Shown: positions 1 through 64,000 of the stretch, in pieces
How positions within the stretch are numbered: position 1 is the first letter of the stretch
Layout of the letters: every line of letters begins with the position of its first letter
NCBI RefSeq assembly: GCF_036588685.1
Contig: NC_086379.1
Span: 12,214,001-12,278,000 of the forward strand
Length of the DNA: 64,000 bases
Source of the DNA: Mytilus trossulus
Lineage: Eukaryota
Direction: 5' to 3'
Program-made: the position numbers and the translations under genes
The notes under the pieces: model-generated
Told to the model about the DNA's origin: nothing
What the model saw: only the letters and a program-made list of their open reading frames with translations
Database searches by the model: none

Positions 1-3000
1 AAACAATTTCTTATTCATTCACTGAGACGGAAGTTAATATTACTAATTTGTTCGGCATAAATGAGACCACAGGGCAAATAAGAGTTAAATCAAGCTTACG
101 AAATAGATATGGTGACTACTTTTTAACCATAACGGCTACTGATCATGGTGTTGAACAGTTATCTGGTTCTACCAATTATACAATACATGTAGAAGATCTG
201 AATGACAATATACCACGCTTGATCGATCCACCAACAGATGTAAAAATTTATGAGGTTAGTATATTTTTATATCCTCTTTTAAGTGCACAAGTTTGTTATG
301 AACACGCATGACACGAATGATTCGGATTTCGGTACTGCAACATCTTAAATTGGAAATAAAATAATTAACAAAATGATTTAAAATCAAGTTTCATATGTCG
401 CTCAAAAATATGTATTTTGTTTTATAAAAGTATAACAAAAATACAGAGCGCTTTGGCAATTGATCTAAGAAATGAAGTTTGTAAACATGACAAATTCTGT
501 CAATCACAGGAACAATAAAAAAAACACCTTCCATATTTCAACGTTGTAAGAGATATCCCCGATGTAATTTGTGGGTCAAAACTGTTTATGTTTAGCTAGC
601 TAAACTTCCAACTTGTATATATAGTAGCTGAATGTTGTTATTTCGATATCAAAGTTTTCATTAAACTGTCAAAATGACACAAAAGCAAGGACATTTTCTG
701 TGTCAATTGTTATTTCACATGAACTCCTTCACTTGCAATTAATTTAAAATCTTAGTACAAAATAATGCAATTTCATGTTTTTACAACGAAGGGTTTTCTA
801 TGTTCAAAAATGCTGGATTAGTTTATTATTCGTCGTCATGTTCATAACGGAAAATTGCAGAAAAATACCGTTTTATAAAATATATTATTATCTTACGTAG
901 TGCGCTCGGCTTGGTACGACTCTAGTGAAATTGAACGCAACAGACGATGACTATGAAGATAATGGTTTGATAGAATTTTACTTCTTGGACAAATCCGGAG
1001 ATCCTAACAGTACCTTTTTTATTATCAACAATAAAACAGGAAAAATTTCAACAGCTTTGTACCCCCTTGTTCATCAGCATAAGTATTTAGTAAGTTCAGT
1101 TCGTTATAGTTGATATCATTTGGCACATTAAAATGTGTAATATGATGTTGTTTTTAAGGAAATAACATTTTCTGATCAATAACGCGTTAAATGAATTGAG
1201 AAACCGCAAAAATTAATACATTGAGCTGTATTGTCAAGAATTTTGTTCTAATTTCAAAGAGAACTTATATTTTTCCAAAACAAATAGTTTTAAGAATTAT
1301 AATATGTCAAAGCTATTGAATTGTTTAACTTCCATAGAATGAACCATCTGTGTTCGTGTTTTGTGTCGTTTAAATAAAATAATGATACAGTAATGAAACT
1401 TATTAAGTATTTGTAAAATACATGTTTTTCTGCATGTACTGTTAAAATGAAACCCTGATCACATTATCATTCAAATAATTCGTGGTATATTTAACCAAAT
1501 TACTGTCTGTGTACAGTTTCATCATTTTTGTGGAATATCAACTTTCGTAGATTTCATGTGTATAGGTAGACCACGAAAAAAGTTATATAGGCTTGTTGGA
1601 GTCTTATGTAGACGCAACGCGCGTCTGGTATACTAACTTATAATCCTGGTACCTTTGATATCTGTGTGCATAATTTTGCAAAACCAGGAAATTAAATATC
1701 TGTGAACATATATTTACTTCCAAATCCATAAAACGTTGCTCCACAAAAATAAATGAATCTTATGTATGAACCTTTTGAATTTTAACGGATGTTTTTATTG
1801 TTTAGCTGAGGGTTCAGGTAAGAGACCACGGTGATCCACCTTTAACATCTCCTAGTCATGATATGGAAGTTGAAATCATTGATGTAAACGACCATCCGCC
1901 CGATTTTAAAAAAGATTCGACGACTGCAGAAGTGTTTGAAAATGTTTCAAACATTACTTTTACGAAAGTCACAGCACATGACGAAGACGAAAATTCGGTT
2001 ATTCGCTACAGCATAGGTAAACAATATATTAACAAGATCCTAGAGATATTGAAACATAATACATGTATTTAGTATGACTACTAATAAAAACTTTCTAATT
2101 TAAAAATAGTACAACTTCATCCAAATTAGATGAAAAGCGTGTCAAACTGTTTTTCTCTTTTTATATCTTATCCACTTTTATTTACCATAAAATTACTTGA
2201 AAATCCATACAAAAGTGATAATTGCATGTTTGGCATGCTTATCCGTTGTTTTGAATATAAGGAAAAAATAACAGGGCATAAACCTAAACCATGCGAAAAC
2301 ATACAAGTAATAACACATACAGCAAACAAGGGAAATCTAAAATGTTTGGTTTTTACGACCCATTTCAATAATTTACATGACTTACATGTCAGTGATTTTT
2401 GTCGCATCGGTAAGATAATCAATACTGTTACACTAGTGGTACCAAAAGAATTGCTTAACACAAACGATCAAAATCAGTGAAATTCTCATTCGAGGAAAAG
2501 TGACAGGTGGTCGTTGTTTTGAGAACAACTAGTGTGATACATATTTTCCATACCGCTCAACCAACTCGCAATTGCGTCAATAAAACTTTCAAAAGCATGA
2601 ATTTACTACTTTGAATTATTGGCCCTTGTGATTTCCTCTTCTATTAAAGTGTTATCCAATGTCATATGCATATTTATTTTGCCCAGCGTTTATGAGTTTT
2701 CTGTTTAATTGCCCTTAAACATCGTTTTCTACTTTGCTTTCTATTATAACTGTTTAAATACATGCGCCACTGGTACATTATAAGTGTAATGTTGACAAAA
2801 CGCGCGTTTGATGTACCAAATTATAATAATGGTATCTTTGATGAGATATCCAGTGACGTTGTCATAACTGTATTCATCCCTCGACTGTTTGTCTTGATTT
2901 CAACTAAATAGTTTAATATCTTATTAACGATCCTTTTTGATATTTCACTCTGTCTTGCAGTTAAAAATTTCAATGCCCTGTTTGATATCAATGAAGAGTC

Positions 3001-6000
3001 TGGGAGAATCAGTATCATGAAAGAAATAGACCGAGAAGAATTTCAAACTATCACAATACGAGTAAGAGCTACAGATATTACTGAAAGGGACATTACTGTT
3101 GATTGTGACAATACTCCTGATATGGTCTCAAATACAACTGAAATGGATGTTAAAATAACAATACTTGATCAGAATGATAACCCGCCACAGTTCAACAGTA
3201 CTTTCATCTCTAGAGGAATCAGAAGAACTGTCAATCTCAATACATTGATCATTGACTTGAAGGTTAATATAAGACGAAATTATTAATTTGAGATCTGGTG
3301 GTGATATAATATTGTAATATGACAATTAGTGTGTAATACTAGTATACTAAAAAAATCATTTAAAATGAGTTATACAAGATAGGCCGACAATTTCATGTTA
3401 TCACTTAAATTCGTCTTCAGTCATATTCAGATTTTTGTATAAACAGGGTACCTGAAAAATCCCCATAATATCATGCCATAGATAAATTGATGGATGGATA
3501 GATTCATTTACCTTTGGTATTTCAATGCCAGTTTTGGGCTATTTCGTGGCGGTCAGTATTTAGTGGTAAGGAAAGCCGCAGTGTCCGTAGAAAACCACCG
3601 ACCTTTGATAAAAACTAACAATCCTAATCAATTAGGATTGGCCTTGAATGCACCTGCATGAGCTGGATTCGAACGTACAACCTCAGTGTTGACTGACTAG
3701 TGCTAGTCAAACAATTAATTAAAAGGTCCATGCTTGAGCGGGGGTCAAATTAAAAAAAAACAGCGTTTCATAGACTACTATAAACATTAAGAAAACATTG
3801 ATTAAACGTGAACAAAAGGACTATTGTAAAATCATTTTCTTCTGTTGATTTTGAGAAGGTAAAGAAGTTATCCGATATCCCGGTATATCCGTCTTGACAC
3901 ACCCTTTTTGTGCCATTTAGACAATCATCCTTAATGAACCGACGGAAATGCACATACAAGTCTACAGGTATTCTTTGGTTCGTCGGCAAGAAGAAAGACT
4001 CCTATTGTATAATTTGAAGTTTTTAAGTCAATCAATCGAAATGAATTTCAAAGTGTTGCGTGTTTATCGGGTCTAATATGTGAAGGACATTATTAAATTT
4101 CAGATTTATTTTGAGATGTGAATCTCGTTGTATTTTGAAATATTTACATTTGTTTAAATTTATGCTGATTGATCCTTAACCTGATTGTTCATTAGTTTTA
4201 ATTAATGTGTGGTTCGTTTGATCTCAGTTAAAATTCCATAACGACGTCAAACACTTTTGCTTTTCTCTAAATTTCATATTTTGACGTCTAACTAACGGCA
4301 ACCCTGCCTTATTACGTCATACAGAACAAACACATCTTTTTGCAGATCATTCCGAAATTATTTTTTTTTTAAATTGTCTGCATATCGTCTGTAAATTATT
4401 AGAGAAACATGCAAACTCTCGTGAAAAACGATTAGTATCCACTGTATACAGTTCATTTTGTAAACATTTTAAACGCTCGACAAGCTTCGAATTTTGAATT
4501 GGAAAATATTGCTGTGACATGTGTATAAATATCTTATCACACTGTATGTCTCTGCATATCTTCCACCTACAAATAAGTTGAAAATGATAAGTTTAACCCA
4601 TTTGTTAAACTGTTAATTAGAGCATATCTATGTTGTAGACTACTGTTAATCCAGATCCTGATCTAGGGGAAAATGCAGTACATGGGTTTGCATTCAACGG
4701 TGATATTACTTTTTCTAGTTCGGATTTGAAAAATAAAATTCTACAAACAAAGGTTGGCCAGTGCCCAGATAAACGGGATGGCAGTGCTGCGTGTATCACA
4801 TCCAATGGAACATTGTCAACGAATATCTTGTTTGAAGAAAATATGAAAGGATATCTTTTGATACCATTGGTTGCAACAGACGCTGCTGGGAATAGTACTA
4901 CAACTTTGAAGGTAGATACTAGTTATATTTATTTTGTTTATACAACTTTTCTAAATTTATTAGGGCTTGATATACTCCAGACAAACACGTGCACGTATGT
5001 CGTTAATGATTCTTTAGTATTGTGATGTTGTCTTTCAATTGCCTTTTTAGTTATATATGTTTTAATACTAGAAAATATAATTTAATTTGAAGTCTTAATC
5101 TGGTGGTATATGGCGATGGGGGAGTAGATAGATTTCTCTAATTGACCAGTTGTTCTTCCGTACTATCTTCAATTTCTCTATCCAACTTGTGTATCCGGAA
5201 CTGCTATTGAATCACTTGACAAAAACATAAATCTTTCACAGTAACCGTATCACATGGAAACTGAATCATTTTTGTTTATTCTGTGATGGCATATCAATTG
5301 AATCCGCCATTTGCCACACTATCGGAAAGATTTACATCTGCTTATTTTCTTTTCTGTTATCCCCAATGCTAATTTACAAATTATCAACTTTACTCAGAAT
5401 TTGTACCATATTATATCATAGTACACATATTTTCTGTAGAGACATGTTTTGGTTTACCAAAATATTACCATTGCTTTATTTATGGCTAAAAACCTCCTCA
5501 TTTTAATTTGTTTATATTTTTTAACGATAGTGACCCTTGAAGGTCATTGTACACCTCCTGTGTTGTGTGTTATTCCAAATTATGTTTGAGTTTTTTCTCA
5601 GTCCATTTTGTATCTGTTAGTCATCCTGAATTCCTAAGAAATTGTTTTTTATCTATTTGTATCAGAATAGTTATCAAAGATACCAGCATTATAATTTAAT
5701 ACGCCAGACGCGCGTTTCGTCTACATAAGACTTATCAGTGGCGCTCATATCAAACTATTTATAAAGCCAAACAAGTACAATGTTGAAACGTATTGAGGAT
5801 CCAAAATTTCTAAAAAGTTGTGTCAAATACGGCTTCGGTAATCTATGCCCGGAATAAGACAAGCCTTAGTTTTCGAAAATTCAAAGTTTTGTAAACAGGA
5901 AATTTATAAAAATGACCACATTATTGATATTCATGTCAACACCTTTTACAATTATGCACAACTGATTTTCAGTTTAAATTCAAATTAATGATTGTATAGT

Positions 6001-9000
6001 ATTCTCTACTAAAATCCTGGAAATTAATGTTAACCATTACAGTGTCTAAGATATTTTTTGTACAGATAACTCCTTCTTTAACTGCAAACTAGATTGTAAT
6101 ATGATTTTTATAATCTTCTCAATATATTGCAATGATCATCTACTGTTTTGCCTGTGACGAATTGTGTATGTGTATTACCTTCAGAATATAATGTACGTAT
6201 TTTTATCAAGGAGGTATGGAATTGTTATGTGAGGTATGTTCATCTTTTAAATGAAATTTCAAAATAACATCAAGTTCATATATGCATATACTCGTACAGT
6301 CAGTTAGAATCAGACTTGATATATTCTATGATATGTCACTCTTTGATTATATTGCTTTAATTGACATGAAAGACGCGAAAGCACGGTAATTTACCATAAC
6401 TTATAGTGGATAGTATGATGGTTGTACACATGCTCTAACGACAGGAAAGAGACAATTTATTGTTACGTTTTTTCAGATATATATAATTTCTGATGACCAA
6501 ACTGCAGCTATGCTGATTTATGACAACAAAGCGTTCGTGCAGTCTAACCAAGATGAAATTCTGCGGTAAATCTAGTATCAATAATAGCGAATCATTATAT
6601 AATAAAACACAATTGATTATGGACATTGGGAATGTGTCTAAGAGACAACAACCAAAGAGCAGAAACAGCCCATGGCAACCTAGTCTTTATAGCGGCGTGA
6701 ATGTCCCGCACCTGGAAGCGGGCTTCATGTGGTCATAAAACCAAAAAAAGATGTACGAGTGCAGTGCAAATAGTCATCCAAAATGTATAATGGACTTATA
6801 TCAAAAATATATTCAAGACTAACATAATCAACAACGGTCATCATGAATACTTATGCACTTATTATTTATTCTAATACCAAAATTGTAAGCATACAAAATT
6901 TCCACTAATACAAAAGAAGCTTTGATTCATCGCTTAGTAAAACTAGTTTAAAGTAATATTTTTACAGAATACTGTCGCAGATAACAGGATACGAGTTTGT
7001 GGCTGATGGAATCGAATCGTACCAACAAGACGGTATTTCGGATGCTTTCAGGTACTAAGTTTACTAAGAGTATAAACTGAATATCCCATTATAAAAACAA
7101 TATAAAGATAGAACATTTATAATGTTTTTATAGTGATGTAACATGTAACGGATATCTCAGTCTACATGTTTGCCTTATTAACGAAATACAAGGAACTACA
7201 TTGGACATTTTGAAGTCCAGTATTCTTTATTTTGACTTATTGGAATCTCGTTGCTTTTCCTACTATAACGATAACAAAGTTACATAAATAGTTTAAAGCA
7301 CATCAAATCCTTTAATCAGTGATATTTGTACAGAATGCAAAACGTTTGCATAGCGTATTGTTGGTTTTCAGTCATGTTATAATTGAACATATTTTCAGAA
7401 CTTATTTGTATTTCCATGTTATCGTCGAAAACGGAAAAGTGGCATCTGCAACTGAAGCCAAGAGGTAAGATTGTTAATAGTACACTATAAGAAGACCGAT
7501 TACAATAATAGTTTGTTGTCAGTGTGCATGAATCTATAAAATTAATTATCTAAAAACAGGATTTGTTGGAAAGCCAATGCTTATATGTTCAAGTTTTCAC
7601 AAAATATTTAAACAATATCTTAATAACTTGTCTCAGGTGGAAAATCGCGCTGATTCAAACAAAAAATCATATGAAAATGATATTATAAAGATGCTTGAAT
7701 TTTTGATTGATAACATATTTGTTACGTTCAGGGAGACAAATTATCGGCAACCCATAGGAAGTAAATGTGCCCCTCAACATGGCGAGTTGATTAAAAACTC
7801 TTATGAGGTTGGCTTTATAAGAGAACTACTTGAGAAGAAAGAAAAGAAGTTAGCAGTATTTTTTATCTTTACTTTTCGCTATACAGTTGATGATCTCTAA
7901 CCTCACAAAATAATGGTAGATTTTGTGAGTATGTTAAACGCATCTATCCAATCGCACTGGGGATTAAGAGTTCAAAATATACAGTCTGCCTTATATATTG
8001 ACTTACATCTAAACAATTGTCAATAAAGTCGGTTGAAAACAAACCTGTACGACAAAAAAAAATATTTCAGCTTCCAACTATGAACTTTTTATTTCTATGT
8101 AGCAGCGCCTGCATGATTGTCACCAGCCGAAATAGACTTATTATCGGCTTTATTTTAACATGAGTCCTTTCCTCTCTATGTTTTGTGATTGTGTACTATT
8201 GTCTGTCTGTCGTCTGTCTGTCTGTCTGTTTTTTGTTTGTTTTTTCAGCCATGGCTACGTAATTTGATTTTCTATTTATGAGTTTCGTATGGTTTCCCAT
8301 CCTTATATATATTAACTAATTGCTTGTAAAATTATTGATGTAACTAAGTGCATGGCTTACATATTTTATTTTGTTTTAAAAGCATTTTCGACAAACATGC
8401 AGTGGCACTTGCAAGCATGGCTGCAAAGTACAAGATTTCATCTGTTCAGGTAATTGCTATAAATGGTTGTTGAATTTACTGTCTGATGTTTATCATTTGA
8501 GTTATCGAGGATAAAAGAACCACTGGATCGATGCTACTGCTGGTGGAGTTTAAATTCTTCGACGGTATCAACAGCCCAGTAGTCAGCACCTCTGTGCTGA
8601 CATGAATTATCATTTATATGCTCTAATTTATAAATAAACTGTTTTCAAAAATTTTTGAAATACTAATGCCTTTTCTACCTTAGGAATATATTACTTTAGC
8701 TGTATTTGGCAAAACGTTTACGAATGTCGGTCCTCAATGCTCTTCAACTTCATACTTCATTTGGCCCCTTTAACTTTTTTGGTTTCGCGCGACACTGATG
8801 AGTTTTTTACGGACGAAACGTGCGTCTGGCGTAAATACAAAATTTAATCCTGCTATCTATGATGAGTTTTTTCACGCAATCAGAACGTTTTTACGTAAAA
8901 CATTATACACAGAATTACCAAAATATTAAATATAACGGAATATGGAATCTGTGCCGTTATAGTGTTGTGTTAATAGCACAATTATTACTTCATCTTATGC

Positions 9001-12000
9001 ATTTTGCTTTATTTCCCTTCAACATAACACAAAAGAAATTAATTCATATACTTTGAGTTCAACAGTGTTTCAAATAATTATGAACACTATTTTATAGGAA
9101 TATAAAGAAACACTACAACAGCCTGCTGCAGGTGTTCCAACTACATTCATCTTAATTGGTATAATTGGTTTACTAGGATGCATCGTTCTCCTTGTTGGTT
9201 TCTTTTACTGCAAGAGTATATCAAGGTACTTAAATAAATATCAGTGGTAGTAACTATCATGTTGTTTTATGTCTTATATCTGGGTTTTTTAAGAATGTAC
9301 TTAAGTCAGGTTTCGGAATTTGTATCAGATATTTGGACTCCTTTGAGATTTTTGCTACTATACAATGTGTAATATTTTGTCCCATTATACCCATTTATCT
9401 TGTCATGTAAGACTTAAGGAGGCTCGCGTGTATAAGATTTTTAGAAAAAAAATAAACATTTATTTTTCATTACAAATTTTATTAATTACCTTAAGTAGTT
9501 GTTACTTTATCATATGTAACAAAAATCATTCCAAAAAATTAATTCGTGTTGACCCAAGGTAACTTTTAAAATGTAGATATCATTGAAAAAGCTCCAAATT
9601 ATCTCCCTTTGGTGCAAAAATGCCATTTTTTTTGGCATTAAAATTGAAATATCTTTTTTAAATCATCGGTGACCTATATTTTTTATTGTTGTTTTCGAAT
9701 AAGCTGTACACAAACTAAATTATTATTAAATTTAAGCGATTTCTGTAATTTAGTTCTTTTTTTATTTTGATATTACCGTTATTTCTCTTATTAGATCAAC
9801 AGAAAAAAAGGACATTGACCAAAATGTATGCTTCTTTTGAAGACAGATTTTGAGCGTAAATGAACGGTGACCCCATTTTTTTTATTTCCTTTTTCCATTA
9901 AGTATAAGATAAAGTTCATTTATAGAAAAATATAGCGAAATCCTATATTAAATAAAAAAATTCATTTAGACCCGCAAGCCCCCTTAATAGCTCATTAAAG
10001 ATATTATTTTTTTCTATTTGAGACACCAAAACTATTTATGCAAATATAAGGTTAAAGTCAGAGTCAGCTTTTTCACGTTAAATTTTAATAATTATATATA
10101 TCGAAAAGGAGCTCCATGACCAATCAATATATTTAGCAAATTACAGTACATCCTTAAATAATGTATGATTTCGAAACTGAACAAGGTGATTTCTTGTCAA
10201 ATGTGTCATCGGATAGTGCAAAATGACTTTCTTATCTTTTAAGGTAAATGTATGAATTCTTAATGTGACATTTGCACGAGCGCTGAGCTTGTTGATTTTT
10301 TTCAGTGGAATTTGATTTTATATTCATAAATAAGATAACCTGTAATTCAGTGTTTGTCGTTTGTTTATGTGTTACAAAATGTACATATTTGTTTTTCGTT
10401 CATTTTTTTACCTAAATTAGGCCGTTAGTTTTCTCGTTTGAATTGTTTTACATTGTCTTATCAAGACCTTTTATAGCTGACTATGCGGTATGGGAATTGC
10501 TTATTGTTGAAGGCCGTACGGTTACCTATAATTGTTAATTTTTGTGTCATTTTGGTCTTTTGTGTATAATTGTCTCATTGGCAATAATACCACATCTTCT
10601 TTTTTGTGTATCACATATTTTGTCTCGTGGTGGCTTGTTTGCCTCGTGTGCCAGATGTCGTTGGCTCGAACCCCGTGCGGGACAATCCGAAGACTTGAAA
10701 GTTGATATTTGCTGCTCCTTCGCTAAGCACGCGTCATTACGAAGTATTTCTATCCACCCTTTTTTAACTGATTTGTTAAAGAATGTTCTTTTGTTGTACT
10801 GTGCCAGGTTGAGAGCGAACATTTTGTATGTGCCTGTACCAAGTCAGAAACCCCTTATTCAATTGTTTGTTGTTGTGTTACATATATTTGTTTTTATATC
10901 TGTGTCATTTGCTCTCTTGATGAGAGTTGTCTCATTGGCAATCATAACACATCGTGTTTCCTTAACATTGAATCAAACTGACATGATTGTAAGCTGAAGT
11001 TTTCATGTTAAGTATGTACTTTGGGTTTCAAACACTTAAATTGAATTTGAAAGACTTATGCCGCTAGTTGTTGACAATCATTTTATTTCTGCTGTTATTA
11101 TTATAGATATCAAAGAAAATTGAAAGCTGCAACAACTAAGACTACAGGTGGTAAGTTCCTTTATGTATTGCCTTATGATTGTTGTTATACAGTTCGTAAT
11201 CATCATTCAGGAAGCTTTTCGACAGACTGTCTTGATAGCTATTATTTTAACACTTCTATTATTAAAATACATAGCATTGTCCGCGATTTTTAAAGTAAAA
11301 CACTTTTGTTTAAATAAATCATAATCAAACTTTGCTTAGAAATGAAAATATCGTTCTTTCTAAAGATATTTTAATATTCTTTGTTCTGTTTGTTTGGTTT
11401 GATGATGATTTTACAATTTTATTATTTTGAGATGATAATTTAAATGCATATGACATCACATTTCAAATATTCTTCTTGTAATAACACACTAGTGTTCATA
11501 GACAGTTTTTCATTTTATTATTTTCGAACTGCATTTTTAGTTTTCTTTGTTCGATACTACGCCATGTTGTTATTTCAAAATATACAATGATTTCTCCCAT
11601 TGGTGTCTTCCACCTACATCTGAATAATATACTTGAAGTTTTTTGATGTGGTTATTAATCTTTATTTCTGATGTAATATATTTCTTACCCTTTGTAGACA
11701 CAGATATTAAGGAATGTCAACCCGGAACGAACATGTATGCAAGAAGGTAATTCTCTATGTAACTTTCGATCTGGAAAAAAAAAGATAAAAAAAAAACACT
11801 TTTGTTTGAGAATTGATTCAAACACAGTAGCAAATATCACATGTTTTAGACAAGTTAGAATCTATTTATTTTTGAAAATAATTTTGCTAACGAAGCGAGA
11901 CTTATAGAATAGTTCCTTGGCATGATTGTCTTATGCATACTATATCCGTTAAGTATACAAATGTATGTATGAAAGGAAAGATATATTATGAAAATTTGGC

Positions 12001-13345
12001 TGCTGTAGTCATATTTCATCAATGCTTTTGATACTATTTATTAATTGTTTTACAAATTAACAATAGTTTTGGTCTTCCAGTAATAAAACAACTATATAAA
12101 TATATATTACATATAACTGCACGCTAAAAAAATACTTGTTACGCAATATTGCTATGTTTTGTTTCCGTGTAAATTCAATTTTGAAAATACTTCTTGCAGC
12201 ACAAACCCATTGCTGAATAGAGAAGAAGATCTGTCAAAAATAGACTACGATCGATTTGACACTGAAGATGATATTGAAAGGTACTTATATATAGGAAGAT
12301 GTGGTGTGAGTGCCTATGAGACAACTATCCATCCAAGTAACCATTTAAAAAATAAACCATTATAGGTTAAAGTACGGCCTTCAACACGGAGCCTTGGCTT
12401 AAATGCTTTACATCTAATGTTCAATTAAATGTTAAGCTAGGCTTTATTATTAATTAGCTTTTCCCAAAATCATGCGCTGAGAACATAAGTTTCAACCTTA
12501 ATATAAAAATAAGAATTGTATTTGACGTCATAATAGACAAGCAATTTATGTCAATGAAAACATTCGAGGCAAAGACTCACAATGGCTTGTTTTATCCCAA
12601 TAAATGAGGATTCCAACGTGGGTCACATTGTCGCGTATTACAGCAAGTTTCAACGACCCTCTGCATCGGTTTGAGTAGATTATTTACTATTATCATATTT
12701 AGAATGAGTTATTAGCTTAGTTTTTCTTTATTTTAACTTGAAACGAACATTAATGAAATAACATGAAATAACATGAAAAAAAATACAGTTTATAGAAACG
12801 AATATAAAAGAAAACACTGAATGAGGAATATAACAAGTCAGTTTATTTTCGATTTATGAGTATGACTGTCCCTCTGGTATATTTCGTCCCTATTTTATAT
12901 ATAAAACTAACCTCATTTAAATGACTTTTGTTATTTCTAATATTATATGGTCTAGAATAGTTTTAACTAAATATTTTTTCCATTTCTCATAATTGTTAAT
13001 TGATGTTTGTACATTTATTCTGTAAATTGCAAAATAATACGACTCTTGGTATCTTGTTTTAGTGTGACGTCGTACGATTCACATCAGTTCAAAAGGGGAG
13101 AGGAAAATCTAGGTGACGAAGAAAAAGGAGCAACTTTGGACATGTATGAAGACGAAATTGTCGTACAGCACGGCGACATTGATGCCCTGGCAATGGTTCT
13201 TGAGCAACATAAACAAGAAAAAGCTGCATGCCGTGAAAGTTTGATTCAGAGCGAAAAGATTAACGGTCACCTTAGCACTGAAGATTTTACGCATTCGTTT
13301 GACAATGAAGGTTTCCAATTGAGTTTGGAAACAACCGAAGTGTAG
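1..13345 (+). CDS. Cadherin-23/Cad87A-like single-pass transmembrane cadherin, 3' portion (5' exons lie outside the window)
   Basis: Phase-consistent GT-AG exons: <3-254, 901-1089, 1806-2016, 2961-3262, 4639-4911, 6477-6565, 6968-7051, 7399-7464, 8383-8449, 9098-9225, 11107-11150, 11698-11746, 12200-12280, 13063-13345 (TAG). Cadherin Ca2+ motifs DLNDNIP, ATDDD, DVNDHPPDF, IDREE, DQNDNPPQF. TM helix FILIGIIGLLGCIVLLVGFFYC in 9098-9225. Cytoplasmic YQRKLKAAT and PGTN..STNP motifs; C-terminus LETTEV. Confidence 0.9.
3490..3705 (-). mobile_element. tRNA-derived SINE, V-SINE-like, degenerate
   Basis: The minus strand has a B-box-like GTTCGAATCC followed by GGTCGGTGGTTTTCTACGGACACTGCGGCTTTCC, which resembles the V-domain core TTTCTCCGGGTACTCCGGTTTCC. 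Confidence 0.55.
5668..5945 (-). ncRNA. Retrozyme-like repeat with a minimal type I hammerhead (5701-5744; core variant CUGAUAA)
   Basis: Minus strand reads GCGCCA-CTGATAA-GTCT TATGT AGAC-GAAA-CGCGCG-TC-TGGCGT. Flanks are homologous to the other copies. Confidence 0.75.
7643..8110 (+). pseudogene. Decayed Penelope-like (Naiad-type) reverse transcriptase fragment, a different family from the element at 50-54 kb
   Basis: Translates as MLEFLIDNIFVTF..YRQPIG.KCAP..FTFRYTVDD, aligning with [34 protein letters not shown] of the intact element. Contains deletions and stops. Confidence 0.8.
8515..8870 (+). ncRNA. Retrozyme-like repeat with minimal hammerhead (core 8795-8826)
   Basis: CTGATGA-GTTT TTTAC GGAC-GAAA-CGTGCG-TC-TGGCGT within a ~355-nt unit homologous to 19707-20110 and 46375-46675. 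Confidence 0.75.
9418..9983. mobile_element. Non-autonomous DNA transposon with TTAA TSD (Kolobok-like)
   Basis: TTAA at 9414-9417 and 9984-9987. Imperfect TIRs: GGAGGCTCGCGTGTATAA versus the reverse complement of the right end, GGGGGCTTGCGGGTCTAA. Confidence 0.7.
10340..10605 (+). repeat. Dispersed repeat, probably the 3' end of a Penelope-like family (related copies at 29165-29325, 38962-39272, 57050-57345)
   Basis: Closely similar blocks ending GTCTCATTGGCAAT(C/A)ATACCACATCTT recur across the window. Confidence 0.7.
10630..10748 (+). mobile_element. tRNA-derived SINE head fragment
   Basis: B-box-like GGCTCGAACCCC followed by AAGACTTGAAAGTTGATATTTGCTGCTCCTTCGCTAAGCACGC, resembling mollusc SINE bodies. 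Confidence 0.45.
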
Positions 13346-15289
13346 AGTTCACAAAACTTTTCTTCAGTATAATTTAAGTCAAAGCCAGTGTTTTTCTACG
13401 TTTTGTTTTCCTTTTGATTAAATATAGGAAAGTTTGAGGGGAGAACCAGTGTCTATAAAGTAGCGAACATTGAAGCCTAGTTTTGGTCAAGTAAATAAAA
13501 TGTTTTTGCTAACCATTTTAAATTAGCACATAATGTTTAGAATGCATCGGGTCAAGAAATATAAACGAAAAACATAAAAATTTGTATCTTATAACGTCAC
13601 AATTACGTCATTAGTATGTACTGTTTTCACAAAAAGATGAAAAAATACAGAATTTATGCAGTTTTCTATCTTTATTTCTGCTGTGGACACATTCTGCGCA
13701 GCCAAGAAACAACAAAATAATTTAACAGAAGCTTTATTATAAATATTGGCATAATCTCACCAAATATAAATTTGTTTCTTGGGTGCGCACATACTTTTTT
13801 AATTAAACATATACTTCAAGATTGATAAAAAAACAAGGAAAATCACGATATATAACATAATATGCAAATTAAGTCATGATTTGTTGCCATGGTAACTTGT
13901 TCGATGTCCGATTTGTTTTTGTTTTTCTTAGTACCTTATACCTTAGTCAAGTTTTCAGTTATTTAAGAATATATATGATAACTTTTAAATTTGAAGTAAT
14001 TTTTGGGCCAAATAAGGGCGTTAGTGTCCCTACTCCTTTAAATAACCAGCAATGCAGTGATGTCAAACCTACATGTATAGATTAGGAGAACTGATTAAAA
14101 CTATTTATTTTCCTTTACTGTGTTCACACATATTCTTTTTTAATTGTTTTCTTTGATAACTGATATCAGATCATAGGTTTTCGTACTTTGCATGCTGTTT
14201 CAATGAAAATTGTGACGTCACAATCCATTCTAAATATATAAAAAAAACCATGAGACGAGGACACTCTATCAGATGACAATTAGATGGCTTTTAGAAGAAC
14301 TTCTTTAGACGGTATCTACTTATCCTAAAATGACATTGAACTGTAAATTACATTTTGATGAGATTTCTGAATGCACACAATAAAATGGATTTTATTCACC
14401 TGGGTTTTTTTTATAATGGAGAGATAAATATCGTTTCTTAATGTTTATAATACATTTTCAAATATTTCCCTTACACATGAAAACAATTATATATAGGAGG
14501 AAATTTTTTGTTGTTTATCAGCGATTATCTATAATGAATAGTTTACTTTGTGATAATTAATAAAATATTAAAATTATTTAATATATTGATCAATGTATTT
14601 GTTGATTTATCATGACATGTTTTATACGCCGCACAACAGAGTCGGAATCCTCTTGTCCGTCCGTACATCGGTCCTTCTATTACCATTTATTTTTTGTCAG
14701 ATAAGAAATAGATAGCCAATTTTCGAAATTAATTAAGATTTGAATGAAATATTTTAGAGAATGGATATATTCTATAACCATTGTTTTCATTTTCATGATA
14801 CTAAATTAAGAACGACGAGACAATGTATCACACGGCCACCAAAAGCTTTTTTTTTTTTATAGTACAGCCTAGATGGTCATGGCGAGTGTGTAGCGTGATT
14901 TCAAATCCCGGCCAAATTTACAGATATAACAGATCTTCTTTCTTCTTAATTTGACCTGTAGGAACTATATGTAATGCTTTTTGTTATTTAATGCTTTCTT
15001 ATCCAGGGTTATATATCGTTTAAATACGAGCGTTGATCAGTGTTTGGTATAACTATAAGTTTTCACTTTTTGGTATTATGAACAACAACAAAAATATTTT
15101 ATAAAAAGATATTTCAATTTTTCTTTGAAAACAGTATACCTTATAACAAAATTATTTTCATTTACAACATGTACCTGTGTATACCATTATTTGCAGGATT
15201 TTTTTACCAGTTTATTGTTGTTTTCTGAAACTGATTAACCTCATTCAGCGGTATACTACTGCTGACTTTATTTACTTATAATGTGTATA

Positions 15290-16448
15290 TGTTACAGGCA
15301 TTTTCTAAATTTAGGCATTTTGTAAAATGACTGAATTTTTAGGCATTTTACAAAATGCCTAAAGTTGACAGGCAGTTTACAAAATGGCCTAAAAAAATCT
15401 AGTCATTTTGTAAAATGTCTGCAATTTTTAATGAAAAAAAGGGTTGAGTTACATACATTTAATCTTTCAAAATGTAACAAGCGTCAATAAGAAAGTCTGT
15501 AGGCTTCTAGGAGCCTGAATTGCTCATCTTGCAAAAAAGTAAAACAAAGAACATAATCACATATGAAGATGGAGTTAACGACTTCTGTTACCATTAAATT
15601 GTCTCATAAGGCTATTGAATATTCATGCAATATTTGCCACTTGAAAAGCATTCAATGTCTGATACTATATCTTGTCATCTGTGTTCAAATGAAGAGATTA
15701 TCATAAATGAAAGAAGGCATGCATCAGACTCAATGACAAAACAAGCTGTCAGGATGAGAAATCTATCGGAAAGAGTTTTAACAGAGGAAGATATTAGAGC
15801 AATTGTATCACTTGAAATTACCCATGTGGATTAAGCAAAGGAGGCCCGCGTTGTTGTTACTGGAAAGGAAGAGTTAGGTTATCAACTGGAAATTAAAGAT
15901 TAAATACTACGTGGACTCAACACCAGGAATCAGTATGAACGGTCTGACAGTAATTTTATTGTTATTCAATGAGTAAATTATGATAACGAAATATCCTTCA
16001 GTAAAGCTGTCAGTAAAGTTTCTTTGTGTGAAGGTCAGGGTTACACAAAATGTGGCTGTAGTGCTAGTGGTAAGACTTAATGTAACACTAAACGTTGTCT
16101 TTGCAAAAGGTCAGAAAAAATGTGTAACCGTTGCTGTCATCCAATCATTACATGTAGCAAAAATAATTGTCACCTTCAGTGTTAATGTAAACGATTTAAT
16201 AACAATTTTAAAACTGTAACTGTTTAAATTGCATACTATATTTAATGATAGAATAAAATTATCTGTTTGATATTTCCATTCGTTAAGTTTTGAGTACATT
16301 CCATTTAGTTTTAGTCTTTTAGGCATTTTGTAAAATGCCTGACAAAAAAAGTCAATTTGTGAAATGCCTAAATATGCAGGCATTTTAGAAAATCCCCAAA
16401 ATTTCAGTCATTTTACAAAATGCCTAAATTTAGAAATTGCCTGTAACA
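15290..16448 (+). mobile_element. Internally deleted Ginger-type (Ginger2/KRBA2-like integrase) DNA transposon
   Basis: TGT...ACA termini with 4-bp TSD TATA, long TIRs (TGTTACAGGCATTTTCTAAATTTAGGCATTTTGTAAAATGACTGAA), subterminal GGCATTTT repeats. Decayed coding remnant ...GQGYTKCGC..CNTKRCLCKR..CNRCCH at ~15650-16160. Confidence 0.8.
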
Positions 16449-16782
16449 TATACAAGTAATATTCAGTTAGCTTTTAATTTACTGATAACAAAATCAATAT
16501 TTATACCAATAAAAAACATTATTCAATTATCATATTACAGTGTTGAATAGATAACCTTTTGGAATAAGTTTATTTAAAGGAGCCACAAGTTTACGTGGAT
16601 CATTTCTAAATCTCCGGGCACGGTTAACAACATTTCCGTAAAAATGAAGATGTGCTAGTGTATCTTTCTATGTTACCAGGAGTAGATTACCTTAGCCGTA
16701 TTTGGCACAACCTTTTGGAATTTTGGGTCCTCAATGCTCTTCAACTTTGTATTTTTTTGGCTTTTTAACTATTTTTAACTGA

Positions 16783-16826
16783 GCGTCACTGATGAGTCTT
16801 ATGTAGACGAAACGCGCGTCTGGCTT
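16783..16826 (+). ncRNA. Minimal type I hammerhead ribozyme with intact catalytic core (inside retrozyme-like repeat 16660-16840)
   Basis: GCGTCA-CTGATGA-GTCT TATGT AGAC-GAAA-CGCGCG-TC^TGGC. Predicted cleavage after C16820. Confidence 0.85.
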
Positions 16827-17504
16827 ATAAAATTATACTTTGTATCATAGATCAAATTTATTCGTTCAGTGAATGTTCATTTGTGGTTCTACCAGTTTGG
16901 TTGATTTTCAATTGATATTTTTTATTGTGTCCTTCTTTTTTGTGATGTTACACTATTGCTTCAGATAAGAGAGAACGTTTGGTACCATTAAAATATTTTA
17001 GCCCGCTGCAATTGTTTGAACCTGTTCTAAGTCAGGAATCTGATGTTCATAAGTTGTCTTTTATTGATGTGTTTTGTTTTTCGATTTTTTACATAAATTA
17101 GACCGTTGGTTTTCCCGTTTGAATGGTTTTACCCTAGTGATTGTTAATGCCATTTAAAGCTTGCTGTTCAGTGTGATCCAAGGCGCCGTGTTGAAGACCG
17201 TACTTTGACATTTAATGGTTTACATTTACAAATTGTAACTTAAATGGCGAGCTGTCTCATTGGCGTTTATACTTAATATTATTAAGCTAATATTTAGACG
17301 AATTATATATAATATATATAGTTAAGTTTGGCGTATGAATACGGTTTTGGTGACATCTATCTTGTGGTAAATTGTTTATTTACATTAGATTAAAAATATA
17401 AATTAAAAGCTCACCACAACGTAATGACAAAATAGTCTTAAATAGATTAAGAGAAAACAAAAATCCAGGTAACAAACTTGATCGAGAGAAACACATAACT
17501 TTAA

Positions 17505-18471
17505 AGCCTCGGTCACACCTTACCGGATAGCTCGAACGGACGCCTAGCGGATAACTTTTTTTCAATCCGTTCATGTCCGTTAGATGTCCGCTCTTATCCG
17601 TCAGGCGTCCGTCCATATCCGTTGCATGTTCGTTAAGTCTACGTTTTATCCGTCGACGTCCGTTCTGTTCGGTGGAAAATTGTGAGCATGTTCAAAACTG
17701 TGAACGGACGTCCAACAAATAAATGTCCGTTGGACGTCGTTAGGCATCCGTTAAGCGTCCATTTTGTACGGTAATCGTCCGTTGCGCTTTCGTTTTGTAT
17801 GCGTTACGTGTCCGTTATACATCCGTTGGAGGTCTGGCAAATAAAATCACCAACGGACTTCTAACGGACGTCTAACGGATAAAACGGATGTTGAACGAAT
17901 GTGAAACGGACTTCTACCGGACGTATAACTAATAAAAAGGATGATGAACGGATCTGAAACGGATAAAATAAAAATTTTGATTTTTTAATGTTCATAAATT
18001 CAATTTAGTATTATTCATAATCAATCTTAGAATGATCTGGGCACATCTTCACAATCAAGCAGCTGTTATTCAGGCCAGACACTGCCCTGTAGCGGCATTT
18101 TGAAGAACAGACCAAACCAGTTACACAGAACACTTTCAATATTGATGCGATGTACATGGGTTTTTTTTGTCGCCTTTAATTTTTTCGTATATCTTTGTTT
18201 ATCCGTTTTATCCGGTGCGCTTCCGTTAGATGTCCGTTTTATGCGGTACTCATCCGTTGGATGTACGTTCGACATCCGTTCTGTCCGGTATGTCTCCGTT
18301 TCTCGTCCTTTGCATATCTGTTGCATGTCCGTTATGCATTCGTTAGGCGTCCGTTTTAGTTTGTCAGTACATCAACGGACTTCCAACGGATGACAATTTT
18401 GTCAACGGACAACTTTTATTTTCAGCCGTTAGGCGTCCGTTCGTCTTATCCGGTGAGGTGTGACCGAGGCC
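17505..18471. mobile_element. PIF/Harbinger-like MITE with TAA TSD
   Basis: TIRs (A/G)GCCTCGGTCACACCT(T/C)ACCGGATA flanked by TAA on both sides. The interior is packed with TCCGTT/AACGGA motifs. Confidence 0.8.
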
Positions 18472-19505
18472 TAAGAGTAACAACGGAACAGCAGAAATAC
18501 TGAACTGCAACAAAATCAAACGCCAAAATACAAAAAAAACGTCATATTGCTGACTAGGTAAAGTAGGTTTTTAGAACAAATGGTGGGCTGAAACTGATTG
18601 TACGACTAGACAACCCCCCACCCCCTTACATAGTAATGAAAACAAAATATCCCTTAGGTGACACTACTAGACAAGAATATAGTGCAAACAATCGCAGGAA
18701 TATTCAACACCTTGAAATTCATAAATAAATAATACAACATGTACACTGCAGAATATCAACTGACATCTCCATTTAACGACTGAACATGAAACAATAAAAT
18801 ACGTGCTACATGAATGGAGCAATGCCACAAAAAAAACTTTGTGTGACGTATATATAATCTGGAATTCATACAATTATATGGAACAAGATTAAAAAATTAA
18901 CAATCATTTTCACAATACTAGTCCAAATAATTATCATGATCATAGAGGTCTTGAGAGTCTATTTTGAAATAATGCCGTGACGACGTCATGTTTATCTAAA
19001 CTATTACAATACTTTATGAATGGCAAATGAAAACTGACTCGACCATACTGACAAATAAGATATATGCGAAAAGTACCGGAAAAACATGATTAAACCACAT
19101 ACGATAAGACAAAACACAATAACCAAACGTACTTACAAAAGAAACATCACAACATAACTGAATACATTTATTTTGGATTTGTATATACCGAGACACGTCG
19201 TATAGCAATGCGAGATCCCACTAACATTGGAGTTCCGTCAAGTCGTCTTGTTATGTTTTGTTGGCTATTGGAAAATTTGAACAATTACATTCATGGCATC
19301 AGAATACGAAATGAAAAAGAGGAGGTATTTCAACTCTGGCCTATTTCAATAACACACGAATGCCAAAAAAAAATGTAATCTTGGATTATAAAATCGGATA
19401 TATTGGCTTGAACACTTCCGGATGCACAAAAATTACCTATGATAAACTGTTACGCATATCGAAAGAATTTAGGCCTGAGTTCACTAAGAACATGTATGTC
19501 TTATC

Positions 19506-19562
19506 TATATAAACGGACATGTAAATCATCTAATTGACCTTGACGGATTCATTCTGAGACAG
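19506..19562 (+). promoter_or_regulatory. Candidate TATA box and non-coding first exon of secreted cadherin paralogue A
   Basis: TATATAAA at ~19506-19513 and a CAG|GTTATA donor at 19562. The layout mirrors paralogue B (TTATAA ~37115, donor 37218). Confidence 0.35.
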
Positions 19563-19706
19563 GTTATATTTATTTATGTATAATTTGTTCTATTTCATTT
19601 TGAATTTCAATAATGTCAGATCTTTAAAGCTTAATTAGTTATATATGACTTTCATCTATTAATTGTAGCTATTAATTTAACAAAGTATGTCATTTAACTT
19701 CATCCA

Positions 19707-20110
19707 GCGTAAATATAATATTTCAGTCCTGGTATCTATGATAAGTTGATTCATAACTGCTGGGTCGATGCCACTGCGTTTCGAGTTGTATTTCCCCGAG
19801 GGCATTACTAGTCCAGTAGTCAGCACTTCTGTGTGGACTTGAGTTATAATTGTTATTTATGTTCATAATTATAAATTTACTAAATTCTGAATTTTTTGAA
19901 ATACTTAGCCTTTCTACCTCAAGTATTGATTGCCTTAGCTGTATTTGGCAAAACGTTAAGGACATTTTGGTCCTCAATGGTCTTCAACTTCGTACTTTAT
20001 TCGGCATTTATAACACTTTTTAATTCAAGTGTTTATGATGAGTCTTTTGTAGACGAAACGCACGTCTGACGTAAATATAAAATTTCTTTACTAGTATCTA
20101 GTATGAGTTT
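19707..20110 (+). ncRNA. Full retrozyme-like monomer (~362 nt) with terminal redundancy; hammerhead core degenerate
   Basis: CGTAAATATA.A.TTTC occurs at 19708 and 20070, the second just after the GTC cleavage triplet (20064-20066). Core reads ATGATGA-GTCT TTTGT AGAC-GAAA. Confidence 0.7.
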
Positions 20111-20544
20111 ATTTTTTATAATCAATTAGTATTCTACATATTTTTACATGACATGTCTAAACTGACTGAAAGTTTAACCCCGCCGCAGTTTTGCGCCTGT
20201 TCCCAAGTTATTAGCCTCTGGGTTTGTTAGGCTTGTATGTTTGTTTATATTTTAGTTCATTTATATGCTTTTGAGTTTGACGTCAATTTTCACTGAACTA
20301 GTAAACATTTTTATTTGAATGTTCGGCTGGGTGTGAAATTTTCTCGTATAAGAAAGTGTCATTGGCGCAAACTAGAAAAGTAGTGTAGATCATTGGGAAA
20401 CTTACTCGATATCATCCTAGATATTTTCGTCTCGAATATTTTTCACATAGAATTATTTTGTCATTTCATTCTATTACTTGTATCGTAATTAATATGAAGT
20501 CCGTTATTGATATAAATATATTTTATCATTCAGCTTTTTAATCC

Positions 20545-23500
20545 ATGGAAATGATTGGCAGTTTGTCTATTGTAGTTATTTTCTGTTTAAGTAAGTTAAC
20601 ATAAATACTATTAGACTCACGGTTAAAATAAAGACATGTTTGTTTTATAGTAATATTATATTATTGTTTCTGGGATTCACTAATAACCAAGTAATGTTAT
20701 TGCTGTCAGTCTATACACAGATCAAGGAGAATAAATGTTTGAAAATTGGTCATTTAAATTGAATTTTGTTATGATCATAAATGCTTGTTGTTATTAGAAC
20801 CTCATAATGACGAAAGAAGTAAGATGGAAAGCAAAAGGGTTTCATATACATGTGCATGTATTAATATATTGCCCCAACTACATGTGTTTCTAATGCTTTT
20901 ATAAACGTTTGGAATGGCGACTTTTAATCTTATATACATTATCAATGTATTAGTATGGAAACTGATAGAATCTCGGTACTGAAAATCCATAGCAAATGCA
21001 CTTTGATAATTTCTTAGTTGACAAGTGTGTACCTGTACTTAATACACGTGTAGACCATCGGTAGTGTACATTTACAGCCTTTGTCCATATCGACCATTGT
21101 TTTGGGAAACCTATTAGCGCTAACTGTTTTATTTCTAGTAGGAATTGAATACTTTACATAATGGCGTTTATAAAATAAGAGCTCCGGAACCCAGCTCGAA
21201 GTAAAAAGCAACAAAGACAAATCACACTTTAGCAGATCTCATGCCTATAATAGAGTATTCTTTCAAGTAAATTTTTTTAGTTGTATTTTTGTTTTCATAA
21301 ACATAAAAATGTGAACACTAAACCAGCAAACATGTGTTTCACACACAGTTTTGTTACTTAGCAGTTGTTCAAGTAGCATTTGTACAAAAAAGAGTAAATC
21401 ATTAAGACTTCTAGATTTTGTTTTCACAATACATCAATAGGGTTATAGCTTTTGTAATCATATGCTTGTCTTTCATATAAAGGTGACGAAAAATGTAAGA
21501 GAAAAAGAAATACCTTAGTAAGGAGACAATATGATTTTGTAGTAAATTAATACGATATAGTTAGAAAATACAGAAAATTAAATAGATATTTTTATGCGTT
21601 TGACCGAAAAATAAAAAAAAAAAGGAAATGAACAATAACAATCTAAATTGATTTATACAGTGTGTTTCGACATTTTTAATAATTATAGATGACGAGAATG
21701 TCTCGAAACTGCTATTTATATTGTTGTAAGATTAATAATGTGTGTCATGTACTATTTTTTTCAATTTTATTTGAAAAGTAAAATCACAAAAATACTGAAC
21801 TGTTAGCAAAATTCAAAAAGGATAATCCCTAATCAAATGGCAAAATCAAATTTGAAACTGTCACACATCATGTTCATGTTTTTATTAGCTAGCTATAAAT
21901 CAAGTTTTCTACACAGGAATATGCATGAACGAATGATGTTATCCATTCGTTTGGTGTGTTTTAGATTTGATTTTGCTTCCAGTTTTTAATATTTCTTGGA
22001 GTTCGGTATTTTTGTTATTTTTTTTTTATAGTTCTATGTACATATGTAAAACACATAGACTCAGAAAATTTAAAATACTACTGTTCAATTACTTATATCA
22101 TCCAAGTATCAATGACATTACATAGTTATTAATAAACACAAGAAAAAACTTATTATAATAATAAAATACATACATACAAACAAACATATCAAATCGTGAT
22201 ATCGAGAAACTGCTTTTTAATTGAAAATAATATGAATATTCATGTTTTAGATATTTCAACAAATGCAATTTTAGTACACAAACCCCCAATTATCCACACA
22301 AATCATCCATATCTTAACATCAGAGAAAATTCCCCAATAGGTAAGTACAAAAGTTGTTTTCATTTTGAAATATTCAAATATAATGAAAACCTGCTAATGT
22401 GTAATAGATACTTTACAATAACAACACATGTATTTCCAGAATAGCGTTTATAAGGTTTGCTTGCTGCTAAATGTAGGACGAATAATATTAATGGAAATTT
22501 TTTTTAAAAACCTGCAAAAAAACTGATAAATCTGACTAACGTCAGAAGTTTTTATGCTCGTGGATATCGATGATTTTCTAATGATTTTGCGATTTAAATT
22601 AAATGAGCACTAATTGTCAAGGCATCTATAGTATAGGGTCTTTTTTTTGCTTCCGTAGCATGTTGTACAACAGTGACTACTTTTAGTTTCCAGCGTTTAT
22701 TACCTTGATGAACTAGATTTGCCTATGTCAAGGAATATTTTCGGTCAACCAGACCAACGGTTTGCATTTTCACCTAATTTTGAAAGATGATTTTTGTATG
22801 CAACATTTTGAAGATAAATAGTTATTATAATTATTGTTTTATGAAACAATTTGAAGATAAATAGTTATTACATTAACATAAAACGTAGAGGGAATTTACA
22901 TTATTACTTGTCTAAGAAAAAAACATCTGAAACTCTATCATATGGATATAGGACGATATACTTGCATTGGGCTATCACAAATCATTCAAGATGTTCACCA
23001 GAGCATTATGTCATATATTTTCTAGTCATTTGACGAAATTGAGGTTGGTGAAAGATTATAATTTAAGATAGAGCAAACATTCTATATTCACCTTGTCCGC
23101 CATTTGTTTAATTGTAGGAACCTCATTTGTTGTTATTGATGCGTCAAGTCAAACAAATGATGTTGTCACTGTGACACCACATGATAGTGCAACAGCTGCA
23201 AGAATCACCCTAGTGCCTGTAAAAGTAGGGGTCAACTCGACATACAGAGCTCTTACTAAAATTATTCCTGATAGAGAGGTATGGTAGATTTAATTTGATT
23301 AAAAAATCATATAAGCTTACTTTAAGTGTCAGTCTTCTTTTCAAAACTCATTTTCGTAAAGAAGCATCTCAACATTTCAATTCGATATTGTTCATTAAAA
23401 TGAGTATACCTATTGTATTGTAATAGTTAACTGAATATCAATAATGTTCTTTAAAGTGGTTTAACAATTTGCAAAAAATAGCTAAGAAATACATTGATAT

Positions 23501-26500
23501 ATATGTTTGTATGTAATTTCTTAATAATATAGGTGGAGGTTTATCGAGATGTAAACAGCCACTTTATAAACGCTCTTCTTCAAACTTGAAAAGAACAGCG
23601 TCTTTATAGAAATTAACCATTGTAATAATCTAACAATATTTTGAAACTTGGTATAATTTAAAATATGGTAGATGCATAAAATAGTTTTAAAATACAGATT
23701 ACTGCCATGGTCGATTTTTAGTTACTTATGATTTGTGATATGCTATTTTTTTAATTAAATAATCTATTTTTGTGTATTAATATGATGTAGAAAGAAGGAA
23801 CATGGTTTCTAACATTTCAAGCTCACGATTCTCATGGTGATGTAAGTAAAATAGATGGAAAATAAATCTGTTTATATTATTTTAGTTAAAAACCTTAAAT
23901 TAACGACATTTTACACTAAGAGTAATCTTTCTTTCCAACAACTGGCAAGTGTATTGTATCTTCTTTCTCGCGAATTTGGACATTATCATTGACCTTTGGT
24001 TTTTTTTATGAGACTGTCTTAAATAATAGGTTAACGCATGCAATTATGAATAATACACTATGTGAAAAGATAAGTTGAAACATTTTGAAAAGTAACTATT
24101 GATACAGCGACCAAAGTATTGTTTTAAACTTTATAACTTGTTCATATTTAACCTATATATAAGAAGATGTTGAACGAGTGACAATTTTGGAAAAGTTCAT
24201 TAAAAGAATACACATTGAACGTATCCAATGTAATTTGTACATCAAATAATCTAAATACAGACGCTCGAATGTATAAAAAACAACCTAACTAATATTGTAA
24301 CAACAGTGCCGTAAACAGTCAAATTCACTGGCAAATATTCACAAAAACAGTCCATGATTATTGTAAAGTTTTGAATATACTTAATCCTTTTCTGATTAAG
24401 AAAATAAACAACAACAAAAAACACAAAAAACACAAAAACAAATGAAACTTGGGAATATGATAGTAAACATGTAATTTTATATCAGTGGCTAAAATATGAA
24501 TTCAAAGTATAATGTATTTTTTAAGAACGTGACTTTCTGAGGGTATCACCAGCCCAGTAGTCAACACTTCGGTGTTGACATGTATATTAATCATGTGGTC
24601 ATTTTCATGAATGTACTGTTTACAAAACTTTGATTTTTTCGAAAAACTAAGGATGTTCTAATGCAAGGCATAGAATACTTTAGCCGTACCGCGTATTAGG
24701 CACAACTTTTTGGAATTTTGGATCATCAATGCTCTTCAAGTTTTTACTTCTTTGCCGGCAAAAATATTTTGATATGAGCGTCACTGTATGTAGACGGAAT
24801 GCGCGTCTGTCGTACTTAATTATAATCCTGGTACCTTTGATAACTATTTACATGTTTACCGCATTTGAAGATAAAATAAAAATGTCATGAAAAAAAATCT
24901 CCTTCATTCCTTTCTTTACTGTGACGCGATTCGAAATATAAAAACACAACGTTACGGATAGACCAATTAATCGAACGAAATAGATAATTGCAGGTTATTC
25001 GTCTGAAAAGTAGGATACGAATAACTGTGCAAAAATGTTCAATTGGGAACCATTTAGGCTGTATAATCTATGTATTTTCGTCGGTTTTGACAAATTTTTA
25101 ACAGAATCTTCCAAAATTATTTGTTCAACTCAAACTTGTATTCGTTGTTTATTAAAACAATGAAATAATGTTAATTTTACCGCGATGCCTCATCAACTGA
25201 AACCGTTGTATGTAAAGTTGTTGAAACAAAGGCATGACTATATTTACTTTCTATTATATGAAAAATTGACAATGTTACTAAAACAATTGAGAGATTCAGT
25301 ACCTTCTAAAGCTTAAGTATTTCTTATTTAATTCGTGTTGGTGCGGTGGAAGATAGTTTCCACATCTGGTAATTAAAATGAAATTAAAGCAATTTAACTT
25401 TACCGCCACGTTTGAGACATGTGCTAACTTCTCCATGTTTCAGCCATTTTCGTACTGACCTCTCTACCTTATAAAAAGGTTGTTCCTTGGACGATTTTCA
25501 TTTGAATAGACTAGTATAATTTGTCACGATGGTTAGCTACTATTCTCTAATTAGACTTGCTTGTAACATATGTTTTCATCTGGATATGCAAATTGTAAAA
25601 CGAGTTATTTTTCAACATGACCATAACTCTAACTATGTAATATTAATTAAAACGGCTATTAAAGAAGCTTTATTCTATACACTTATGAACTTCAGAAAAA
25701 TAGAGGATCTCCAACTCTTTTCTTTTTATTTCAGACTTTATGGACTTTGCCTCTTCATATCGATGATGTAAATGACAACGCTCCATTTTTCGTGCACGAC
25801 CATTTTCATGCTGTTTTCGGATTTGTAAGTTCAAAACTGAAATTAGTATTAATTCCTTTATATAGCTTGATATCAAAGGAAGTACAAGAATAAAAATAAA
25901 ATATATAGGTTTTGCATATTACATTTTTTCTACTCTTGGCGCTACAACTGAAAAAAGAATATTTGAGTATAAATAGAGTAACAGTAAGCAAAATTACTAC
26001 TGTAGTATACCATCATACTCTTATATAACATTATAAAAATGTGTAACATTTTTATAATTGTACTTTGAAGAAAATAACTAGACTATAGGGTAACCATCAA
26101 CTGTTTGCACAGGGAAACAAAGTTCATGAAAAATTGTTCACTGTCCTTTTCATGAATTTTTTATCTTTAATCAATTTTGATTTTAACTAAAACTGACCGA
26201 AATCTGTTACCCATATTTTGACTATTTTTTTTATTGTGTCTGTTTATTTAACACATTAATTTTAATATAACGAAATTTGATGAGACTGTCATTAAAGTGA
26301 GAGGGTTAGCGCTAAAGACATGATAGAACCAGGTTTAATCCACCATTTTCTACGTTTGAAAATGTCTGTACCTAGTCAGGAATATGACAGTTCTTGTCCA
26401 TACGTTTTTGATACGTTTTGTTATTTGATTTTGCCATGTAATTATGGACTTTCCGAATTGATTTTCCTCTAAGTTCAGTATTTTTGTGATTTTACTTTTT

Positions 26501-29500
26501 ATCATAAGTTATGAAAATCCAAATTTAAATGATAGGGAATAACTATTAACATTTTAAAACTGATGTTATCGACGTTAATTTTTTTTTTTTTTTTAAAGAT
26601 TTTGATTTCATTTGAAAAAAAATGACTTTTAAAAGAAAATAGTAACACCCGTAATATATTAATGTATTTCTCTGTTGCACCTATAAACAAATTGCTATTT
26701 AGAATGATACAATGATATGCCATTTTTTTTATCAAGAAGTATAATTAAATATAGTCTGATTTAGGTAAAGTATGAATACCATTCTTATCTGTATGACTTT
26801 TGTTTTTTTAGAATAGAAAATGTTCTTTGATTTTATCATGTTAATGGGTTCCTTTCAAACTAATTGTATAACAAGTCATATTTCATTCTATCATGAAACA
26901 GACCCAACACAAATACATTTTATAGTAGTATCAGAAAGATGTGAATAACTAAATACTTTATCCATATTTAGGGTTTGACAGTTGGAACGAAGGCTTTGCA
27001 TGTGACAGCTTTGGATGCTGATGATGGCCCTAATGCGGCTATTACATACTCAATGAAGGTAACATCTTAGTAACTCATGTATTTTACTGATTTTCCATTT
27101 GTTGTATTTGATTTGATCTGCAAATATTTTGATTCGAGCGCTTAAGATAAGAAAGGTGTAAAAGAAATGGGCGTCGATCGATTTCAACTATGAGCACGAA
27201 GTTTTTACCCGTTTTCTAAAAATGATAGGACAGCAGAGTAAAGTAAACGTTTTTGATTTTTAAGTTATTAAAGAAACTGTAATTGTCATGTCCCAGTGTG
27301 TTTGATCTTTTAATTTGTTTATAAGAAAAATACCAGAAGGACATTAACAGTGAAGTCAAAGTGTATAACCATAAGAAGGACGATCAACACTATAGTCAAA
27401 AGTAAAACTGAAATATTAAATTATTGTAAATAAAGGCAGCAGTTGTATACAGTGGTCAAATGTCATAAATCAATTGAGAGAAAGCAAATACGGGTTAAAA
27501 ACTAAAATCGAAAGAAAACACATCAACTTTAAGAGGAAAAGAAAGACAGGAACAACAGGAATACTGAAGTACAACAAAAATAAACGCAAACATTAATGCC
27601 CTTCAATCCTCGTACTTTATTTGATCTTTTTCACATTTTTTTTATTCGAGCGTCACTGCTGAATCTTTTGTAGACGAAACGCGCGTTTAGAAAAATATAA
27701 ACTTTCAGTTATGGTATCCATGATCAGTTTATATACGTAGAATCGACATATTTGATAAAAATAGCCATATCCCTGACTTGGTACAGGACATGTGTACAAA
27801 TACAAACGATCAAAACACTAACAACAATATATAAAAGCAGAAAAACTTAAAACTGGTACTGCTTCTACTTCAAATACTAACAACATAACTTTAAATATAT
27901 TTATTAGCCCCATCTTGTGACGCATCCGTCATCGAGATACAATGCCTTTGATATCGATCCGAGTACTGGAGACATCACATTGAAGGAGGCGCTGCAGCAT
28001 GGACAGACAGTATATCATTATCAGGTCAATGCAACAGTAAGTGATATAAGATATTATAGGCAAGTGCCATTCAGACCTAAAAAATATTTTTAATGCACCT
28101 ATCTAACACACGGCTATATTATATATCATTCGAAAGGAAAAATGTGTAGATTCCATTTTTCCCGGTCGTAAAAATGAAATATGGTGCATTTTTTTTCAAA
28201 TTGGGATCAAAGGTCATTCATAAAAAATTGAAAGAAAAACACTTTTGCAGTATTGTTGTTTTATTTGAAGCAGCTGGTGATATAACTAATTCAATTTTTA
28301 CTTTACACGATATTATGATAACGTCTCTCTGATTCTTAGTTGCATATCGTTCATGGTTTGGCGATAATTGACGTCATTTTGACGTTTTCACTCTACTATA
28401 GGTAAAACGGTACATTCTACAAAAACGTCGTATTATAACAAATATTTGACCTAACATGTGTTAATATTTGCTATAATTGATGGTGTGCCATGCAAAATAA
28501 AAAAGAATGATGAAATATTTGTAAGTTGGACGAGTAAAAGGGAGAGAAAAAACCGCCATAAAAAGAGTAAAAAGTAGACGTCTTTGTCACATCAATAGTG
28601 ACAATAGTCTCTTGTTTGCTAACAGCCTACAAACCGTGTTAAGATCGGAAATCACTATCTAACATGTTTAATACAACCACAAGCAAAGTTTAAAAGGATA
28701 TGTGAATCACATTTTAAGTCTGTCCGTCCGTCAGTCCCCACTTGTTTGCGGCCCATGTCAAATTAAATCAGGTAACTGAAACATGTATACAGATATACAG
28801 TTGATCCGAAAACCAATGATTTCAAATATAAAATGCATTGCCTTGAACTATAGAACTGATGTTAAACACACTTAGTTCAGAGATGTATTATGGGATGGCA
28901 CGTGGTTCCTCATGAATTAAATCAGTTCATTTTAACAGTGGCATTGATATTTTGAGCCGTCAAGTTTTCAAACATTGTTTGATTCGTTCTTGTCTGGTTT
29001 GTGTCCGGTTCATATATTTTGAACCTTTGAACCAGGGTTTTCCAAACTAAGTATGCATAAACATCATATAATAGGGTATGGTCATAAACTAAAATCAGGT
29101 CACTATGATATGGATACAATCATAATGGAGTCCTGTCCGCGACATATATAGCTGCAAAACTAAGGTTTTTACATTGTCAAGTGCCTTTTATGGCCGACTA
29201 TGTGGTATGGGTTTTGCTCATTGTTGAAGGCCATACGGTGACCTACAGTTGTCAATTTCTGTGTCATTTTGGTCTCTGATGGACAGCTGTCTCATTGGCA
29301 ATCATACCACATCCTCTCTTTTTATATTTAGCAAACTTCAGATACAAAAAAAATGAAGACAAGATTTATCGCAAGTAAACTGAACTATTCATGACTTGCA
29401 ACCAGCTTAAGTCGTAAGAGTTGTTGTGAAACTGACCCCAGATGCAAAATAAGAATGCGGTGATTTACAAACTAAACTTAGGTCCCACGGTGACCCTTGT

Positions 29501-32500
29501 TTTGACACTTGGGATTATATACTTTACAAACACTTTAATTTCACTACGTGTTTTTTTTATTACGACTGCATTTTTTTTCACTCACGTTTGTGCAGTCAAA
29601 AGATTTGCAGTTAAAAATGCAAGCATTAATGTCTTACCAGTATTTAAAACTTAGATATATATAGATTTTTATCAACTAATATGAATTTGCGGGATATAGT
29701 TCGGCTAAACCTATATTTAGCTTTTTTTGTCATTCTGGAGGATTTTCTGTGAATAATCTATTTCGTTTAAAGAAACGAAATAAATCTCATTTATTACAAA
29801 TAATGCAATTATGAAATAATAAATGAAATAAGTATGGCGTTCATTATCACTGAACTAGTATACATTTGTTTAGGGGCCAGCTGAAGGACGCCTCCGGGTG
29901 CGGGAATTTCTCGCTACATTGAAGACCTGTAGGTGACCCTCTGCTGTTGTTTTTTTTTTTATTTGATCGGGTTGTTGTCTCTTTAACACATTCCCCATTT
30001 CCATTCTCAATTTTAATTTTCTATTTTGTGATTTTTAACAATGTAAGACAGTTGAAATTCATATTTTAAAACTGAGCCTGTGAAGCTTAATTTTGCTTTA
30101 CTGGAACAATTTTTGATACTTCGCTGTTAATGACATAATTCTGTGTAACAGATGTTTACAATGATTTCAGTACATGTACAAGTTCTCTAATGCATATTTT
30201 TTCCTTCACAAGAACAAATTTATTAAATCCTGAAGAAAGTATGACGTATTTGTTTGCCTGCTTTCAGAACATGTAATTTGAATGATGATGCACTTGGTGG
30301 TATGCGTGACACGATGGCAATCTTTTTTGTTTGAAGTCTGTTATAATGTAGCTTGCTCAAATCGTCTTGATTAGACTTATACATACGTATTTTTGGTTTC
30401 GGACACTTTAGAGTTTTCTTTCAGCACCGATCTACATGTCAATATGAATTTTGTTAAACTTGTGATAGACACGCTATCTATATATTGATGATTTCGAAAG
30501 CGTTAAAAGAGAGTTTTCTTAGATACACAGATAGATGATGAGCTATGTAACTTGTAAGCGCATGAACTGTTGGTAAAGGTACATATATTTGATAAAAGAA
30601 ACTATACATGCACGAAATCAAACTCTTTCAGTCAGTTTAATTGAAGTCTGGAGCTGACATGTCAGTTAACTACTAGTAGTCTGTTGTTATTTATGTATTA
30701 TTGTCATTTTGTTTATTTTCTTTGGTTACATCTTCTGACATCAGATTCGGACTTCTCTTGAACTGAATTTTAATGTGCGTATTGTTATGCTTTTACTTTT
30801 CTACATTCGTTAGAGGTATAGGGGGAGGGTTGAGATCTCACAAACATGTTCAACCCCGCCGCATTTTTGCGCCTGTCCCAAGTCAGGAGCCTCTAGCCTT
30901 TGTTAGTCTTGTATTATTTAAATTTTAGTTTCTTGTGTACAATTTGGAAATTAGTATGGCGTTCATTATCACTGAACTAGTATTTATTTGTTTAGGGGCC
31001 AGCTGAAGGACGCCTCCGGGTGCGGGAATTTCTCGCTACATTGAAGACCTGTTGGTGACCTTCTGCTGTTGTTGTCTCTTTGACACATTCCCCATTTCCA
31101 TTCTCAATTTTACAATAAACATGGTGCATCGCCGACCATAATTCACACTGGTTAAAGACCTCGTAAACAGCACACAATTGTTCCATGTCTACACTACAAC
31201 GAAGTGTCAGATCATCGTCGACCCTCTGACATTACTCCTCTTAAATTGTTAATTCGTATTTAGAATAAGAAGCCTGATAATATCATATTATAAGCCCGGT
31301 ACCTTTGATAAGTATGATTAAAAGGACACTATGATCTATGTATACCAGAGACTAAATGCTTTGAGGTAAACAACTATAGCTTATCGTATGGCTAAAACAA
31401 GAAGCAATTGCCAACACCGTACATAAGCTATAAAGGTTATAAAACAATTTTAATTAGATACTCAAAAGCTTGATTCGTGCTCAAAACTACAAACAAAAGC
31501 AAAAATCATAAAAAGCAACTAACGACAACCATAATGAATAACAAATCAATTTGAAAGATATTAGGCATATGATCGCTTGCCTACGTTAGACACGTGTTTC
31601 GTCGACATAAGACTCATCGGTGACGCTCGAACCAAGTAAAACTTCGTAGAATATTTAAAAACATGTAATCCTATTTAAAATACAGCATAAGTAACATATA
31701 CCCCCTGAGGTAGAACATTTATTGCATTTCAAATATCTACGAAAAATTCAAAATGATCAACTAAATGAATTGATATCCCCATACATTAAAGTATTTATAG
31801 CATGTCAACATACAGGTTCTTGACGTGGCCCTAGCACATACGCTATGCTTCCTCTAAAATACTGACCAAATTTGCACCATCGATAAGTCTACCGTGTGCG
31901 ATAGTTAAAACGGTAGGAAATTTAAAAGGTGGACATATATCTCACGTTCAAGTTCATGGTAAAAATATCAGATTTGACACATTTTTGCGTACTTTTATTT
32001 GCAAAAGTAAAATGTGCGTTGATCCAATTGAGAAAGAAGTATTTTTCAATAGTTATTCGTAATTTCTTTTTTGTAAGTGCAAATTGACTAAGAACAGTAA
32101 GATATTGGTTTTCTACTAAGAAAAAAACGTTGACATTTCAGCTTCTGTGAGCCTTTTAATTTATTTTTTTTTATACTTTGCGTAATAGTAGTACCAAAAT
32201 TGCCTTCGTGGTTATTCATATTCTTTTATTCGAAGCGTTCCATAAACTTTAGGGAAAGAAAGCGATTTCGGAAATTTGATTGAAAAGGGGGAGTGTGTAA
32301 AAAATGCATAAAATTCAGAATAATACAGTGATAATGATATGTTTTAAACAAGTCATGAACTCTTGAATAATACGAACATCATTAATTTTGGTTTCAAGCC
32401 GAAAATATCTACAAAATGAAAAAAAAATATGAAAATTGGCACCATTTTTATAAAAAAAAATCCAAAATTGTTACAAAAATCTTTTTTTTTCTCAAAGATT

Positions 32501-35328
32501 ACTTTTTTTATTTTTGAAAAGTATTTCTTTATTCATTGACATGTTAAACGTACATAATTTTTGCATTATGACAACAGAAAATAAAGCTACATGTTATTTT
32601 TTTCACGCTTCAACACTGTTGGTCATTTTTCAATTTGGAATTATTTCTCGATTTTAATTCAATTTTTACAAAAAATGCACAATACGATTTTTTTACGACC
32701 GACGAAAAACGGAAGTTCAGATATTATACTATAACACATAAAAAATTCAGCTGTGTGTTAGGTGGGTGCATTAAAGTCACTAACTAAGCGTCTTTTCTGG
32801 AAATGTCACTCGCCTATTATCATATACTTAGAATAAATAACATATGATTTTTACCGTATGATAATAGCATTAAATTAAAGTATTTTCCATATTTTTCGAA
32901 TTGGTGCTTAGCGGGCTGATATGAAAAGTTTATCACATGCTTCGATTGTTATCACATTTCGTTCCGTAACGTTATCACATGGCATTCCGGTGATACTCGG
33001 CAAATTCCGGAAAATACACCTCATTGATCAATGCTACGTTTTCAGTGAAAACCATTACAAAGTAGTGTACAAAACAATTATTTGAATACTGGAAAGTATA
33101 TTGTGTCAAAATAATTAAAAAAAATTGAAAAAAAATTAAATAAATGCATTTTTTTAGTTTTTCCGTCTAAAACATAATTTAGAAAGTTACTTTAAAAAAG
33201 TTGACTTTTCCAAACAATGTCCATTATGTATATTGTTGAATTATTTTTTGTCGACTCGTCCATATTAAAATGTGGTTGTTTTTTCTCTGTTGAGGCATAT
33301 GATGGAAAGATTTCATATTGAATGTATCAAATTTTGGGTCCGACATCCGTGAACTTTTTACTCTTTCAACTTATTTTCGGGAACCACGTAAAAGGATCAA
33401 TATATGAATCTGTTCTTTTTCTCTACCGTTGAAGCATATGGTAAAAAGATCATAACATGTCATTTTTCATATCGCATGTATTATCAGCCCTCGGTCAATA
33501 TCAGCCCTCGAGCCATGCGGCTCTTGGGCTGATATTGAACCTAGGGCTGATAATACATGCGATACGAAAAATGCCATGTAATAATCTGATAATATATAGT
33601 GTATTTTTGTGGTAAGACGATAAAAAACGAAAAGTTATTTAAATTTGAAAACTTAAATCTAACATTGCAATTATAGTAATCGTTGGTGATATAAATGATA
33701 TAAGGGGTATAATTTCCCTGGAATTACCTATTACATATTATCTTCGCTAGCCAAGGGTTACGATCACCTCCCGCTCTCTTCACCCTTGGCGGATTGAGAT
33801 AATATTTCGGAGACACAAGGTAAGGATTTTAATTGGTTGCAGTCAAAACTCGCTGCATCCAATCAAAAAGTGCCTATAACATGATCACGTGTAAATGTAG
33901 AAAGTGTTTGTAAACAATTACCACGGTTTATGGTGCAACAAGTCTTTACATCCCTAAACATACGACTATTTAGTGACAACTTGACTGTTTTTAAACAACC
34001 AATAGTAGTTCCTGTGTATGTTTCATGCACAAATGCATGGATGTTGACGTATATTTACATTTCCGGCTATACCAAGTGTGTAGAGTCTAGACGCTACCGT
34101 GTTTTTACCTCAAATTTGAAGAGTTCAAATGCTACCATTGGTCAATAATAATGTATTCGGAATGGGCGTGATTTTTATCTTCCGATAGATGGCGCAACAT
34201 TGTTATCACAAATGTTGGCTTAATCCGCCAAGGGTGAAGAGAGCGGAAGAGGATCGTAACCCTGGGCTAGCGAAGATGATTACATATAAACAGTTTAACA
34301 TTGAATCATGATTTGATAAGGCATTCGATTTTCTAATGCATGTAAAGATATGATCAAACAATAAATAATATTGGAACAAACTGTCACAATTAATTAACTC
34401 AGCAAATACATATAAAATAATTCAGCAACCCAAACACTAAAGAGAGATGTTAGATTAAGGGAAATTTCATAGAATCGCAGTTTGTTTGAGCTCTTTTAAA
34501 GTACTTAAAATGTTGATTTTAATCTTGCTTCGAAAGTGACATAACAGAATGTAGAATCGAATGCCGCTTATTGTGTCTACGCATCCATTCTCGCATCTAT
34601 TGAAGTTCATTCAATTTTATTATTTCTTGTTTCTGACATTGAATCGCCTTCTTAAAAGAATAATTAGTTTTAAACATCAGTAAACTACTATTGCTTATTT
34701 TCATTTTTTTATGACGTTTAGATCCACCAATTATTAACTTGTTATACATGTAGCTCAAATTCATGAGTGTGCTACTTTCATTGTAAGGTGATGTCAAACA
34801 TTTCTTTTGTCCAGAACGGTACTCCAACATAGCAAATGAACGCGCGTTACATTTTAAAGAAGACAGGCGAAGGATACCAGAGGGACATTCAAACTTATAG
34901 ATAACAAATGAACTGACAACCATATGGCTAAAATAGTAAAAAAAACAGACTAATAAACGTACACGAGACACAACATAGAAAACTTAAGACTAAGCAACAT
35001 GAACACCACAAAAAATTGGGTTGATCTCAGGTAGTCAAGAAAGGTCAGCAGAACCTGCTCTACATGTGGCACCCATCGTGTTGATCATGTTATTACAAAC
35101 CCGGTAAATAGTCGGAAGATTGCATTGATGAAAAGGGAACTTGGTTGTAGTTACGACATAAGGAACATATCCGATATCATTTGTGAAACGGCTGTTCAAA
35201 TTAGACTGTTTAAACATTGTACTCTATACAGTAAAGGTCTGTATATATTTCAGGATGGTGGAATCCCACAGCATGTGGCATCAGCCTTAGTGGATATATC
35301 CATTCTAGATTTTGGTGTGATTGGCTGA
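20545..35328 (+). CDS. Secreted two-cadherin-domain protein, paralogue A (242 aa)
   Basis: Exons 20545-20590 (signal peptide MEMIGSLSIVVIFCL), 22251-22340, 23118-23278, 23791-23841, 25735-25824, 26972-27058, 27908-28036, 35254-35328 (TGA); 729 nt in frame, all GT-AG. Motifs RENS, PDRE, DDVNDNAPFF, DADDGPNA, ATDGG. No TM segment. AATAAA at 35353. Confidence 0.85.
24535..24850 (+). repeat. Retrozyme-like repeat copy with deleted hammerhead core
   Basis: Homologous to the other units; the core is reduced to GCGTCACTGTATGTAGACGGAATGCGCGTC. Confidence 0.65.
30614..31112 (+). mobile_element. 5'-truncated non-coding copy of the Naiad element's 3' end (shorter copies at 29830-30015 and 47197-47325)
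   Basis: Highly similar to the reverse complement of 49876-50400. Confidence 0.85.
31583..31626 (-). ncRNA. Hammerhead-like motif in a decayed retrozyme repeat
   Basis: Minus strand GCGTCA-CCGATGA-GTCTTATGTCGAC-GAAA-CACGTG-TC-TAACGT. Confidence 0.6.
33455..33579. repeat. ~125-bp near-perfect inverted repeat (end of a non-autonomous element)
   Basis: ACATGTCATTTTTCATATCGCATGTATTATCAGCCCT..AATATCAGCCC / GGGCTGATATT..AGGGCTGATAATACATGCGATACGAAAAATGCCATGT. Confidence 0.75.
33739..34278. mobile_element. MITE with ~55-bp TIRs and a 9-bp TSD
   Basis: TIR ATCTTCGCTAGCC.AGGGTTACGATC..CTCT(C)TTCACCCTTGGCGGATT. ATTACATAT is duplicated at 33730-33738 and 34279-34287. Confidence 0.8.
34860..35195 (-). 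repeat. Dispersed repeat, probably the 3' end of a second Penelope-like family (also 8130-8300, 36290-36430, 59715-59885)
   Basis: The copies are mutually homologous, and the copy at 8130-8300 directly follows the decayed RT fragment in the same orientation. Confidence 0.6.
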
Positions 35329-37614
35329 TCTTTTGTTTAAAATAATTGGAAGAATAAACAAATGATTCTGCTTTCCAATTTGATTTTTTATGAACGAATG
35401 TCATGAATGTTATGATTTATCATTATGTTGCTATAAAAAATTAATGAGTACGAAAATGATGTAGATCATAATCAACAGCTATTTACTAAGAATTTTCTGG
35501 TATAACACACAATTTCTAATGAAGTTCTTACTTTTAAATATGCATTTGTGTTACATTGAAATAACATTTATAGCACTGTAAGAAGAGCCAAAAGAGTAAT
35601 TTGCATTTTTTTTAACCTATTATGGATACATAAGAATGAATAAGAAACGTTAACTCGTACATGTCATATGATAATAACATTGAGGTAGGAATGAGGTTTG
35701 TGTCTGAGAGCCAACAAACCGGCCATATGACAGAAAACAGCTGAACGCCATCATTGGGTCTTGAACACAGCTAGAAAATCACACATCTGAAGGTGGGCTT
35801 CAGCTGGCCCCTTAAAACCATTTACTAGGTAAGTGAAATTGGGCATCAATCTAAACTCCACAACATATAAATGAACTATAAGACTAATAAAGGTCAAGGC
35901 TCCTGACTTGGGACACCAGTACTGACTGTTATCGACTGGTTAATTCGTAAAACACTAGTTATTTATTCGGTCTACGACAATGTACAGAACGAACTTTCTA
36001 TATATAGTTCTAAACTTGATGCCCCTTTCTGTCTCATTTGAACAACATCTTTAATGAAATACTACTATACATTGTACTCTTATCTCATTTGTTCCATATT
36101 TTAGACACAGTTTCTAATTTGGTTTCTATCTTAACATGTATGGGTCACTTTAAACATGGTTTAAACTATCGAAATTTGTTTAATGAGATAATTTGAATTT
36201 TCTTATAACAAAACTATGTTTAAATAATGATATTAGGATCCTAGCATCTGTATTGTAAATCAGCGAAAAATATCAAAAGCACTTACAAACTATAAAGACG
36301 TCGCCGTGGCTTAACATTATAAAAGACCAACAGACAACAGCAGTACACAAAACACAACATAGAAACTTAACACTGCAACTGTAATCCCACAAACAAACTG
36401 GTGATCTCAGGTGCTCCTGCAGGGTAAAGGTTCCTATGCCGCATACTATATTCAGTATTATATGAGGAAACGAGCCCAAATTCTAAATAAGTACCAAAAT
36501 GTACCTCTTTTTTTTATCTTCTTTAAGATTATCTTTGCTCAAGCATGTCAAGGGTTGAATATACGACGCCATTTTTTTTTATAAGTTTACAGTATAATTG
36601 AGTCAATAAATAAACTATTTACCATCACGCGACAATACAAAAAAATAACAATAAGGCATAGTGCATTCTTTAAGTGTATAAAAATCACCTCAGTCAATTG
36701 TCCTCAGAATATAATATACTAATACATCATTGGTGAATCGAACAAAATTTTTAAAAAAATGTATGATATACAAACTTGCACATGGTTTATTCAAGATAAA
36801 AATTTAAGAAATGATAGCTGTAATGAAAAGTAATGTAATACAAAAACTAAGCAAGCAATGATTTGGTTTTTTTTCATATTTCATCACGGGTATTTAATTA
36901 TTTTTTTTCCTCCCCGAAACATACATTTGTACTTGTGAACTTTGTTCAAGAATGTTTTAGGTAGTGTTTTATATGCTCAAATACTTTTCTAAAACCTTGA
37001 CGAATACAACCGCATGCGCAGTCGAGTGTGTCAGTTCTGCAGTACCAATAGGAAAACAAAATGTCAGACAGTACTACATGTGAACATTTCTATTTATTGT
37101 CCAATGACGTGTCCTTATAACATGTGAAACTTGTTAACTTCTTATCTACCTTTGGTGACCTTTAAAGGACACATATGAAAACAATTTCGTGACCAAAGAC
37201 AGACCAACGACAGACCAGGTATATTTATTTGATTGTTTAACCTAAAATTTTCCTCAATCATGTTTATATAAAAAAAATGTTCTCTATTTATGTTTATTTT
37301 CTGTAAAACTTGCAGTACCAATTATGTTTTATTGTCGTAACTTTAAATCAAGTAAATTGCGTTTTGGTTTACTTTTATTTCAAGGCACTGTTTTGTTCTC
37401 TCTAGTAGAAATATCCTGGGTTTATACTTTTCTGCAGAAAAATAATAAGATTGTAGATACAGAAATAGTTTAAATTTAATTAGCAAGATACGAAACTACC
37501 TTCTAAATGTTCTCCGTTACATAAACGAAGACGTACTGATCAAAATCATTTGATTAATAAACTTTAGCAGCTATTAATTGTACAGTACTGCTTTTAGATA
37601 GAAACCTGGAGGAA

Positions 37615-40600
37615 ATGTTCTGGAAGTATGTTGCCGTCCTTACTATACTTATGTTTGGTAAGTAAATAAACTTGTAAAAAGCGTTGATGCTGTTACTTCA
37701 ACACGTTCGATAGCTCTTCTGGTTGACCAGAAGTTCCCTAGGTATTACTGTCCCATCAGCTATATACAAACGAACTGACATGGAAATTAGGATGTAATGC
37801 TATTGCAATATGCTGTAATCAATCTTCAAAACCCATTTTGAAGAAATGTTTTTCCTCACACTTAGATCTGACTCTTTGTTTGTTAGTGTACCCATTCTAG
37901 CTTTTCAAATCATATTAGCTCTTCATGGTAAACATCCTATATGTCATATGATCGATCATCAATGAAGATGAATTAATTGTCGAAATTGTTGAAATGCGCT
38001 TCTGGTGCAAAAAGATAAGCAACATAATGCTATTAACAATGGTTAACATTCTTAGTGGTTTAAGGAGTATTTTCAAAGTTCTTATTTTGAATTCATTTTT
38101 CCAAATCTGATACCAAAAGTTTAAATAAATATGAAACGAAATACAACTGCCTACAAAATAACTGTATCAAGGTATGTTATTTCAAATAATGATCATCCTT
38201 TTCGGTAAAAATAACGACCTAGGCTTAAAAACACTTTTTCTACATTTTCGTGCAAATGGATTTATTGGACTGTTAAATGGTACAGCGGTTCGCTAAAGAG
38301 ATACATTTTGTAATCCATGCTACTTATAGTATACATGAAATCTTTTATCAAAATGATCTAAACTGGATAATTGTTTTCGACTATTGTAAAATTGCAATAC
38401 AACTGTGCAACCTTTTTCGAGTACAATTACTGAAAAAGGAGTATGAAATATAAAAACAAGAATAATATCTACTGAAACTGTTGATTCATTGATATTTAAT
38501 AGATACATATGTTCATGAATTTTGTTGGTACTGACGAACTTCAAAATTCCATGTAAAACGAATGATAACATTTCTATAGGCTTGTATGCACTGTTGATAA
38601 GGTATAAATAATTCACGAAATTTGGTACTAACGAAAAACCGAAAACAAATTAATCTCAAGTGTCTGAATAAGGTATATCTTAATAAAGTAACTATGTATA
38701 TGACCAATATCATGATTTATATTTGTAGAATACACAACGGCTTTAGTTATACATAAGCCGCCAATAATTCACACCAATCATCCATACCTAAATATCAAGG
38801 AAAATTCAAGAGCGGGTACGTAAATTTTGAGTGCCAATGAGAGATCTCTACAACAAGTAACAATGTGTAAAAAGTTAACAACTATAGATCAAAGTACGGC
38901 CTTAAACACAGAACCTATGATCAAACCAAACAACAAGTGATAAAAGGCCCCAAAATAACAAATTTAACCCCGCCACATTATTCATGTATGTGCCTCTCCC
39001 AAGTCAGGAGCCTGTATATTCAGTGGTTGTCGTATGTTTATGTGTTACATATTTGTTTTTTGTTCATTTCTTTACATAAATAAGGCCGTTAGTTTTCTCG
39101 TTTGGATTGTCTTACATTGTCTTATCGGGGCCTTTTATGGCTGACTACATGCGGTATGGCCTTTGTTCTTTGTTGAAGGCTGCACGGTGACCTATAGTTG
39201 TTAATGTCTGTGTCATTTTGGTCTTTTGTGGATAGTTGTCTCATTGGCAATCATACCACATCTTCTTTTTTAAATGTAAAACAATTCAACTTGAAAACCA
39301 ACTGTCCAATCTATAACAAAAAAAAAGAGAAACGAAAAACACTGAACAAACAATCTACCCACTAAAATATTTCAATTATACATTTACAAAGCAAAGTAAG
39401 GCGGCAACTTTTACCGAAGAGCTGACTTATTGGCTTGTGATACCCTCGGAGACAAAACGTCAATTGGCAACGACCTAGTGGTGTAAATATTTATCAAAGG
39501 TACCAGGCTTATAAATTTATACGTCAGACGTACGACATTTAAACGACGAGCATGTTTTTGCTGAAATACACCAAATCGACAAAACCATCTTAGTTTCTCT
39601 GTGACCAATGTTCTTGTGTATGTTTGAGCTGTATTACTGTCACTTAGTGTTGTCATTTTAGCTAAACAAAATAACATTGTCATAAAGCGGGAGCTTTTGC
39701 TAGCTTTTAACCAGGTTGTCAACTAGCCCGTTTCTATGTTTGTTTACGGGTTTTTTTACACAACAATGTTCCTGCTGTCCCTTTTTCCCTCTGAGAGTTG
39801 ATGTGCTTCCCTCAGTTTTAGTTAATAGCCAAGATTTGTTTTCTCTCAATCGAGTTATGACTTTTGAACACCAGTTTATTACTGTTGTCTTTATTTAACA
39901 CTTGTGTTGCTAGTTATTGATTAATAATAATGTTGAGTAAACAAGTTTATAGTTTTATATTTTCTTTTTCTTTTTTTTTATGAAAGATCATAAAAGGACA
40001 ACTAAATGAATAGATAGATAGATAAATCCCTTTAATCTCGTGAGACTCCGTACACATTCATAATACTGAAGAAAATAAAAAATACTATGCTAAATTGCAC
40101 TTTTATTTTAGGGACAGAGTTTGTCATAATAGATGCTTCAAGTCAAACAAATGACACAGTAACTATAACAACACACGACAATGCCACAGCAGCAAGAGTA
40201 TATCTGTTCCCAACAAGATTAGGAATCAATTCAACATACAGAGTTGCTCTTAAGAAGATCCCGGATAGAGAGGTACTGATATTACGTTACATTATTTACA
40301 TAATGTGTATTTCAGTTCAGTAATTTAATATATAGCACGATAGTGTAGTGTTTCCTACAGGTGGTTTTGGCGTGTAATGGCGCCCTGCCGCGATTTCTCG
40401 ACGCCCTGCCCTTTTTGGGAAAAAAAATTTGGCGCCCTGCCCTAATATTGTCGAAATTCCTGACGCCATGCCTTTATCGTCGTAATTAACATACTGAAAG
40501 ACATATTTTATGAATACCGCTCGAGTTATTTCACTTCAAAGGTAAACAAAAGTTCACTAGGACGCCATTTTGTAATCGATTTCGTAATCAGCTGATTAGC

Positions 40601-43600
40601 AAACTGCAATAGATTTAATAGTGAATACAGATACTAATCACGCGTCCTGAGTGTATCCCCCAAGTCCCAGAAATATCGTTTTGCCTAGAAGATTAATGAT
40701 ATGACATTGTTTTGACAAGAAACTAAACCGGAAGACGATTTCAAAACATGATGTGATGCTTAGATCATTTTTTTGACAGCTAATAGATTTCTAATTTACA
40801 TTACAGTTGTTAACCATTCCTTTGATTTGTTTGAACTTTTGGTTTTGTTATTTGATTAGGGACTTCCCAGTTTTGAATTTTCCTCGAAGTTCAATATTAT
40901 TGTAATTTTACTTTTCACAAACAAACAAAATGTAGCAAAAAAACAACAGTATAGAAAACAAGCACAAATAAGAATATGCATGTATATATATACTTTTTAC
41001 ATAAGGATATTTTTTAATGTAGTTAGGTTTCTCTTTAAACTCATTAACTGTCCTTATGTTTGATTTTCGTGTCTTTCAGGACGAACGTACATGGTATTTG
41101 ACATTTAAGGCACATGACAATCATGGAGATGTAAGTATAGGTAGTAGATGAGCTTTAGAATTTTTATACGAGGATAGCATGCAAGCATGCAACGAAAACA
41201 TCTATAACACAAGGCATGTTTATTTTATTCTCTTAAAATTGCATTTGATTTACCTCTCTACGTTCAATTTAATGACATTGCAAACGGCAATTTCTAAATT
41301 AAATTATTCTCATAGAAGCGATCTTGCAGACGATGTGAAGGATCAGATTAGAGTCATTATATGAAAATGTGTACCTTTTAAATTGTGTATTTTGAAATAG
41401 TTCAATCACAAATAATTACACTTTATGCTGTAGATCACCTATTTTTTTTTCATGCGACTGATAGACCTTTCATTTTATTCACCTCGTATTTATATTGTCA
41501 AATTAAGTACAACAAATTTAATTCGACGTATATTTTCTATTGGTTTCGTTGCTTAATATGAAATTAAGTATAATTTACTAAAATCATATTAATAAATGTT
41601 ATTTAAAAAAATTAGATGTACTGTGATTGCCTATGAGATAACTATCCATTAGTTTAAAACTGATGTCCGATATCCTACTTGGTTTATTCATAACAGTGTC
41701 AGTTAAAAGTGTCTTACTTTTTCAGACTTCATGGACTTTGCCACTACATATTGATGATGAAAATGACAACGCTCCATTCTTTGCACACGACCATTATCAT
41801 TCTGTTGTTGGATATGTAAGTATACCATGATATATTTCGTACAATTCAATTTATATAATGAACTCGCAAAAATTGTTTTAAACATGTCAAATGCAATCTA
41901 AAGCCTTAATAAGATTTCAACCGTATCACAACTTCAGTTACTGATATTTGTTAAATACATTTCCAACAAGATTACACGACACCTATAGAGCGACTTAAGT
42001 ATGCAAAATGATTGGTTGAATATCTGTCGGTTGCTTAATGTCTATTGTGAATGTTTTATGAATATTCAGGACGAACATAAATATGACGCAGTGGATATGT
42101 CATGGTAATACATATATAACCTGCTTAAGCTTTGATATGGTCGACATCTTTTGTGTTTGATATCTTAAATTATGAAGCAAGTGTTTCATATCTTAATCGT
42201 TTGAGCAAATGATTAAATGCCTTTGTGTAAGCTAACGTATTTTTGGTTTCACTTTGTAGTTCATATACCTAAGAAATTAATCACTTAGTACATCGGTACA
42301 TTGAATATTTACATTTCGATTTATTCCACTTTTGTAGGGATTGGCAGTTGGGTCTAAAATTTTACACGTGACTGCAATGGATGCAGACGAAGGACCAAAT
42401 GCAGCAATAAGCTACTCCATGAGCGTATGTTTTATCTTGTTGATAATTGACTAGTCAAAATTTACTATTTTTGTAAAGTACCGTGCAGTCTATGAAAGTC
42501 CGTAATAAAATAGAAACCAAACAGAATAATCTGAAGAATGTAATATTTATAATGAAGCACTGCATTCCCGAATTTGATTTTGGAATCACGCAAGAAGTTT
42601 AGGAATATAAAGTATTTTTAATATTGAAATATGAGTAATTGTCAAGCAATTTGAACAATGCCAACAGTGATTTAGCACTCTTTGCATCCTACTTTAACTG
42701 AATCCAATGTTTGGAAGACAATCCAATAATTGAATTCCTAATAGTTTGCGCCGTTAATTGCTGCTAATTATTGTTCTATCTTTCTTCTTTAAAAGAAGCA
42801 TATCTATGTAATTCCTATGTGTATATTCACCAAATCATATAAATGATATAAGTAATGAAATATTGCTAAATATTTAATATATTATTCAGCCCTACCATGT
42901 TTCATCTCCCTCGTCAAGATACAATGCTTTTGAAATCGATCCAAACACCGGAGGTATAACTTTAAAGGAGGAGCTCCAGCATGGTCACACAACGTATCAT
43001 TATCAAGTAAATGCAACGGTCAGTATACCTTCTGTATCTTTCAAATGAAATGTCCTCACGTTAATGAAGGGATATTCACCACCAAATTCAAATGGTCAAC
43101 GTGTGGAATGTTGAGATTTTTCAGATTATAAAATTGATTTATATTGATCTGAAATATTTCCTCTTGATATTAAAATATGAATACAAATTGCATTTGACAG
43201 ATCTAAATGTTTGGCCTACAACATTAATATTTTCCACACTTATGCGTTAATTGTTTAATACGAGTCTGTCTGTGAAAGAAATTTTACATAGATTTAAGTA
43301 TTAAACATAGAGCACTGTGTCTAACTATTATAATACAAAATTTACAAAAAACACATGTTTAAGAAACGGTCATTTATTAAATTGGTTTCCATATTGAAAA
43401 TATTACATTCTCACAAACTAATATAAAACTTTGTCACTCGATCTTGATCTATATTTTTCTACTATAATTTGAAAATCAAATCGGCAAAAACGTATACATT
43501 TGATAGATAAAATGATAAGTATTTTGTACTTGTAGTATGTATATTTTTTTTTCCTTTTATCCTTTTCATGATATCGTTTATTTTTCAGGACAATGGTGTT

Positions 43601-43651
43601 CCGAAACAATCATCATCAACACTGGTCAATATCGAAATATTCGATTTCTGA
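37615..43651 (+). CDS. Secreted two-cadherin-domain protein, paralogue B (236 aa)
   Basis: Exons 37615-37657 (signal peptide MFWKYVAVLTILMF), 38729-38815, 40112-40272, 41080-41130, 41726-41815, 42338-42424, 42890-43018, 43589-43651 (TGA); 711 nt in frame. Internal exon sizes 161/51/90/87/129 are identical to paralogue A. Motifs KENS, PDRE, DDENDNAPFF, DADEGPNA, ATDNG. Confidence 0.88.
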
Positions 43652-43954
43652 AGCTATTGGATAACATGACAGAAATAAAATTAAGAAGAAAATCAGTTGT
43701 AACTAGATTCTTGAATAGTATTCATAAAATGAATGATCCCTTCAAACTGTTTGCATTAACTGTTTTTACTATGGCTATATAATGTTTGTCTTGTGACCCA
43801 CGTGTACTTCCCTGCATATTAAATCAAACATGCAGACTGATATAATCACTCCTTTTTGTATTTAAGTACAGTATAGTTATAAAATTGTATAAAACTTGGT
43901 AAAAATGAGTGTATAAAATAATATCAAAAAATTGATTTGAATAACAACGATTTT

Positions 43955-46900
43955 CTAATTCTTTTCCGACACTTCAGTCCCATTACGCCCCCATTCTCTG
44001 TTTCTGAGTTCAACTCTTCTAATTTTACCACTGACCGTCTTTGGCAACTGGTCCACAAATTCAATCTATAAAACATGTTTTTTTTCGTTTTTAACAGTGT
44101 GTTATATTGTAGGTACATTAATAGACATCAAGAAGTAGGGAACAAAACGGAATTACTAAAATGAGTAGCAAATTATTTATACACGATGTAAAATCGTAAC
44201 AAAAAAGGAACGAATAATCAATTTAAAAACTAATACAATATCATATAAGATAGAGTATTGGTACATATAATGGTTATCAAAGGTGACAGGCTTATAATCT
44301 GATACGCCAGACGTCCGTAATACCCTGTCGAAAACGAGAGAACATTGTCTTTCATTTGTTTGCTAAATGTTTGAAAAAGGTTAATAATTTCGAAAGAAAC
44401 GCTCATTGTTATAATTTCAAAATAAATTGATTAAATAAAAGTTTTTCACAATTATTCTTTGCCAAGCACTTAATGTCTTTATACATAGAAACACGCGAGT
44501 TTTCTATTAGACAAATATAGTTAAAAATAAAATATGCTATGTCTTCGATAAAATTGATTTCATTGTCTAGTACGACGTTATAATTACAGGTTTTGTCTTT
44601 AAAGTCGTCGGATTCAACTGAACTTAAGCAATGATTAATAATGTTTAAATAATGATGTACTGTTAAGCTGATTTATTGGTGCAATCGTTAATATGTACTT
44701 GTATAGTTCTTAAAGGTCTTGATCACAATATGCCTTAGTCTATTATATTTAGTTTTTTAAACAAACATGATATTCCAAAACAGTTTCAAAATCTATTATG
44801 TACTCTCACAGATTTTAACTGATTAAGTGTGCTTACTTGGTTTATAAAAACGATTAAAATTGGATAATCGAATAGCGACGGATTTGTCATTTCAACGAGT
44901 GTGTCTTTGATAGAATGTGATCAATCTTGTGTCATGCGATCTCCTCGGTTTGTGTGTAACATTCATGTGTGTCTTCCTACTCAGCGTCTGAAACTACATC
45001 GATTTTGTGTGTTGCATTTGTGTTACTTGATTTGTCTGTTCTAACGTAGTGTCTGCGATTCCCTCGATTTTGTGTGTTACTTGATTTGTCTGTTCTTACG
45101 TAGTGTCTGCGATTCCCTTGATTTTGTGTGTAACTTGATTTGTTTGTTCTTACGTAGTGTCTGCGATTCCCTCGATTTTGTGTGTAACTTGATTTGTTTG
45201 TTCTTACGTAGTGTCTTCGATTCCCTCGATTTTGTGTGTAACTTGATTTGTTTGTTCTTACGTAGTCTCTGCGATTCCCTCGATTTTGTGTGTTACTTGA
45301 TTTGTCTTTTCTTACGTAGTGTCTTCGATTCCCTTGATTTTGTGTGTAACTTGATTTGTTTGTTCTTACGTAGTGTCTGCGATTCCCTCGATTTTGTGTG
45401 TAACTTGATTTGTTTGTTCTTACGTAGTGTCTGCGATTCCCTCGATTTTGTGTGTAACTTGATTTGTTTGTTCTTACGTAGTGTCTGCGATTCCCTCGAT
45501 TTTGTGTGTAACTTGATTTGTATGTTCTTACGTAGTGTCTGCGATTCCCTCGATTTTGTGTGTTACTTGATTTGTCTTTTCTTACGTAGTGTCTTCGATT
45601 CCCTTGATTTTGTATGTAACTTGATTTGTCTGTTCTTACGTAGTGTCTGCGATTCCCTCGATTTTGTGTGTAACTTGATTTGTTTGTTCTTACGTAGTGT
45701 CTGCGATTCCCTCGATTTTGTGTGTAACTTGATCCGTCTGCTCTTACGTAGTGTCTGCGATTCCCTCGATTTTGTGTGTTACTTGATTTGTCTTTTCTTA
45801 CGTAGTGTCTTCGATTCCCTTGATTTTGTGTGTAACTTGATTTGTTTGTTCTTACGTAGTGTCTGCGATTCCCTCGACTTTGTGTGTAACTTGATTTGTT
45901 TGTTCTTACGTAGTGTCTGCGATTCCCTCGATTTTGTGTGTAACTTGATTTGTTTGTTCTTACGTAGTGTCTGCGATTCTCTCGATTTTGTGTGTTACTT
46001 GATCCGTCTGCTCTTACGTAGTGTCTGCGATTCCCTCGACTTTGTGTGTAACTTGATTTGTTTGTTCTTACGTTGTGTCTGCGATTCCATCGATTTTGTG
46101 TGTAACTTGATTTGTTTGTTCTTACGTAGTGTCTGCGATTCCCTCGATTTTGTGTGTAACTTGATTTGTTTGTTCTTACGTAGTGTCTGCGATTTCCTCG
46201 ATTTTAACGTGTTACATTGATGTGTCTCTTCCTAAGCATGGTCTGCGATTCCCTTACATTTAATTTGTAGTTTACTTTGATGTGTCTCTACCTGGGCAGC
46301 GTCTCGTCTTGCTCTTTTAAGCTGGGATCTAATTATAATGGGCATGTAATCTATTGCTTGGTTGTCTTTTATCACAAGCCCAGTAATCAGCACTTTTTGT
46401 GCTAACATGAATTATAATTGATATGGTTTTATTTATAACTTTACAAATTTTTGAATTTTTTGAAATGCTAAGGCTTTTCTACGTCCGGCATAGATTACCT
46501 TAGCTGTATATGGCAAAACTTTTAGGAATTTTGGTTCTCAATGCTCTTCAACTTCGTACTTTATTTGGCCTTTTTAACTCTTTTGGATTCGGGCGTCACT
46601 GATGAGTCCTTTGTGGACGAAACGCGCGTCTCGTGTATATACTAAGTTTAGTCCTGGTATATATGATGAGTTTATTTAGTCATTTTAATCACCATATTAT
46701 ATAAATACTTTTTTTTCTATTTAACTTATTTGATTTCTAGCATGAACGTAAAGTTCAGTTGTAAGTTTTACCTTTCTTGGATATTTATAAGGAGCTGTGA
46801 CAGATTTTACATGGTTCTGTAGTTCTAGTCTTAACTTTTCTTTGTCGTGTTTGGAATATTGCTCTGTTAGAATTACAAATGCTTTTACTACCTACAATAT

Positions 46901-49900
46901 ATCACAAGAGAATTTGTGTGTTTAAAAAGTTATTAAAGTAAGTGAAAAATGTCATAATAAAACCTTTAAGCATCACATGTTCATGATGTTGTCATAATTG
47001 TGAAATTGTAAAATGTACATTAGACAACATCCGATATCGATTAATATACGATACATTATAATAGAAGAAATCTATTTTTTGTTTAACTGTCAGTAGACAA
47101 AACAAGTTCAATGTTTCAAAGCATCAGTTTGCAAAATAATTTACATTATTTTTAACAACATAAAAACGTAGGATTTATTTATGTGTCTTCAACATATGCG
47201 GGATTTTCTCGCTACATTGGAGACCTGTTGAACATTATTTGTTGGTGACCATCTGCTGTTGTTTTTTCTATGGTCGGGTTGTTGTCTCTTTGACACATTC
47301 CCCATTCCCATTTCCAATTTTATTTCTTGAAATTAGAATTTTATATACCTCTCCTCTTACATCATCCGGGCTGCTTACTACTGCCGATTCCAGAACTGCT
47401 GGATGTTCAATCAATGCACTCTCAACTTCAAAAGGACCTATTCGATAACTAAAGACAACATGTTTTTTTTTAAAACTGCAATATATACTTGTACTAATTA
47501 AAATCTTAAGTTCATTTGTATAGACCGACCATACGGTTTCTTTGTGTTTTTTTGTCTCATTGTTGAAACCCGTACAGTTGCCGTATTTGCTTACATCCAC
47601 TTGATTTGAACTTAAGGGACTAGTTCCTGACGTTATCTCATTGGCTAATATACCACTCCTCTTTATTGTTATATCAAAACAGATTCATTGCTATATCAGT
47701 TGATTCAAATAACTTTTACGATTAATAGAGTGACCAACTTGGCTCAAGCATTTTAAATAAAATAATCCTCATATCCCCTATAAAAAGACATTATTTTTAC
47801 TTGATTCATACATACCCAGAGGACAACATGACATCATCATCACGTCCAATAAACCAAATGTAGTCATCTTCATCCATTTTCCCACGGTCACCAGTTAAGT
47901 AAAAGTCACCTTTAAAGACAGCTTTATTTCTGTTATCATCATCCTGCAACAATTTAAGGCAAATTGTTTGTAATTCAGTTTGTTACCATTGGCATATAAA
48001 TGTATGTCCTTTACATAAGTGTACATGAATGATCCATATACAAAACCGTTTTACAAAAATATGGAGCGTCAAGGTAAGTTCGGTTAAACGGAAGTTCATA
48101 AAACCTGACGTAACAAAACGTTAGACTATATCAACCAACGAACAGATAGAAAAACTAGTCATGTACACATTTGCATAAACAACTGACTGAAAACGTTCTC
48201 AAAATTAGATACATTAGACAGCTGATATCTTGCTTTTTCTGAAAAATAAGTAACACCAATTTTTTTTTTAAAGTTACTCTCTAAAAAGATTGAATAGATT
48301 AAAATACAACCTAAAATGCAAAAATAAAATATTCTTTTGTGATGTCACCATGTTGTTGCAAATGGTCAGATAAACTCCCCATGAAGCAGCAGCTTACCTA
48401 ATTATAAATTACATTAGATTAACAAAAATACGAAAAACAAGATCCATATGTAGCAGCATTAGATAAGATTATACTTTACGTTCTGTTTTACCTAAAAGGA
48501 CATGGTAGAAGGGGTTTTGCATGGATTATGCATGGAAAATTAAATTTTGTGTGATTAAATAAGAATAGAATATCGAAATAATTGAGAGATAAGAAAAAGA
48601 TTAAATGGGGTCATCTTTTTTTTTAGCTGAATAAAAAAACTAAGAAATTCTATTATTTGAGTTATCTAGCTCTCCTACTATCTGATTATTCTCAACTTAT
48701 GGGGAAAATTTCTTACACATAAGTTACATACTACTCTCAAAATTTGTACATTTCATGAAAGATCTAGACCAAGTGTTATCGTTTATTTCAAAATCCAAGA
48801 TAGCGGAAAACACACCAGATAATTAAAGTCGATTTTAACCTAATTTATACTTATTTTTAACACTAATAAAAAAAAAACTGTCACCATAAAGATGCTCAAC
48901 TTCATATTATGTCGAAATCAATATCTAAATTTGTGCACTTTAGATCCTGGTATTATAGTTTAAGGGATATTGGAAATTTACTTTGGGGGATTGCAATTTG
49001 ATAATACAGACTCTTTATCGTTTCAATTTGATGTATAAAACAAAAAATAGTATGTAACATAGATATAGAAACAATAAAACGTTAATAACACAAAAAATAA
49101 AATTTCTCAGTCATACAATATTATTGTACATTTATATTTTAATAAGTGCCAATTATTCTACTTATCATTAATACAACATGGTATTATTACTTACGACGTA
49201 ATGGGAAAACAATCCCATTGGTCGAACAGGCTTTACTCTTACACCAATCACACCTTCTATGTTTCGAGGTAACACATTGCCATCATTGTCGACTATCTAC
49301 AAGAACATTATTTCAAATGATCGAATGCTAGTACATTGTACTTAATGACTGTATTAAATCGTCACCATTGTATCAAATGTGAATGTCTACCATATTCGCA
49401 AAGAATCAACCAACAACTATTTCATGTGTTGCTGTTTTTTCTTGTACGTCATAGGTGTTTTTTTGGGGGGGTTTTTTGGTTCTTTTTTTTAATAGCTTTG
49501 TTTTTTGTTTTCGATCAATTCTGTTGTCCTTCAAATTAGAATGTGAGATGGCTTTACAAATGAAAACAACACATTAGATAATTTCATGCATACGAAGCGC
49601 TTTTTATCGACTTGTTCCCTCTAAATCGAATATTTAAAAACCGAAATAACTTTTTGAAGTTCACAGGAATATTTCATGTTTTTACGCAATTAACCATCGA
49701 TTATGAACTTTGATTGTTTTGGAAAACTTTGTGGTGTAAAGAACACACAATTTGATAAATTCTTAACGTGGAAATACCGAAACTAGAAGTTTTTGTTGCG
49801 TATCGTAGAAGACTGCTGTGTAATGTTCTCATAGGTTTATGAAAGTTTTTCATTTTGTTTGATCATAAATATAAGAAATAAAATTGAGAATGGAAATGGG

Positions 49901-52900
49901 GAATGTGTCAAAGAGACAACAACCCGACCAAAATAAAAAAACACAACAGCAGAAGGTCACCAACAGGTCTTCAATGTAGCGAGAAATTCCCGCACCCGAA
50001 GGCGTTCTTCAGCTGGCGCCTAAACAAATATATACTAGTTCAGTGATAATGAACGCCATACTAATTTCAAATTGTACACAAGAAACTAAAATTTAAATAA
50101 TACAAGACTAACAAAGGCCAGAGGCTCCTGACTTGGGACAGGCGCAAAAATGCGGCGGGGTTAAACATGTTTGTGAGATCTCAACCCTCCCCCTATACCT
50201 CTAACCAGTGTAGAAAAGTAAAAGCATAACAATACGCACATTAAAATTCAGTTCAAGAGAAGTCCGAGTCTGATGTCAGAAGATGTAACCAAAGAAAATA
50301 AACAAAATGACAATAATACATAAATAACAACAGACTACTAGCAGTTAACTGACATGCCAGCTCCAGACTTCAATTAAACTGACTGAAAGATTATGATTTC
50401 ATCATATGAACATCAGGCACAATCCTTCCCGTAAGGGGTTTAGTATCATACCATCATAACATATATGAGAAGAACATAACCCGTGTCATGCCAACAACTG
50501 TTTTTAGAATAAATGTGTTTAGTTCCGACGCAAAGACCTTATCAGTGACTCAATATTAACTCCAAAATATGCAATCTTTAATGACTTGACAACAGTATCG
50601 TAATTATATCCCTTCTTAATAAGTCTATTCAAAGGTTTTGTAAGTTTATGAGGTGAATACTGACACCTTTGTGCTTTATAAAGAATATTTCCATAAAAAA
50701 TTGGATGTGAAATACCTGAACGTATAAAAAGTCTGCATGTTGAGCTATATTTACGAATGATGTCTTTATACCGATGATAAAATTTAGTAAATGTTTTGAC
50801 TAGTTTGTGATATCGAAAACCCTGGTGTAATAATTTTTCAGTAATACATAAATTTCTCTCGTTAAAATCTAAAACATTGTTACATACACGAGCGAATCGT
50901 ACAAGTTGAGATATATAAACACCGTAAGATGGTGACAAGGGAACGTCACCATCTAAAAACGGATAATTAACGATAGGAAATGAAAAATCATCCCTTTTAT
51001 CATAAATTTTAGTATTCAGCTTTCCGTTAGTGATATAGATATCAAAATCGAGGAAAGGGCAGTGGTCATTGTTAGTATTAGCTTTATTTAAAGTGAGTTC
51101 ACCAGGATAAATTTCATTAATATACATACTGAAGTCGTCATTATTGAGAGCCAAAATATCATCCAAATATCTAAAAGTATTATTAAATTTGTTTATCAGA
51201 TGTTGTTTTGACGGGTCTTTGCTTATTTTTGTCATAAATTGTAACTCGTAACAATACAAAAAGAGGTCCGCAATAAGTGGTGCACAGTTAGTCCCCATTG
51301 GAATTCCGATAATCTGACGATATACGGAATCCCCAAAGCGAACAAAAATGTTATCTAGTAAAAATTCAAGGGCATATAAAGTATCAAAGCATGTCCAATT
51401 AACATAGTTTTTTTGTTTATTGCTACTAAAAAATGACCTAAAAGAGTTTGAACATATATATTCACATTCTGATTTTTTGAATGCCCATTTAATTAGGTGT
51501 GTGAATTTTTTCTTAATGAGAATGTGAGGCAATGTGGTATACAGGGTAGAAAAATCAAAACTTTGAACAGATTCAAAATCACCAATATAAGCATGCAATT
51601 TATCAAGTACTTCCAACGAGTTCTTGACACTCCAAAAGTAATTTATTCCACTATTTTCGAAGGCCTTATTTGAACAATTTATTATAAGGTTTTTAATTGT
51701 ACCAAGTGTGCTGGTAAGAATAATAGACAATTTAGTAGTTGAACAATGGCTTGAAGACGAAATAAATCTATATTTGTAAGGGGTTTTGTGTAGCTTCGGA
51801 AGCCAATACATAGTTGGAACTTTCATTGTATTTGGCTCTGCTTGTAAAGCGGTGGCTAAAAGTTTATGTTTGTTACAGATTTCGTTTTCTGAAAATGGAG
51901 TCAGTTGGAATGTTGGTGAATTGGTGATTTCCTTTTTCAGAACCTCGATGTAAAATTTACGTCAAACAATAATAATATTATTAGCAGCTTTATCGGCCGG
52001 GACAAAAACAAATTCCTTGGCTAGTTCTTTTAGTTTATGTTTGATACGAGAAATAGGTTTATTGTGGTTATTGTTAATAGTAAAATGTTCTTTAAAATGT
52101 TGAATACGTATATCAACTATCTTCATTACTGAATTAAAAAAAGAGTCCAAAGATTTTTTGTCAGCTTTTTCCCGTTTTATCCATTTCATACAGTAAGTAT
52201 GAAGTGAGTCGTGGATGATATTACGACACTCATTCCAATTAATAATTGACGGGGGACGATATTTAGGTCCTTTACTGAGAAATGATTTTAACTCTCGGTC
52301 TTGAACGATGTTAAGATCTCCTGTTATAACATGGGAAATGGGTCCATAAATATATTCGGAATTACTGCAATTACATGAAGTAGGTGTATTTTCACTGATA
52401 TTAACATCTTTACACAATTGACTATAATTAAACACAAATTTCCGGGTAGATTTCTTATAAATATAACAAATAAGAGGTAGCTCAGTATTGTCAAAATATC
52501 CAGGAATTTGTTCTTTAACAGAATGGTCGTTAAATATACCGGCAATATTTACAAAATCAAAGCCTTTATTGACATACTTAATTTTAATAAAATGTTTTTT
52601 ATGATCTTCAGGGCGATCAATTTTGGGAAATAATTTAGAATAACAATATGCCATAATAATTTGAACAATTTCATACTTAGGACTGCTATATGAAATTGTG
52701 TTGCAATCCTCCAAAATTTTATTTAACTTATTAACCGGTAACGAACAGAGTTTTGTTAACAGATAATGTCTGCCGTTGTTTTTTGAAATAGAAATTAGGT
52801 CCGAAATATTGGTATGATTGGCCCGAAATTTTCTTTGATTGCGATTTGTTCTACAACCGTGAGAACGGTTTTTACGAACAGTTTTAGAAACAATATCCAA

Positions 52901-55900
52901 AATGTTAACGGAATTGGTTCTAGATATATTACCAATTCCCATGATATTATCATTTAGACCGAGAGGGTAAACTGTCTGTAATTTTTTAATCCAATTTAAT
53001 TCAATTATTTTCCGTGATCGTACAAACTTTGAATGCGATTCACCAGGCTGCTTATTTACTACTTCTAAAGGTTGAACTGCTAAATATTTAAAAGGATGGT
53101 TGTGCTTCTTAAGGTGTTGGTAAATGATACTTTTGAATTTATTAGGTCTTTTAAAACGATACAGATGTTCTTGAGTGCGTTTTGATAAATATCTTCCAGT
53201 TTCTCCTACGTACTGAATACCACATCCCGGTTTGTTTCATGTGAGTAAATAAATAATACTGTTTGTTTTTCAAGTAATATCAGTTTCAAAATTTAAAGAA
53301 AATGTGCGACCATTAAACGTGGACCTTACCGTATTGTTGGTGGAAAGACGGGGACATGTAAGTCATTTTTTGGCATGACACTTATCGATAGAAGGGTAAC
53401 CACGATTTTTATTGTTAAAAATGTTAGCGATGGTAGTATTTTTAGATAACCGATTTTGAAAATTGAGACGTGTAGATACCCTTTGAACAAGTTTAGTATT
53501 TAGTATTTTTCCGTTTCTTAGTTTCATAATTGTTTTGTTGGTGAATTACATAATAAAGGAGCAAAGATTGGCGTCCAGAATATGAACCAGCATACAATAA
53601 TTAAGTTAAGTAAAAGTGATAAATTTGTTCGGCTGAAAATGTCGAACGCTATCAGCATTAATTACTAGTACCCGAAAAAGATAGTGTATATCAGGGTATG
53701 AAAGATAGTGTATATCAGGGTATGACTGATGGCTGACCAATTAGTAGAATGGGGCTGAATATTGAAATACTACTTTTTGATAAACATTCCTAAAGTAATG
53801 AACTAGAGCAGTTCTCGCCCGGACACACACTCCATAATCTAGTATATTATAAGAGCATAAACCTGAAGCACGGGGAGGCACTCTACTGCCTCCAAACGGC
53901 ACTAAAGACAAACTCTGTAAAAAATAAAATTGAGAATGGAAATGGGGAATGTGTCAAAGAGACAACAACCCGACCAAAATAAAAAAACACAACAGCAGAA
54001 GGTCACCAACAGGTCTTCAATGTAGCGAGAAATTCCCGCACCCGAAGGCGTTCTTCAGCTGGCCCCTAAACAAATATATACTAGTTCAGTGATAATGAAC
54101 GCCATACTAATTTCCAAATTGTACACAAGAAACTAAAATTTAAATAATACAAGACTAACAAAGGCCAGAGGCTCCTGACTTGGGACAGGCGCAAAAATGC
54201 GGCGGGGTTAAACATGTTTGTGAGATCTCAACCCTCCCCCTATACCTCTAACCAGTGTAGAAAAGTAAAAGCATAACAATACGCACATTAAAATTCAGTT
54301 CAAGAGAAGTCCGAGTCTGATGTCAGAAGATGTAACCAAAGAAAATGTCTTCTAAATATTTGATGTATCAAAAAGAGTACGCTTATTTATAATAACTTCG
54401 TAAAGTTAAGATACTCAGGACATTCTTGGATTATCTCCGTTTTATTTTAGATTACCGTATCTGGTTATTAATGCGGCTAGATTGTTTTCTCTTTTATCTA
54501 TACCTTCATTTATTTTATCACTATTGCTTATATTACGACTGACCTCTAGATCAATTCCAGGCGCTGCTTTCCCCATAGAACCTGGTCTTATTTCAACACA
54601 TGGATATGTCCCACATAAAAACGTCTGAAAGAAAAAAAAACAATTTAGACCAATAAAATTAAACCTAAAACAATCTTTTGGAAGTATAGGACGAACTGTA
54701 TATGAGTGTCTCATTGTCTTTACATTGTAAAACCTTTATGATGTTGATTCTAAATAAAACTTGCTGATTATATCAACACAATATCAATAACCATATACGA
54801 TGTTTGGAGTGAAAACTATGAAACATGTGTTTTGCGAAATATATTCTAGAGCTTAATAATACCTTAGCACAAAGTAATGAAAATGAATTCAAACTGTTGC
54901 AAATCTCTCATCAATGATTATTTTGGCTTTTCAATTTATTTAAATGTTTTTTGGATCGTCCTATTTTCTTCAAAAGCCAAAAAAATAATCATTTTCTCCT
55001 ATGTTCTATTTTAGCCATAGTAGCTATGTTTCTTGACATACAAGGAAATAAAATATAAAATTTATACTAAATACTCTGAAACTCATTTAGCCTAAGTTTG
55101 GCTGAAATTGATACAGCAGTTTCAAAGGAGAAGATTTTTTAAAGTAAGTCAACATGATGAACAAATTGCGAAAAAAGTCTATAAAGGGCAATAACTCCTT
55201 AAGGGGTCAATTGACAATTTTGGTCAAATTGACTTAATTGAAGATCTTACTTTGCTGAACATCATTGCTGTTTACAGTTTATTTCTATCTATAATAATTA
55301 TATTCAAGATTATAAACAAAAACAGCAAAATTTCCTTAAAATTATCAATTCAGGGGCAGCAACCCAACAACAGGTTGTCTGATTCATCTGAAAATTTCAG
55401 GGCAGATACATTGTAGATCTTGACCTGATAAACAATATAACCCCAGGTCAGATTTGCTCTAAATGCTTTGGTTTTTGAGTTATAAGCCAAAAACTGCATT
55501 TGACCCCTATGTTCTATTTTTAGCAATGGCGACCATGTTTGTTGATAGATCATAACTTCGGATACAATTTACAAACTAGATACCCTAAGGAACATTCAGT
55601 TAAAGTTTGGAAGTATTTGGCCCAGTAGTTTCAGAGGAGAAGAATTTTGTAAAAGATTTTCAAGATTTACGAAAAATGGTTAAAAATTGACTATAAAGGG
55701 CAAACACTCCTAAAGGGGTCAACTGACCATTTCCGTCATTTGACTTATTTGTAAATCTTACTTTGCTGAACATTATTGCTGTTTCCAGTTTATCTCTATC
55801 TATAATAATTTTCAAGATAATAACCAAAAACAGCAAAATTTCCTTAAAATTATCAATTCAGGGGCAGCAACCCAACAACAGGTTGTCTGATTCATCTGAA

Positions 55901-58900
55901 AATGTCAGGGCAGATAGATCTTGACCTGATAAACAATATAGCCCCAGGTCAGATTTGCTCTAAATGCTTTGGATTTTGAGTTATAAGCCAAAAACTGCAT
56001 TTGACCCCTATGTTCTATTTTTAGCAATGGCGACCATGTTTGTTGATAGATCATAACTTCGGATACAATTTACAAACTAGATACCCTAAGGAACATTCAG
56101 TTAAAGTTTGAAAGTATTTTACGTAGTAGTTTCAGAGGAGAAGATTTTTGTAAAAGATTACTAAGATTTACGAAAAATGGTTAAAAACTGACTATAAAGG
56201 GCAATAACTCCTAAAGGGGTCAACTGACCATGTCCGACATGTTGCCTTATTTGTAAATCTTACTTTGCTGAACATTATTCCTGTTTACAGTTTATCTCTA
56301 TCTATAGTAATATTCAAGATAATAACCAAAAACAGCAAAATTTCCTTAAAATTACCAATTCAGGGGCAGCAACCCAACAACGGGTTGTCTGATTCATCTG
56401 AATTTCAGGGCAGATAGATCTTGACCTGATCAACAATATTACTCCAGTCAGATTTGCTCTAAATGCTTTGGTTTTTGAGTTATAAGCCAAAAACTGCATT
56501 TGACCCCTATGTTCTATTTTTAGCAATGGCGACCATGTTTGTTGATAGATCAAAACTTCGGATACAATTTATAAATTAGATACCCTAAGGAACATTCAGT
56601 TAAAGTTTGAAAGTATTTGGCCCAGTAGTTTCAGAGGAGAAGATTCTTGAAATAGTTTACGACGACAGACGACGACAAACGACGGACGACGGACGACAGA
56701 CGACAGACGACAGACGACGGACGACGACGGACGCCAAGTGATAGCATAAGCTCACTTGTCCCTTCGGGACAGGTGAGCTAAAAAAGCTAATGTAATTTAT
56801 AATGAAAAATCTTACTGTTTCGGTTTGTCCGTAACCTTCATATAAATTCAAACCTGTACCATCATGCCATTCTTTAAGCAGTTCTGGGTTCTACAAAATG
56901 CATTTAAAACATCAATAGTTGCTTTCAATAAACAATATTTCTTTTTAAAAATTAACATTTCTGAACATTGTTGTAATCATTTGATGAGTTAAGCATTTCT
57001 TGACTGATTTTTATAGTTCTCCCTTTTGTTGTACTAGTACACCAAGGCGGGTTTAATCAGTCACATTCTCTAATTGTATGCCTGTCCCAAGTCAGGAGCC
57101 TATAATCCAGTGGTTGTCGTTTGTAGCTGTGTTACATTTTTGTGTTTCGTTCATTTTATTGTGCATATTTATGCCCTTAGTTTTCTCGTTTAAATTGTGT
57201 TACATTTGTCATATCAATGCATTTTAAAGCTGACTATGATATATGGGCTTTGATAATTGTTAAAGGCCGTGTACTGTGATCTACATTTTATGTCTGTGCC
57301 TTGTGAAGAGTTATCTTATTGGCAATCATACAACATCTTTTTTTTTTTGTATTTCATACATATCATATTTAAAGAAAAGGGATGTACGTATCAAACAATC
57401 TTTTTTAGTCGATTATACAAAATTTAAAAGTGTTCACAAGTGAAAAACCACCGTATCACGGATATGTTATATTTCTTCACGACTTGATGTATAATTTCTT
57501 AAATCTACGTCAGGTGGTCTCTGTGTTGTATTTGTTTCATTGACAATCATAACACGTTATCTTATTTTTATATTTTGATTATGCGCTTATTATTTATACA
57601 TTCCCTTTTTAAATTTGGTAAATTTTACGTACGCCATCACGAATTTTACTATCCGGGTTCGTAATAACACGTTTTCTATGTTATGTCTTGTGTACTTTTA
57701 TTTGTCTGTTTGTCTTTTTTTCATTTTTAGCCAGTTTCCATCTTTGAGTTTGAATGCCCCTCTAGTATCTTTCGCCCCTCTTTTATTGATAAGCATATTT
57801 TTTTTTAACTTACAACAGGTTCTCCAGCACCGATACAAAGTAACTTTTTCGATAAACTGTATCTGTGGAGTGGCTGTTTTACTAAATGTCTATACACAGT
57901 TGGTGGTGCACAAAAATTAGTAAGAGGGTACTTATCTAAAATCTGGAAAGGAAAATATAACCTATGTAATCACAGAACACACAATATTTTCCACATTTGA
58001 AGTATAAAAAAAAACAGATTATCTTAAATTTGACATTAATACAACATTTCCTTATTCGTATATCAATGGAAAGACGAATTCGGAAACAAGGAAGAAAATG
58101 GAAACTAGAAATTGCAATGAAATTTTTAAAAATAATAAACATGTAATAAGAGAATTTTAAAACAAAATAAACTATTCAGATATAGGGGAATATTTGTTCA
58201 CGTTCTCCCTGTCATATCTGATAAAGATTTAAATTGATGCATAATCGCTATACAGCAGACCCATATGGAAATGCTATATGTTTAATATTCGATCTTTATA
58301 TCACACCACCATCTAATTTTCTATTTCAAATCATGTACCTGTAGTGTTCTTTCTGGGTCAAACTTATCAGAGTTGTGAATAAAAATACAGGCTCCTCTGA
58401 TCCATGGTGCAAACAGACTAGTCCAAGCGGCTTTAGCCCACCCAGTATCAGACATATTCCACATCATACCATTATGGTCTATATTTAACATGTACCTTAG
58501 TAAAAACAACATTCCAGATAATTGTATGTAACATTTCAGTTTATCAAAATACATTTACACTGATAAAAAAAAAAGCTGAGTATTTAAAATTTCTGACTTT
58601 TCAAGTTTTCAAAGTTAATCTAATATCGCTAGAATGCATTTTATGTTTCTGATAGTTAACACAAACATGATGTGTATAACACATTTTGTTTTAAGATTAC
58701 CCGTGTCTTAACTATTCTAATTGTTTTAGATCTCATTTTTGAATTTCTGCGTGTTTAGTTTCATTTGCTCTTTAGATCTGATCGCTGGTGAAAGGGGAAA
58801 ATTTAGATCACATTACTTTGAAAACAAACCATCTAGTGCTAATCCTAGCATGGATTTAAAATTTTTACAGTTTGATACAATATGTTATTCAAAAATTAGA

Positions 58901-60943
58901 CAATCAATTATCTGGATAGACTTTAACCTCTCATTTGATCATATCATACAATGTAATTCTATAATATTTATCCAGGGTACCGTACCAGGCTTATACTGTA
59001 ATACGCCAGACGAGTTTCGTCTACATAAGATTCATCTGTGACGCTCAGAATAAAATATTTAAAAGGCCAAAACAAGTGCAATGTTGAATAGCATCGATGA
59101 CCCAAAATTTCAAAAACTTGTGCCAAATACAGCTTAGGTTTTTAATGTCTGGGATTAGAAAATCCTTAGATTTGCGAATAATGCATACTACTAGCATATA
59201 AAATACGATATTATAATTAACCTTGCTGTTATAGAATGTCCATATCCATAACTACCATGAGTATGCAATGCCATTTTAGGAGCACCCGTAGTACCACTAG
59301 TGAAAAACAATGTCATTGGGTCACTAGCTTTGGATTTTATCGTCTGAAATTCACAAAAATAAATGTTTCAAAAATAAGGGGAAAAAAAAAAAGAAATTTA
59401 CAAAAAAGAAAAAGTACAGAAAATATACACCAAAACATGCAAAATAAAAGATTTTTTTCATTACAAGGTTGACAGGATAAGCTTTTTTAGGTATACAGAT
59501 ATATGTAAAAGGTAATTTTGCTAGATAATAATAGTGACATTTTGCAATTGGGATGTACGTCAAAGACAACCTTATCAACAAACAAAAGATCATTTCTAGA
59601 AATAAATGCACAGCCTTACGTGTGAAAATGTGTAACCTAAAGGATGATCATATGATTGTAAAGACTACATGATCTCGATTTTATGAGATCAGCTTTATAG
59701 TGCGTCAGTACTAAAGAGGGACGAAAGATACCCAAGGGACAGTCAAACTCATAAATCTAAAATAAACTGGCTACGCCATGGCTAAAAATGAAAAGGATAA
59801 ACAAACAAACAATAGTACACATGACACAACATAAAGAATAAACAACACGAACCCAACCAAAAATAAACTGACAACGCCATGGCTACGTTTTCAATATTAT
59901 CAAGCAAAATTGATGGTAGCTGATCATATTTATTATTTATTTATTTGTATTCTCTTTAAGGAGTGTCTTGTTGTTCATATTAGATAATTTGGGCTAATAG
60001 ATTACGCTTTAGTCTCAGTAAATTAGATCTTTATAAATCTTTAAAGAGATTTGGAAGTATTGAACACTGATTTATTATTAAAAGAATGCAAACACAACAA
60101 AAACGATATTTAAGACATTAACCTAAGATGTTATATATCCGTAATATAACTGTAAACATATCGTTTAATGGTTTACAAAGGTTGTTGACTGTAAGTAAGG
60201 TCCAGAGACAAATATTTGAAGCATACATCAATTCACGCAGATTGACCTTCATAAAATTGAGAAAATTTATAAACATCCAGTGGCATATATTTGTTTTAGA
60301 TTATTACTAATTTCGACACGATGAAAGCAGGAATCAACCAAATGAAGAGATTGTTTTTTGATTTTTTTTCATTATTTACGTCTCGAAAGAGATGGAGCCC
60401 GACTGTGGATCAACTTCTGAGACCGAAGTTAAAGCACTAGTGTAAGCTCCTCCCAGTATCTGCTTTTTTCAACGAGATATGGTCAACGGCGGGATTGGAG
60501 AGTGCGATAACTAAAAATCATTTAGTTAACGCACTCCTCTAAATATAATCGAAGCTATCTCTCTTAGAGATCAAAAAAAAAATTACCATTTATGTTACAT
60601 CTCATATAATAAAACTTTGAATTGAAAGAGAAAAAATTAAAACATAGTCTCCATGAGTGATAAAACTAATAATGCAAGATCTGTCCGTATTGATTTTCAT
60701 TAATTTTTAACAAGACAGCAGGAAGTTTTCTCTGCCCTCCCAAAGAACTAGTTACATCATTCAAACGTTTGTACAAGATACCAGTTAGGTTTACAACAAT
60801 TACAATATAATAACTAATTTTGTAGTTTTAAAACAAAAGACACAAAAAAAATTCAAAAAAAATCTTTTACAAAAAACATTGGATATACCTCAAATTCGAC
60901 TGGAGCTTCATCCATCAAACTCCCAAAATGTGCCCATCCTGGC
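43955..60943 (-). CDS. Medium-chain acyl-CoA synthetase (ACSM3/ACSM4-like), 3' portion; 5' exons are beyond the window
   Basis: Exons 60943-60889, 59343-59222 ([12 protein letters not shown]-loop), 58495-58339 ([10 protein letters not shown]), 57942-57814 ([14 protein letters not shown]), 56890-56816 (YEGYGQTET), 54624-54544 (RPGSMGK), 49296-49195, 47943-47816 (TGDRG, GRDDD), 47448-47349 ([12 protein letters not shown]), 46891-46772 (APYKYPRK), 44065-43955 ([14 protein letters not shown]). All phases are consistent. Confidence 0.93.
45018..46206. repeat. 54-bp minisatellite, ~22 copies, in the last ACSM intron
   Basis: Unit GTGTGTAACTTGATTTGTTTGTTCTTACGTAGTGTCTGCGATTCCCTCGATTTT. It produces the spurious 18-aa-repeat ORF 45072-46220. 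Confidence 0.95.
46375..46675 (+). ncRNA. Retrozyme-like repeat with intact hammerhead core (46593-46636)
   Basis: GCGTCA-CTGATGA-GTCC TTTGT GGAC-GAAA-CGCGCG-TC. Predicted cleavage after C46630. Confidence 0.8.
49876..50299 (-). repeat. 3' terminal repeat (pLTR) of the Naiad element
   Basis: Matches 53922-54346 except, by eye, one substitution (GGCGCC/GGCCCC) and one 1-nt indel (TTTCAAA/TTTCCAAA). Confidence 0.92.
50402..50468 (-). promoter_or_regulatory. SECIS element (eukaryotic type II)
   Basis: RNA reads UCAUAU-AUGUU-AUGA-UGGUAUGAUACU-AAA-CCCCUUACGGG-A-AGGAUUGUGCC-UGAU-GUUC-AUAUGA: helix I, AUGA/UGA quartet, 11-pair helix II with one mismatch, AAA bulge and apical mini-stem. It begins ~50 nt after the TAA stop. 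Confidence 0.9.
50519..53527 (-). CDS. Naiad GIY-YIG endonuclease / reverse transcriptase, 1002 aa, predicted selenoprotein (Sec at codons 55, 86, 97, 522)
   Basis: ATG 53527 to TAA 50519 is one frame, interrupted only by TGA at 53365-53363, 53272-53270, 53239-53237 and 51964-51962. GIY-YIG motifs IIYLLT..IQYVGET..R..EH..E..WIKKL..P.GLN. RT motifs [36 protein letters not shown]. Joins ORF-track entries 51962-52942 and 50519-51826. Confidence 0.92.
53677..53724. repeat. Perfect 24-bp tandem duplication in the Naiad 5' region
   Basis: AAAGATAGTGTATATCAGGGTATG x2. Confidence 0.9.
53922..54346 (-). repeat. Upstream pseudo-LTR (5'-truncated tandem copy of the element's 3' end)
   Basis: Direct repeat of 49876-50299. 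Confidence 0.92.
54950..56784. mobile_element. Helentron/HINE-like non-autonomous element carrying ~3.3 copies of a ~500-bp tandem repeat
   Basis: TGACCCCTATGTTCTATT at 55501, 56002 and 56501 (partial copy ~54997). GACGACA/GACG microsatellite at 56660-56733. Terminal hairpin AGCTCACTTGTCCC-TTC-GGGACAGGTGAGCT at 56749-56779, followed by an A-run. Left boundary is approximate. Confidence 0.7.
58975..59180 (-). repeat. Decayed retrozyme-like repeat
   Basis: Minus strand GCGTCA-CAGATGA-ATCTTATGTAGAC-GAAA-CTCG-TC-TGGCGT. Confidence 0.6.
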
Positions 60944-61129
60944 CTGAAATAAAGTTATGTTAACCATATGATTATTTAAGACTTAAAAACATTTCTAACT
61001 TTTAAAGATTCGCTGTTAATGTTGTCAGTTCAAAGAGCACAGTTTATTCTTTAAGCATGAACTAAATTTAGAAGATCAAAGAACGTTTAATTTAAAATTT
61101 GTTGTATTAGGAATATTGTATCTCTCGTC

Positions 61130-62212
61130 ATCATAGGTACAAGTACATGTATTATGAATAACATTTCACCAATATAATAGGTACATGATTGTACAGGTAT
61201 CATGAATACCATTTCACCAATATAATAGATAAATGTACATGTATCATGAATTACATTTCATCAATATAAGAGATACATTTATATGTATCATGAATTATAT
61301 TTCATCAATATAATAGGTACATGATTTTACAGGTATTATGCATACCATTTCACCGATATAATAGGTACGTGTACATGCATCATGAATAAACTTCCACCGG
61401 TAAAAAAGGTACATGAAGTGGTATCATGAATACCATTTCATCGATATAATAGGTACATGTACATGCATCATGAATAAACTTCCACCGGTAAAATAGGTAT
61501 ATGAAGTGGTATCATGAATACCATTTCACCGATATAATAGGTACATGTACATGCATCATGAATAAACTTCCACCGGTAAAATAGGTACATGAAGTGGTAT
61601 CGTGAATACCATTTCACCGATATAATAGGTACATGTACATGCATCATGAATAAACTTCCACCGATAAAATAGGTACATTAAGTGGTATCACGAATACCAT
61701 TTCACCGATATAATAGGTACATGAACATGTATCATGAATACTATTTTACCGATATAATAGGAAGATATAGGAAGATGTGGTGTGAGTGCCAATGAGACAA
61801 CTCTCCATCAAAATAACAATATATAAAAGTAAACCATTATAGGTCAGTGTACGACCTTCAACGCGAAGCCTTGGCTTACATGGACATGTATGAAGAATTC
61901 CATTTCACCAATATACATTGTAATAGGTAAGTGTACATGTATCATAAGTTATATTTCACCAATATAATAGGTACATGTGCATGTATATATCATGAATACC
62001 ATTTCACCAATATAAGGGGTACATGTGCATGTATCATGCATACCATTTCACAAATACAATAAGTATATTTAAATGTATCATGAATTACATTTCACTAATA
62101 TAATAGGTACTAAGTACATGTAAATGTATTCTGAATATCAGTTCACAATAATGTAATAGGTACATGTACATATACTAGTATTATGAATTATATTTCACCA
62201 ATATAATAGGTA
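61130..62212. repeat. 44-bp minisatellite with an internal 88-bp higher-order block, interrupted by a repeat fragment (61768-61878)
   Basis: Monomer AATAGGTACATGTACATGTATCATGAATACCATTTCACCAATAT. The variant AAACTTCCACCG recurs every 88 bp (its first C at 61391, 61479, 61567, 61655). Confidence 0.9.
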
Positions 62213-62213
62213 T

Positions 62214-64000
62214 AAAATTGGGACTTGGAATGTACGAACACTGTATCAAAGTGGAAAGAACTTTCAGACAGCCAAAGAAATGGACAGATACAGTATTGAA
62301 ATTTTAGGACTTAGTGAAGTAAGATGGAATACATCTGGCATGACAACGTTAAACACTGGTCATACCATCATCCACTCTGGTAACAAAAACGCCACTGACA
62401 CTCATGACAAAGATGTTGGATTTATGCTTACTAAAAAGGCAAAGCAGTCTCTCTTAGAATGGAATCCTGTGTCTTCTAGAATAATCACTGCCAGGTTTGA
62501 CACAAAATTTCAGAAAACAACCATAATCCAGGTTTACTCACCAACAAATAATGCAGATGAAGAAGAGAAAGATGACTTTTACAACTCTCTGCAGAACACT
62601 GTAAATTCTGTGCCTAAACGAGACATCCTCATGCTACTAGGAGACCTCAATGCAAAAGTGGGTAAGGACAGGACAGGGAGAGAAAGAGAAATGGGACCAA
62701 ATGGAATCGGTGAAATGAACGAGAACGGTGAAATCTTTGCTGATTTTTGTGCTGTAAACAGTCTAGTAATAGGTGGTACACTCTTCCCCCATAAAAACTG
62801 CCACAAAGTTACTTGGGTTTCGCCGAATGGAGTGACAGAAAATCAGATAGACCATATTGCTATATCCCAAAGATGGAGGTCATCTCTACAAGATGTACGA
62901 AACAAGAGAGAAGCAGATATAGCATCAGATCAACACCTAATCATTGCAATGATACAACTAAAACTACTTTCAACAAAAAAAGCAAAATCCAGGTGGCAGA
63001 AATTTAATGTTGATCTTTTCAAAGACCCTAAAGTTGTTCAAGACTACCACATTCTGCTGCAAAACAAATTTGGTGTACTTGAAAATCTACATGATGACGA
63101 AACTAGCATCAACACAGCATGGGAAATGACCAGAGATTCTATTGTTCAAGCATGTGAAGAAACTGTCGGCTATCTTTAACAAAACCGCAAGCAATGGATG
63201 TCAGAAAATACCTGGAAAATTGTCAAAGAAAGAAGACAAGTGAAAGAAAAGTTCTAACTGCTATAACTAGACAGCAGAAAAAGCAGACACAAGAACAGTA
63301 CAGCAATAAAGATAAAGAGGTGAAGAAAAGTTGCAAACAAGATAAACGGAACTTTGTAGAACAACTAGCCAAAGAAGCAGAAGCCGCCTGTAGCAAGGGA
63401 GACACCAAAACCCTATACAACATTACAAAGCAATTAAGCGGTAAACCACAAACTTCAGATACACCTATCAAAGATAAAAACAACAATACCCTCACTAAAC
63501 TGGAAGATCAACTTGAAAGGTGGAAAGAAGATTTCGAGCAGGTTCTCAACAGGCCCCCACCTACAGATCCACCTGAATTACAAAATGGTCCAATAATAAA
63601 CATCAAAACCAGCCAAATAACAAAAACTGAAATCAACAAAGCTATCAAAAGTCTAAAAAATGGAAAAGCAGGCGGCATTGATAACATACCACCAGAAGCT
63701 ATAAAAGTCTTGGATGATACATCTGTCCTTAGCCTGTTACAACTTCTAAATAAGATCTGGGAAGAAGAAGAAATACCAGATGATAGGAGTAAAGGACTTT
63801 TGGTAAAAATCCCTAAGAAAGGTAACAAGTCACTTTGCAAAAACTGGAGAGGTATCATTTTATTGTCCATACCTAGTAAACTGCTCTGCAGCACCATCCT
63901 TAGCAGAATGAAAAATGAAGTGGACAAGATACTTAGAGATGAACAAGCTGGCTTTAGACAAGAAAGATCATGTGTAGACCAAATAGCCACATTGAGAATT
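62214..64000 (+). mobile_element. RTE-clade non-LTR retrotransposon (APE endonuclease plus start of RT), inactivated; runs off the window
   Basis: KIGTWNVRTL, LGLSEVRW, VYSPT, LGDLNAKVG, NQIDHI, SDQHL, then GKAGGIDNIPPE, NWRGIILLS, EQAGFR..RSCVDQI. Nonsense TAA at 63177-63179 and a frameshift near 63250. Confidence 0.9.

What the first reader, a model, noticed from the sequence alone, without database searches (positions are those of the whole stretch)
20545..43651. Tandem pair of secreted two-domain 'mini-cadherins' next to a CDH23-like receptor
Both genes have a signal peptide, exactly two EC domains, no TM or obvious GPI tail, and matching intron positions. The Ca2+ ligands of the EC1-EC2 junction are intact (xEN, DRE, DxNDN, DxD, AxDxG). 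The EC2 residues that would serve a further junction are lost in both: GF/GY instead of PE, LQHG instead of LDRE, and an end at LDF/FDF without DxNDN. They therefore appear to have evolved as genuine two-domain proteins rather than fresh truncations. Established: CDH23/PCDH15-type cadherins bind through EC1-EC2. Inference: these may be soluble ligands, decoys or matrix proteins derived from the N-terminal tip of the neighbouring cadherin. I do not recognise a described family like this.
Basis: partly seen in the sequence, partly recalled or inferred. Interest (0 to 1): 0.7.

Follow-up and report, generated by a model that had tools for sequence, protein, structure and literature searches.

The report
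Mussel secreted two-domain mini-cadherin genes
Two neighbouring mussel genes each encode only the outer two domains of a hearing-type (cadherin-23-like) adhesion protein with no membrane anchor; they are old, conserved, spliced and unusually rich in histidine, and are likely secreted proteins that probably act as metal-assisted linkers outside the cell.

Summary
Gene A (20545-35328, 242 aa) and gene B (37615-43651, 236 aa) have eight GT-AG coding exons each, a signal-like start, two cadherin domains and a stop. They are identical to two database proteins labelled Mytilus trossulus. Of 14 named Mytilus models, 11 stop at the end of EC2. A and B are 72% identical with dN/dS about 0.09. One of five laid runs holds spliced contigs: A through its stop codon, B exons 3-6 only. 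The genes correspond to EC1-EC2 of a tandem CDH23-like cluster upstream (same intron phases, best scores to the N-terminal window), but at only 26-33% identity and on a long branch, so they are old and remodelled. The calcium ligands of the EC1-EC2 junction are intact; those of a further junction and the DxDxD of tip site 0 are absent. New here: histidine is about 7%, against 0.9% in the paralogues' EC1-EC2. Function is untested and tissue unknown. Best guess: a secreted, metal- or pH-assisted extracellular linker; decoy for the cluster's receptors comes second. No description found in 10 literature searches. New variant of a known kind.

The parts
20545..35328 (+). Gene A, 242 aa. Coding exons 20545-20590, 22251-22340, 23118-23278, 23791-23841, 25735-25824, 26972-27058, 27908-28036, 35254-35328
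   Evidence: GT-AG model; equals P0014; spliced 696-nt contig in run X6 fits exons 2-8 through the stop
35353..35358 (+). AATAAA after the stop of gene A
36925..37218 (+). Probable non-coding 5' exon of gene B (or read-through 3' UTR of A), with a GT donor after 37218
   Evidence: one X6 contig joins 37218 to 37604 with 5 other letters between; donor and acceptor sequence; weak
37615..43651 (+). Gene B, 236 aa. Coding exons 37615-37657, 38729-38815, 40112-40272, 41080-41130, 41726-41815, 42338-42424, 42890-43018, 43589-43651
   Evidence: equals P0009; spliced joints 41130>41726 and 41815>42338 plus an exon-3 loose end in X6; AF2 model pLDDT 86.7
43674..43679 (+). AATAAA after the stop of gene B
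1..13345 (+). 3' part of the full-length CDH23-like membrane cadherin U1: last EC exons, TM exon 9098-9225, tail with YQRKLKAAT, stop ending 13345. Its EC1-EC2 exons lie 30-40 kb upstream of the window
43958..59367 (-). Convergent acyl-CoA synthetase (AMP-binding) gene. Its last coding exon is 44065-43958 and its 3' UTR probably overlaps the end of gene B. It is not part of the finding but confounds read depth over B exon 8

Best explanation
Genes A and B are two spliced, conserved mussel genes that each encode a signal-like leader plus EC1-EC2 of a CDH23-type cadherin and nothing else; they likely arose by partial duplication of the 5' exons of the adjacent cadherin cluster, are predicted to be secreted as calcium-stiffened two-domain rods, and probably work as extracellular linkers whose added histidines bind transition metals or respond to pH. 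Shown: gene structure, a stop after EC2, purifying selection, splicing (all of A from exon 2; B exons 3-6), EC1-EC2 homology, an intact junction motif and about 8-fold histidine enrichment. Inferred: secretion; calcium at the one junction; origin as a truncated copy that later duplicated into A and B; and the role, in which a rod freed of its membrane anchor bridges matrix, mucus or cell-surface partners, with histidines at the two open ends standing where calcium sites are missing.
For: Models and phases. 11 of 14 named Mytilus models from five species stop at the end of EC2. pN 0.163 and pS 0.702 over 216 codons, corrected ratio 0.09. Spliced contigs in X6. No EC-like frame at E<=10 in 120 kb downstream of B. 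Same intron phases as the cluster genes, exon 3 is 161 nt in A, B, U1 and U2. Three successive exon sizes and four intron phases match human CDH23 donors c.145, c.288, c.336, c.429 (PMC6826400, table passage). Scores of 200-239 to the N-terminal window of three cluster cadherins against <=145 elsewhere; EC1 alone 93-129 against <=53. Two-EC model, with CDH23 EC1-3 and EC1-2 ranked first (Z 16.6 and 16.4, rmsd 3.1 and 3.5, 200 aligned). His 16/220 and 15/217 against 17/1891 in nine paralogous EC1-EC2 regions (Fisher p 3e-8 and 1e-7); 9 His columns invariant in 9 of 9 sequences. Computed net charge about +2 at pH 5.5 and -12 at pH 8.1. Precedent for His-Zn cohesion in mussel mfp4: PMC12817120 passages.
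Against: No tissue, protein-level or binding data. Only 1 of 5 laid runs (X6) showed spliced joints; X8, X10, X21 and X24 did not. B's exon 7-8 junction was not seen, and depth there is confounded by the antisense gene. dS is near saturation, so the ratio is rough. Two M. galloprovincialis models of B (P0002, P0008) shift frame in exon 6, either a null allele or an assembly error. M. californianus B has DVNNN at the junction and fewer histidines (12/217). The histidines are dispersed, not in repeated blocks, and their spatial clustering could not be measured because no coordinates were available. The Z-scores of the top fold hits are tied with other cadherin pairs (PCDH15 EC7-8 and CDH23 EC12-13 at 15.9). 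The Fisher tests treat related sequences as independent.
Confidence: 0.45

Rival explanations
1. A and B are soluble competitors or ligands for the tips of the cluster's own membrane cadherins (or their PCDH15-like partner), tuning links between cilia or microvilli.
For: They keep exactly the two domains through which PCDH24 binds CDHR5 (PMC8691648 passages). Soluble CDH23 and PCDH15 fragments inhibit tip-link regeneration (statement in PMC3679001 citing another paper). The genes remain beside the cluster, and the junction ligands are intact.
Against: Only 26-33% identity to any paralogue's EC1-EC2, on a branch about three or more times longer than the paralogue groups'; a decoy would be expected to keep the parent's surface. 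The His gain is unexplained. No co-expression data.
Confidence: 0.3
2. A and B are secreted body-fluid proteins (haemolymph, extrapallial fluid, mucus) that carry or buffer metals or bind microbes, using the cadherin fold as a scaffold and not as a linker.
For: His enrichment, acidic pI of about 5.7, N-glycosylation sequons, no anchor. His-rich metal-binding fluid proteins in Mytilus are recalled, not from a call.
Against: Only two copies in this genome, with high conservation across species, unlike the diversified immune families of mussels (recalled). No proteomic record was found.
Confidence: 0.17
3. A and B are by-products of an unstable cluster: truncated copies, or parts of a longer fused transcript, with no function of their own.
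For: The cluster holds other incomplete copies, U2, U3 and probably U4. One M. coruscus model (P0001) fuses U1, A and B, and A exon 8 has a possible phase-1 donor. Frameshifted B models exist.
Against: dN/dS about 0.09 with near-saturated synonymous sites; intact two-domain ORFs in four species; the X6 contig reads through that donor to the stop; each gene has its own leader exon.
Confidence: 0.08

Closest known systems
Cadherin-23 EC1-EC2 and the Cr-2 subfamily (CDH23, PCDH24/CDHR2, PCDH21/CDHR1)
   Same: Two-domain fold in register from the N-terminus; canonical junction motif; matching intron phases and similar exon sizes
   Different: Cr-2 proteins are long type-I membrane proteins with a tip calcium site 0 (N, DxDxD, xDx; PMC8691648). 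A and B stop after EC2, lack the DxDxD and are His-rich
Mytilus CDH23-like cluster paralogues (U1-U5; database P0037, P0048, P0054)
   Same: Closest sequences; same intron phases; shared W-x-L-x-[FL]-x-A-x-D exon 4 and helix insert in EC1
   Different: 26-33% identity; they keep xE in EC2 and, except U3, continue into EC3; His 0.5-1.6%
Secreted splice isoform of PCDH15; shed cadherin ectodomains
   Same: Soluble cadherin ectodomain with no TM (PMC3679001 passage)
   Different: Those are products of a membrane-cadherin gene; here there are dedicated genes with their own leader exon, stop and sequence evolution
T-cadherin (CDH13) and calsyntenin (both recalled)
   Same: T-cadherin has no TM helix; calsyntenin has two EC domains
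   Different: T-cadherin has five ECs and a GPI anchor; calsyntenin has further domains and a TM. Not compared by sequence here
His-rich mussel adhesive protein mfp4
   Same: Secreted, His-rich, same genus; Zn coordination described (PMC12817120)
   Different: mfp4 is a repetitive, non-globular protein (recalled); A and B are folded domains with about 7% dispersed His

Membership tests
Cadherin superfamily | EC (Greek-key) repeats | tested here: met
   PF00028 above cut-off for EC2; AF2 model pLDDT 86.7 aligns over residues 22-236 to cadherin pairs at Z up to 16.6
Cadherin superfamily | Linker motif xEx, DxD, D(R/Y)(D/E), xDx, DxNDN | tested here: met
   All present for the EC1-EC2 junction in A and B (motif as in PMC8691648). 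Calcium binding itself was not measured
Cr-2 subfamily (CDH23, PCDH24, PCDH21) | EC1-EC2 homologous to CDH23-type N-terminal repeats | tested here: met
   Best scores to the N-terminal window of cluster cadherins labelled CDH23-like; shared intron phases. Fold ranks favour CDH23 EC1-2 but are tied within 1 Z
Cr-2 subfamily (CDH23, PCDH24, PCDH21) | Tip calcium site 0: N-terminal N, DxDxD, top xDx | tested here: not met
   A and B read HKPP at the N-terminus and ASSQTND where DxDxD is expected; only the top D is kept. The cluster paralogues lack DxDxD too. The register rests on motif position, not on a residue-level alignment to CDH23
Cr-2 subfamily (CDH23, PCDH24, PCDH21) | Many EC repeats, membrane-adjacent domain, TM and tail | tested here: not met
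   Stops after EC2; no EC exons found downstream
Cr-2 subfamily (CDH23, PCDH24, PCDH21) | Tip-to-tip binding to a Cr-3 or self partner | not testable with these tools
   The complex predictor was unavailable; a binding assay is needed
Protocadherin gamma / protocadherin-9 / Fat / CELSR (the automatic database labels) | Six or more EC repeats plus TM (recalled definition) | tested here: not met
   Two ECs, no TM; the labels differ between orthologues of one gene
GPI-anchored cadherins (T-cadherin type) | C-terminal GPI signal after the last domain | tested here: inconclusive
   B ends at the last strand (mean hydropathy of the last 17 residues 0.25). A's last 17 residues are hydrophobic (1.81), but by homology to B they form strand G and contain two Asp. 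No predictor was run
Secreted splice isoform of a membrane cadherin | Shares its exons with the full-length gene | tested here: not met
   A and B have their own exons, 26-33% identical to the paralogues'

The most novel reading that the evidence does not exclude
Mussels have turned the adhesive tip of a CDH23-type cadherin into a dedicated family of secreted two-domain proteins that swapped their end calcium sites for histidines and assemble by Zn/Cu or by the pH jump from vesicle to seawater, and the parent cluster keeps shedding further secreted EC1-EC2 and longer truncated genes: a gene-encoded soluble cadherin system for matrix or ciliary adhesion.
Probability: 0.25. Interest if true: 0.78.

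Novelty: new variant of a known kind. Interest (0 to 1): 0.52.

Why it matters
Cadherins are nearly always membrane-anchored, and soluble EC1-EC2 pieces are known mainly as laboratory reagents, splice isoforms or shed fragments. Here evolution made and kept dedicated EC1-EC2 genes across a genus. They are small (about 24 kDa mature, no cysteines in the mature chain in this genome) and should be easy to express, so they give a natural test of what a CDH23-type tip does without its anchor and whether the fold can move from calcium adhesion to histidine-metal chemistry. They also correct four misleading automatic names.

Tried and rejected
First AF2 run on 9 close sequences failed (pLDDT 31); a 19-sequence alignment worked. 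Two metagenome locus scans found no confirmed relative (0 of 146 and 0 of 587 pattern matches). The run search listed no holder on record as RNA. Depth of 15-29 over B exon 8 and beyond was rejected as evidence for B: the contigs continue into a spliced exon of the antisense acyl-CoA synthetase. The first read lay was dominated by intronic repeats. The ESM Atlas gave only generic cadherin clusters and could not read the tail domain of P0046. The exon-3 profile found no cadherin among solved structures. The tree cannot name the parent: there is no proper outgroup, several internal-EC control rows were mis-split, and the tool warned of long branches meeting. In the 50%-cluster search, 4 of 10 hits (P0023-P0026) were dropped as repetitive proteins matching short stretches. 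Ten literature searches found no description of these genes; six accessions gave 0 papers. Subscription papers and supplements were not searched, and proteome supplements could list these proteins under other ids. Three look-ups of earlier findings were blank.
Full report
Observation. Reading the sequence and checking splice sites by script gives two genes on the + strand. Gene A runs 20545-35328 (242 aa) and gene B 37615-43651 (236 aa). Each has eight coding exons, all 14 introns are GT-AG, and the phases are identical (1,1,0,0,0,0,0). There is no TM-like stretch after the leader, and AATAAA follows each stop within 25 nt. The translations are identical to database proteins P0014 and P0009, labelled Mytilus trossulus and auto-named protocadherin gamma-B4-like and CELSR2-like.

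Are they really two-domain genes? (i) Of 14 named Mytilus models from five species, 11 end within a few residues of the end of EC2. Two (P0002, P0008) shift frame in exon 6 and one (P0003) runs into intron 7. One of the 11, M. coruscus P0001, fuses the upstream cadherin, A and B; the first join would put EC domains behind a cytoplasmic tail, so I read the model as a prediction artefact. (ii) A profile of 24 EC repeats found nothing at E<=10 in the 120 kb after gene B. Its sensitivity is limited: it saw only 5 of the mini-genes' own exons. A genome search with P0009 listed no other hit near the 3' side among the 150 of 173 matches shown. The next gene is a convergent acyl-CoA synthetase. (iii) In run X6, a 696-nt contig (depth 78) joins gene A exons and reaches at least 88 nt into exon 8, past the stop; its length fits exons 2-8 ending at 35347. 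A second contig (depth 8.6) splices B exons 3-6 at GT-AG joints. The other four runs laid (X8, X10, X21, X24) showed no such joints; only about 6% of X21 and 18% of X24 were read. B's last junction was not seen, and depth over B exon 8 belongs at least partly to the antisense gene. (iv) A and B are 72% identical in the mature part, with pN 0.163 and pS 0.702, a corrected dN/dS of 0.09; dS is near saturation. Both stops lie in the same exon, so the truncation most likely predates the A/B duplication (inference).

Origin. I fetched 300 kb upstream and 100 kb downstream. Upstream lies a cluster of related cadherins: U1 (+ strand, full length, ending at 13345) and four on the - strand, U2-U5. Database models from this cluster carry labels such as cadherin-23-like and CDH23. 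Their EC1-EC2 exons have the same phases as A and B and near-equal sizes: exons 3-6 are 161/51/90/87 nt in A and B, 161/60/93/87 in U1 and U2, and 170-173/54/90/87 in U3-U5. Human CDH23 has donors at c.145, c.288, c.336 and c.429 (PMC6826400, table passage), that is phases 1,0,0,0 and exons of 143/48/93 nt; that c.288 falls at the DRE motif is recalled. A and B score 200-239 against the N-terminal window of three long cluster proteins and at most 145 against any other window. Identity is only 26-33%, and the branch to A and B is 2.09 changes per column against 0.76 (U1/U2) and 0.35 (U3-U5 group). So they come from the cluster's EC1-EC2, are old and heavily remodelled, and cannot be tied to the adjacent gene in particular.

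Range. Three word-based searches and one full HMMER scan of 1.84 billion representatives found full or near-full relatives only under Mytilus labels. Exon-3 fragments from unnamed assemblies at 60-81% identity to A (P0006, P0020-P0022, P0033, P0035) hint at a wider range, host not determined. The exon-3 query is short, so distant orthologues could be missed. Two copies were found in this genome.

Structure. The model of B (pLDDT 86.7, pTM 0.57) is an N-terminal helix and two beta-sandwich domains. Among 48,161 chains, CDH23 EC1-3 and EC1-2 rank first (Z 16.6 and 16.4), tied within 1 Z with other EC pairs. Foldseek ranks CELSR1 first by E-value; mouse CDH23 EC1-2 has the highest query TM-score of the rows shown (0.75). 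The EC2 glutamate is kept in all five paralogues of this genome and lost in A and B. The DxDxD of Cr-2 site 0 (PMC8691648 passages) is missing in A and B and in the paralogues too.

Histidine. The mature proteins hold 16/220 and 15/217 His, against 17/1891 in nine paralogous EC1-EC2 regions. Nine His columns are invariant in the nine mini-cadherin sequences aligned. By motif position several lie at the two open ends: H23, H109 and H112 near the EC1 tip, and H204-H210 at and just after the place where LDxE stood in EC2. H135, H137 and H139 alternate along one strand.

Mechanism. Shown: architecture, selection, splicing, homology, composition. Inferred: secretion, calcium at the single junction, and the role. 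I favour a secreted rod that links extracellular partners with help from histidine-metal or pH chemistry (0.45), because the long branch and the His gain point to a changed surface and mussels use His-Zn cohesion elsewhere (PMC12817120 passages). A competitor for the cluster's receptors is next (0.30): EC1-EC2 is the binding unit in PCDH24-CDHR5, and soluble fragments inhibit tip-link regeneration (PMC3679001 passage). A metal carrier or fluid protein gets 0.17 and debris 0.08. That these are functional two-domain genes is about 0.9. Tissue is unknown and no complex could be predicted.

Novelty. The genes are in public annotations under four unrelated automatic names. Ten full-text searches found no description (listed under Tried and rejected). 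I saw passages of six papers: PMC8691648, PMC6826400, PMC3679001, PMC12817120, PMC5549309 (cadherin domains enriched in gill and mantle-rim transcripts of another mussel, no gene named) and PMC2447487 (only reference-list passages matched). The rest were search listings with abstract openings. The proteins are cadherins of CDH23-type descent but fail two defining Cr-2 features, so I file them as a new variant of a known kind, interest 0.52.

Noticed in passing
G000:C7:12064270-12101916 (- strand; L025, L026, L027, L028): Paralogue U3 has EC1-EC2 exons and then a short eighth exon with a GT donor exactly at the end of EC2. Database models P0041 and P0042 from two other species also stop shortly after EC2. 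This may be a second, independent EC1-EC2-only lineage without the His gain; here it has a 29-kb third intron.
   Followed up: partly
L024:5083-6533 (- strand) and about G000:C7:11970019-11970803 (L038): Exons of a ~100-aa two-cysteine module follow the truncated paralogues U2 and U4. Database models join it to cadherins cut after EC2 (P0045, P0046) or after about six ECs (P0037, P0048, P0052). It looks BRICHOS-like from recall, but Pfam gave no hit. These are either real secreted fusions or prediction joins.
   Followed up: partly
G000:C7:11914001-12227345: Tandem cluster of at least five CDH23-like genes over 300 kb. Only U1 was seen complete; U2 stops after about six ECs and no TM exon was found for U4. 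U5 runs past the fetched region.
   Followed up: partly
window 43958-59367 (- strand): Acyl-CoA synthetase (AMP-binding) gene, tail to tail with gene B; its transcripts appear to cover B's last exon and possibly nearby introns.
   Followed up: partly
L024:668-850 (- strand): Small cysteine-rich ORF with a leader-like start between U2 and U3; not identified.
   Followed up: no
window 44985-46240: Tandem repeat array with a unit of roughly 45 nt in an intron of the antisense gene (seen by eye).
   Followed up: no
P0002, P0008 (gene B, exon 6): One M. galloprovincialis assembly has a frameshift in B exon 6, while another has an intact gene (P0004): a null allele or an assembly error.
   Followed up: partly
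P0007, P0016: The M. californianus proteins are B-like overall but share exon 4-5 residues with A, which suggests gene conversion; no separate A orthologue was found for that species.
   Followed up: no

What the first reader, a model, noticed from the sequence alone, without database searches (positions are those of the whole stretch)
50402..53527. Selenocysteine-recoded retrotransposon: four in-frame UGA codons at cysteine positions plus its own SECIS
Seen in the sequence: what the ORF track shows as broken pieces is one 1002-codon frame (ATG 53527 to TAA 50519) with no frameshift. All four internal stops are TGA, although random nonsense mutations in such AT-rich DNA should often give TAA/TAG. 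Their contexts are [30 protein letters not shown] and [15 protein letters not shown], where related Penelope-like proteins typically carry Cys. A canonical SECIS follows the stop. Established: Naiad-clade Penelope-like elements have an N-terminal GIY-YIG, and selenoprotein-coding members have been reported, so the class itself is known; standard annotation would nonetheless call this copy a pseudogene. Inference: full-length EN-RT needs four Sec insertions, so mobility would depend on host selenium status and Sec machinery (SBP2, eEFSec, tRNA-Sec).
Basis: partly seen in the sequence, partly recalled or inferred. Interest (0 to 1): 0.95.

Follow-up and report, generated by a model that had tools for sequence, protein, structure and literature searches.

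The report
Selenocysteine-coding Naiad retrotransposon, intact copy
This is an intact copy of a very young, high-copy Penelope-like (Naiad) retrotransposon whose endonuclease-reverse transcriptase gene carries four UGA codons at invariant cysteine positions and its own SECIS, a kind of mobile element first described in 2021, here in a new family with a new combination of selenocysteine sites.

Summary
On the minus strand, ATG 53527 to TAA 50519 is one 1002-codon frame. Its only internal stops are four TGA codons (55, 86, 97, 522).

- **Cysteine columns:** all four TGAs align with cysteine in every one of 49 full-length homologues that has a residue there.
- **Copies:** 30 of 30 near-identical genomic copies keep all four TGAs.
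- **Divergent relatives:** a second family in the same genome (62% aa identity) and about ten families on marine metagenome contigs carry TGA or TGY at these same columns. Non-synonymous change stays low after every TGA (pN 0.21-0.35, pS 0.71-0.89).
- **SECIS:** a SECIS lies 52 nt after the stop (50467-50403). Across seven related sequences from five or six families it keeps the AUGA/AAA/GA core, and 12 of its 18 pairs show compensatory changes.
- **Host:** the genome has tRNA-Sec genes.

The class is published (Craig et al. 2021, PMC8557442, clams and spiders). This family differs from the four published ones in which sites are Sec: the published clam pattern plus the second Cys of the CX2-5CxxC finger.

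The scan had already noted this element on other windows of this genome.

The parts
49872..54346 (-). Whole insertion: a 5'-truncated partial copy (pseudo-LTR) followed by one full unit of about 4046 bp
   Evidence: The shared boundaries of 30 genomic copies against the window mark the ends. Tandem neighbours lie about 4.02 kb apart on several contigs.
53918..54346 (-). Pseudo-LTR: an upstream partial tandem copy of the last 429 bp of the unit
   Evidence: It is 99.3% identical to 50299-49872. This arrangement is typical of Penelope-like elements (PMC8557442).
53528..53917 (-). 5' untranslated region (contains a 24-bp x2 repeat at 53677-53725)
   Evidence: It lies between the unit start and the ATG shared with family B.
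50519..53527 (-). Single ORF of 1002 codons plus TAA, encoding GIY-YIG endonuclease, linker and reverse transcriptase
   Evidence: Homologues hit Pfam GIY-YIG (34/36) and RVT_1 (25/36). A homologue profile hits I-TevI and a group II intron RT in the PDB.
53363..53365 (-). UGA codon 55, the second Cys of the CX2-5CxxC zinc finger (C50-x4-U55-x2-C58)
   Evidence: Cys in 35/35 homologues. TGA, TGT or TGC in 16 of 17 related loci, TCG in the other.
53270..53272 (-). UGA codon 86, the conserved Cys just before the GIY motif
   Evidence: Cys in 41/41 homologues. TGA in 14 of 19 related loci, TGY in 4.
53237..53239 (-). UGA codon 97, the first Cys of the CCHH finger (U97-x4-C102)
   Evidence: Cys in 42/42 homologues. 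TGA in 17 of 18 related loci.
52928..53380 (-). Zinc-finger plus GIY-YIG endonuclease region (about aa 50-200)
   Evidence: Alignment to homologues whose matching part hits Pfam PF01541 and the I-TevI catalytic domain.
52367..52375 (-). CxC motif of the linker (C385-N-C387); here codon 385 is TGT
   Evidence: Family B and 16 of 27 related loci have TGA at the first Cys.
51986..51994 (-). DKA motif (D512-K-A514)
   Evidence: it is invariant in alignment A1.
51962..51964 (-). UGA codon 522, the Cys eight residues after DKA
   Evidence: Cys in 49/49 homologues. TGA in 22 of 23 related loci.
50522..51961 (-). Reverse-transcriptase part after the last UGA (YLDD at 51169-51158)
   Evidence: 39% identical over 388 aa to the RT part of P0009, E 6e-89. 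Against family B, pN is 0.21 and pS 0.82.
50403..50467 (-). SECIS element (form 2): helix I, AUGA/GA core, 10-bp helix II, unpaired AAA, 3-bp apical mini-helix
   Evidence: Rfam SECIS_1 at 32.8 bits. The consensus fold and covariation show 92% of cells paired and 12/18 pairs with compensatory change. My own model R1 scores it 72.6 bits, but the window SECIS is one of R1's training rows, so that score is expected by construction. It is essentially invariant in 46 copies.
49872..50518 (-). 3' untranslated region; the last 429 bp are the part repeated as the pseudo-LTR

Best explanation
The stretch is a structurally intact copy of a recently amplified Naiad-clade Penelope-like retrotransposon. 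It sits on the minus strand at 54346-49872. Its single mRNA encodes an N-terminal zinc-finger/GIY-YIG endonuclease joined to a reverse transcriptase. Four metal-ligand-type cysteines are encoded by UGA: the second Cys of CX2-5CxxC, the Cys before GIY, the first Cys of CCHH, and the Cys eight residues after DKA. The form-2 SECIS in the 3' UTR is expected to recruit the host's SBP2/eEFSec/Sec-tRNA machinery, so that ribosomes insert selenocysteine at each UGA and make the full 1002-residue protein. Shown here: the frame, the Cys/UGA correspondence, inheritance of the four UGAs by the whole family, their conservation under purifying selection across divergent families, a covarying SECIS, and tRNA-Sec genes in the host. 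Inferred: that the UGAs are decoded as Sec, and that production of the enzyme, and hence mobility, is limited by selenium supply and Sec-decoding capacity.
For: (1) The frame and its four TGAs are as described.
(2) All four TGAs align with invariant Cys in 49 full-length homologues.
(3) 30 of 30 copies at 99.5-100% identity keep all four TGAs and the TAA, and 25 of 30 have no other stop or indel. In one search nearly all of 100 copies show the same 424-aa stretch bounded by stops at codons 97 and 522.
(4) Substitutions private to one copy look neutral (30 synonymous, 74 non-synonymous). Substitutions shared between copies are enriched for synonymous change (12 of 20, against about 24% expected).
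(5) Family B in the same genome is 62% aa and 67% nt identical. It has TGA at all four homologous codons plus a fifth where A has TGT. Non-synonymous change is far lower than synonymous change in every segment, including after the last TGA (pN 0.21-0.35, pS 0.71-0.89).
(6) In 30 metagenome loci of the same clade, recurrent in-frame TGAs fall on five Cys columns, with TGT or TGC as almost the only alternative. Every other TGA is a singleton apart from one shared by two loci. Only 20-31% of aligned codons are identical overall.
(7) SECIS: Rfam hits appear on the coding strand just after the stop in 10 of 16 loci. In the alignment, 12 of 18 pairs have compensatory changes and 92% of cells pair, against 34-47% when the partners are slid. 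My model then finds it in 7 more loci above threshold, all on the coding strand, and nowhere else in the 64 kb window. With filters off there are also weak candidates in L061 (family B) and L050.
(8) The host has two tRNA-Sec genes at 79.6 and 77 bits, cut-off 47.
(9) The class is published (PMC8557442).
Against: There is no direct evidence of transcription, translation or Sec incorporation. The window's SECIS scores 32.8 bits, just under Rfam's cut-off of 35. Four UGAs served by one SECIS implies low yield unless decoding is processive. The 30 copies are so alike that their shared TGAs alone prove only inheritance from one source. The case for selection rests on the comparisons between families. 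Family B's SECIS was seen only as a weak candidate (14.6 bits).
Confidence: 0.88

Rival explanations
1. The UGAs are read through without selenium. Either near-cognate tRNAs (Cys, Trp, Arg) decode them, or the Sec machinery inserts Cys, so the protein carries ordinary residues and selenium plays no specific role.
For: The alternative codon at every site is TGY (Cys), so Cys is functionally acceptable. One locus even has Cys at the most conserved Sec site (L071). No biochemical data exist.
Against: A SECIS with compensatory changes is kept directly after the ORF in nearly all families that have enough 3' sequence. That would be pointless for SECIS-independent readthrough. UGA has been kept for long periods although a single mutation would give Cys.
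Confidence: 0.06
2. The family is non-autonomous or dead. The TGAs are true stops inherited from a defective source copy that a Cys-coding relative mobilised in trans.
For: The 30 copies differ by less than 0.5%, so their shared TGAs could reflect a single origin. No expression data are available.
Against: The frame stays open apart from the TGAs in 25 of 30 copies. Changes shared between copies are biased towards synonymous. Families at 45-62% aa identity keep the same TGAs with pN far below pS in all segments. The sequences with a stop at this site form one deep clade (SH-aLRT 99-100). Stops do not persist like this in trans-mobilised junk.
Confidence: 0.03
3. Termination at the UGAs is the main outcome and is itself functional. 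Short N-terminal products form, or the RT is made by re-initiation, and full-length Sec protein is a rare by-product.
For: Sec decoding is generally inefficient, and four sites multiply the loss. Internal ATGs exist, for example the 435-aa and 326-aa ATG-started ORFs.
Against: The endonuclease and RT must act together in target-primed reverse transcription, as they do in single-ORF homologues. The UGAs sit exactly on Cys columns rather than at domain borders.
Confidence: 0.03

Closest known systems
Selenoprotein-coding Naiad Penelope-like elements: Naiad_Scon, Naiad_Mmer (clams) and Naiad_Sdum, Naiad_Smim (spiders), Craig et al. 2021, PMC8557442
   Same: N-terminal GIY-YIG plus RT in one ORF. 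Three to four in-frame UGAs at conserved Cys, always including the Cys before GIY and the Cys eight residues after DKA. In clams, also the first Cys of CCHH. A SECIS just after the stop. Pseudo-LTR and tandem structure. No canonical hammerhead.
   Different: By the paper's text, neither clam family has Sec in the CX2-5CxxC finger. Naiad_Scon's fourth UGA lies in RT6(D). Here the fourth UGA is the second Cys of that finger, a site reported only for the spider family Naiad_Sdum.
Cys-coding Naiad elements (for example database proteins P0009, P0011, P0012)
   Same: Same domain order and motifs at 30-37% identity over the whole protein.
   Different: They have Cys at all four sites and C-x2-C rather than x4 spacing in the CCHH finger.
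Selenoprotein P
   Same: A eukaryotic mRNA with several UGA-Sec codons that needs processive recoding.
   Different: SelP is a host selenium-transport protein, usually with two SECIS elements. Here a transposon enzyme has one detectable SECIS, and the Sec residues are at putative metal-ligand positions.

Membership tests
Naiad clade of Penelope-like elements | GIY-YIG endonuclease N-terminal to the reverse transcriptase in a single ORF | tested here: met
   Alignment to full-length homologues. Those homologues hit Pfam GIY-YIG at about residues 96-151 and RVT_1 at about 653-809. A profile of them hits I-TevI and a group II intron RT. The RT part matches at E 6e-89. The window's own pieces gave no Pfam hit on their own.
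Naiad clade of Penelope-like elements | CX2-5CxxC and CCHH zinc-finger-like motifs in the endonuclease (these separate Naiad from Chlamys) | tested here: met
   C50-x4-U55-x2-C58 and U97-x4-C102 are followed by conserved His, with UGA in place of Cys.
Naiad clade of Penelope-like elements | Linker with a CxC motif and a GxKF/Y motif; DKA motif before the RT core | tested here: met
   C385-N-C387, the G-P-K-Y stretch and D512-K-A514 are present and aligned.
Naiad clade of Penelope-like elements | Pseudo-LTR or partial tandem insertion structure | tested here: met
   A 429-bp terminal direct repeat. Tandem copies lie about 4.02 kb apart elsewhere.
Naiad clade of Penelope-like elements | No canonical hammerhead ribozyme | tested here: met
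   The permissive Rfam scan found no hammerhead inside 49872-54346.
Naiad clade of Penelope-like elements | Insertion-in-fingers domain in the RT; bias for microsatellite targets | not tested
   I did not examine the IFD. The flanks of this copy show no obvious microsatellite, and I made no survey of other copies.
Eukaryotic selenoprotein gene | In-frame UGA aligned with Cys (or Sec) in homologues | tested here: met
Eukaryotic selenoprotein gene | SECIS element in the 3' UTR on the coding strand | tested here: met
   Rfam SECIS_1 at 32.8 bits, slightly under the cut-off of 35. It has the AUGA core, the AAA and the GA. Covariation across seven related sequences supports the fold. SECISearch3 was not available.
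Eukaryotic selenoprotein gene | Coding constraint continues downstream of the UGA | tested here: met
   After codon 522, pN is 0.21 and pS 0.82 against family B.
Eukaryotic selenoprotein gene | Host Sec-decoding machinery present | tested here: met
   Two tRNA-Sec genes at 79.6 and 77 bits. SBP2, eEFSec, PSTK and SepSecS were not searched.
Eukaryotic selenoprotein gene | Sec demonstrably incorporated | not testable with these tools
   This needs 75Se labelling, mass spectrometry or ribosome profiling.
Published families Naiad_Scon / Naiad_Mmer specifically | Same set of Sec positions | tested here: not met
   The paper's text gives three sites for Mmer, and for Scon the same three plus one in RT6(D), with none in the CX2-5CxxC finger. 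Here codon 55 in that finger is UGA and there is none in the RT core.

The most novel reading that the evidence does not exclude
Once the lineage carried a SECIS, single-base TGY/TGA flips at five metal-ligand cysteines became freely available, and the number of Sec residues has gone up and down repeatedly. I saw one to five Sec per family. Sec at codon 55 appears in two separate subclades, one family has Cys restored at the DKA+8 site, and the first Cys of CxC is a Sec site the 2021 paper does not report. Under this reading Sec at zinc-finger ligands is selected. It could, for example, make the endonuclease-RT redox- or selenium-sensitive, so that transposition of a family making up a visible part of the genome is tied to the host's selenium economy.
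Probability: 0.3. Interest if true: 0.8.

Novelty: new member of a known kind. Interest (0 to 1): 0.5.

Why it matters
Selenoprotein-coding transposons are known from a single 2021 paper describing four families. This family gives that class a far stronger comparative footing:
- it is present as many near-identical copies (at least 100 scored; several thousand first-look candidates), most of them intact;
- a five-Sec sister family sits in the same genome;
- a dozen related families on metagenome contigs carry one to five Sec at the same five columns;
- the SECIS shows clear compensatory changes.

Three consequences follow. Standard annotation splits these ORFs at the UGAs: the public protein sets hold the pieces between UGAs as separate proteins. 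Such elements also scatter thousands of ready-made SECIS elements through a genome, a possible source of new host selenoproteins. And the family would be a natural system for studying processive multi-UGA decoding and Sec in zinc-finger ligands.

Tried and rejected
I therefore did not use read laying, and there is no expression evidence.
Family B's 3' UTR could not be read from this genome and was read only from metagenome contig L061.

**Searches that gave little or nothing**
- The first metagenome scan, with P0003 alone, found nothing. The second, with an alignment, worked.
- Pfam on the window's own pieces gave no significant domain. Domain identity rests on the homologues.
- Rfam found no SECIS in the eight family B loci, because they end 48 nt after the stop.
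- A genome-wide SECIS_1 search scored too few candidates to be informative.
- The paper's supplementary sequences are not held.
- No host name could be obtained.

**Readings considered and rejected**
- An alternative nuclear code was rejected. Copies end in TAA or TAG, recurrent TGAs occur only at Cys columns, and the window holds no suppressor-like tRNA.
- The bacterial promoter scan does not apply to this genome.

In one search I used a column majority of the 30 copies, in memory only, to decide which base at each site was the change. It was not printed, saved or reused.
Full report
**Observation.** On the minus strand, ATG 53527 to TAA 50519 is a single 1002-codon frame with exactly four internal stops, all TGA. 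They are codons 55, 86, 97 and 522, at 53365-53363, 53272-53270, 53239-53237 and 51964-51962. The sequence is 69% A+T, so an open frame of this length is far beyond chance. Rfam's SECIS_1 model matches 50467-50403 on the same strand, 52 nt after the TAA. The score is 32.8 bits against a curated cut-off of 35, E 9e-4. It is the only SECIS match in the whole window. The MFE fold and the cmscan alignment, together with the consensus fold, show helix I, the AUGA/GA core, a 10-bp helix II, an unpaired AAA and a small apical helix. That is a form-2 SECIS.

**Anatomy of the insertion.** I compared the window with 30 other genomic copies. The insertion spans 54346-49872. A 429-bp partial upstream copy (54346-53918) is 99.3% identical to the element's own 3' end (50299-49872). 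After it comes a full unit of about 4046 bp:
- 5' UTR: 53917-53528
- ORF: 53527-50519
- 3' UTR: 50518-49872

This pseudo-LTR layout, and the tandem copies spaced about 4.02 kb apart elsewhere in the genome, are typical of Penelope-like elements. No hammerhead ribozyme lies inside the element.

**What the protein is.** The window's own pieces give no Pfam hit. A phmmer search of piece 98-521 against 1.84 billion representative proteins found 2756 relatives.
- Thirty-six full-length relatives were scanned one by one. Pfam GIY-YIG matched near the N-terminus in 34 and RVT_1 in the C-terminal half in 25.
- A profile built from them hits the I-TevI catalytic domain and a group II intron reverse transcriptase in the PDB.
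- The piece after the last UGA is 39% identical to the RT part of P0009, E 6e-89.
- The CX2-5CxxC and CCHH fingers, the CxC and GxKY motifs, the DKA motif and YLDD are all present.

These features are the definition of the Naiad clade in Craig et al. 2021 (PMC8557442).

**Are the TGAs at cysteine positions?** Yes. I aligned 49 full-length homologues with the frame, writing X at each TGA. The four columns hold Cys in 35/35, 41/41, 42/42 and 49/49 of the sequences that have a residue there.

**Are they private damage or a property of the family?**
- A DNA search of the host assembly (1.30 Gb) gave 4266 first-look candidates. All 40 that were scored are 99-100% identical.
- In the 30 copies I fetched, all four TGAs and the TAA are present in every copy. 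Twenty-five of the 30 have no other stop or indel.
- Substitutions private to one copy look neutral: 30 synonymous and 74 non-synonymous, against 21-27% synonymous expected.
- Substitutions shared by several copies are enriched for synonymous change, 12 of 20.
- Private nonsense mutations in copies are mostly TAA or TAG.

**Deeper conservation.** A second family in the same genome, family B (L039-L046), is 62% aa and 67% nt identical over the whole ORF.
- Family B has TGA at all four homologous codons.
- It has a fifth TGA at the first Cys of the CxC motif, where the window copy has TGT.
- Synonymous sites between A and B are saturated (pS 0.71-0.89). Non-synonymous change is low in every segment (pN 0.21-0.35), including the 480 codons after the last TGA (pN 0.21).

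A metagenome scan then returned 30 contigs of the same clade. Three of them are family A and two are family B; most of the other long, intact-looking contigs are 40-48% aa identical to the window copy, and the short or decayed ones fall lower.
- Across these contigs, recurrent in-frame TGAs fall on five columns only: 522 (22 of 23 loci), 97 (17 of 18), 86 (14 of 19), 385 (16 of 27) and 55 (7 of 17).
- TGT or TGC is the alternative in all but two cases.
- All other TGAs are singletons, apart from one shared by two loci of one family.
- Overall only 20-31% of aligned codons are identical between these families and A.

On trees, the sequences with a stop at the DKA+8 site form one clade apart from the Cys-only homologues (SH-aLRT 99 and 100). 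Within that clade the number of Sec sites varies from one to five, and it does not follow the tree neatly. Sec at codon 55 appears in the A+B group and again in L055/L056. This suggests repeated flips in both directions.

**SECIS conservation.**
- Rfam finds a SECIS on the coding strand, abutting or just after the terminal stop, in 10 of 16 metagenome loci that have 3' sequence.
- Seven distinct sequences align with an invariant ATGA, AAA and GA.
- RNAalifold predicts the canonical three-helix structure.
- For that structure, 92% of cells pair, against 34-47% when the partners are slid by one to three columns. Twelve of 18 pairs show changes on both sides, a value no shuffle out of 500 reached.
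- A covariance model built from these seven sequences finds the element in seven further loci, always on the coding strand downstream of the ORF, and only once in the 64 kb window.
- With filters off, family B shows a weak candidate 132 nt after its stop. It has an AUGA, a fully pairable 10-bp helix II, an AAA and a GA (the pairing is my reading of that alignment).

**Host side.** The genome has two strong tRNA-Sec matches (79.6 and 77 bits, cut-off 47). The window holds no tRNA.

**Comparison with what is known.** Craig et al. 2021 described four selenoprotein-coding Naiad families, two from clams and two from spiders, with three or four UGAs and grade-A SECIS elements. My library searches found no later paper on them.
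- The present family shares the published clam pattern: the Cys before GIY, the first Cys of CCHH, and DKA+8.
- It adds Sec at the second Cys of the CX2-5CxxC finger, a site reported only for a spider family.
- I therefore file it as a new member of a known kind.

The scan had already noted the same element on other windows of this genome, and two follow-ups reached the same reading.

**Limits.**
- The tools did not name the host.
- Decoding as Sec and dependence on selenium are inferences from the sequence signature.

Noticed in passing
L039-L046 (G000 loci), L061, L062: A sister family B in the same genome, 62% aa identical, carries five in-frame TGAs. The extra one is at the first Cys of the linker's CxC motif, a Sec site the 2021 paper does not list. 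Public protein sets hold its piece between UGAs (residues 104-380) as a separate 277-aa protein.
   Followed up: partly
L047-L076 (marine metagenome contigs): About ten divergent families of the same Sec clade carry one to five TGAs, always at the same five Cys columns. L048 has only the DKA+8 site. L071 has Cys at DKA+8 but TGA at CxC. L055 and L056 have all five. The pattern does not nest on the tree, which suggests repeated Cys/Sec flips.
   Followed up: partly
window 53239-53222; L047-L065: The whole Sec clade has x4 spacing between the first two ligands of the CCHH finger (U/C-x4-C). All 42 Cys-only homologues have C-x2-C. L048, which has Cys there, keeps the x4 spacing, so the two-residue insertion is a trait of the clade and not strictly tied to Sec.
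   Followed up: partly
L049, L051-L054, L056, L068, L069, L073: In most metagenome families the terminal TAG is itself part of the 5' arm of the SECIS, which starts at the stop codon. In family A the SECIS lies 52 nt downstream, and in family B about 132 nt.
   Followed up: partly
P0043, P0098, P0007, P0010 and others (database proteins): Several public predicted proteins have Trp exactly at the Sec columns (86, 97 or 385). This is as expected if a gene caller used a code in which TGA means Trp. Many others end exactly one residue before column 385 or 522.
   Followed up: partly
window 46593-46636 (+), 16783-16826 (+), 5701-5744 (-): Three type I hammerhead ribozyme matches lie just under Rfam's cut-off (27.7-30.3 bits against 34). 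They may belong to canonical Penelope-like elements or retrozymes. Weak RT-like matches lie near two of them, at 7679-8128 and 16533-16658.
   Followed up: no
window 30614-31112, 29824-30020, 47197-47328, 20172-20310, 35673-35915, 6604-6653: These are 5'-truncated tail fragments (69-94% identical) of the 3' end of this or related Naiad families. None of them reaches the SECIS.
   Followed up: no
window 62280-63179 (+): A 299-aa ORF with a weak match to the Exo_endo_phos (APE-type endonuclease) family. It is probably a LINE fragment.
   Followed up: no
G000:C10:63843916-63855579 and 64461689-64492367: Two long tandem arrays with a period of about 890-900 bp give identical sub-threshold tRNA-Sec matches (45.9 bits). 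They are probably arrays of a long-variable-arm tRNA gene rather than tRNA-Sec.
   Followed up: no
window 53677-53725: A perfect 24-bp x2 tandem repeat sits in the element's 5' UTR.
   Followed up: no

What the first reader, a model, noticed from the sequence alone, without database searches (positions are those of the whole stretch)
53204..53380. Three Sec residues cluster in the metal-binding/GIY-YIG N-terminus, including a UxxC motif
The translation gives C50-x4-U55-x2-C58 ... U86 ... I91IY ... U97-x4-C102 ... Y106VG. Sec occupies probable Zn-ligand positions around and inside the nuclease motif, and U55-L-T-C58 has the UxxC pattern of redox selenoproteins. Inference: selenolate-metal coordination or redox switching may control the endonuclease. 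Termination at the first UGAs would give only short peptides (an off switch), while termination at U522 would release an endonuclease-containing product without RT.
Basis: inference. Interest (0 to 1): 0.7.

Follow-up and report, generated by a model that had tools for sequence, protein, structure and literature searches.

The report
Selenium zinc fingers in Naiad retrotransposon
Three UGA "stop" codons replace conserved zinc-finger cysteines in the DNA-cutting domain of a young, multi-copy jumping gene, so they are likely read as selenocysteine and likely bind metal rather than form a redox motif, a trick already published for related clam and spider elements.

Summary
The three TGAs lie at codons 55, 86 and 97 (a fourth at 522) of a 1002-codon minus-strand ORF of a Naiad Penelope-like retroelement with a SECIS-like hairpin behind the stop. 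At least 150 near-identical copies exist in the genome; 88-100 of 100 listed copies keep each TGA. Selenoprotein Naiads were described in 2021 (PMC8557442) with Sec at these same positions, including a UxxC in a spider element, and this scan has already noted this family on other DNA of the same genome. All four TGAs fall on conserved cysteines. U55 and U86 likely complete one four-ligand finger with C50/C58, U97 belongs to the CCHH finger, and U522 likely to a third site (C385/C387/H399). The 'UxxC' is the CxxC half of an older finger and Sec55 is the latest addition, so the redox-motif reading has no specific support; nor has a programmed 521-residue product. New here: Sec-Naiads form one large clade (dozens of families) with Sec moving among finger ligands, including C385. 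Sec insertion, metal binding and ligand distances are untested.

The parts
49872..53917 (-). Main body of the Naiad element (about 4.05 kb)
   Evidence: Repeat boundaries; ORF
53918..54346 (-). Upstream partial tandem copy of the 3' end (pseudo-LTR), 99-100% identical to 49872-50299
50519..53527 (-). 1002-codon ORF: GIY-YIG endonuclease, CxC linker, reverse transcriptase; four in-frame TGA
53378..53380 (-). C50, first ligand of the CX4-CxxC finger (Sec in the two spider Naiads)
53363..53365 (-). TGA55 (predicted Sec), second ligand of the finger; the U of 'UxxC'
53354..53356 (-). C58, third ligand; never W/Sec in 127 aligned relatives
53270..53272 (-). TGA86 (predicted Sec), Cys before GIY; inferred fourth ligand of the first finger
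53249..53257 (-). I91-I-Y93, the GIY half of the nuclease motif
53237..53239 (-). TGA97 (predicted Sec), first Cys of the CCHH finger
   Evidence: PMC8557442 section 8
53222..53224 (-). C102, second Cys of the CCHH finger
53204..53212 (-). Y106-V-G108, the YIG half of the nuclease motif
53096..53116 (-). H138 and H144, the His pair of the CCHH finger (H138 in 143 of 147, H144 His or Cys in 127 of 141 aligned relatives)
52331..52375 (-). C385-x-C387 ... H399; inferred third metal site with residue 522
   Evidence: invariant in 28 of 28; C385, H399 and 522 equivalents invariant in 51 of 51
51962..51964 (-). TGA522 (predicted Sec), eight residues after the DKA motif
50403..50467 (-). SECIS-like hairpin 52 bases after the TAA stop (AUGA...AAA...GA, with apical mini-stem)
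   Evidence: Rfam SECIS_1 32.8 bits, E 0.0012, below the gathering score of 35; fold z -1.7

Best explanation
The three TGAs sit in an otherwise open, recently multiplied Naiad retrotransposon ORF at positions that are cysteine in its relatives, and they are likely recoded to selenocysteine by the element's own 3' SECIS, where they likely serve as metal (probably zinc) ligands of two structural fingers on the GIY-YIG endonuclease. Finger 1 is inferred as C50/U55/C58/U86, finger 2 as U97/C102/H138/H144; U522 is inferred to complete a third site with C385/C387/H399 in front of the reverse transcriptase. Shown: codons, conservation, copy number, fold class, SECIS-like hairpin, host tRNA-Sec. Inferred: Sec insertion, ligand sets, zinc as the metal. 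The catalytic residues (R117, H121, E176, N192) are not Sec. Selection keeps Sec at some ligand positions (above all 86) across a wide clade, so selenolate is probably a preferred ligand there; as a side effect full-length protein needs four recoding events, which would cap its output.
For: Positions 55/86/97/522 are Cys in 23/23, 25/26, 27/27 and 27/28 homologues. 4 of 4 TGAs on conserved Cys, p about 0.008. In 150 endonuclease relatives columns 86 and 97 hold only C or W, W being the expected reading of TGA by gene callers using code 4 (P0096, 94% identical to the window, shows W at 55/86/97). In Fig. S2 of PMC8557442 the Cys before GIY is present in 20 of 20 elements with the upstream Cys linker and 0 of 10 Penelope-like elements without it. 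AlphaFold model of residues 40-200: pLDDT 90, best match I-TevI GIY-YIG domain, Z 8.4, rmsd 2.5 over 90 residues; isolated strand bridges at 47, 61 and 84 fit a hairpin that brings 58 and 86 together (indirect). 19 W/U-bearing endonucleases form one clade with no all-Cys member, support 0.96, Cys columns masked. SECIS-like hairpin, two tRNA-Sec genes with UCA anticodon, RNA reads over the endonuclease region.
Against: No atomic distances were available from the models, so ligand geometry was not measured; no metal or Sec was observed. The SECIS scores below Rfam's gathering cut-off (32.8 against 35) and folds only weakly better than shuffles (10 of 200 as good). Sec has reverted to Cys at 97 (P0190, P0162) and at 522 (P0002, P0003, P0136) in relatives, so Sec is not indispensable at those sites. 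Codon 55 decays more often than the others in genomic copies (12 of 100, none to Cys). The paper itself calls the CX2-5CxxC zinc-finger label tentative.
Confidence: 0.68

Rival explanations
1. The Sec residues form a redox switch: oxidation of selenolate ligands (for example a U55-C58 or U55-U86 bond) ejects the metal and turns the endonuclease off or on, so transposition follows the cell's redox state.
For: Sec is held at position 86 in 19 of 19 clade members although TGA to TGT/TGC is one base away, so it does something Cys does less well. Two Sec in one finger allow a diselenide. A plant GIY-YIG nuclease (AtGRXS16) is reported to be restrained through a disulfide (passage in review PMC5890173), and its domain is among the fold matches (2lwf, Z 4.4).
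Against: The CxxC predates Sec and is plain Cys in most relatives; Sec55 is confined to a sub-branch of 5 of 19; Sec positions wander over six ligand positions (50, 55, 86, 97, 385, 522), which fits a general ligand preference better than one catalytic pair; no thioredoxin-type strand-CxxC-helix in the model.
Confidence: 0.15
2. The UGAs are mainly a translational throttle: four recoding steps limit full-length protein and tie it to selenium supply or to tissues with strong Sec machinery; Sec is merely tolerated at the ligands.
For: Any multi-UGA message behaves so (established knowledge). Total UGA number stays at 3-5 while positions shift (385 against 522). The first downstream Met is residue 196, past the nuclease core, so early termination removes the endonuclease.
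Against: A throttle would not need conserved ligands: 0 of 20 poorly conserved Cys are TGA here, and in 9 code-4-type translations W replaces the window's Cys only at 55, 86, 97, 385 and 522. All-Cys Naiads are abundant without it.
Confidence: 0.12
3. Termination at UGA522 is programmed and releases a free endonuclease-linker protein without reverse transcriptase that has its own role.
For: 38 of 65 homologous gene calls end exactly at residue 521 over 40-98% identity, so a stop-type codon there is widely kept.
Against: Residue 522 is an invariant Cys in all-Cys Naiads; the two nearest families (76-79% identical) have Cys522; 7 of 65 stop at 384 instead; the cut would fall at the end of a predicted strand and would break the inferred third site.
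Confidence: 0.04
4. The TGAs are true stops in a dead or non-autonomous element.
For: Sec insertion has not been observed; the SECIS is just under the Rfam cut-off.
Against: At least 150 copies 95-98% identical over the endonuclease, 143 of them with three or more TGA; rest of the frame intact; synonymous changes exceed non-synonymous 141 to 65; TGAs only on conserved Cys.
Confidence: 0.01

Closest known systems
Naiad_Mmer and Naiad_Scon, selenoprotein Naiads of clams (Craig et al. 2021, PMC8557442)
   Same: N-terminal GIY-YIG, Sec at the Cys before GIY, at the first Cys of CCHH (same U-x4-C spacing) and at DKA+8; SECIS behind the ORF.
   Different: The clam elements have Cys at 55; this one adds Sec55. 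SECIS lies 52 bases after the stop (1-21 in the paper) and has an apical mini-stem (paper: type I). Host is likely a mussel, where the paper lists only Cys-only Naiads.
Naiad_Sdum and Naiad_Smim, selenoprotein Naiads of spiders (same paper)
   Same: Naiad_Sdum has Sec at the second Cys of the finger, giving the same UxxC, plus Sec before GIY and at DKA+8.
   Different: Spiders have Sec at 50 and Cys at 97; the paper treats them as an independent origin, so Sec55 is likely convergent.
Cys-only Naiads (Naiad_Mgal, Naiad_Mcor, Naiad_Amil) and Neptune elements
   Same: Same CX2-5CxxC...C and CCHH ligands, as Cys.
   Different: No in-frame UGA, no SECIS reported; about 30-36% identical.
Thioredoxin-fold redox selenoproteins with UxxC/CxxU (SELENOP N-terminus, SELENOW/T/H/M; recalled)
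   Same: Only the four-letter spacing.
   Different: Different fold and setting: here a nuclease-attached finger with further distant ligands.

Membership tests
Naiad clade of Penelope-like elements | GIY-YIG endonuclease N-terminal to the RT, with R, H, E, N catalytic residues | tested here: met
   I-TevI, Z 8.4, rmsd 2.5, 90 aligned; telomerase RTs best, E 2e-10
Naiad clade of Penelope-like elements | CX2-5CxxC and CCHH finger motifs in the endonuclease | tested here: met
   C50-x4-U55-x2-C58; U97, C102, H138, H144
Naiad clade of Penelope-like elements | CxC motif, KR-rich block and DKA motif between endonuclease and RT | tested here: met
   C385-x-C387, D512-K-A514, basic stretch near 215-235
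Naiad clade of Penelope-like elements | Partial tandem (pseudo-LTR), 5' truncation, body 3.4-4.4 kb | tested here: met
   430-base 3' repeat at 4046-4047 spacing; exact pattern matches rise from 226 at codon 55 to 273 at 97 and 558 at 522
Naiad clade of Penelope-like elements | No canonical hammerhead ribozyme | tested here: met
   No hammerhead among 4 Rfam matches at E up to 5 in 48500-54500
Naiad clade of Penelope-like elements | Insertion-in-fingers domain in the RT | not tested
   Not examined separately
Selenoprotein-encoding Naiads | In-frame UGA at conserved cysteines | tested here: met
Selenoprotein-encoding Naiads | SECIS in the 3' UTR | tested here: met
   SECIS_1 full-length match, E 0.0012, core motifs intact, but 32.8 bits against a cut-off of 35; core kept in 7-8% diverged relatives
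Selenoprotein-encoding Naiads | Host Sec machinery | tested here: met
   Two tRNA-Sec genes, 79.6 and 77 bits, UCA anticodon; protein factors not searched
Selenoprotein-encoding Naiads | Selenium actually incorporated | not testable with these tools
   Needs labelling, mass spectrometry or ribosome profiling; not shown in the 2021 paper either (sections read)
Thioredoxin-fold UxxC redox selenoproteins | Motif between a beta-strand and the start of a long helix (recalled) | tested here: not met
   Residues 48-57 are coil, 58-60 a three-residue helix in both models
Thioredoxin-fold UxxC redox selenoproteins | Thioredoxin fold | tested here: inconclusive
   Top fold matches are GIY-YIG domains; an unlisted family is not formally excluded
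Structural zinc finger | Four co-conserved Cys/His ligands per site | tested here: met
Structural zinc finger | Tetrahedral geometry and bound zinc | not testable with these tools
   The models give confidence and secondary structure, no coordinates

The most novel reading that the evidence does not exclude
Sec-Naiads are a large clade of natural seleno-zinc-finger enzymes in which each of three metal sites carries one or two selenolate ligands, and these sites act as a sensor that couples DNA cutting and reverse transcription of the transposon to the host's selenium supply and redox state.
Probability: 0.2. Interest if true: 0.75.

Novelty: new member of a known kind. Interest (0 to 1): 0.4.

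Why it matters
Selenocysteine is nearly always a single catalytic residue; several Sec in finger-type metal sites of a transposon protein are an unexplained exception raised in 2021 from four consensus sequences. This family is young, intact and has hundreds of copies, so it offers a real substrate for asking what selenium does in a zinc finger. The wider survey suggests dozens of families, one origin, and Sec restricted to ligand positions, which turns the puzzle into a testable chemical question. It also explains why such elements are split or missed by gene callers. The basic phenomenon is published and was seen before in this scan, which limits the surprise.

Tried and rejected
Pfam does not recognise the protein or its domains at useful scores; a profile search of solved structures gave only I-TevI at E 0.31 and Foldseek nothing under 0.001 for the nuclease model; no thioredoxin-fold chain was listed, which is not proof of absence. 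A complex prediction of the CxC/His segment with the DKA/Cys segment of an all-Cys relative plus zinc gave no verdict (score 0.01, alignments not used). The idea that Leu55 copies are a propagating sub-family was rejected: 17 TTA copies scatter over several sub-families beside TGA sisters, as expected for a mutation hotspot after an A6 run. A-to-I editing of the UGAs: no difference at these codons among the 40 rows shown, 39 rows not shown, no DNA control; no support. A second Naiad family in the genome was sought with a distant relative as query, but the 150 scored hits were dominated by this family. A family search with a wrong accession told nothing. Paper searches for Naiad selenoproteins, for Mytilus with SECIS and retrotransposon, for bivalve transposable-element selenoproteins since 2021, and for structural work on Penelope fingers returned only the 2021 paper as relevant; two searches for natural Sec zinc ligands listed nothing on point (listings only). 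The library lacks most subscription journals.

Full report
Observation. The finding lies on the minus strand in an ORF from 53527 to 50519 that is open for 1002 codons once TGA is read through; TGA occurs at codons 55, 86, 97 and 522 and the frame ends in TAA. Under ordinary reading the frame breaks into 326- and 435-residue pieces. In 500 shuffles the longest frame free of TAA/TAG was 211 codons.

What the element is. The N-terminal part folds, in an AlphaFold2 model of residues 40-200 (pLDDT 90, 30 sequences, Cys for Sec), like a GIY-YIG nuclease: best match I-TevI, Z 8.4, rmsd 2.5 over 90 residues, then T4 EndoII and UvrC. The full-length model matches telomerase reverse transcriptases best. 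The 3' 430 bases are repeated upstream of the ORF. CxC and DKA motifs lie between the domains. These are the features of the Naiad clade of Penelope-like elements (PMC8557442; I read the abstract, results parts 1-2, passages of the discussion and five parts of the supplement). The genome has 1.3 Gb with 14 large contigs; earlier scan notes call it a mussel, and a Mytilus edulis protein record shares a short 84%-identical piece, so the host is likely a mussel; this is inference.

The family is young and the TGAs are its normal state. All 150 scored endonuclease matches are 95-98% identical; 143 show three or more TGA and 7 show two. Among the first 100 listed pattern matches TGA stands in 88 at codon 55 (of 226 matches), 100 at codon 86 (of 151), 96 at codon 97 (of 273) and 96 at codon 522 (of 558); one of these 400 is a Cys codon. 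The excess at codon 55 is TGA to TTA after an A6 run; 17 such copies are scattered over sub-families next to TGA sisters, so it looks like a mutation hotspot, not a spreading variant. Two outside relatives with 141 synonymous and 65 non-synonymous codon differences keep all four TGA; on its own this pair is too close to prove selection.

Recoding is likely. A full-length SECIS_1 match lies 52 bases after the stop (32.8 bits, E 0.0012, cut-off 35); its fold is only modestly better than shuffles (z -1.7). The genome has two tRNA-Sec genes with the UCA anticodon. RNA reads from three 2026 runs of a related organism cover the nuclease region; one of the three shows a 5-7 to 1 strand bias consistent with sense transcription, the other two show none, and there was no DNA control. 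Sec insertion itself is not shown.

Already known. The 2021 paper describes four selenoprotein Naiads. All have Sec at the Cys before GIY and eight residues after DKA; clams add the first Cys of CCHH; spiders add the first, or first and second, Cys of CX2-5CxxC. Naiad_Sdum therefore already carries a UxxC. The window's element combines the clam set with Sec55. The paper's Mytilus Naiads are Cys-only and clearly different. Earlier notes of this scan report four- and five-Sec Naiads in the same genome.

Are the Sec residues ligands? In 28 homologues positions 55, 86, 97 and 522 are Cys in 23/23, 25/26, 27/27 and 27/28 of those that cover them. Only 10 of the protein's 30 Cys/Sec positions are conserved at 80%, yet all four TGAs are among them (p about 0.008). 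In Fig. S2 of the paper the Cys before GIY is present in 20 of 20 elements that have the upstream Cys linker and 0 of 10 Penelope-like elements that lack it (one has a Cys two columns on; four homing-type rows do not cover the column). This co-occurrence makes residue 86 the likely fourth ligand of C50/U55/C58. Isolated strand bridges at 47, 61 and 84 around the 66-77 hairpin fit this, indirectly. U97 and C102 with H138 and H144 form the known CCHH motif. C385, C387, H399 and residue 522 are the most conserved Cys/His set outside the nuclease, and two C-terminal-nuclease elements inspected lack both the CxC-His and the Cys after DK, which suggests a third site. No coordinates were available, so none of these geometries was measured.

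A large clade. A search with residues 98-521 gave 65 proteins; 38 end exactly at residue 521 and 7 exactly at 384, at 40-98% identity, and 44 of these 45 begin after residue 97. The stop codons themselves were not seen. Other records show W where relatives have Cys, the expected result of gene calling with code 4; a 94%-identical record with W at 55, 86 and 97 calibrates this, but the codons of the others are inferred. Among 150 endonuclease representatives column 86 has 119 C, 19 W and 12 gaps, column 97 has 125 C, 15 W and 10 gaps, column 55 has 2 W and column 58 none. In a tree of 139 of 166 endonucleases (27 dropped for short or gapped alignment; the six Cys columns masked) all 19 W/U-bearing sequences form one clade without an all-Cys member (support 0.96), and the five with Sec55 form a sub-clade (0.996); several of the 19 are near-duplicates. 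So Sec86 is the constant, Sec97 and Sec522 are common but revert, Sec385 appears in some families (not reported in the sections of the paper I read), and Sec55 is a later gain, likely convergent with the spider element.

Metal coordination: likely right. UxxC as a redox motif: no specific support; it is half of an older finger, lies in coil, and its Sec is the least general one. Redox switching through the fingers stays open, and a plant GIY-YIG nuclease under disulfide control is a precedent (passage in PMC5890173). Early termination as an off switch follows for any such message; the next Met is residue 196. A programmed 521-residue product is unlikely because the nearest families have Cys522 and others stop at 385.

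Verdict. A real feature and a new member of a published kind. The useful additions are the four-ligand assignment, the proposed third site, the breadth of the clade and the restriction of Sec to ligand positions. Interest 0.4.

Noticed in passing
proteins P0101, P0109, P0112, P0113, P0115, P0127, P0140 (end at residue 384); P0065, P0074, P0077, P0106, P0136 (W at 385): Related families appear to carry a further UGA at the first Cys of the CxC motif, a Sec position not reported in the sections of the 2021 paper that I read; some of them have Cys at 522 instead.
   Followed up: partly
window 53363-53365; loci L044-L060: Codon 55 mutates TGA to TTA repeatedly (17 copies, several sub-families) directly after an A6 run; far more often than the other three TGAs.
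   Followed up: yes
window 53362-53381 (minus strand): UGA55 sits in a short inverted repeat (GTCAT...ATGAC) that could form a small hairpin in the message; no test of a role in recoding.
   Followed up: no
window 47197-47335: An older, inverted fragment of the same element's 3' end (88-94% alike), 2.5 kb downstream of the element.
   Followed up: no
window 53396-53658 (minus strand): Six short upstream ATG frames in the 390 bases before the main ATG; one of 44 codons, one ending 24 bases before the start.
   Followed up: no
window 53677-53724: A 24-base tandem duplication in the 5' leader that most other copies lack.
   Followed up: partly
window 44913-46346 and 55171-56713: A 54-base tandem array and a roughly 500-base repeat in three copies flank the element at a distance.
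   Followed up: no
G000:C10:63.84-63.86 Mb and 64.46-64.49 Mb: Tandem arrays (about 900-base period) of a tRNA-like sequence scoring 45.9 bits against the tRNA-Sec model, just under the cut-off.
   Followed up: no
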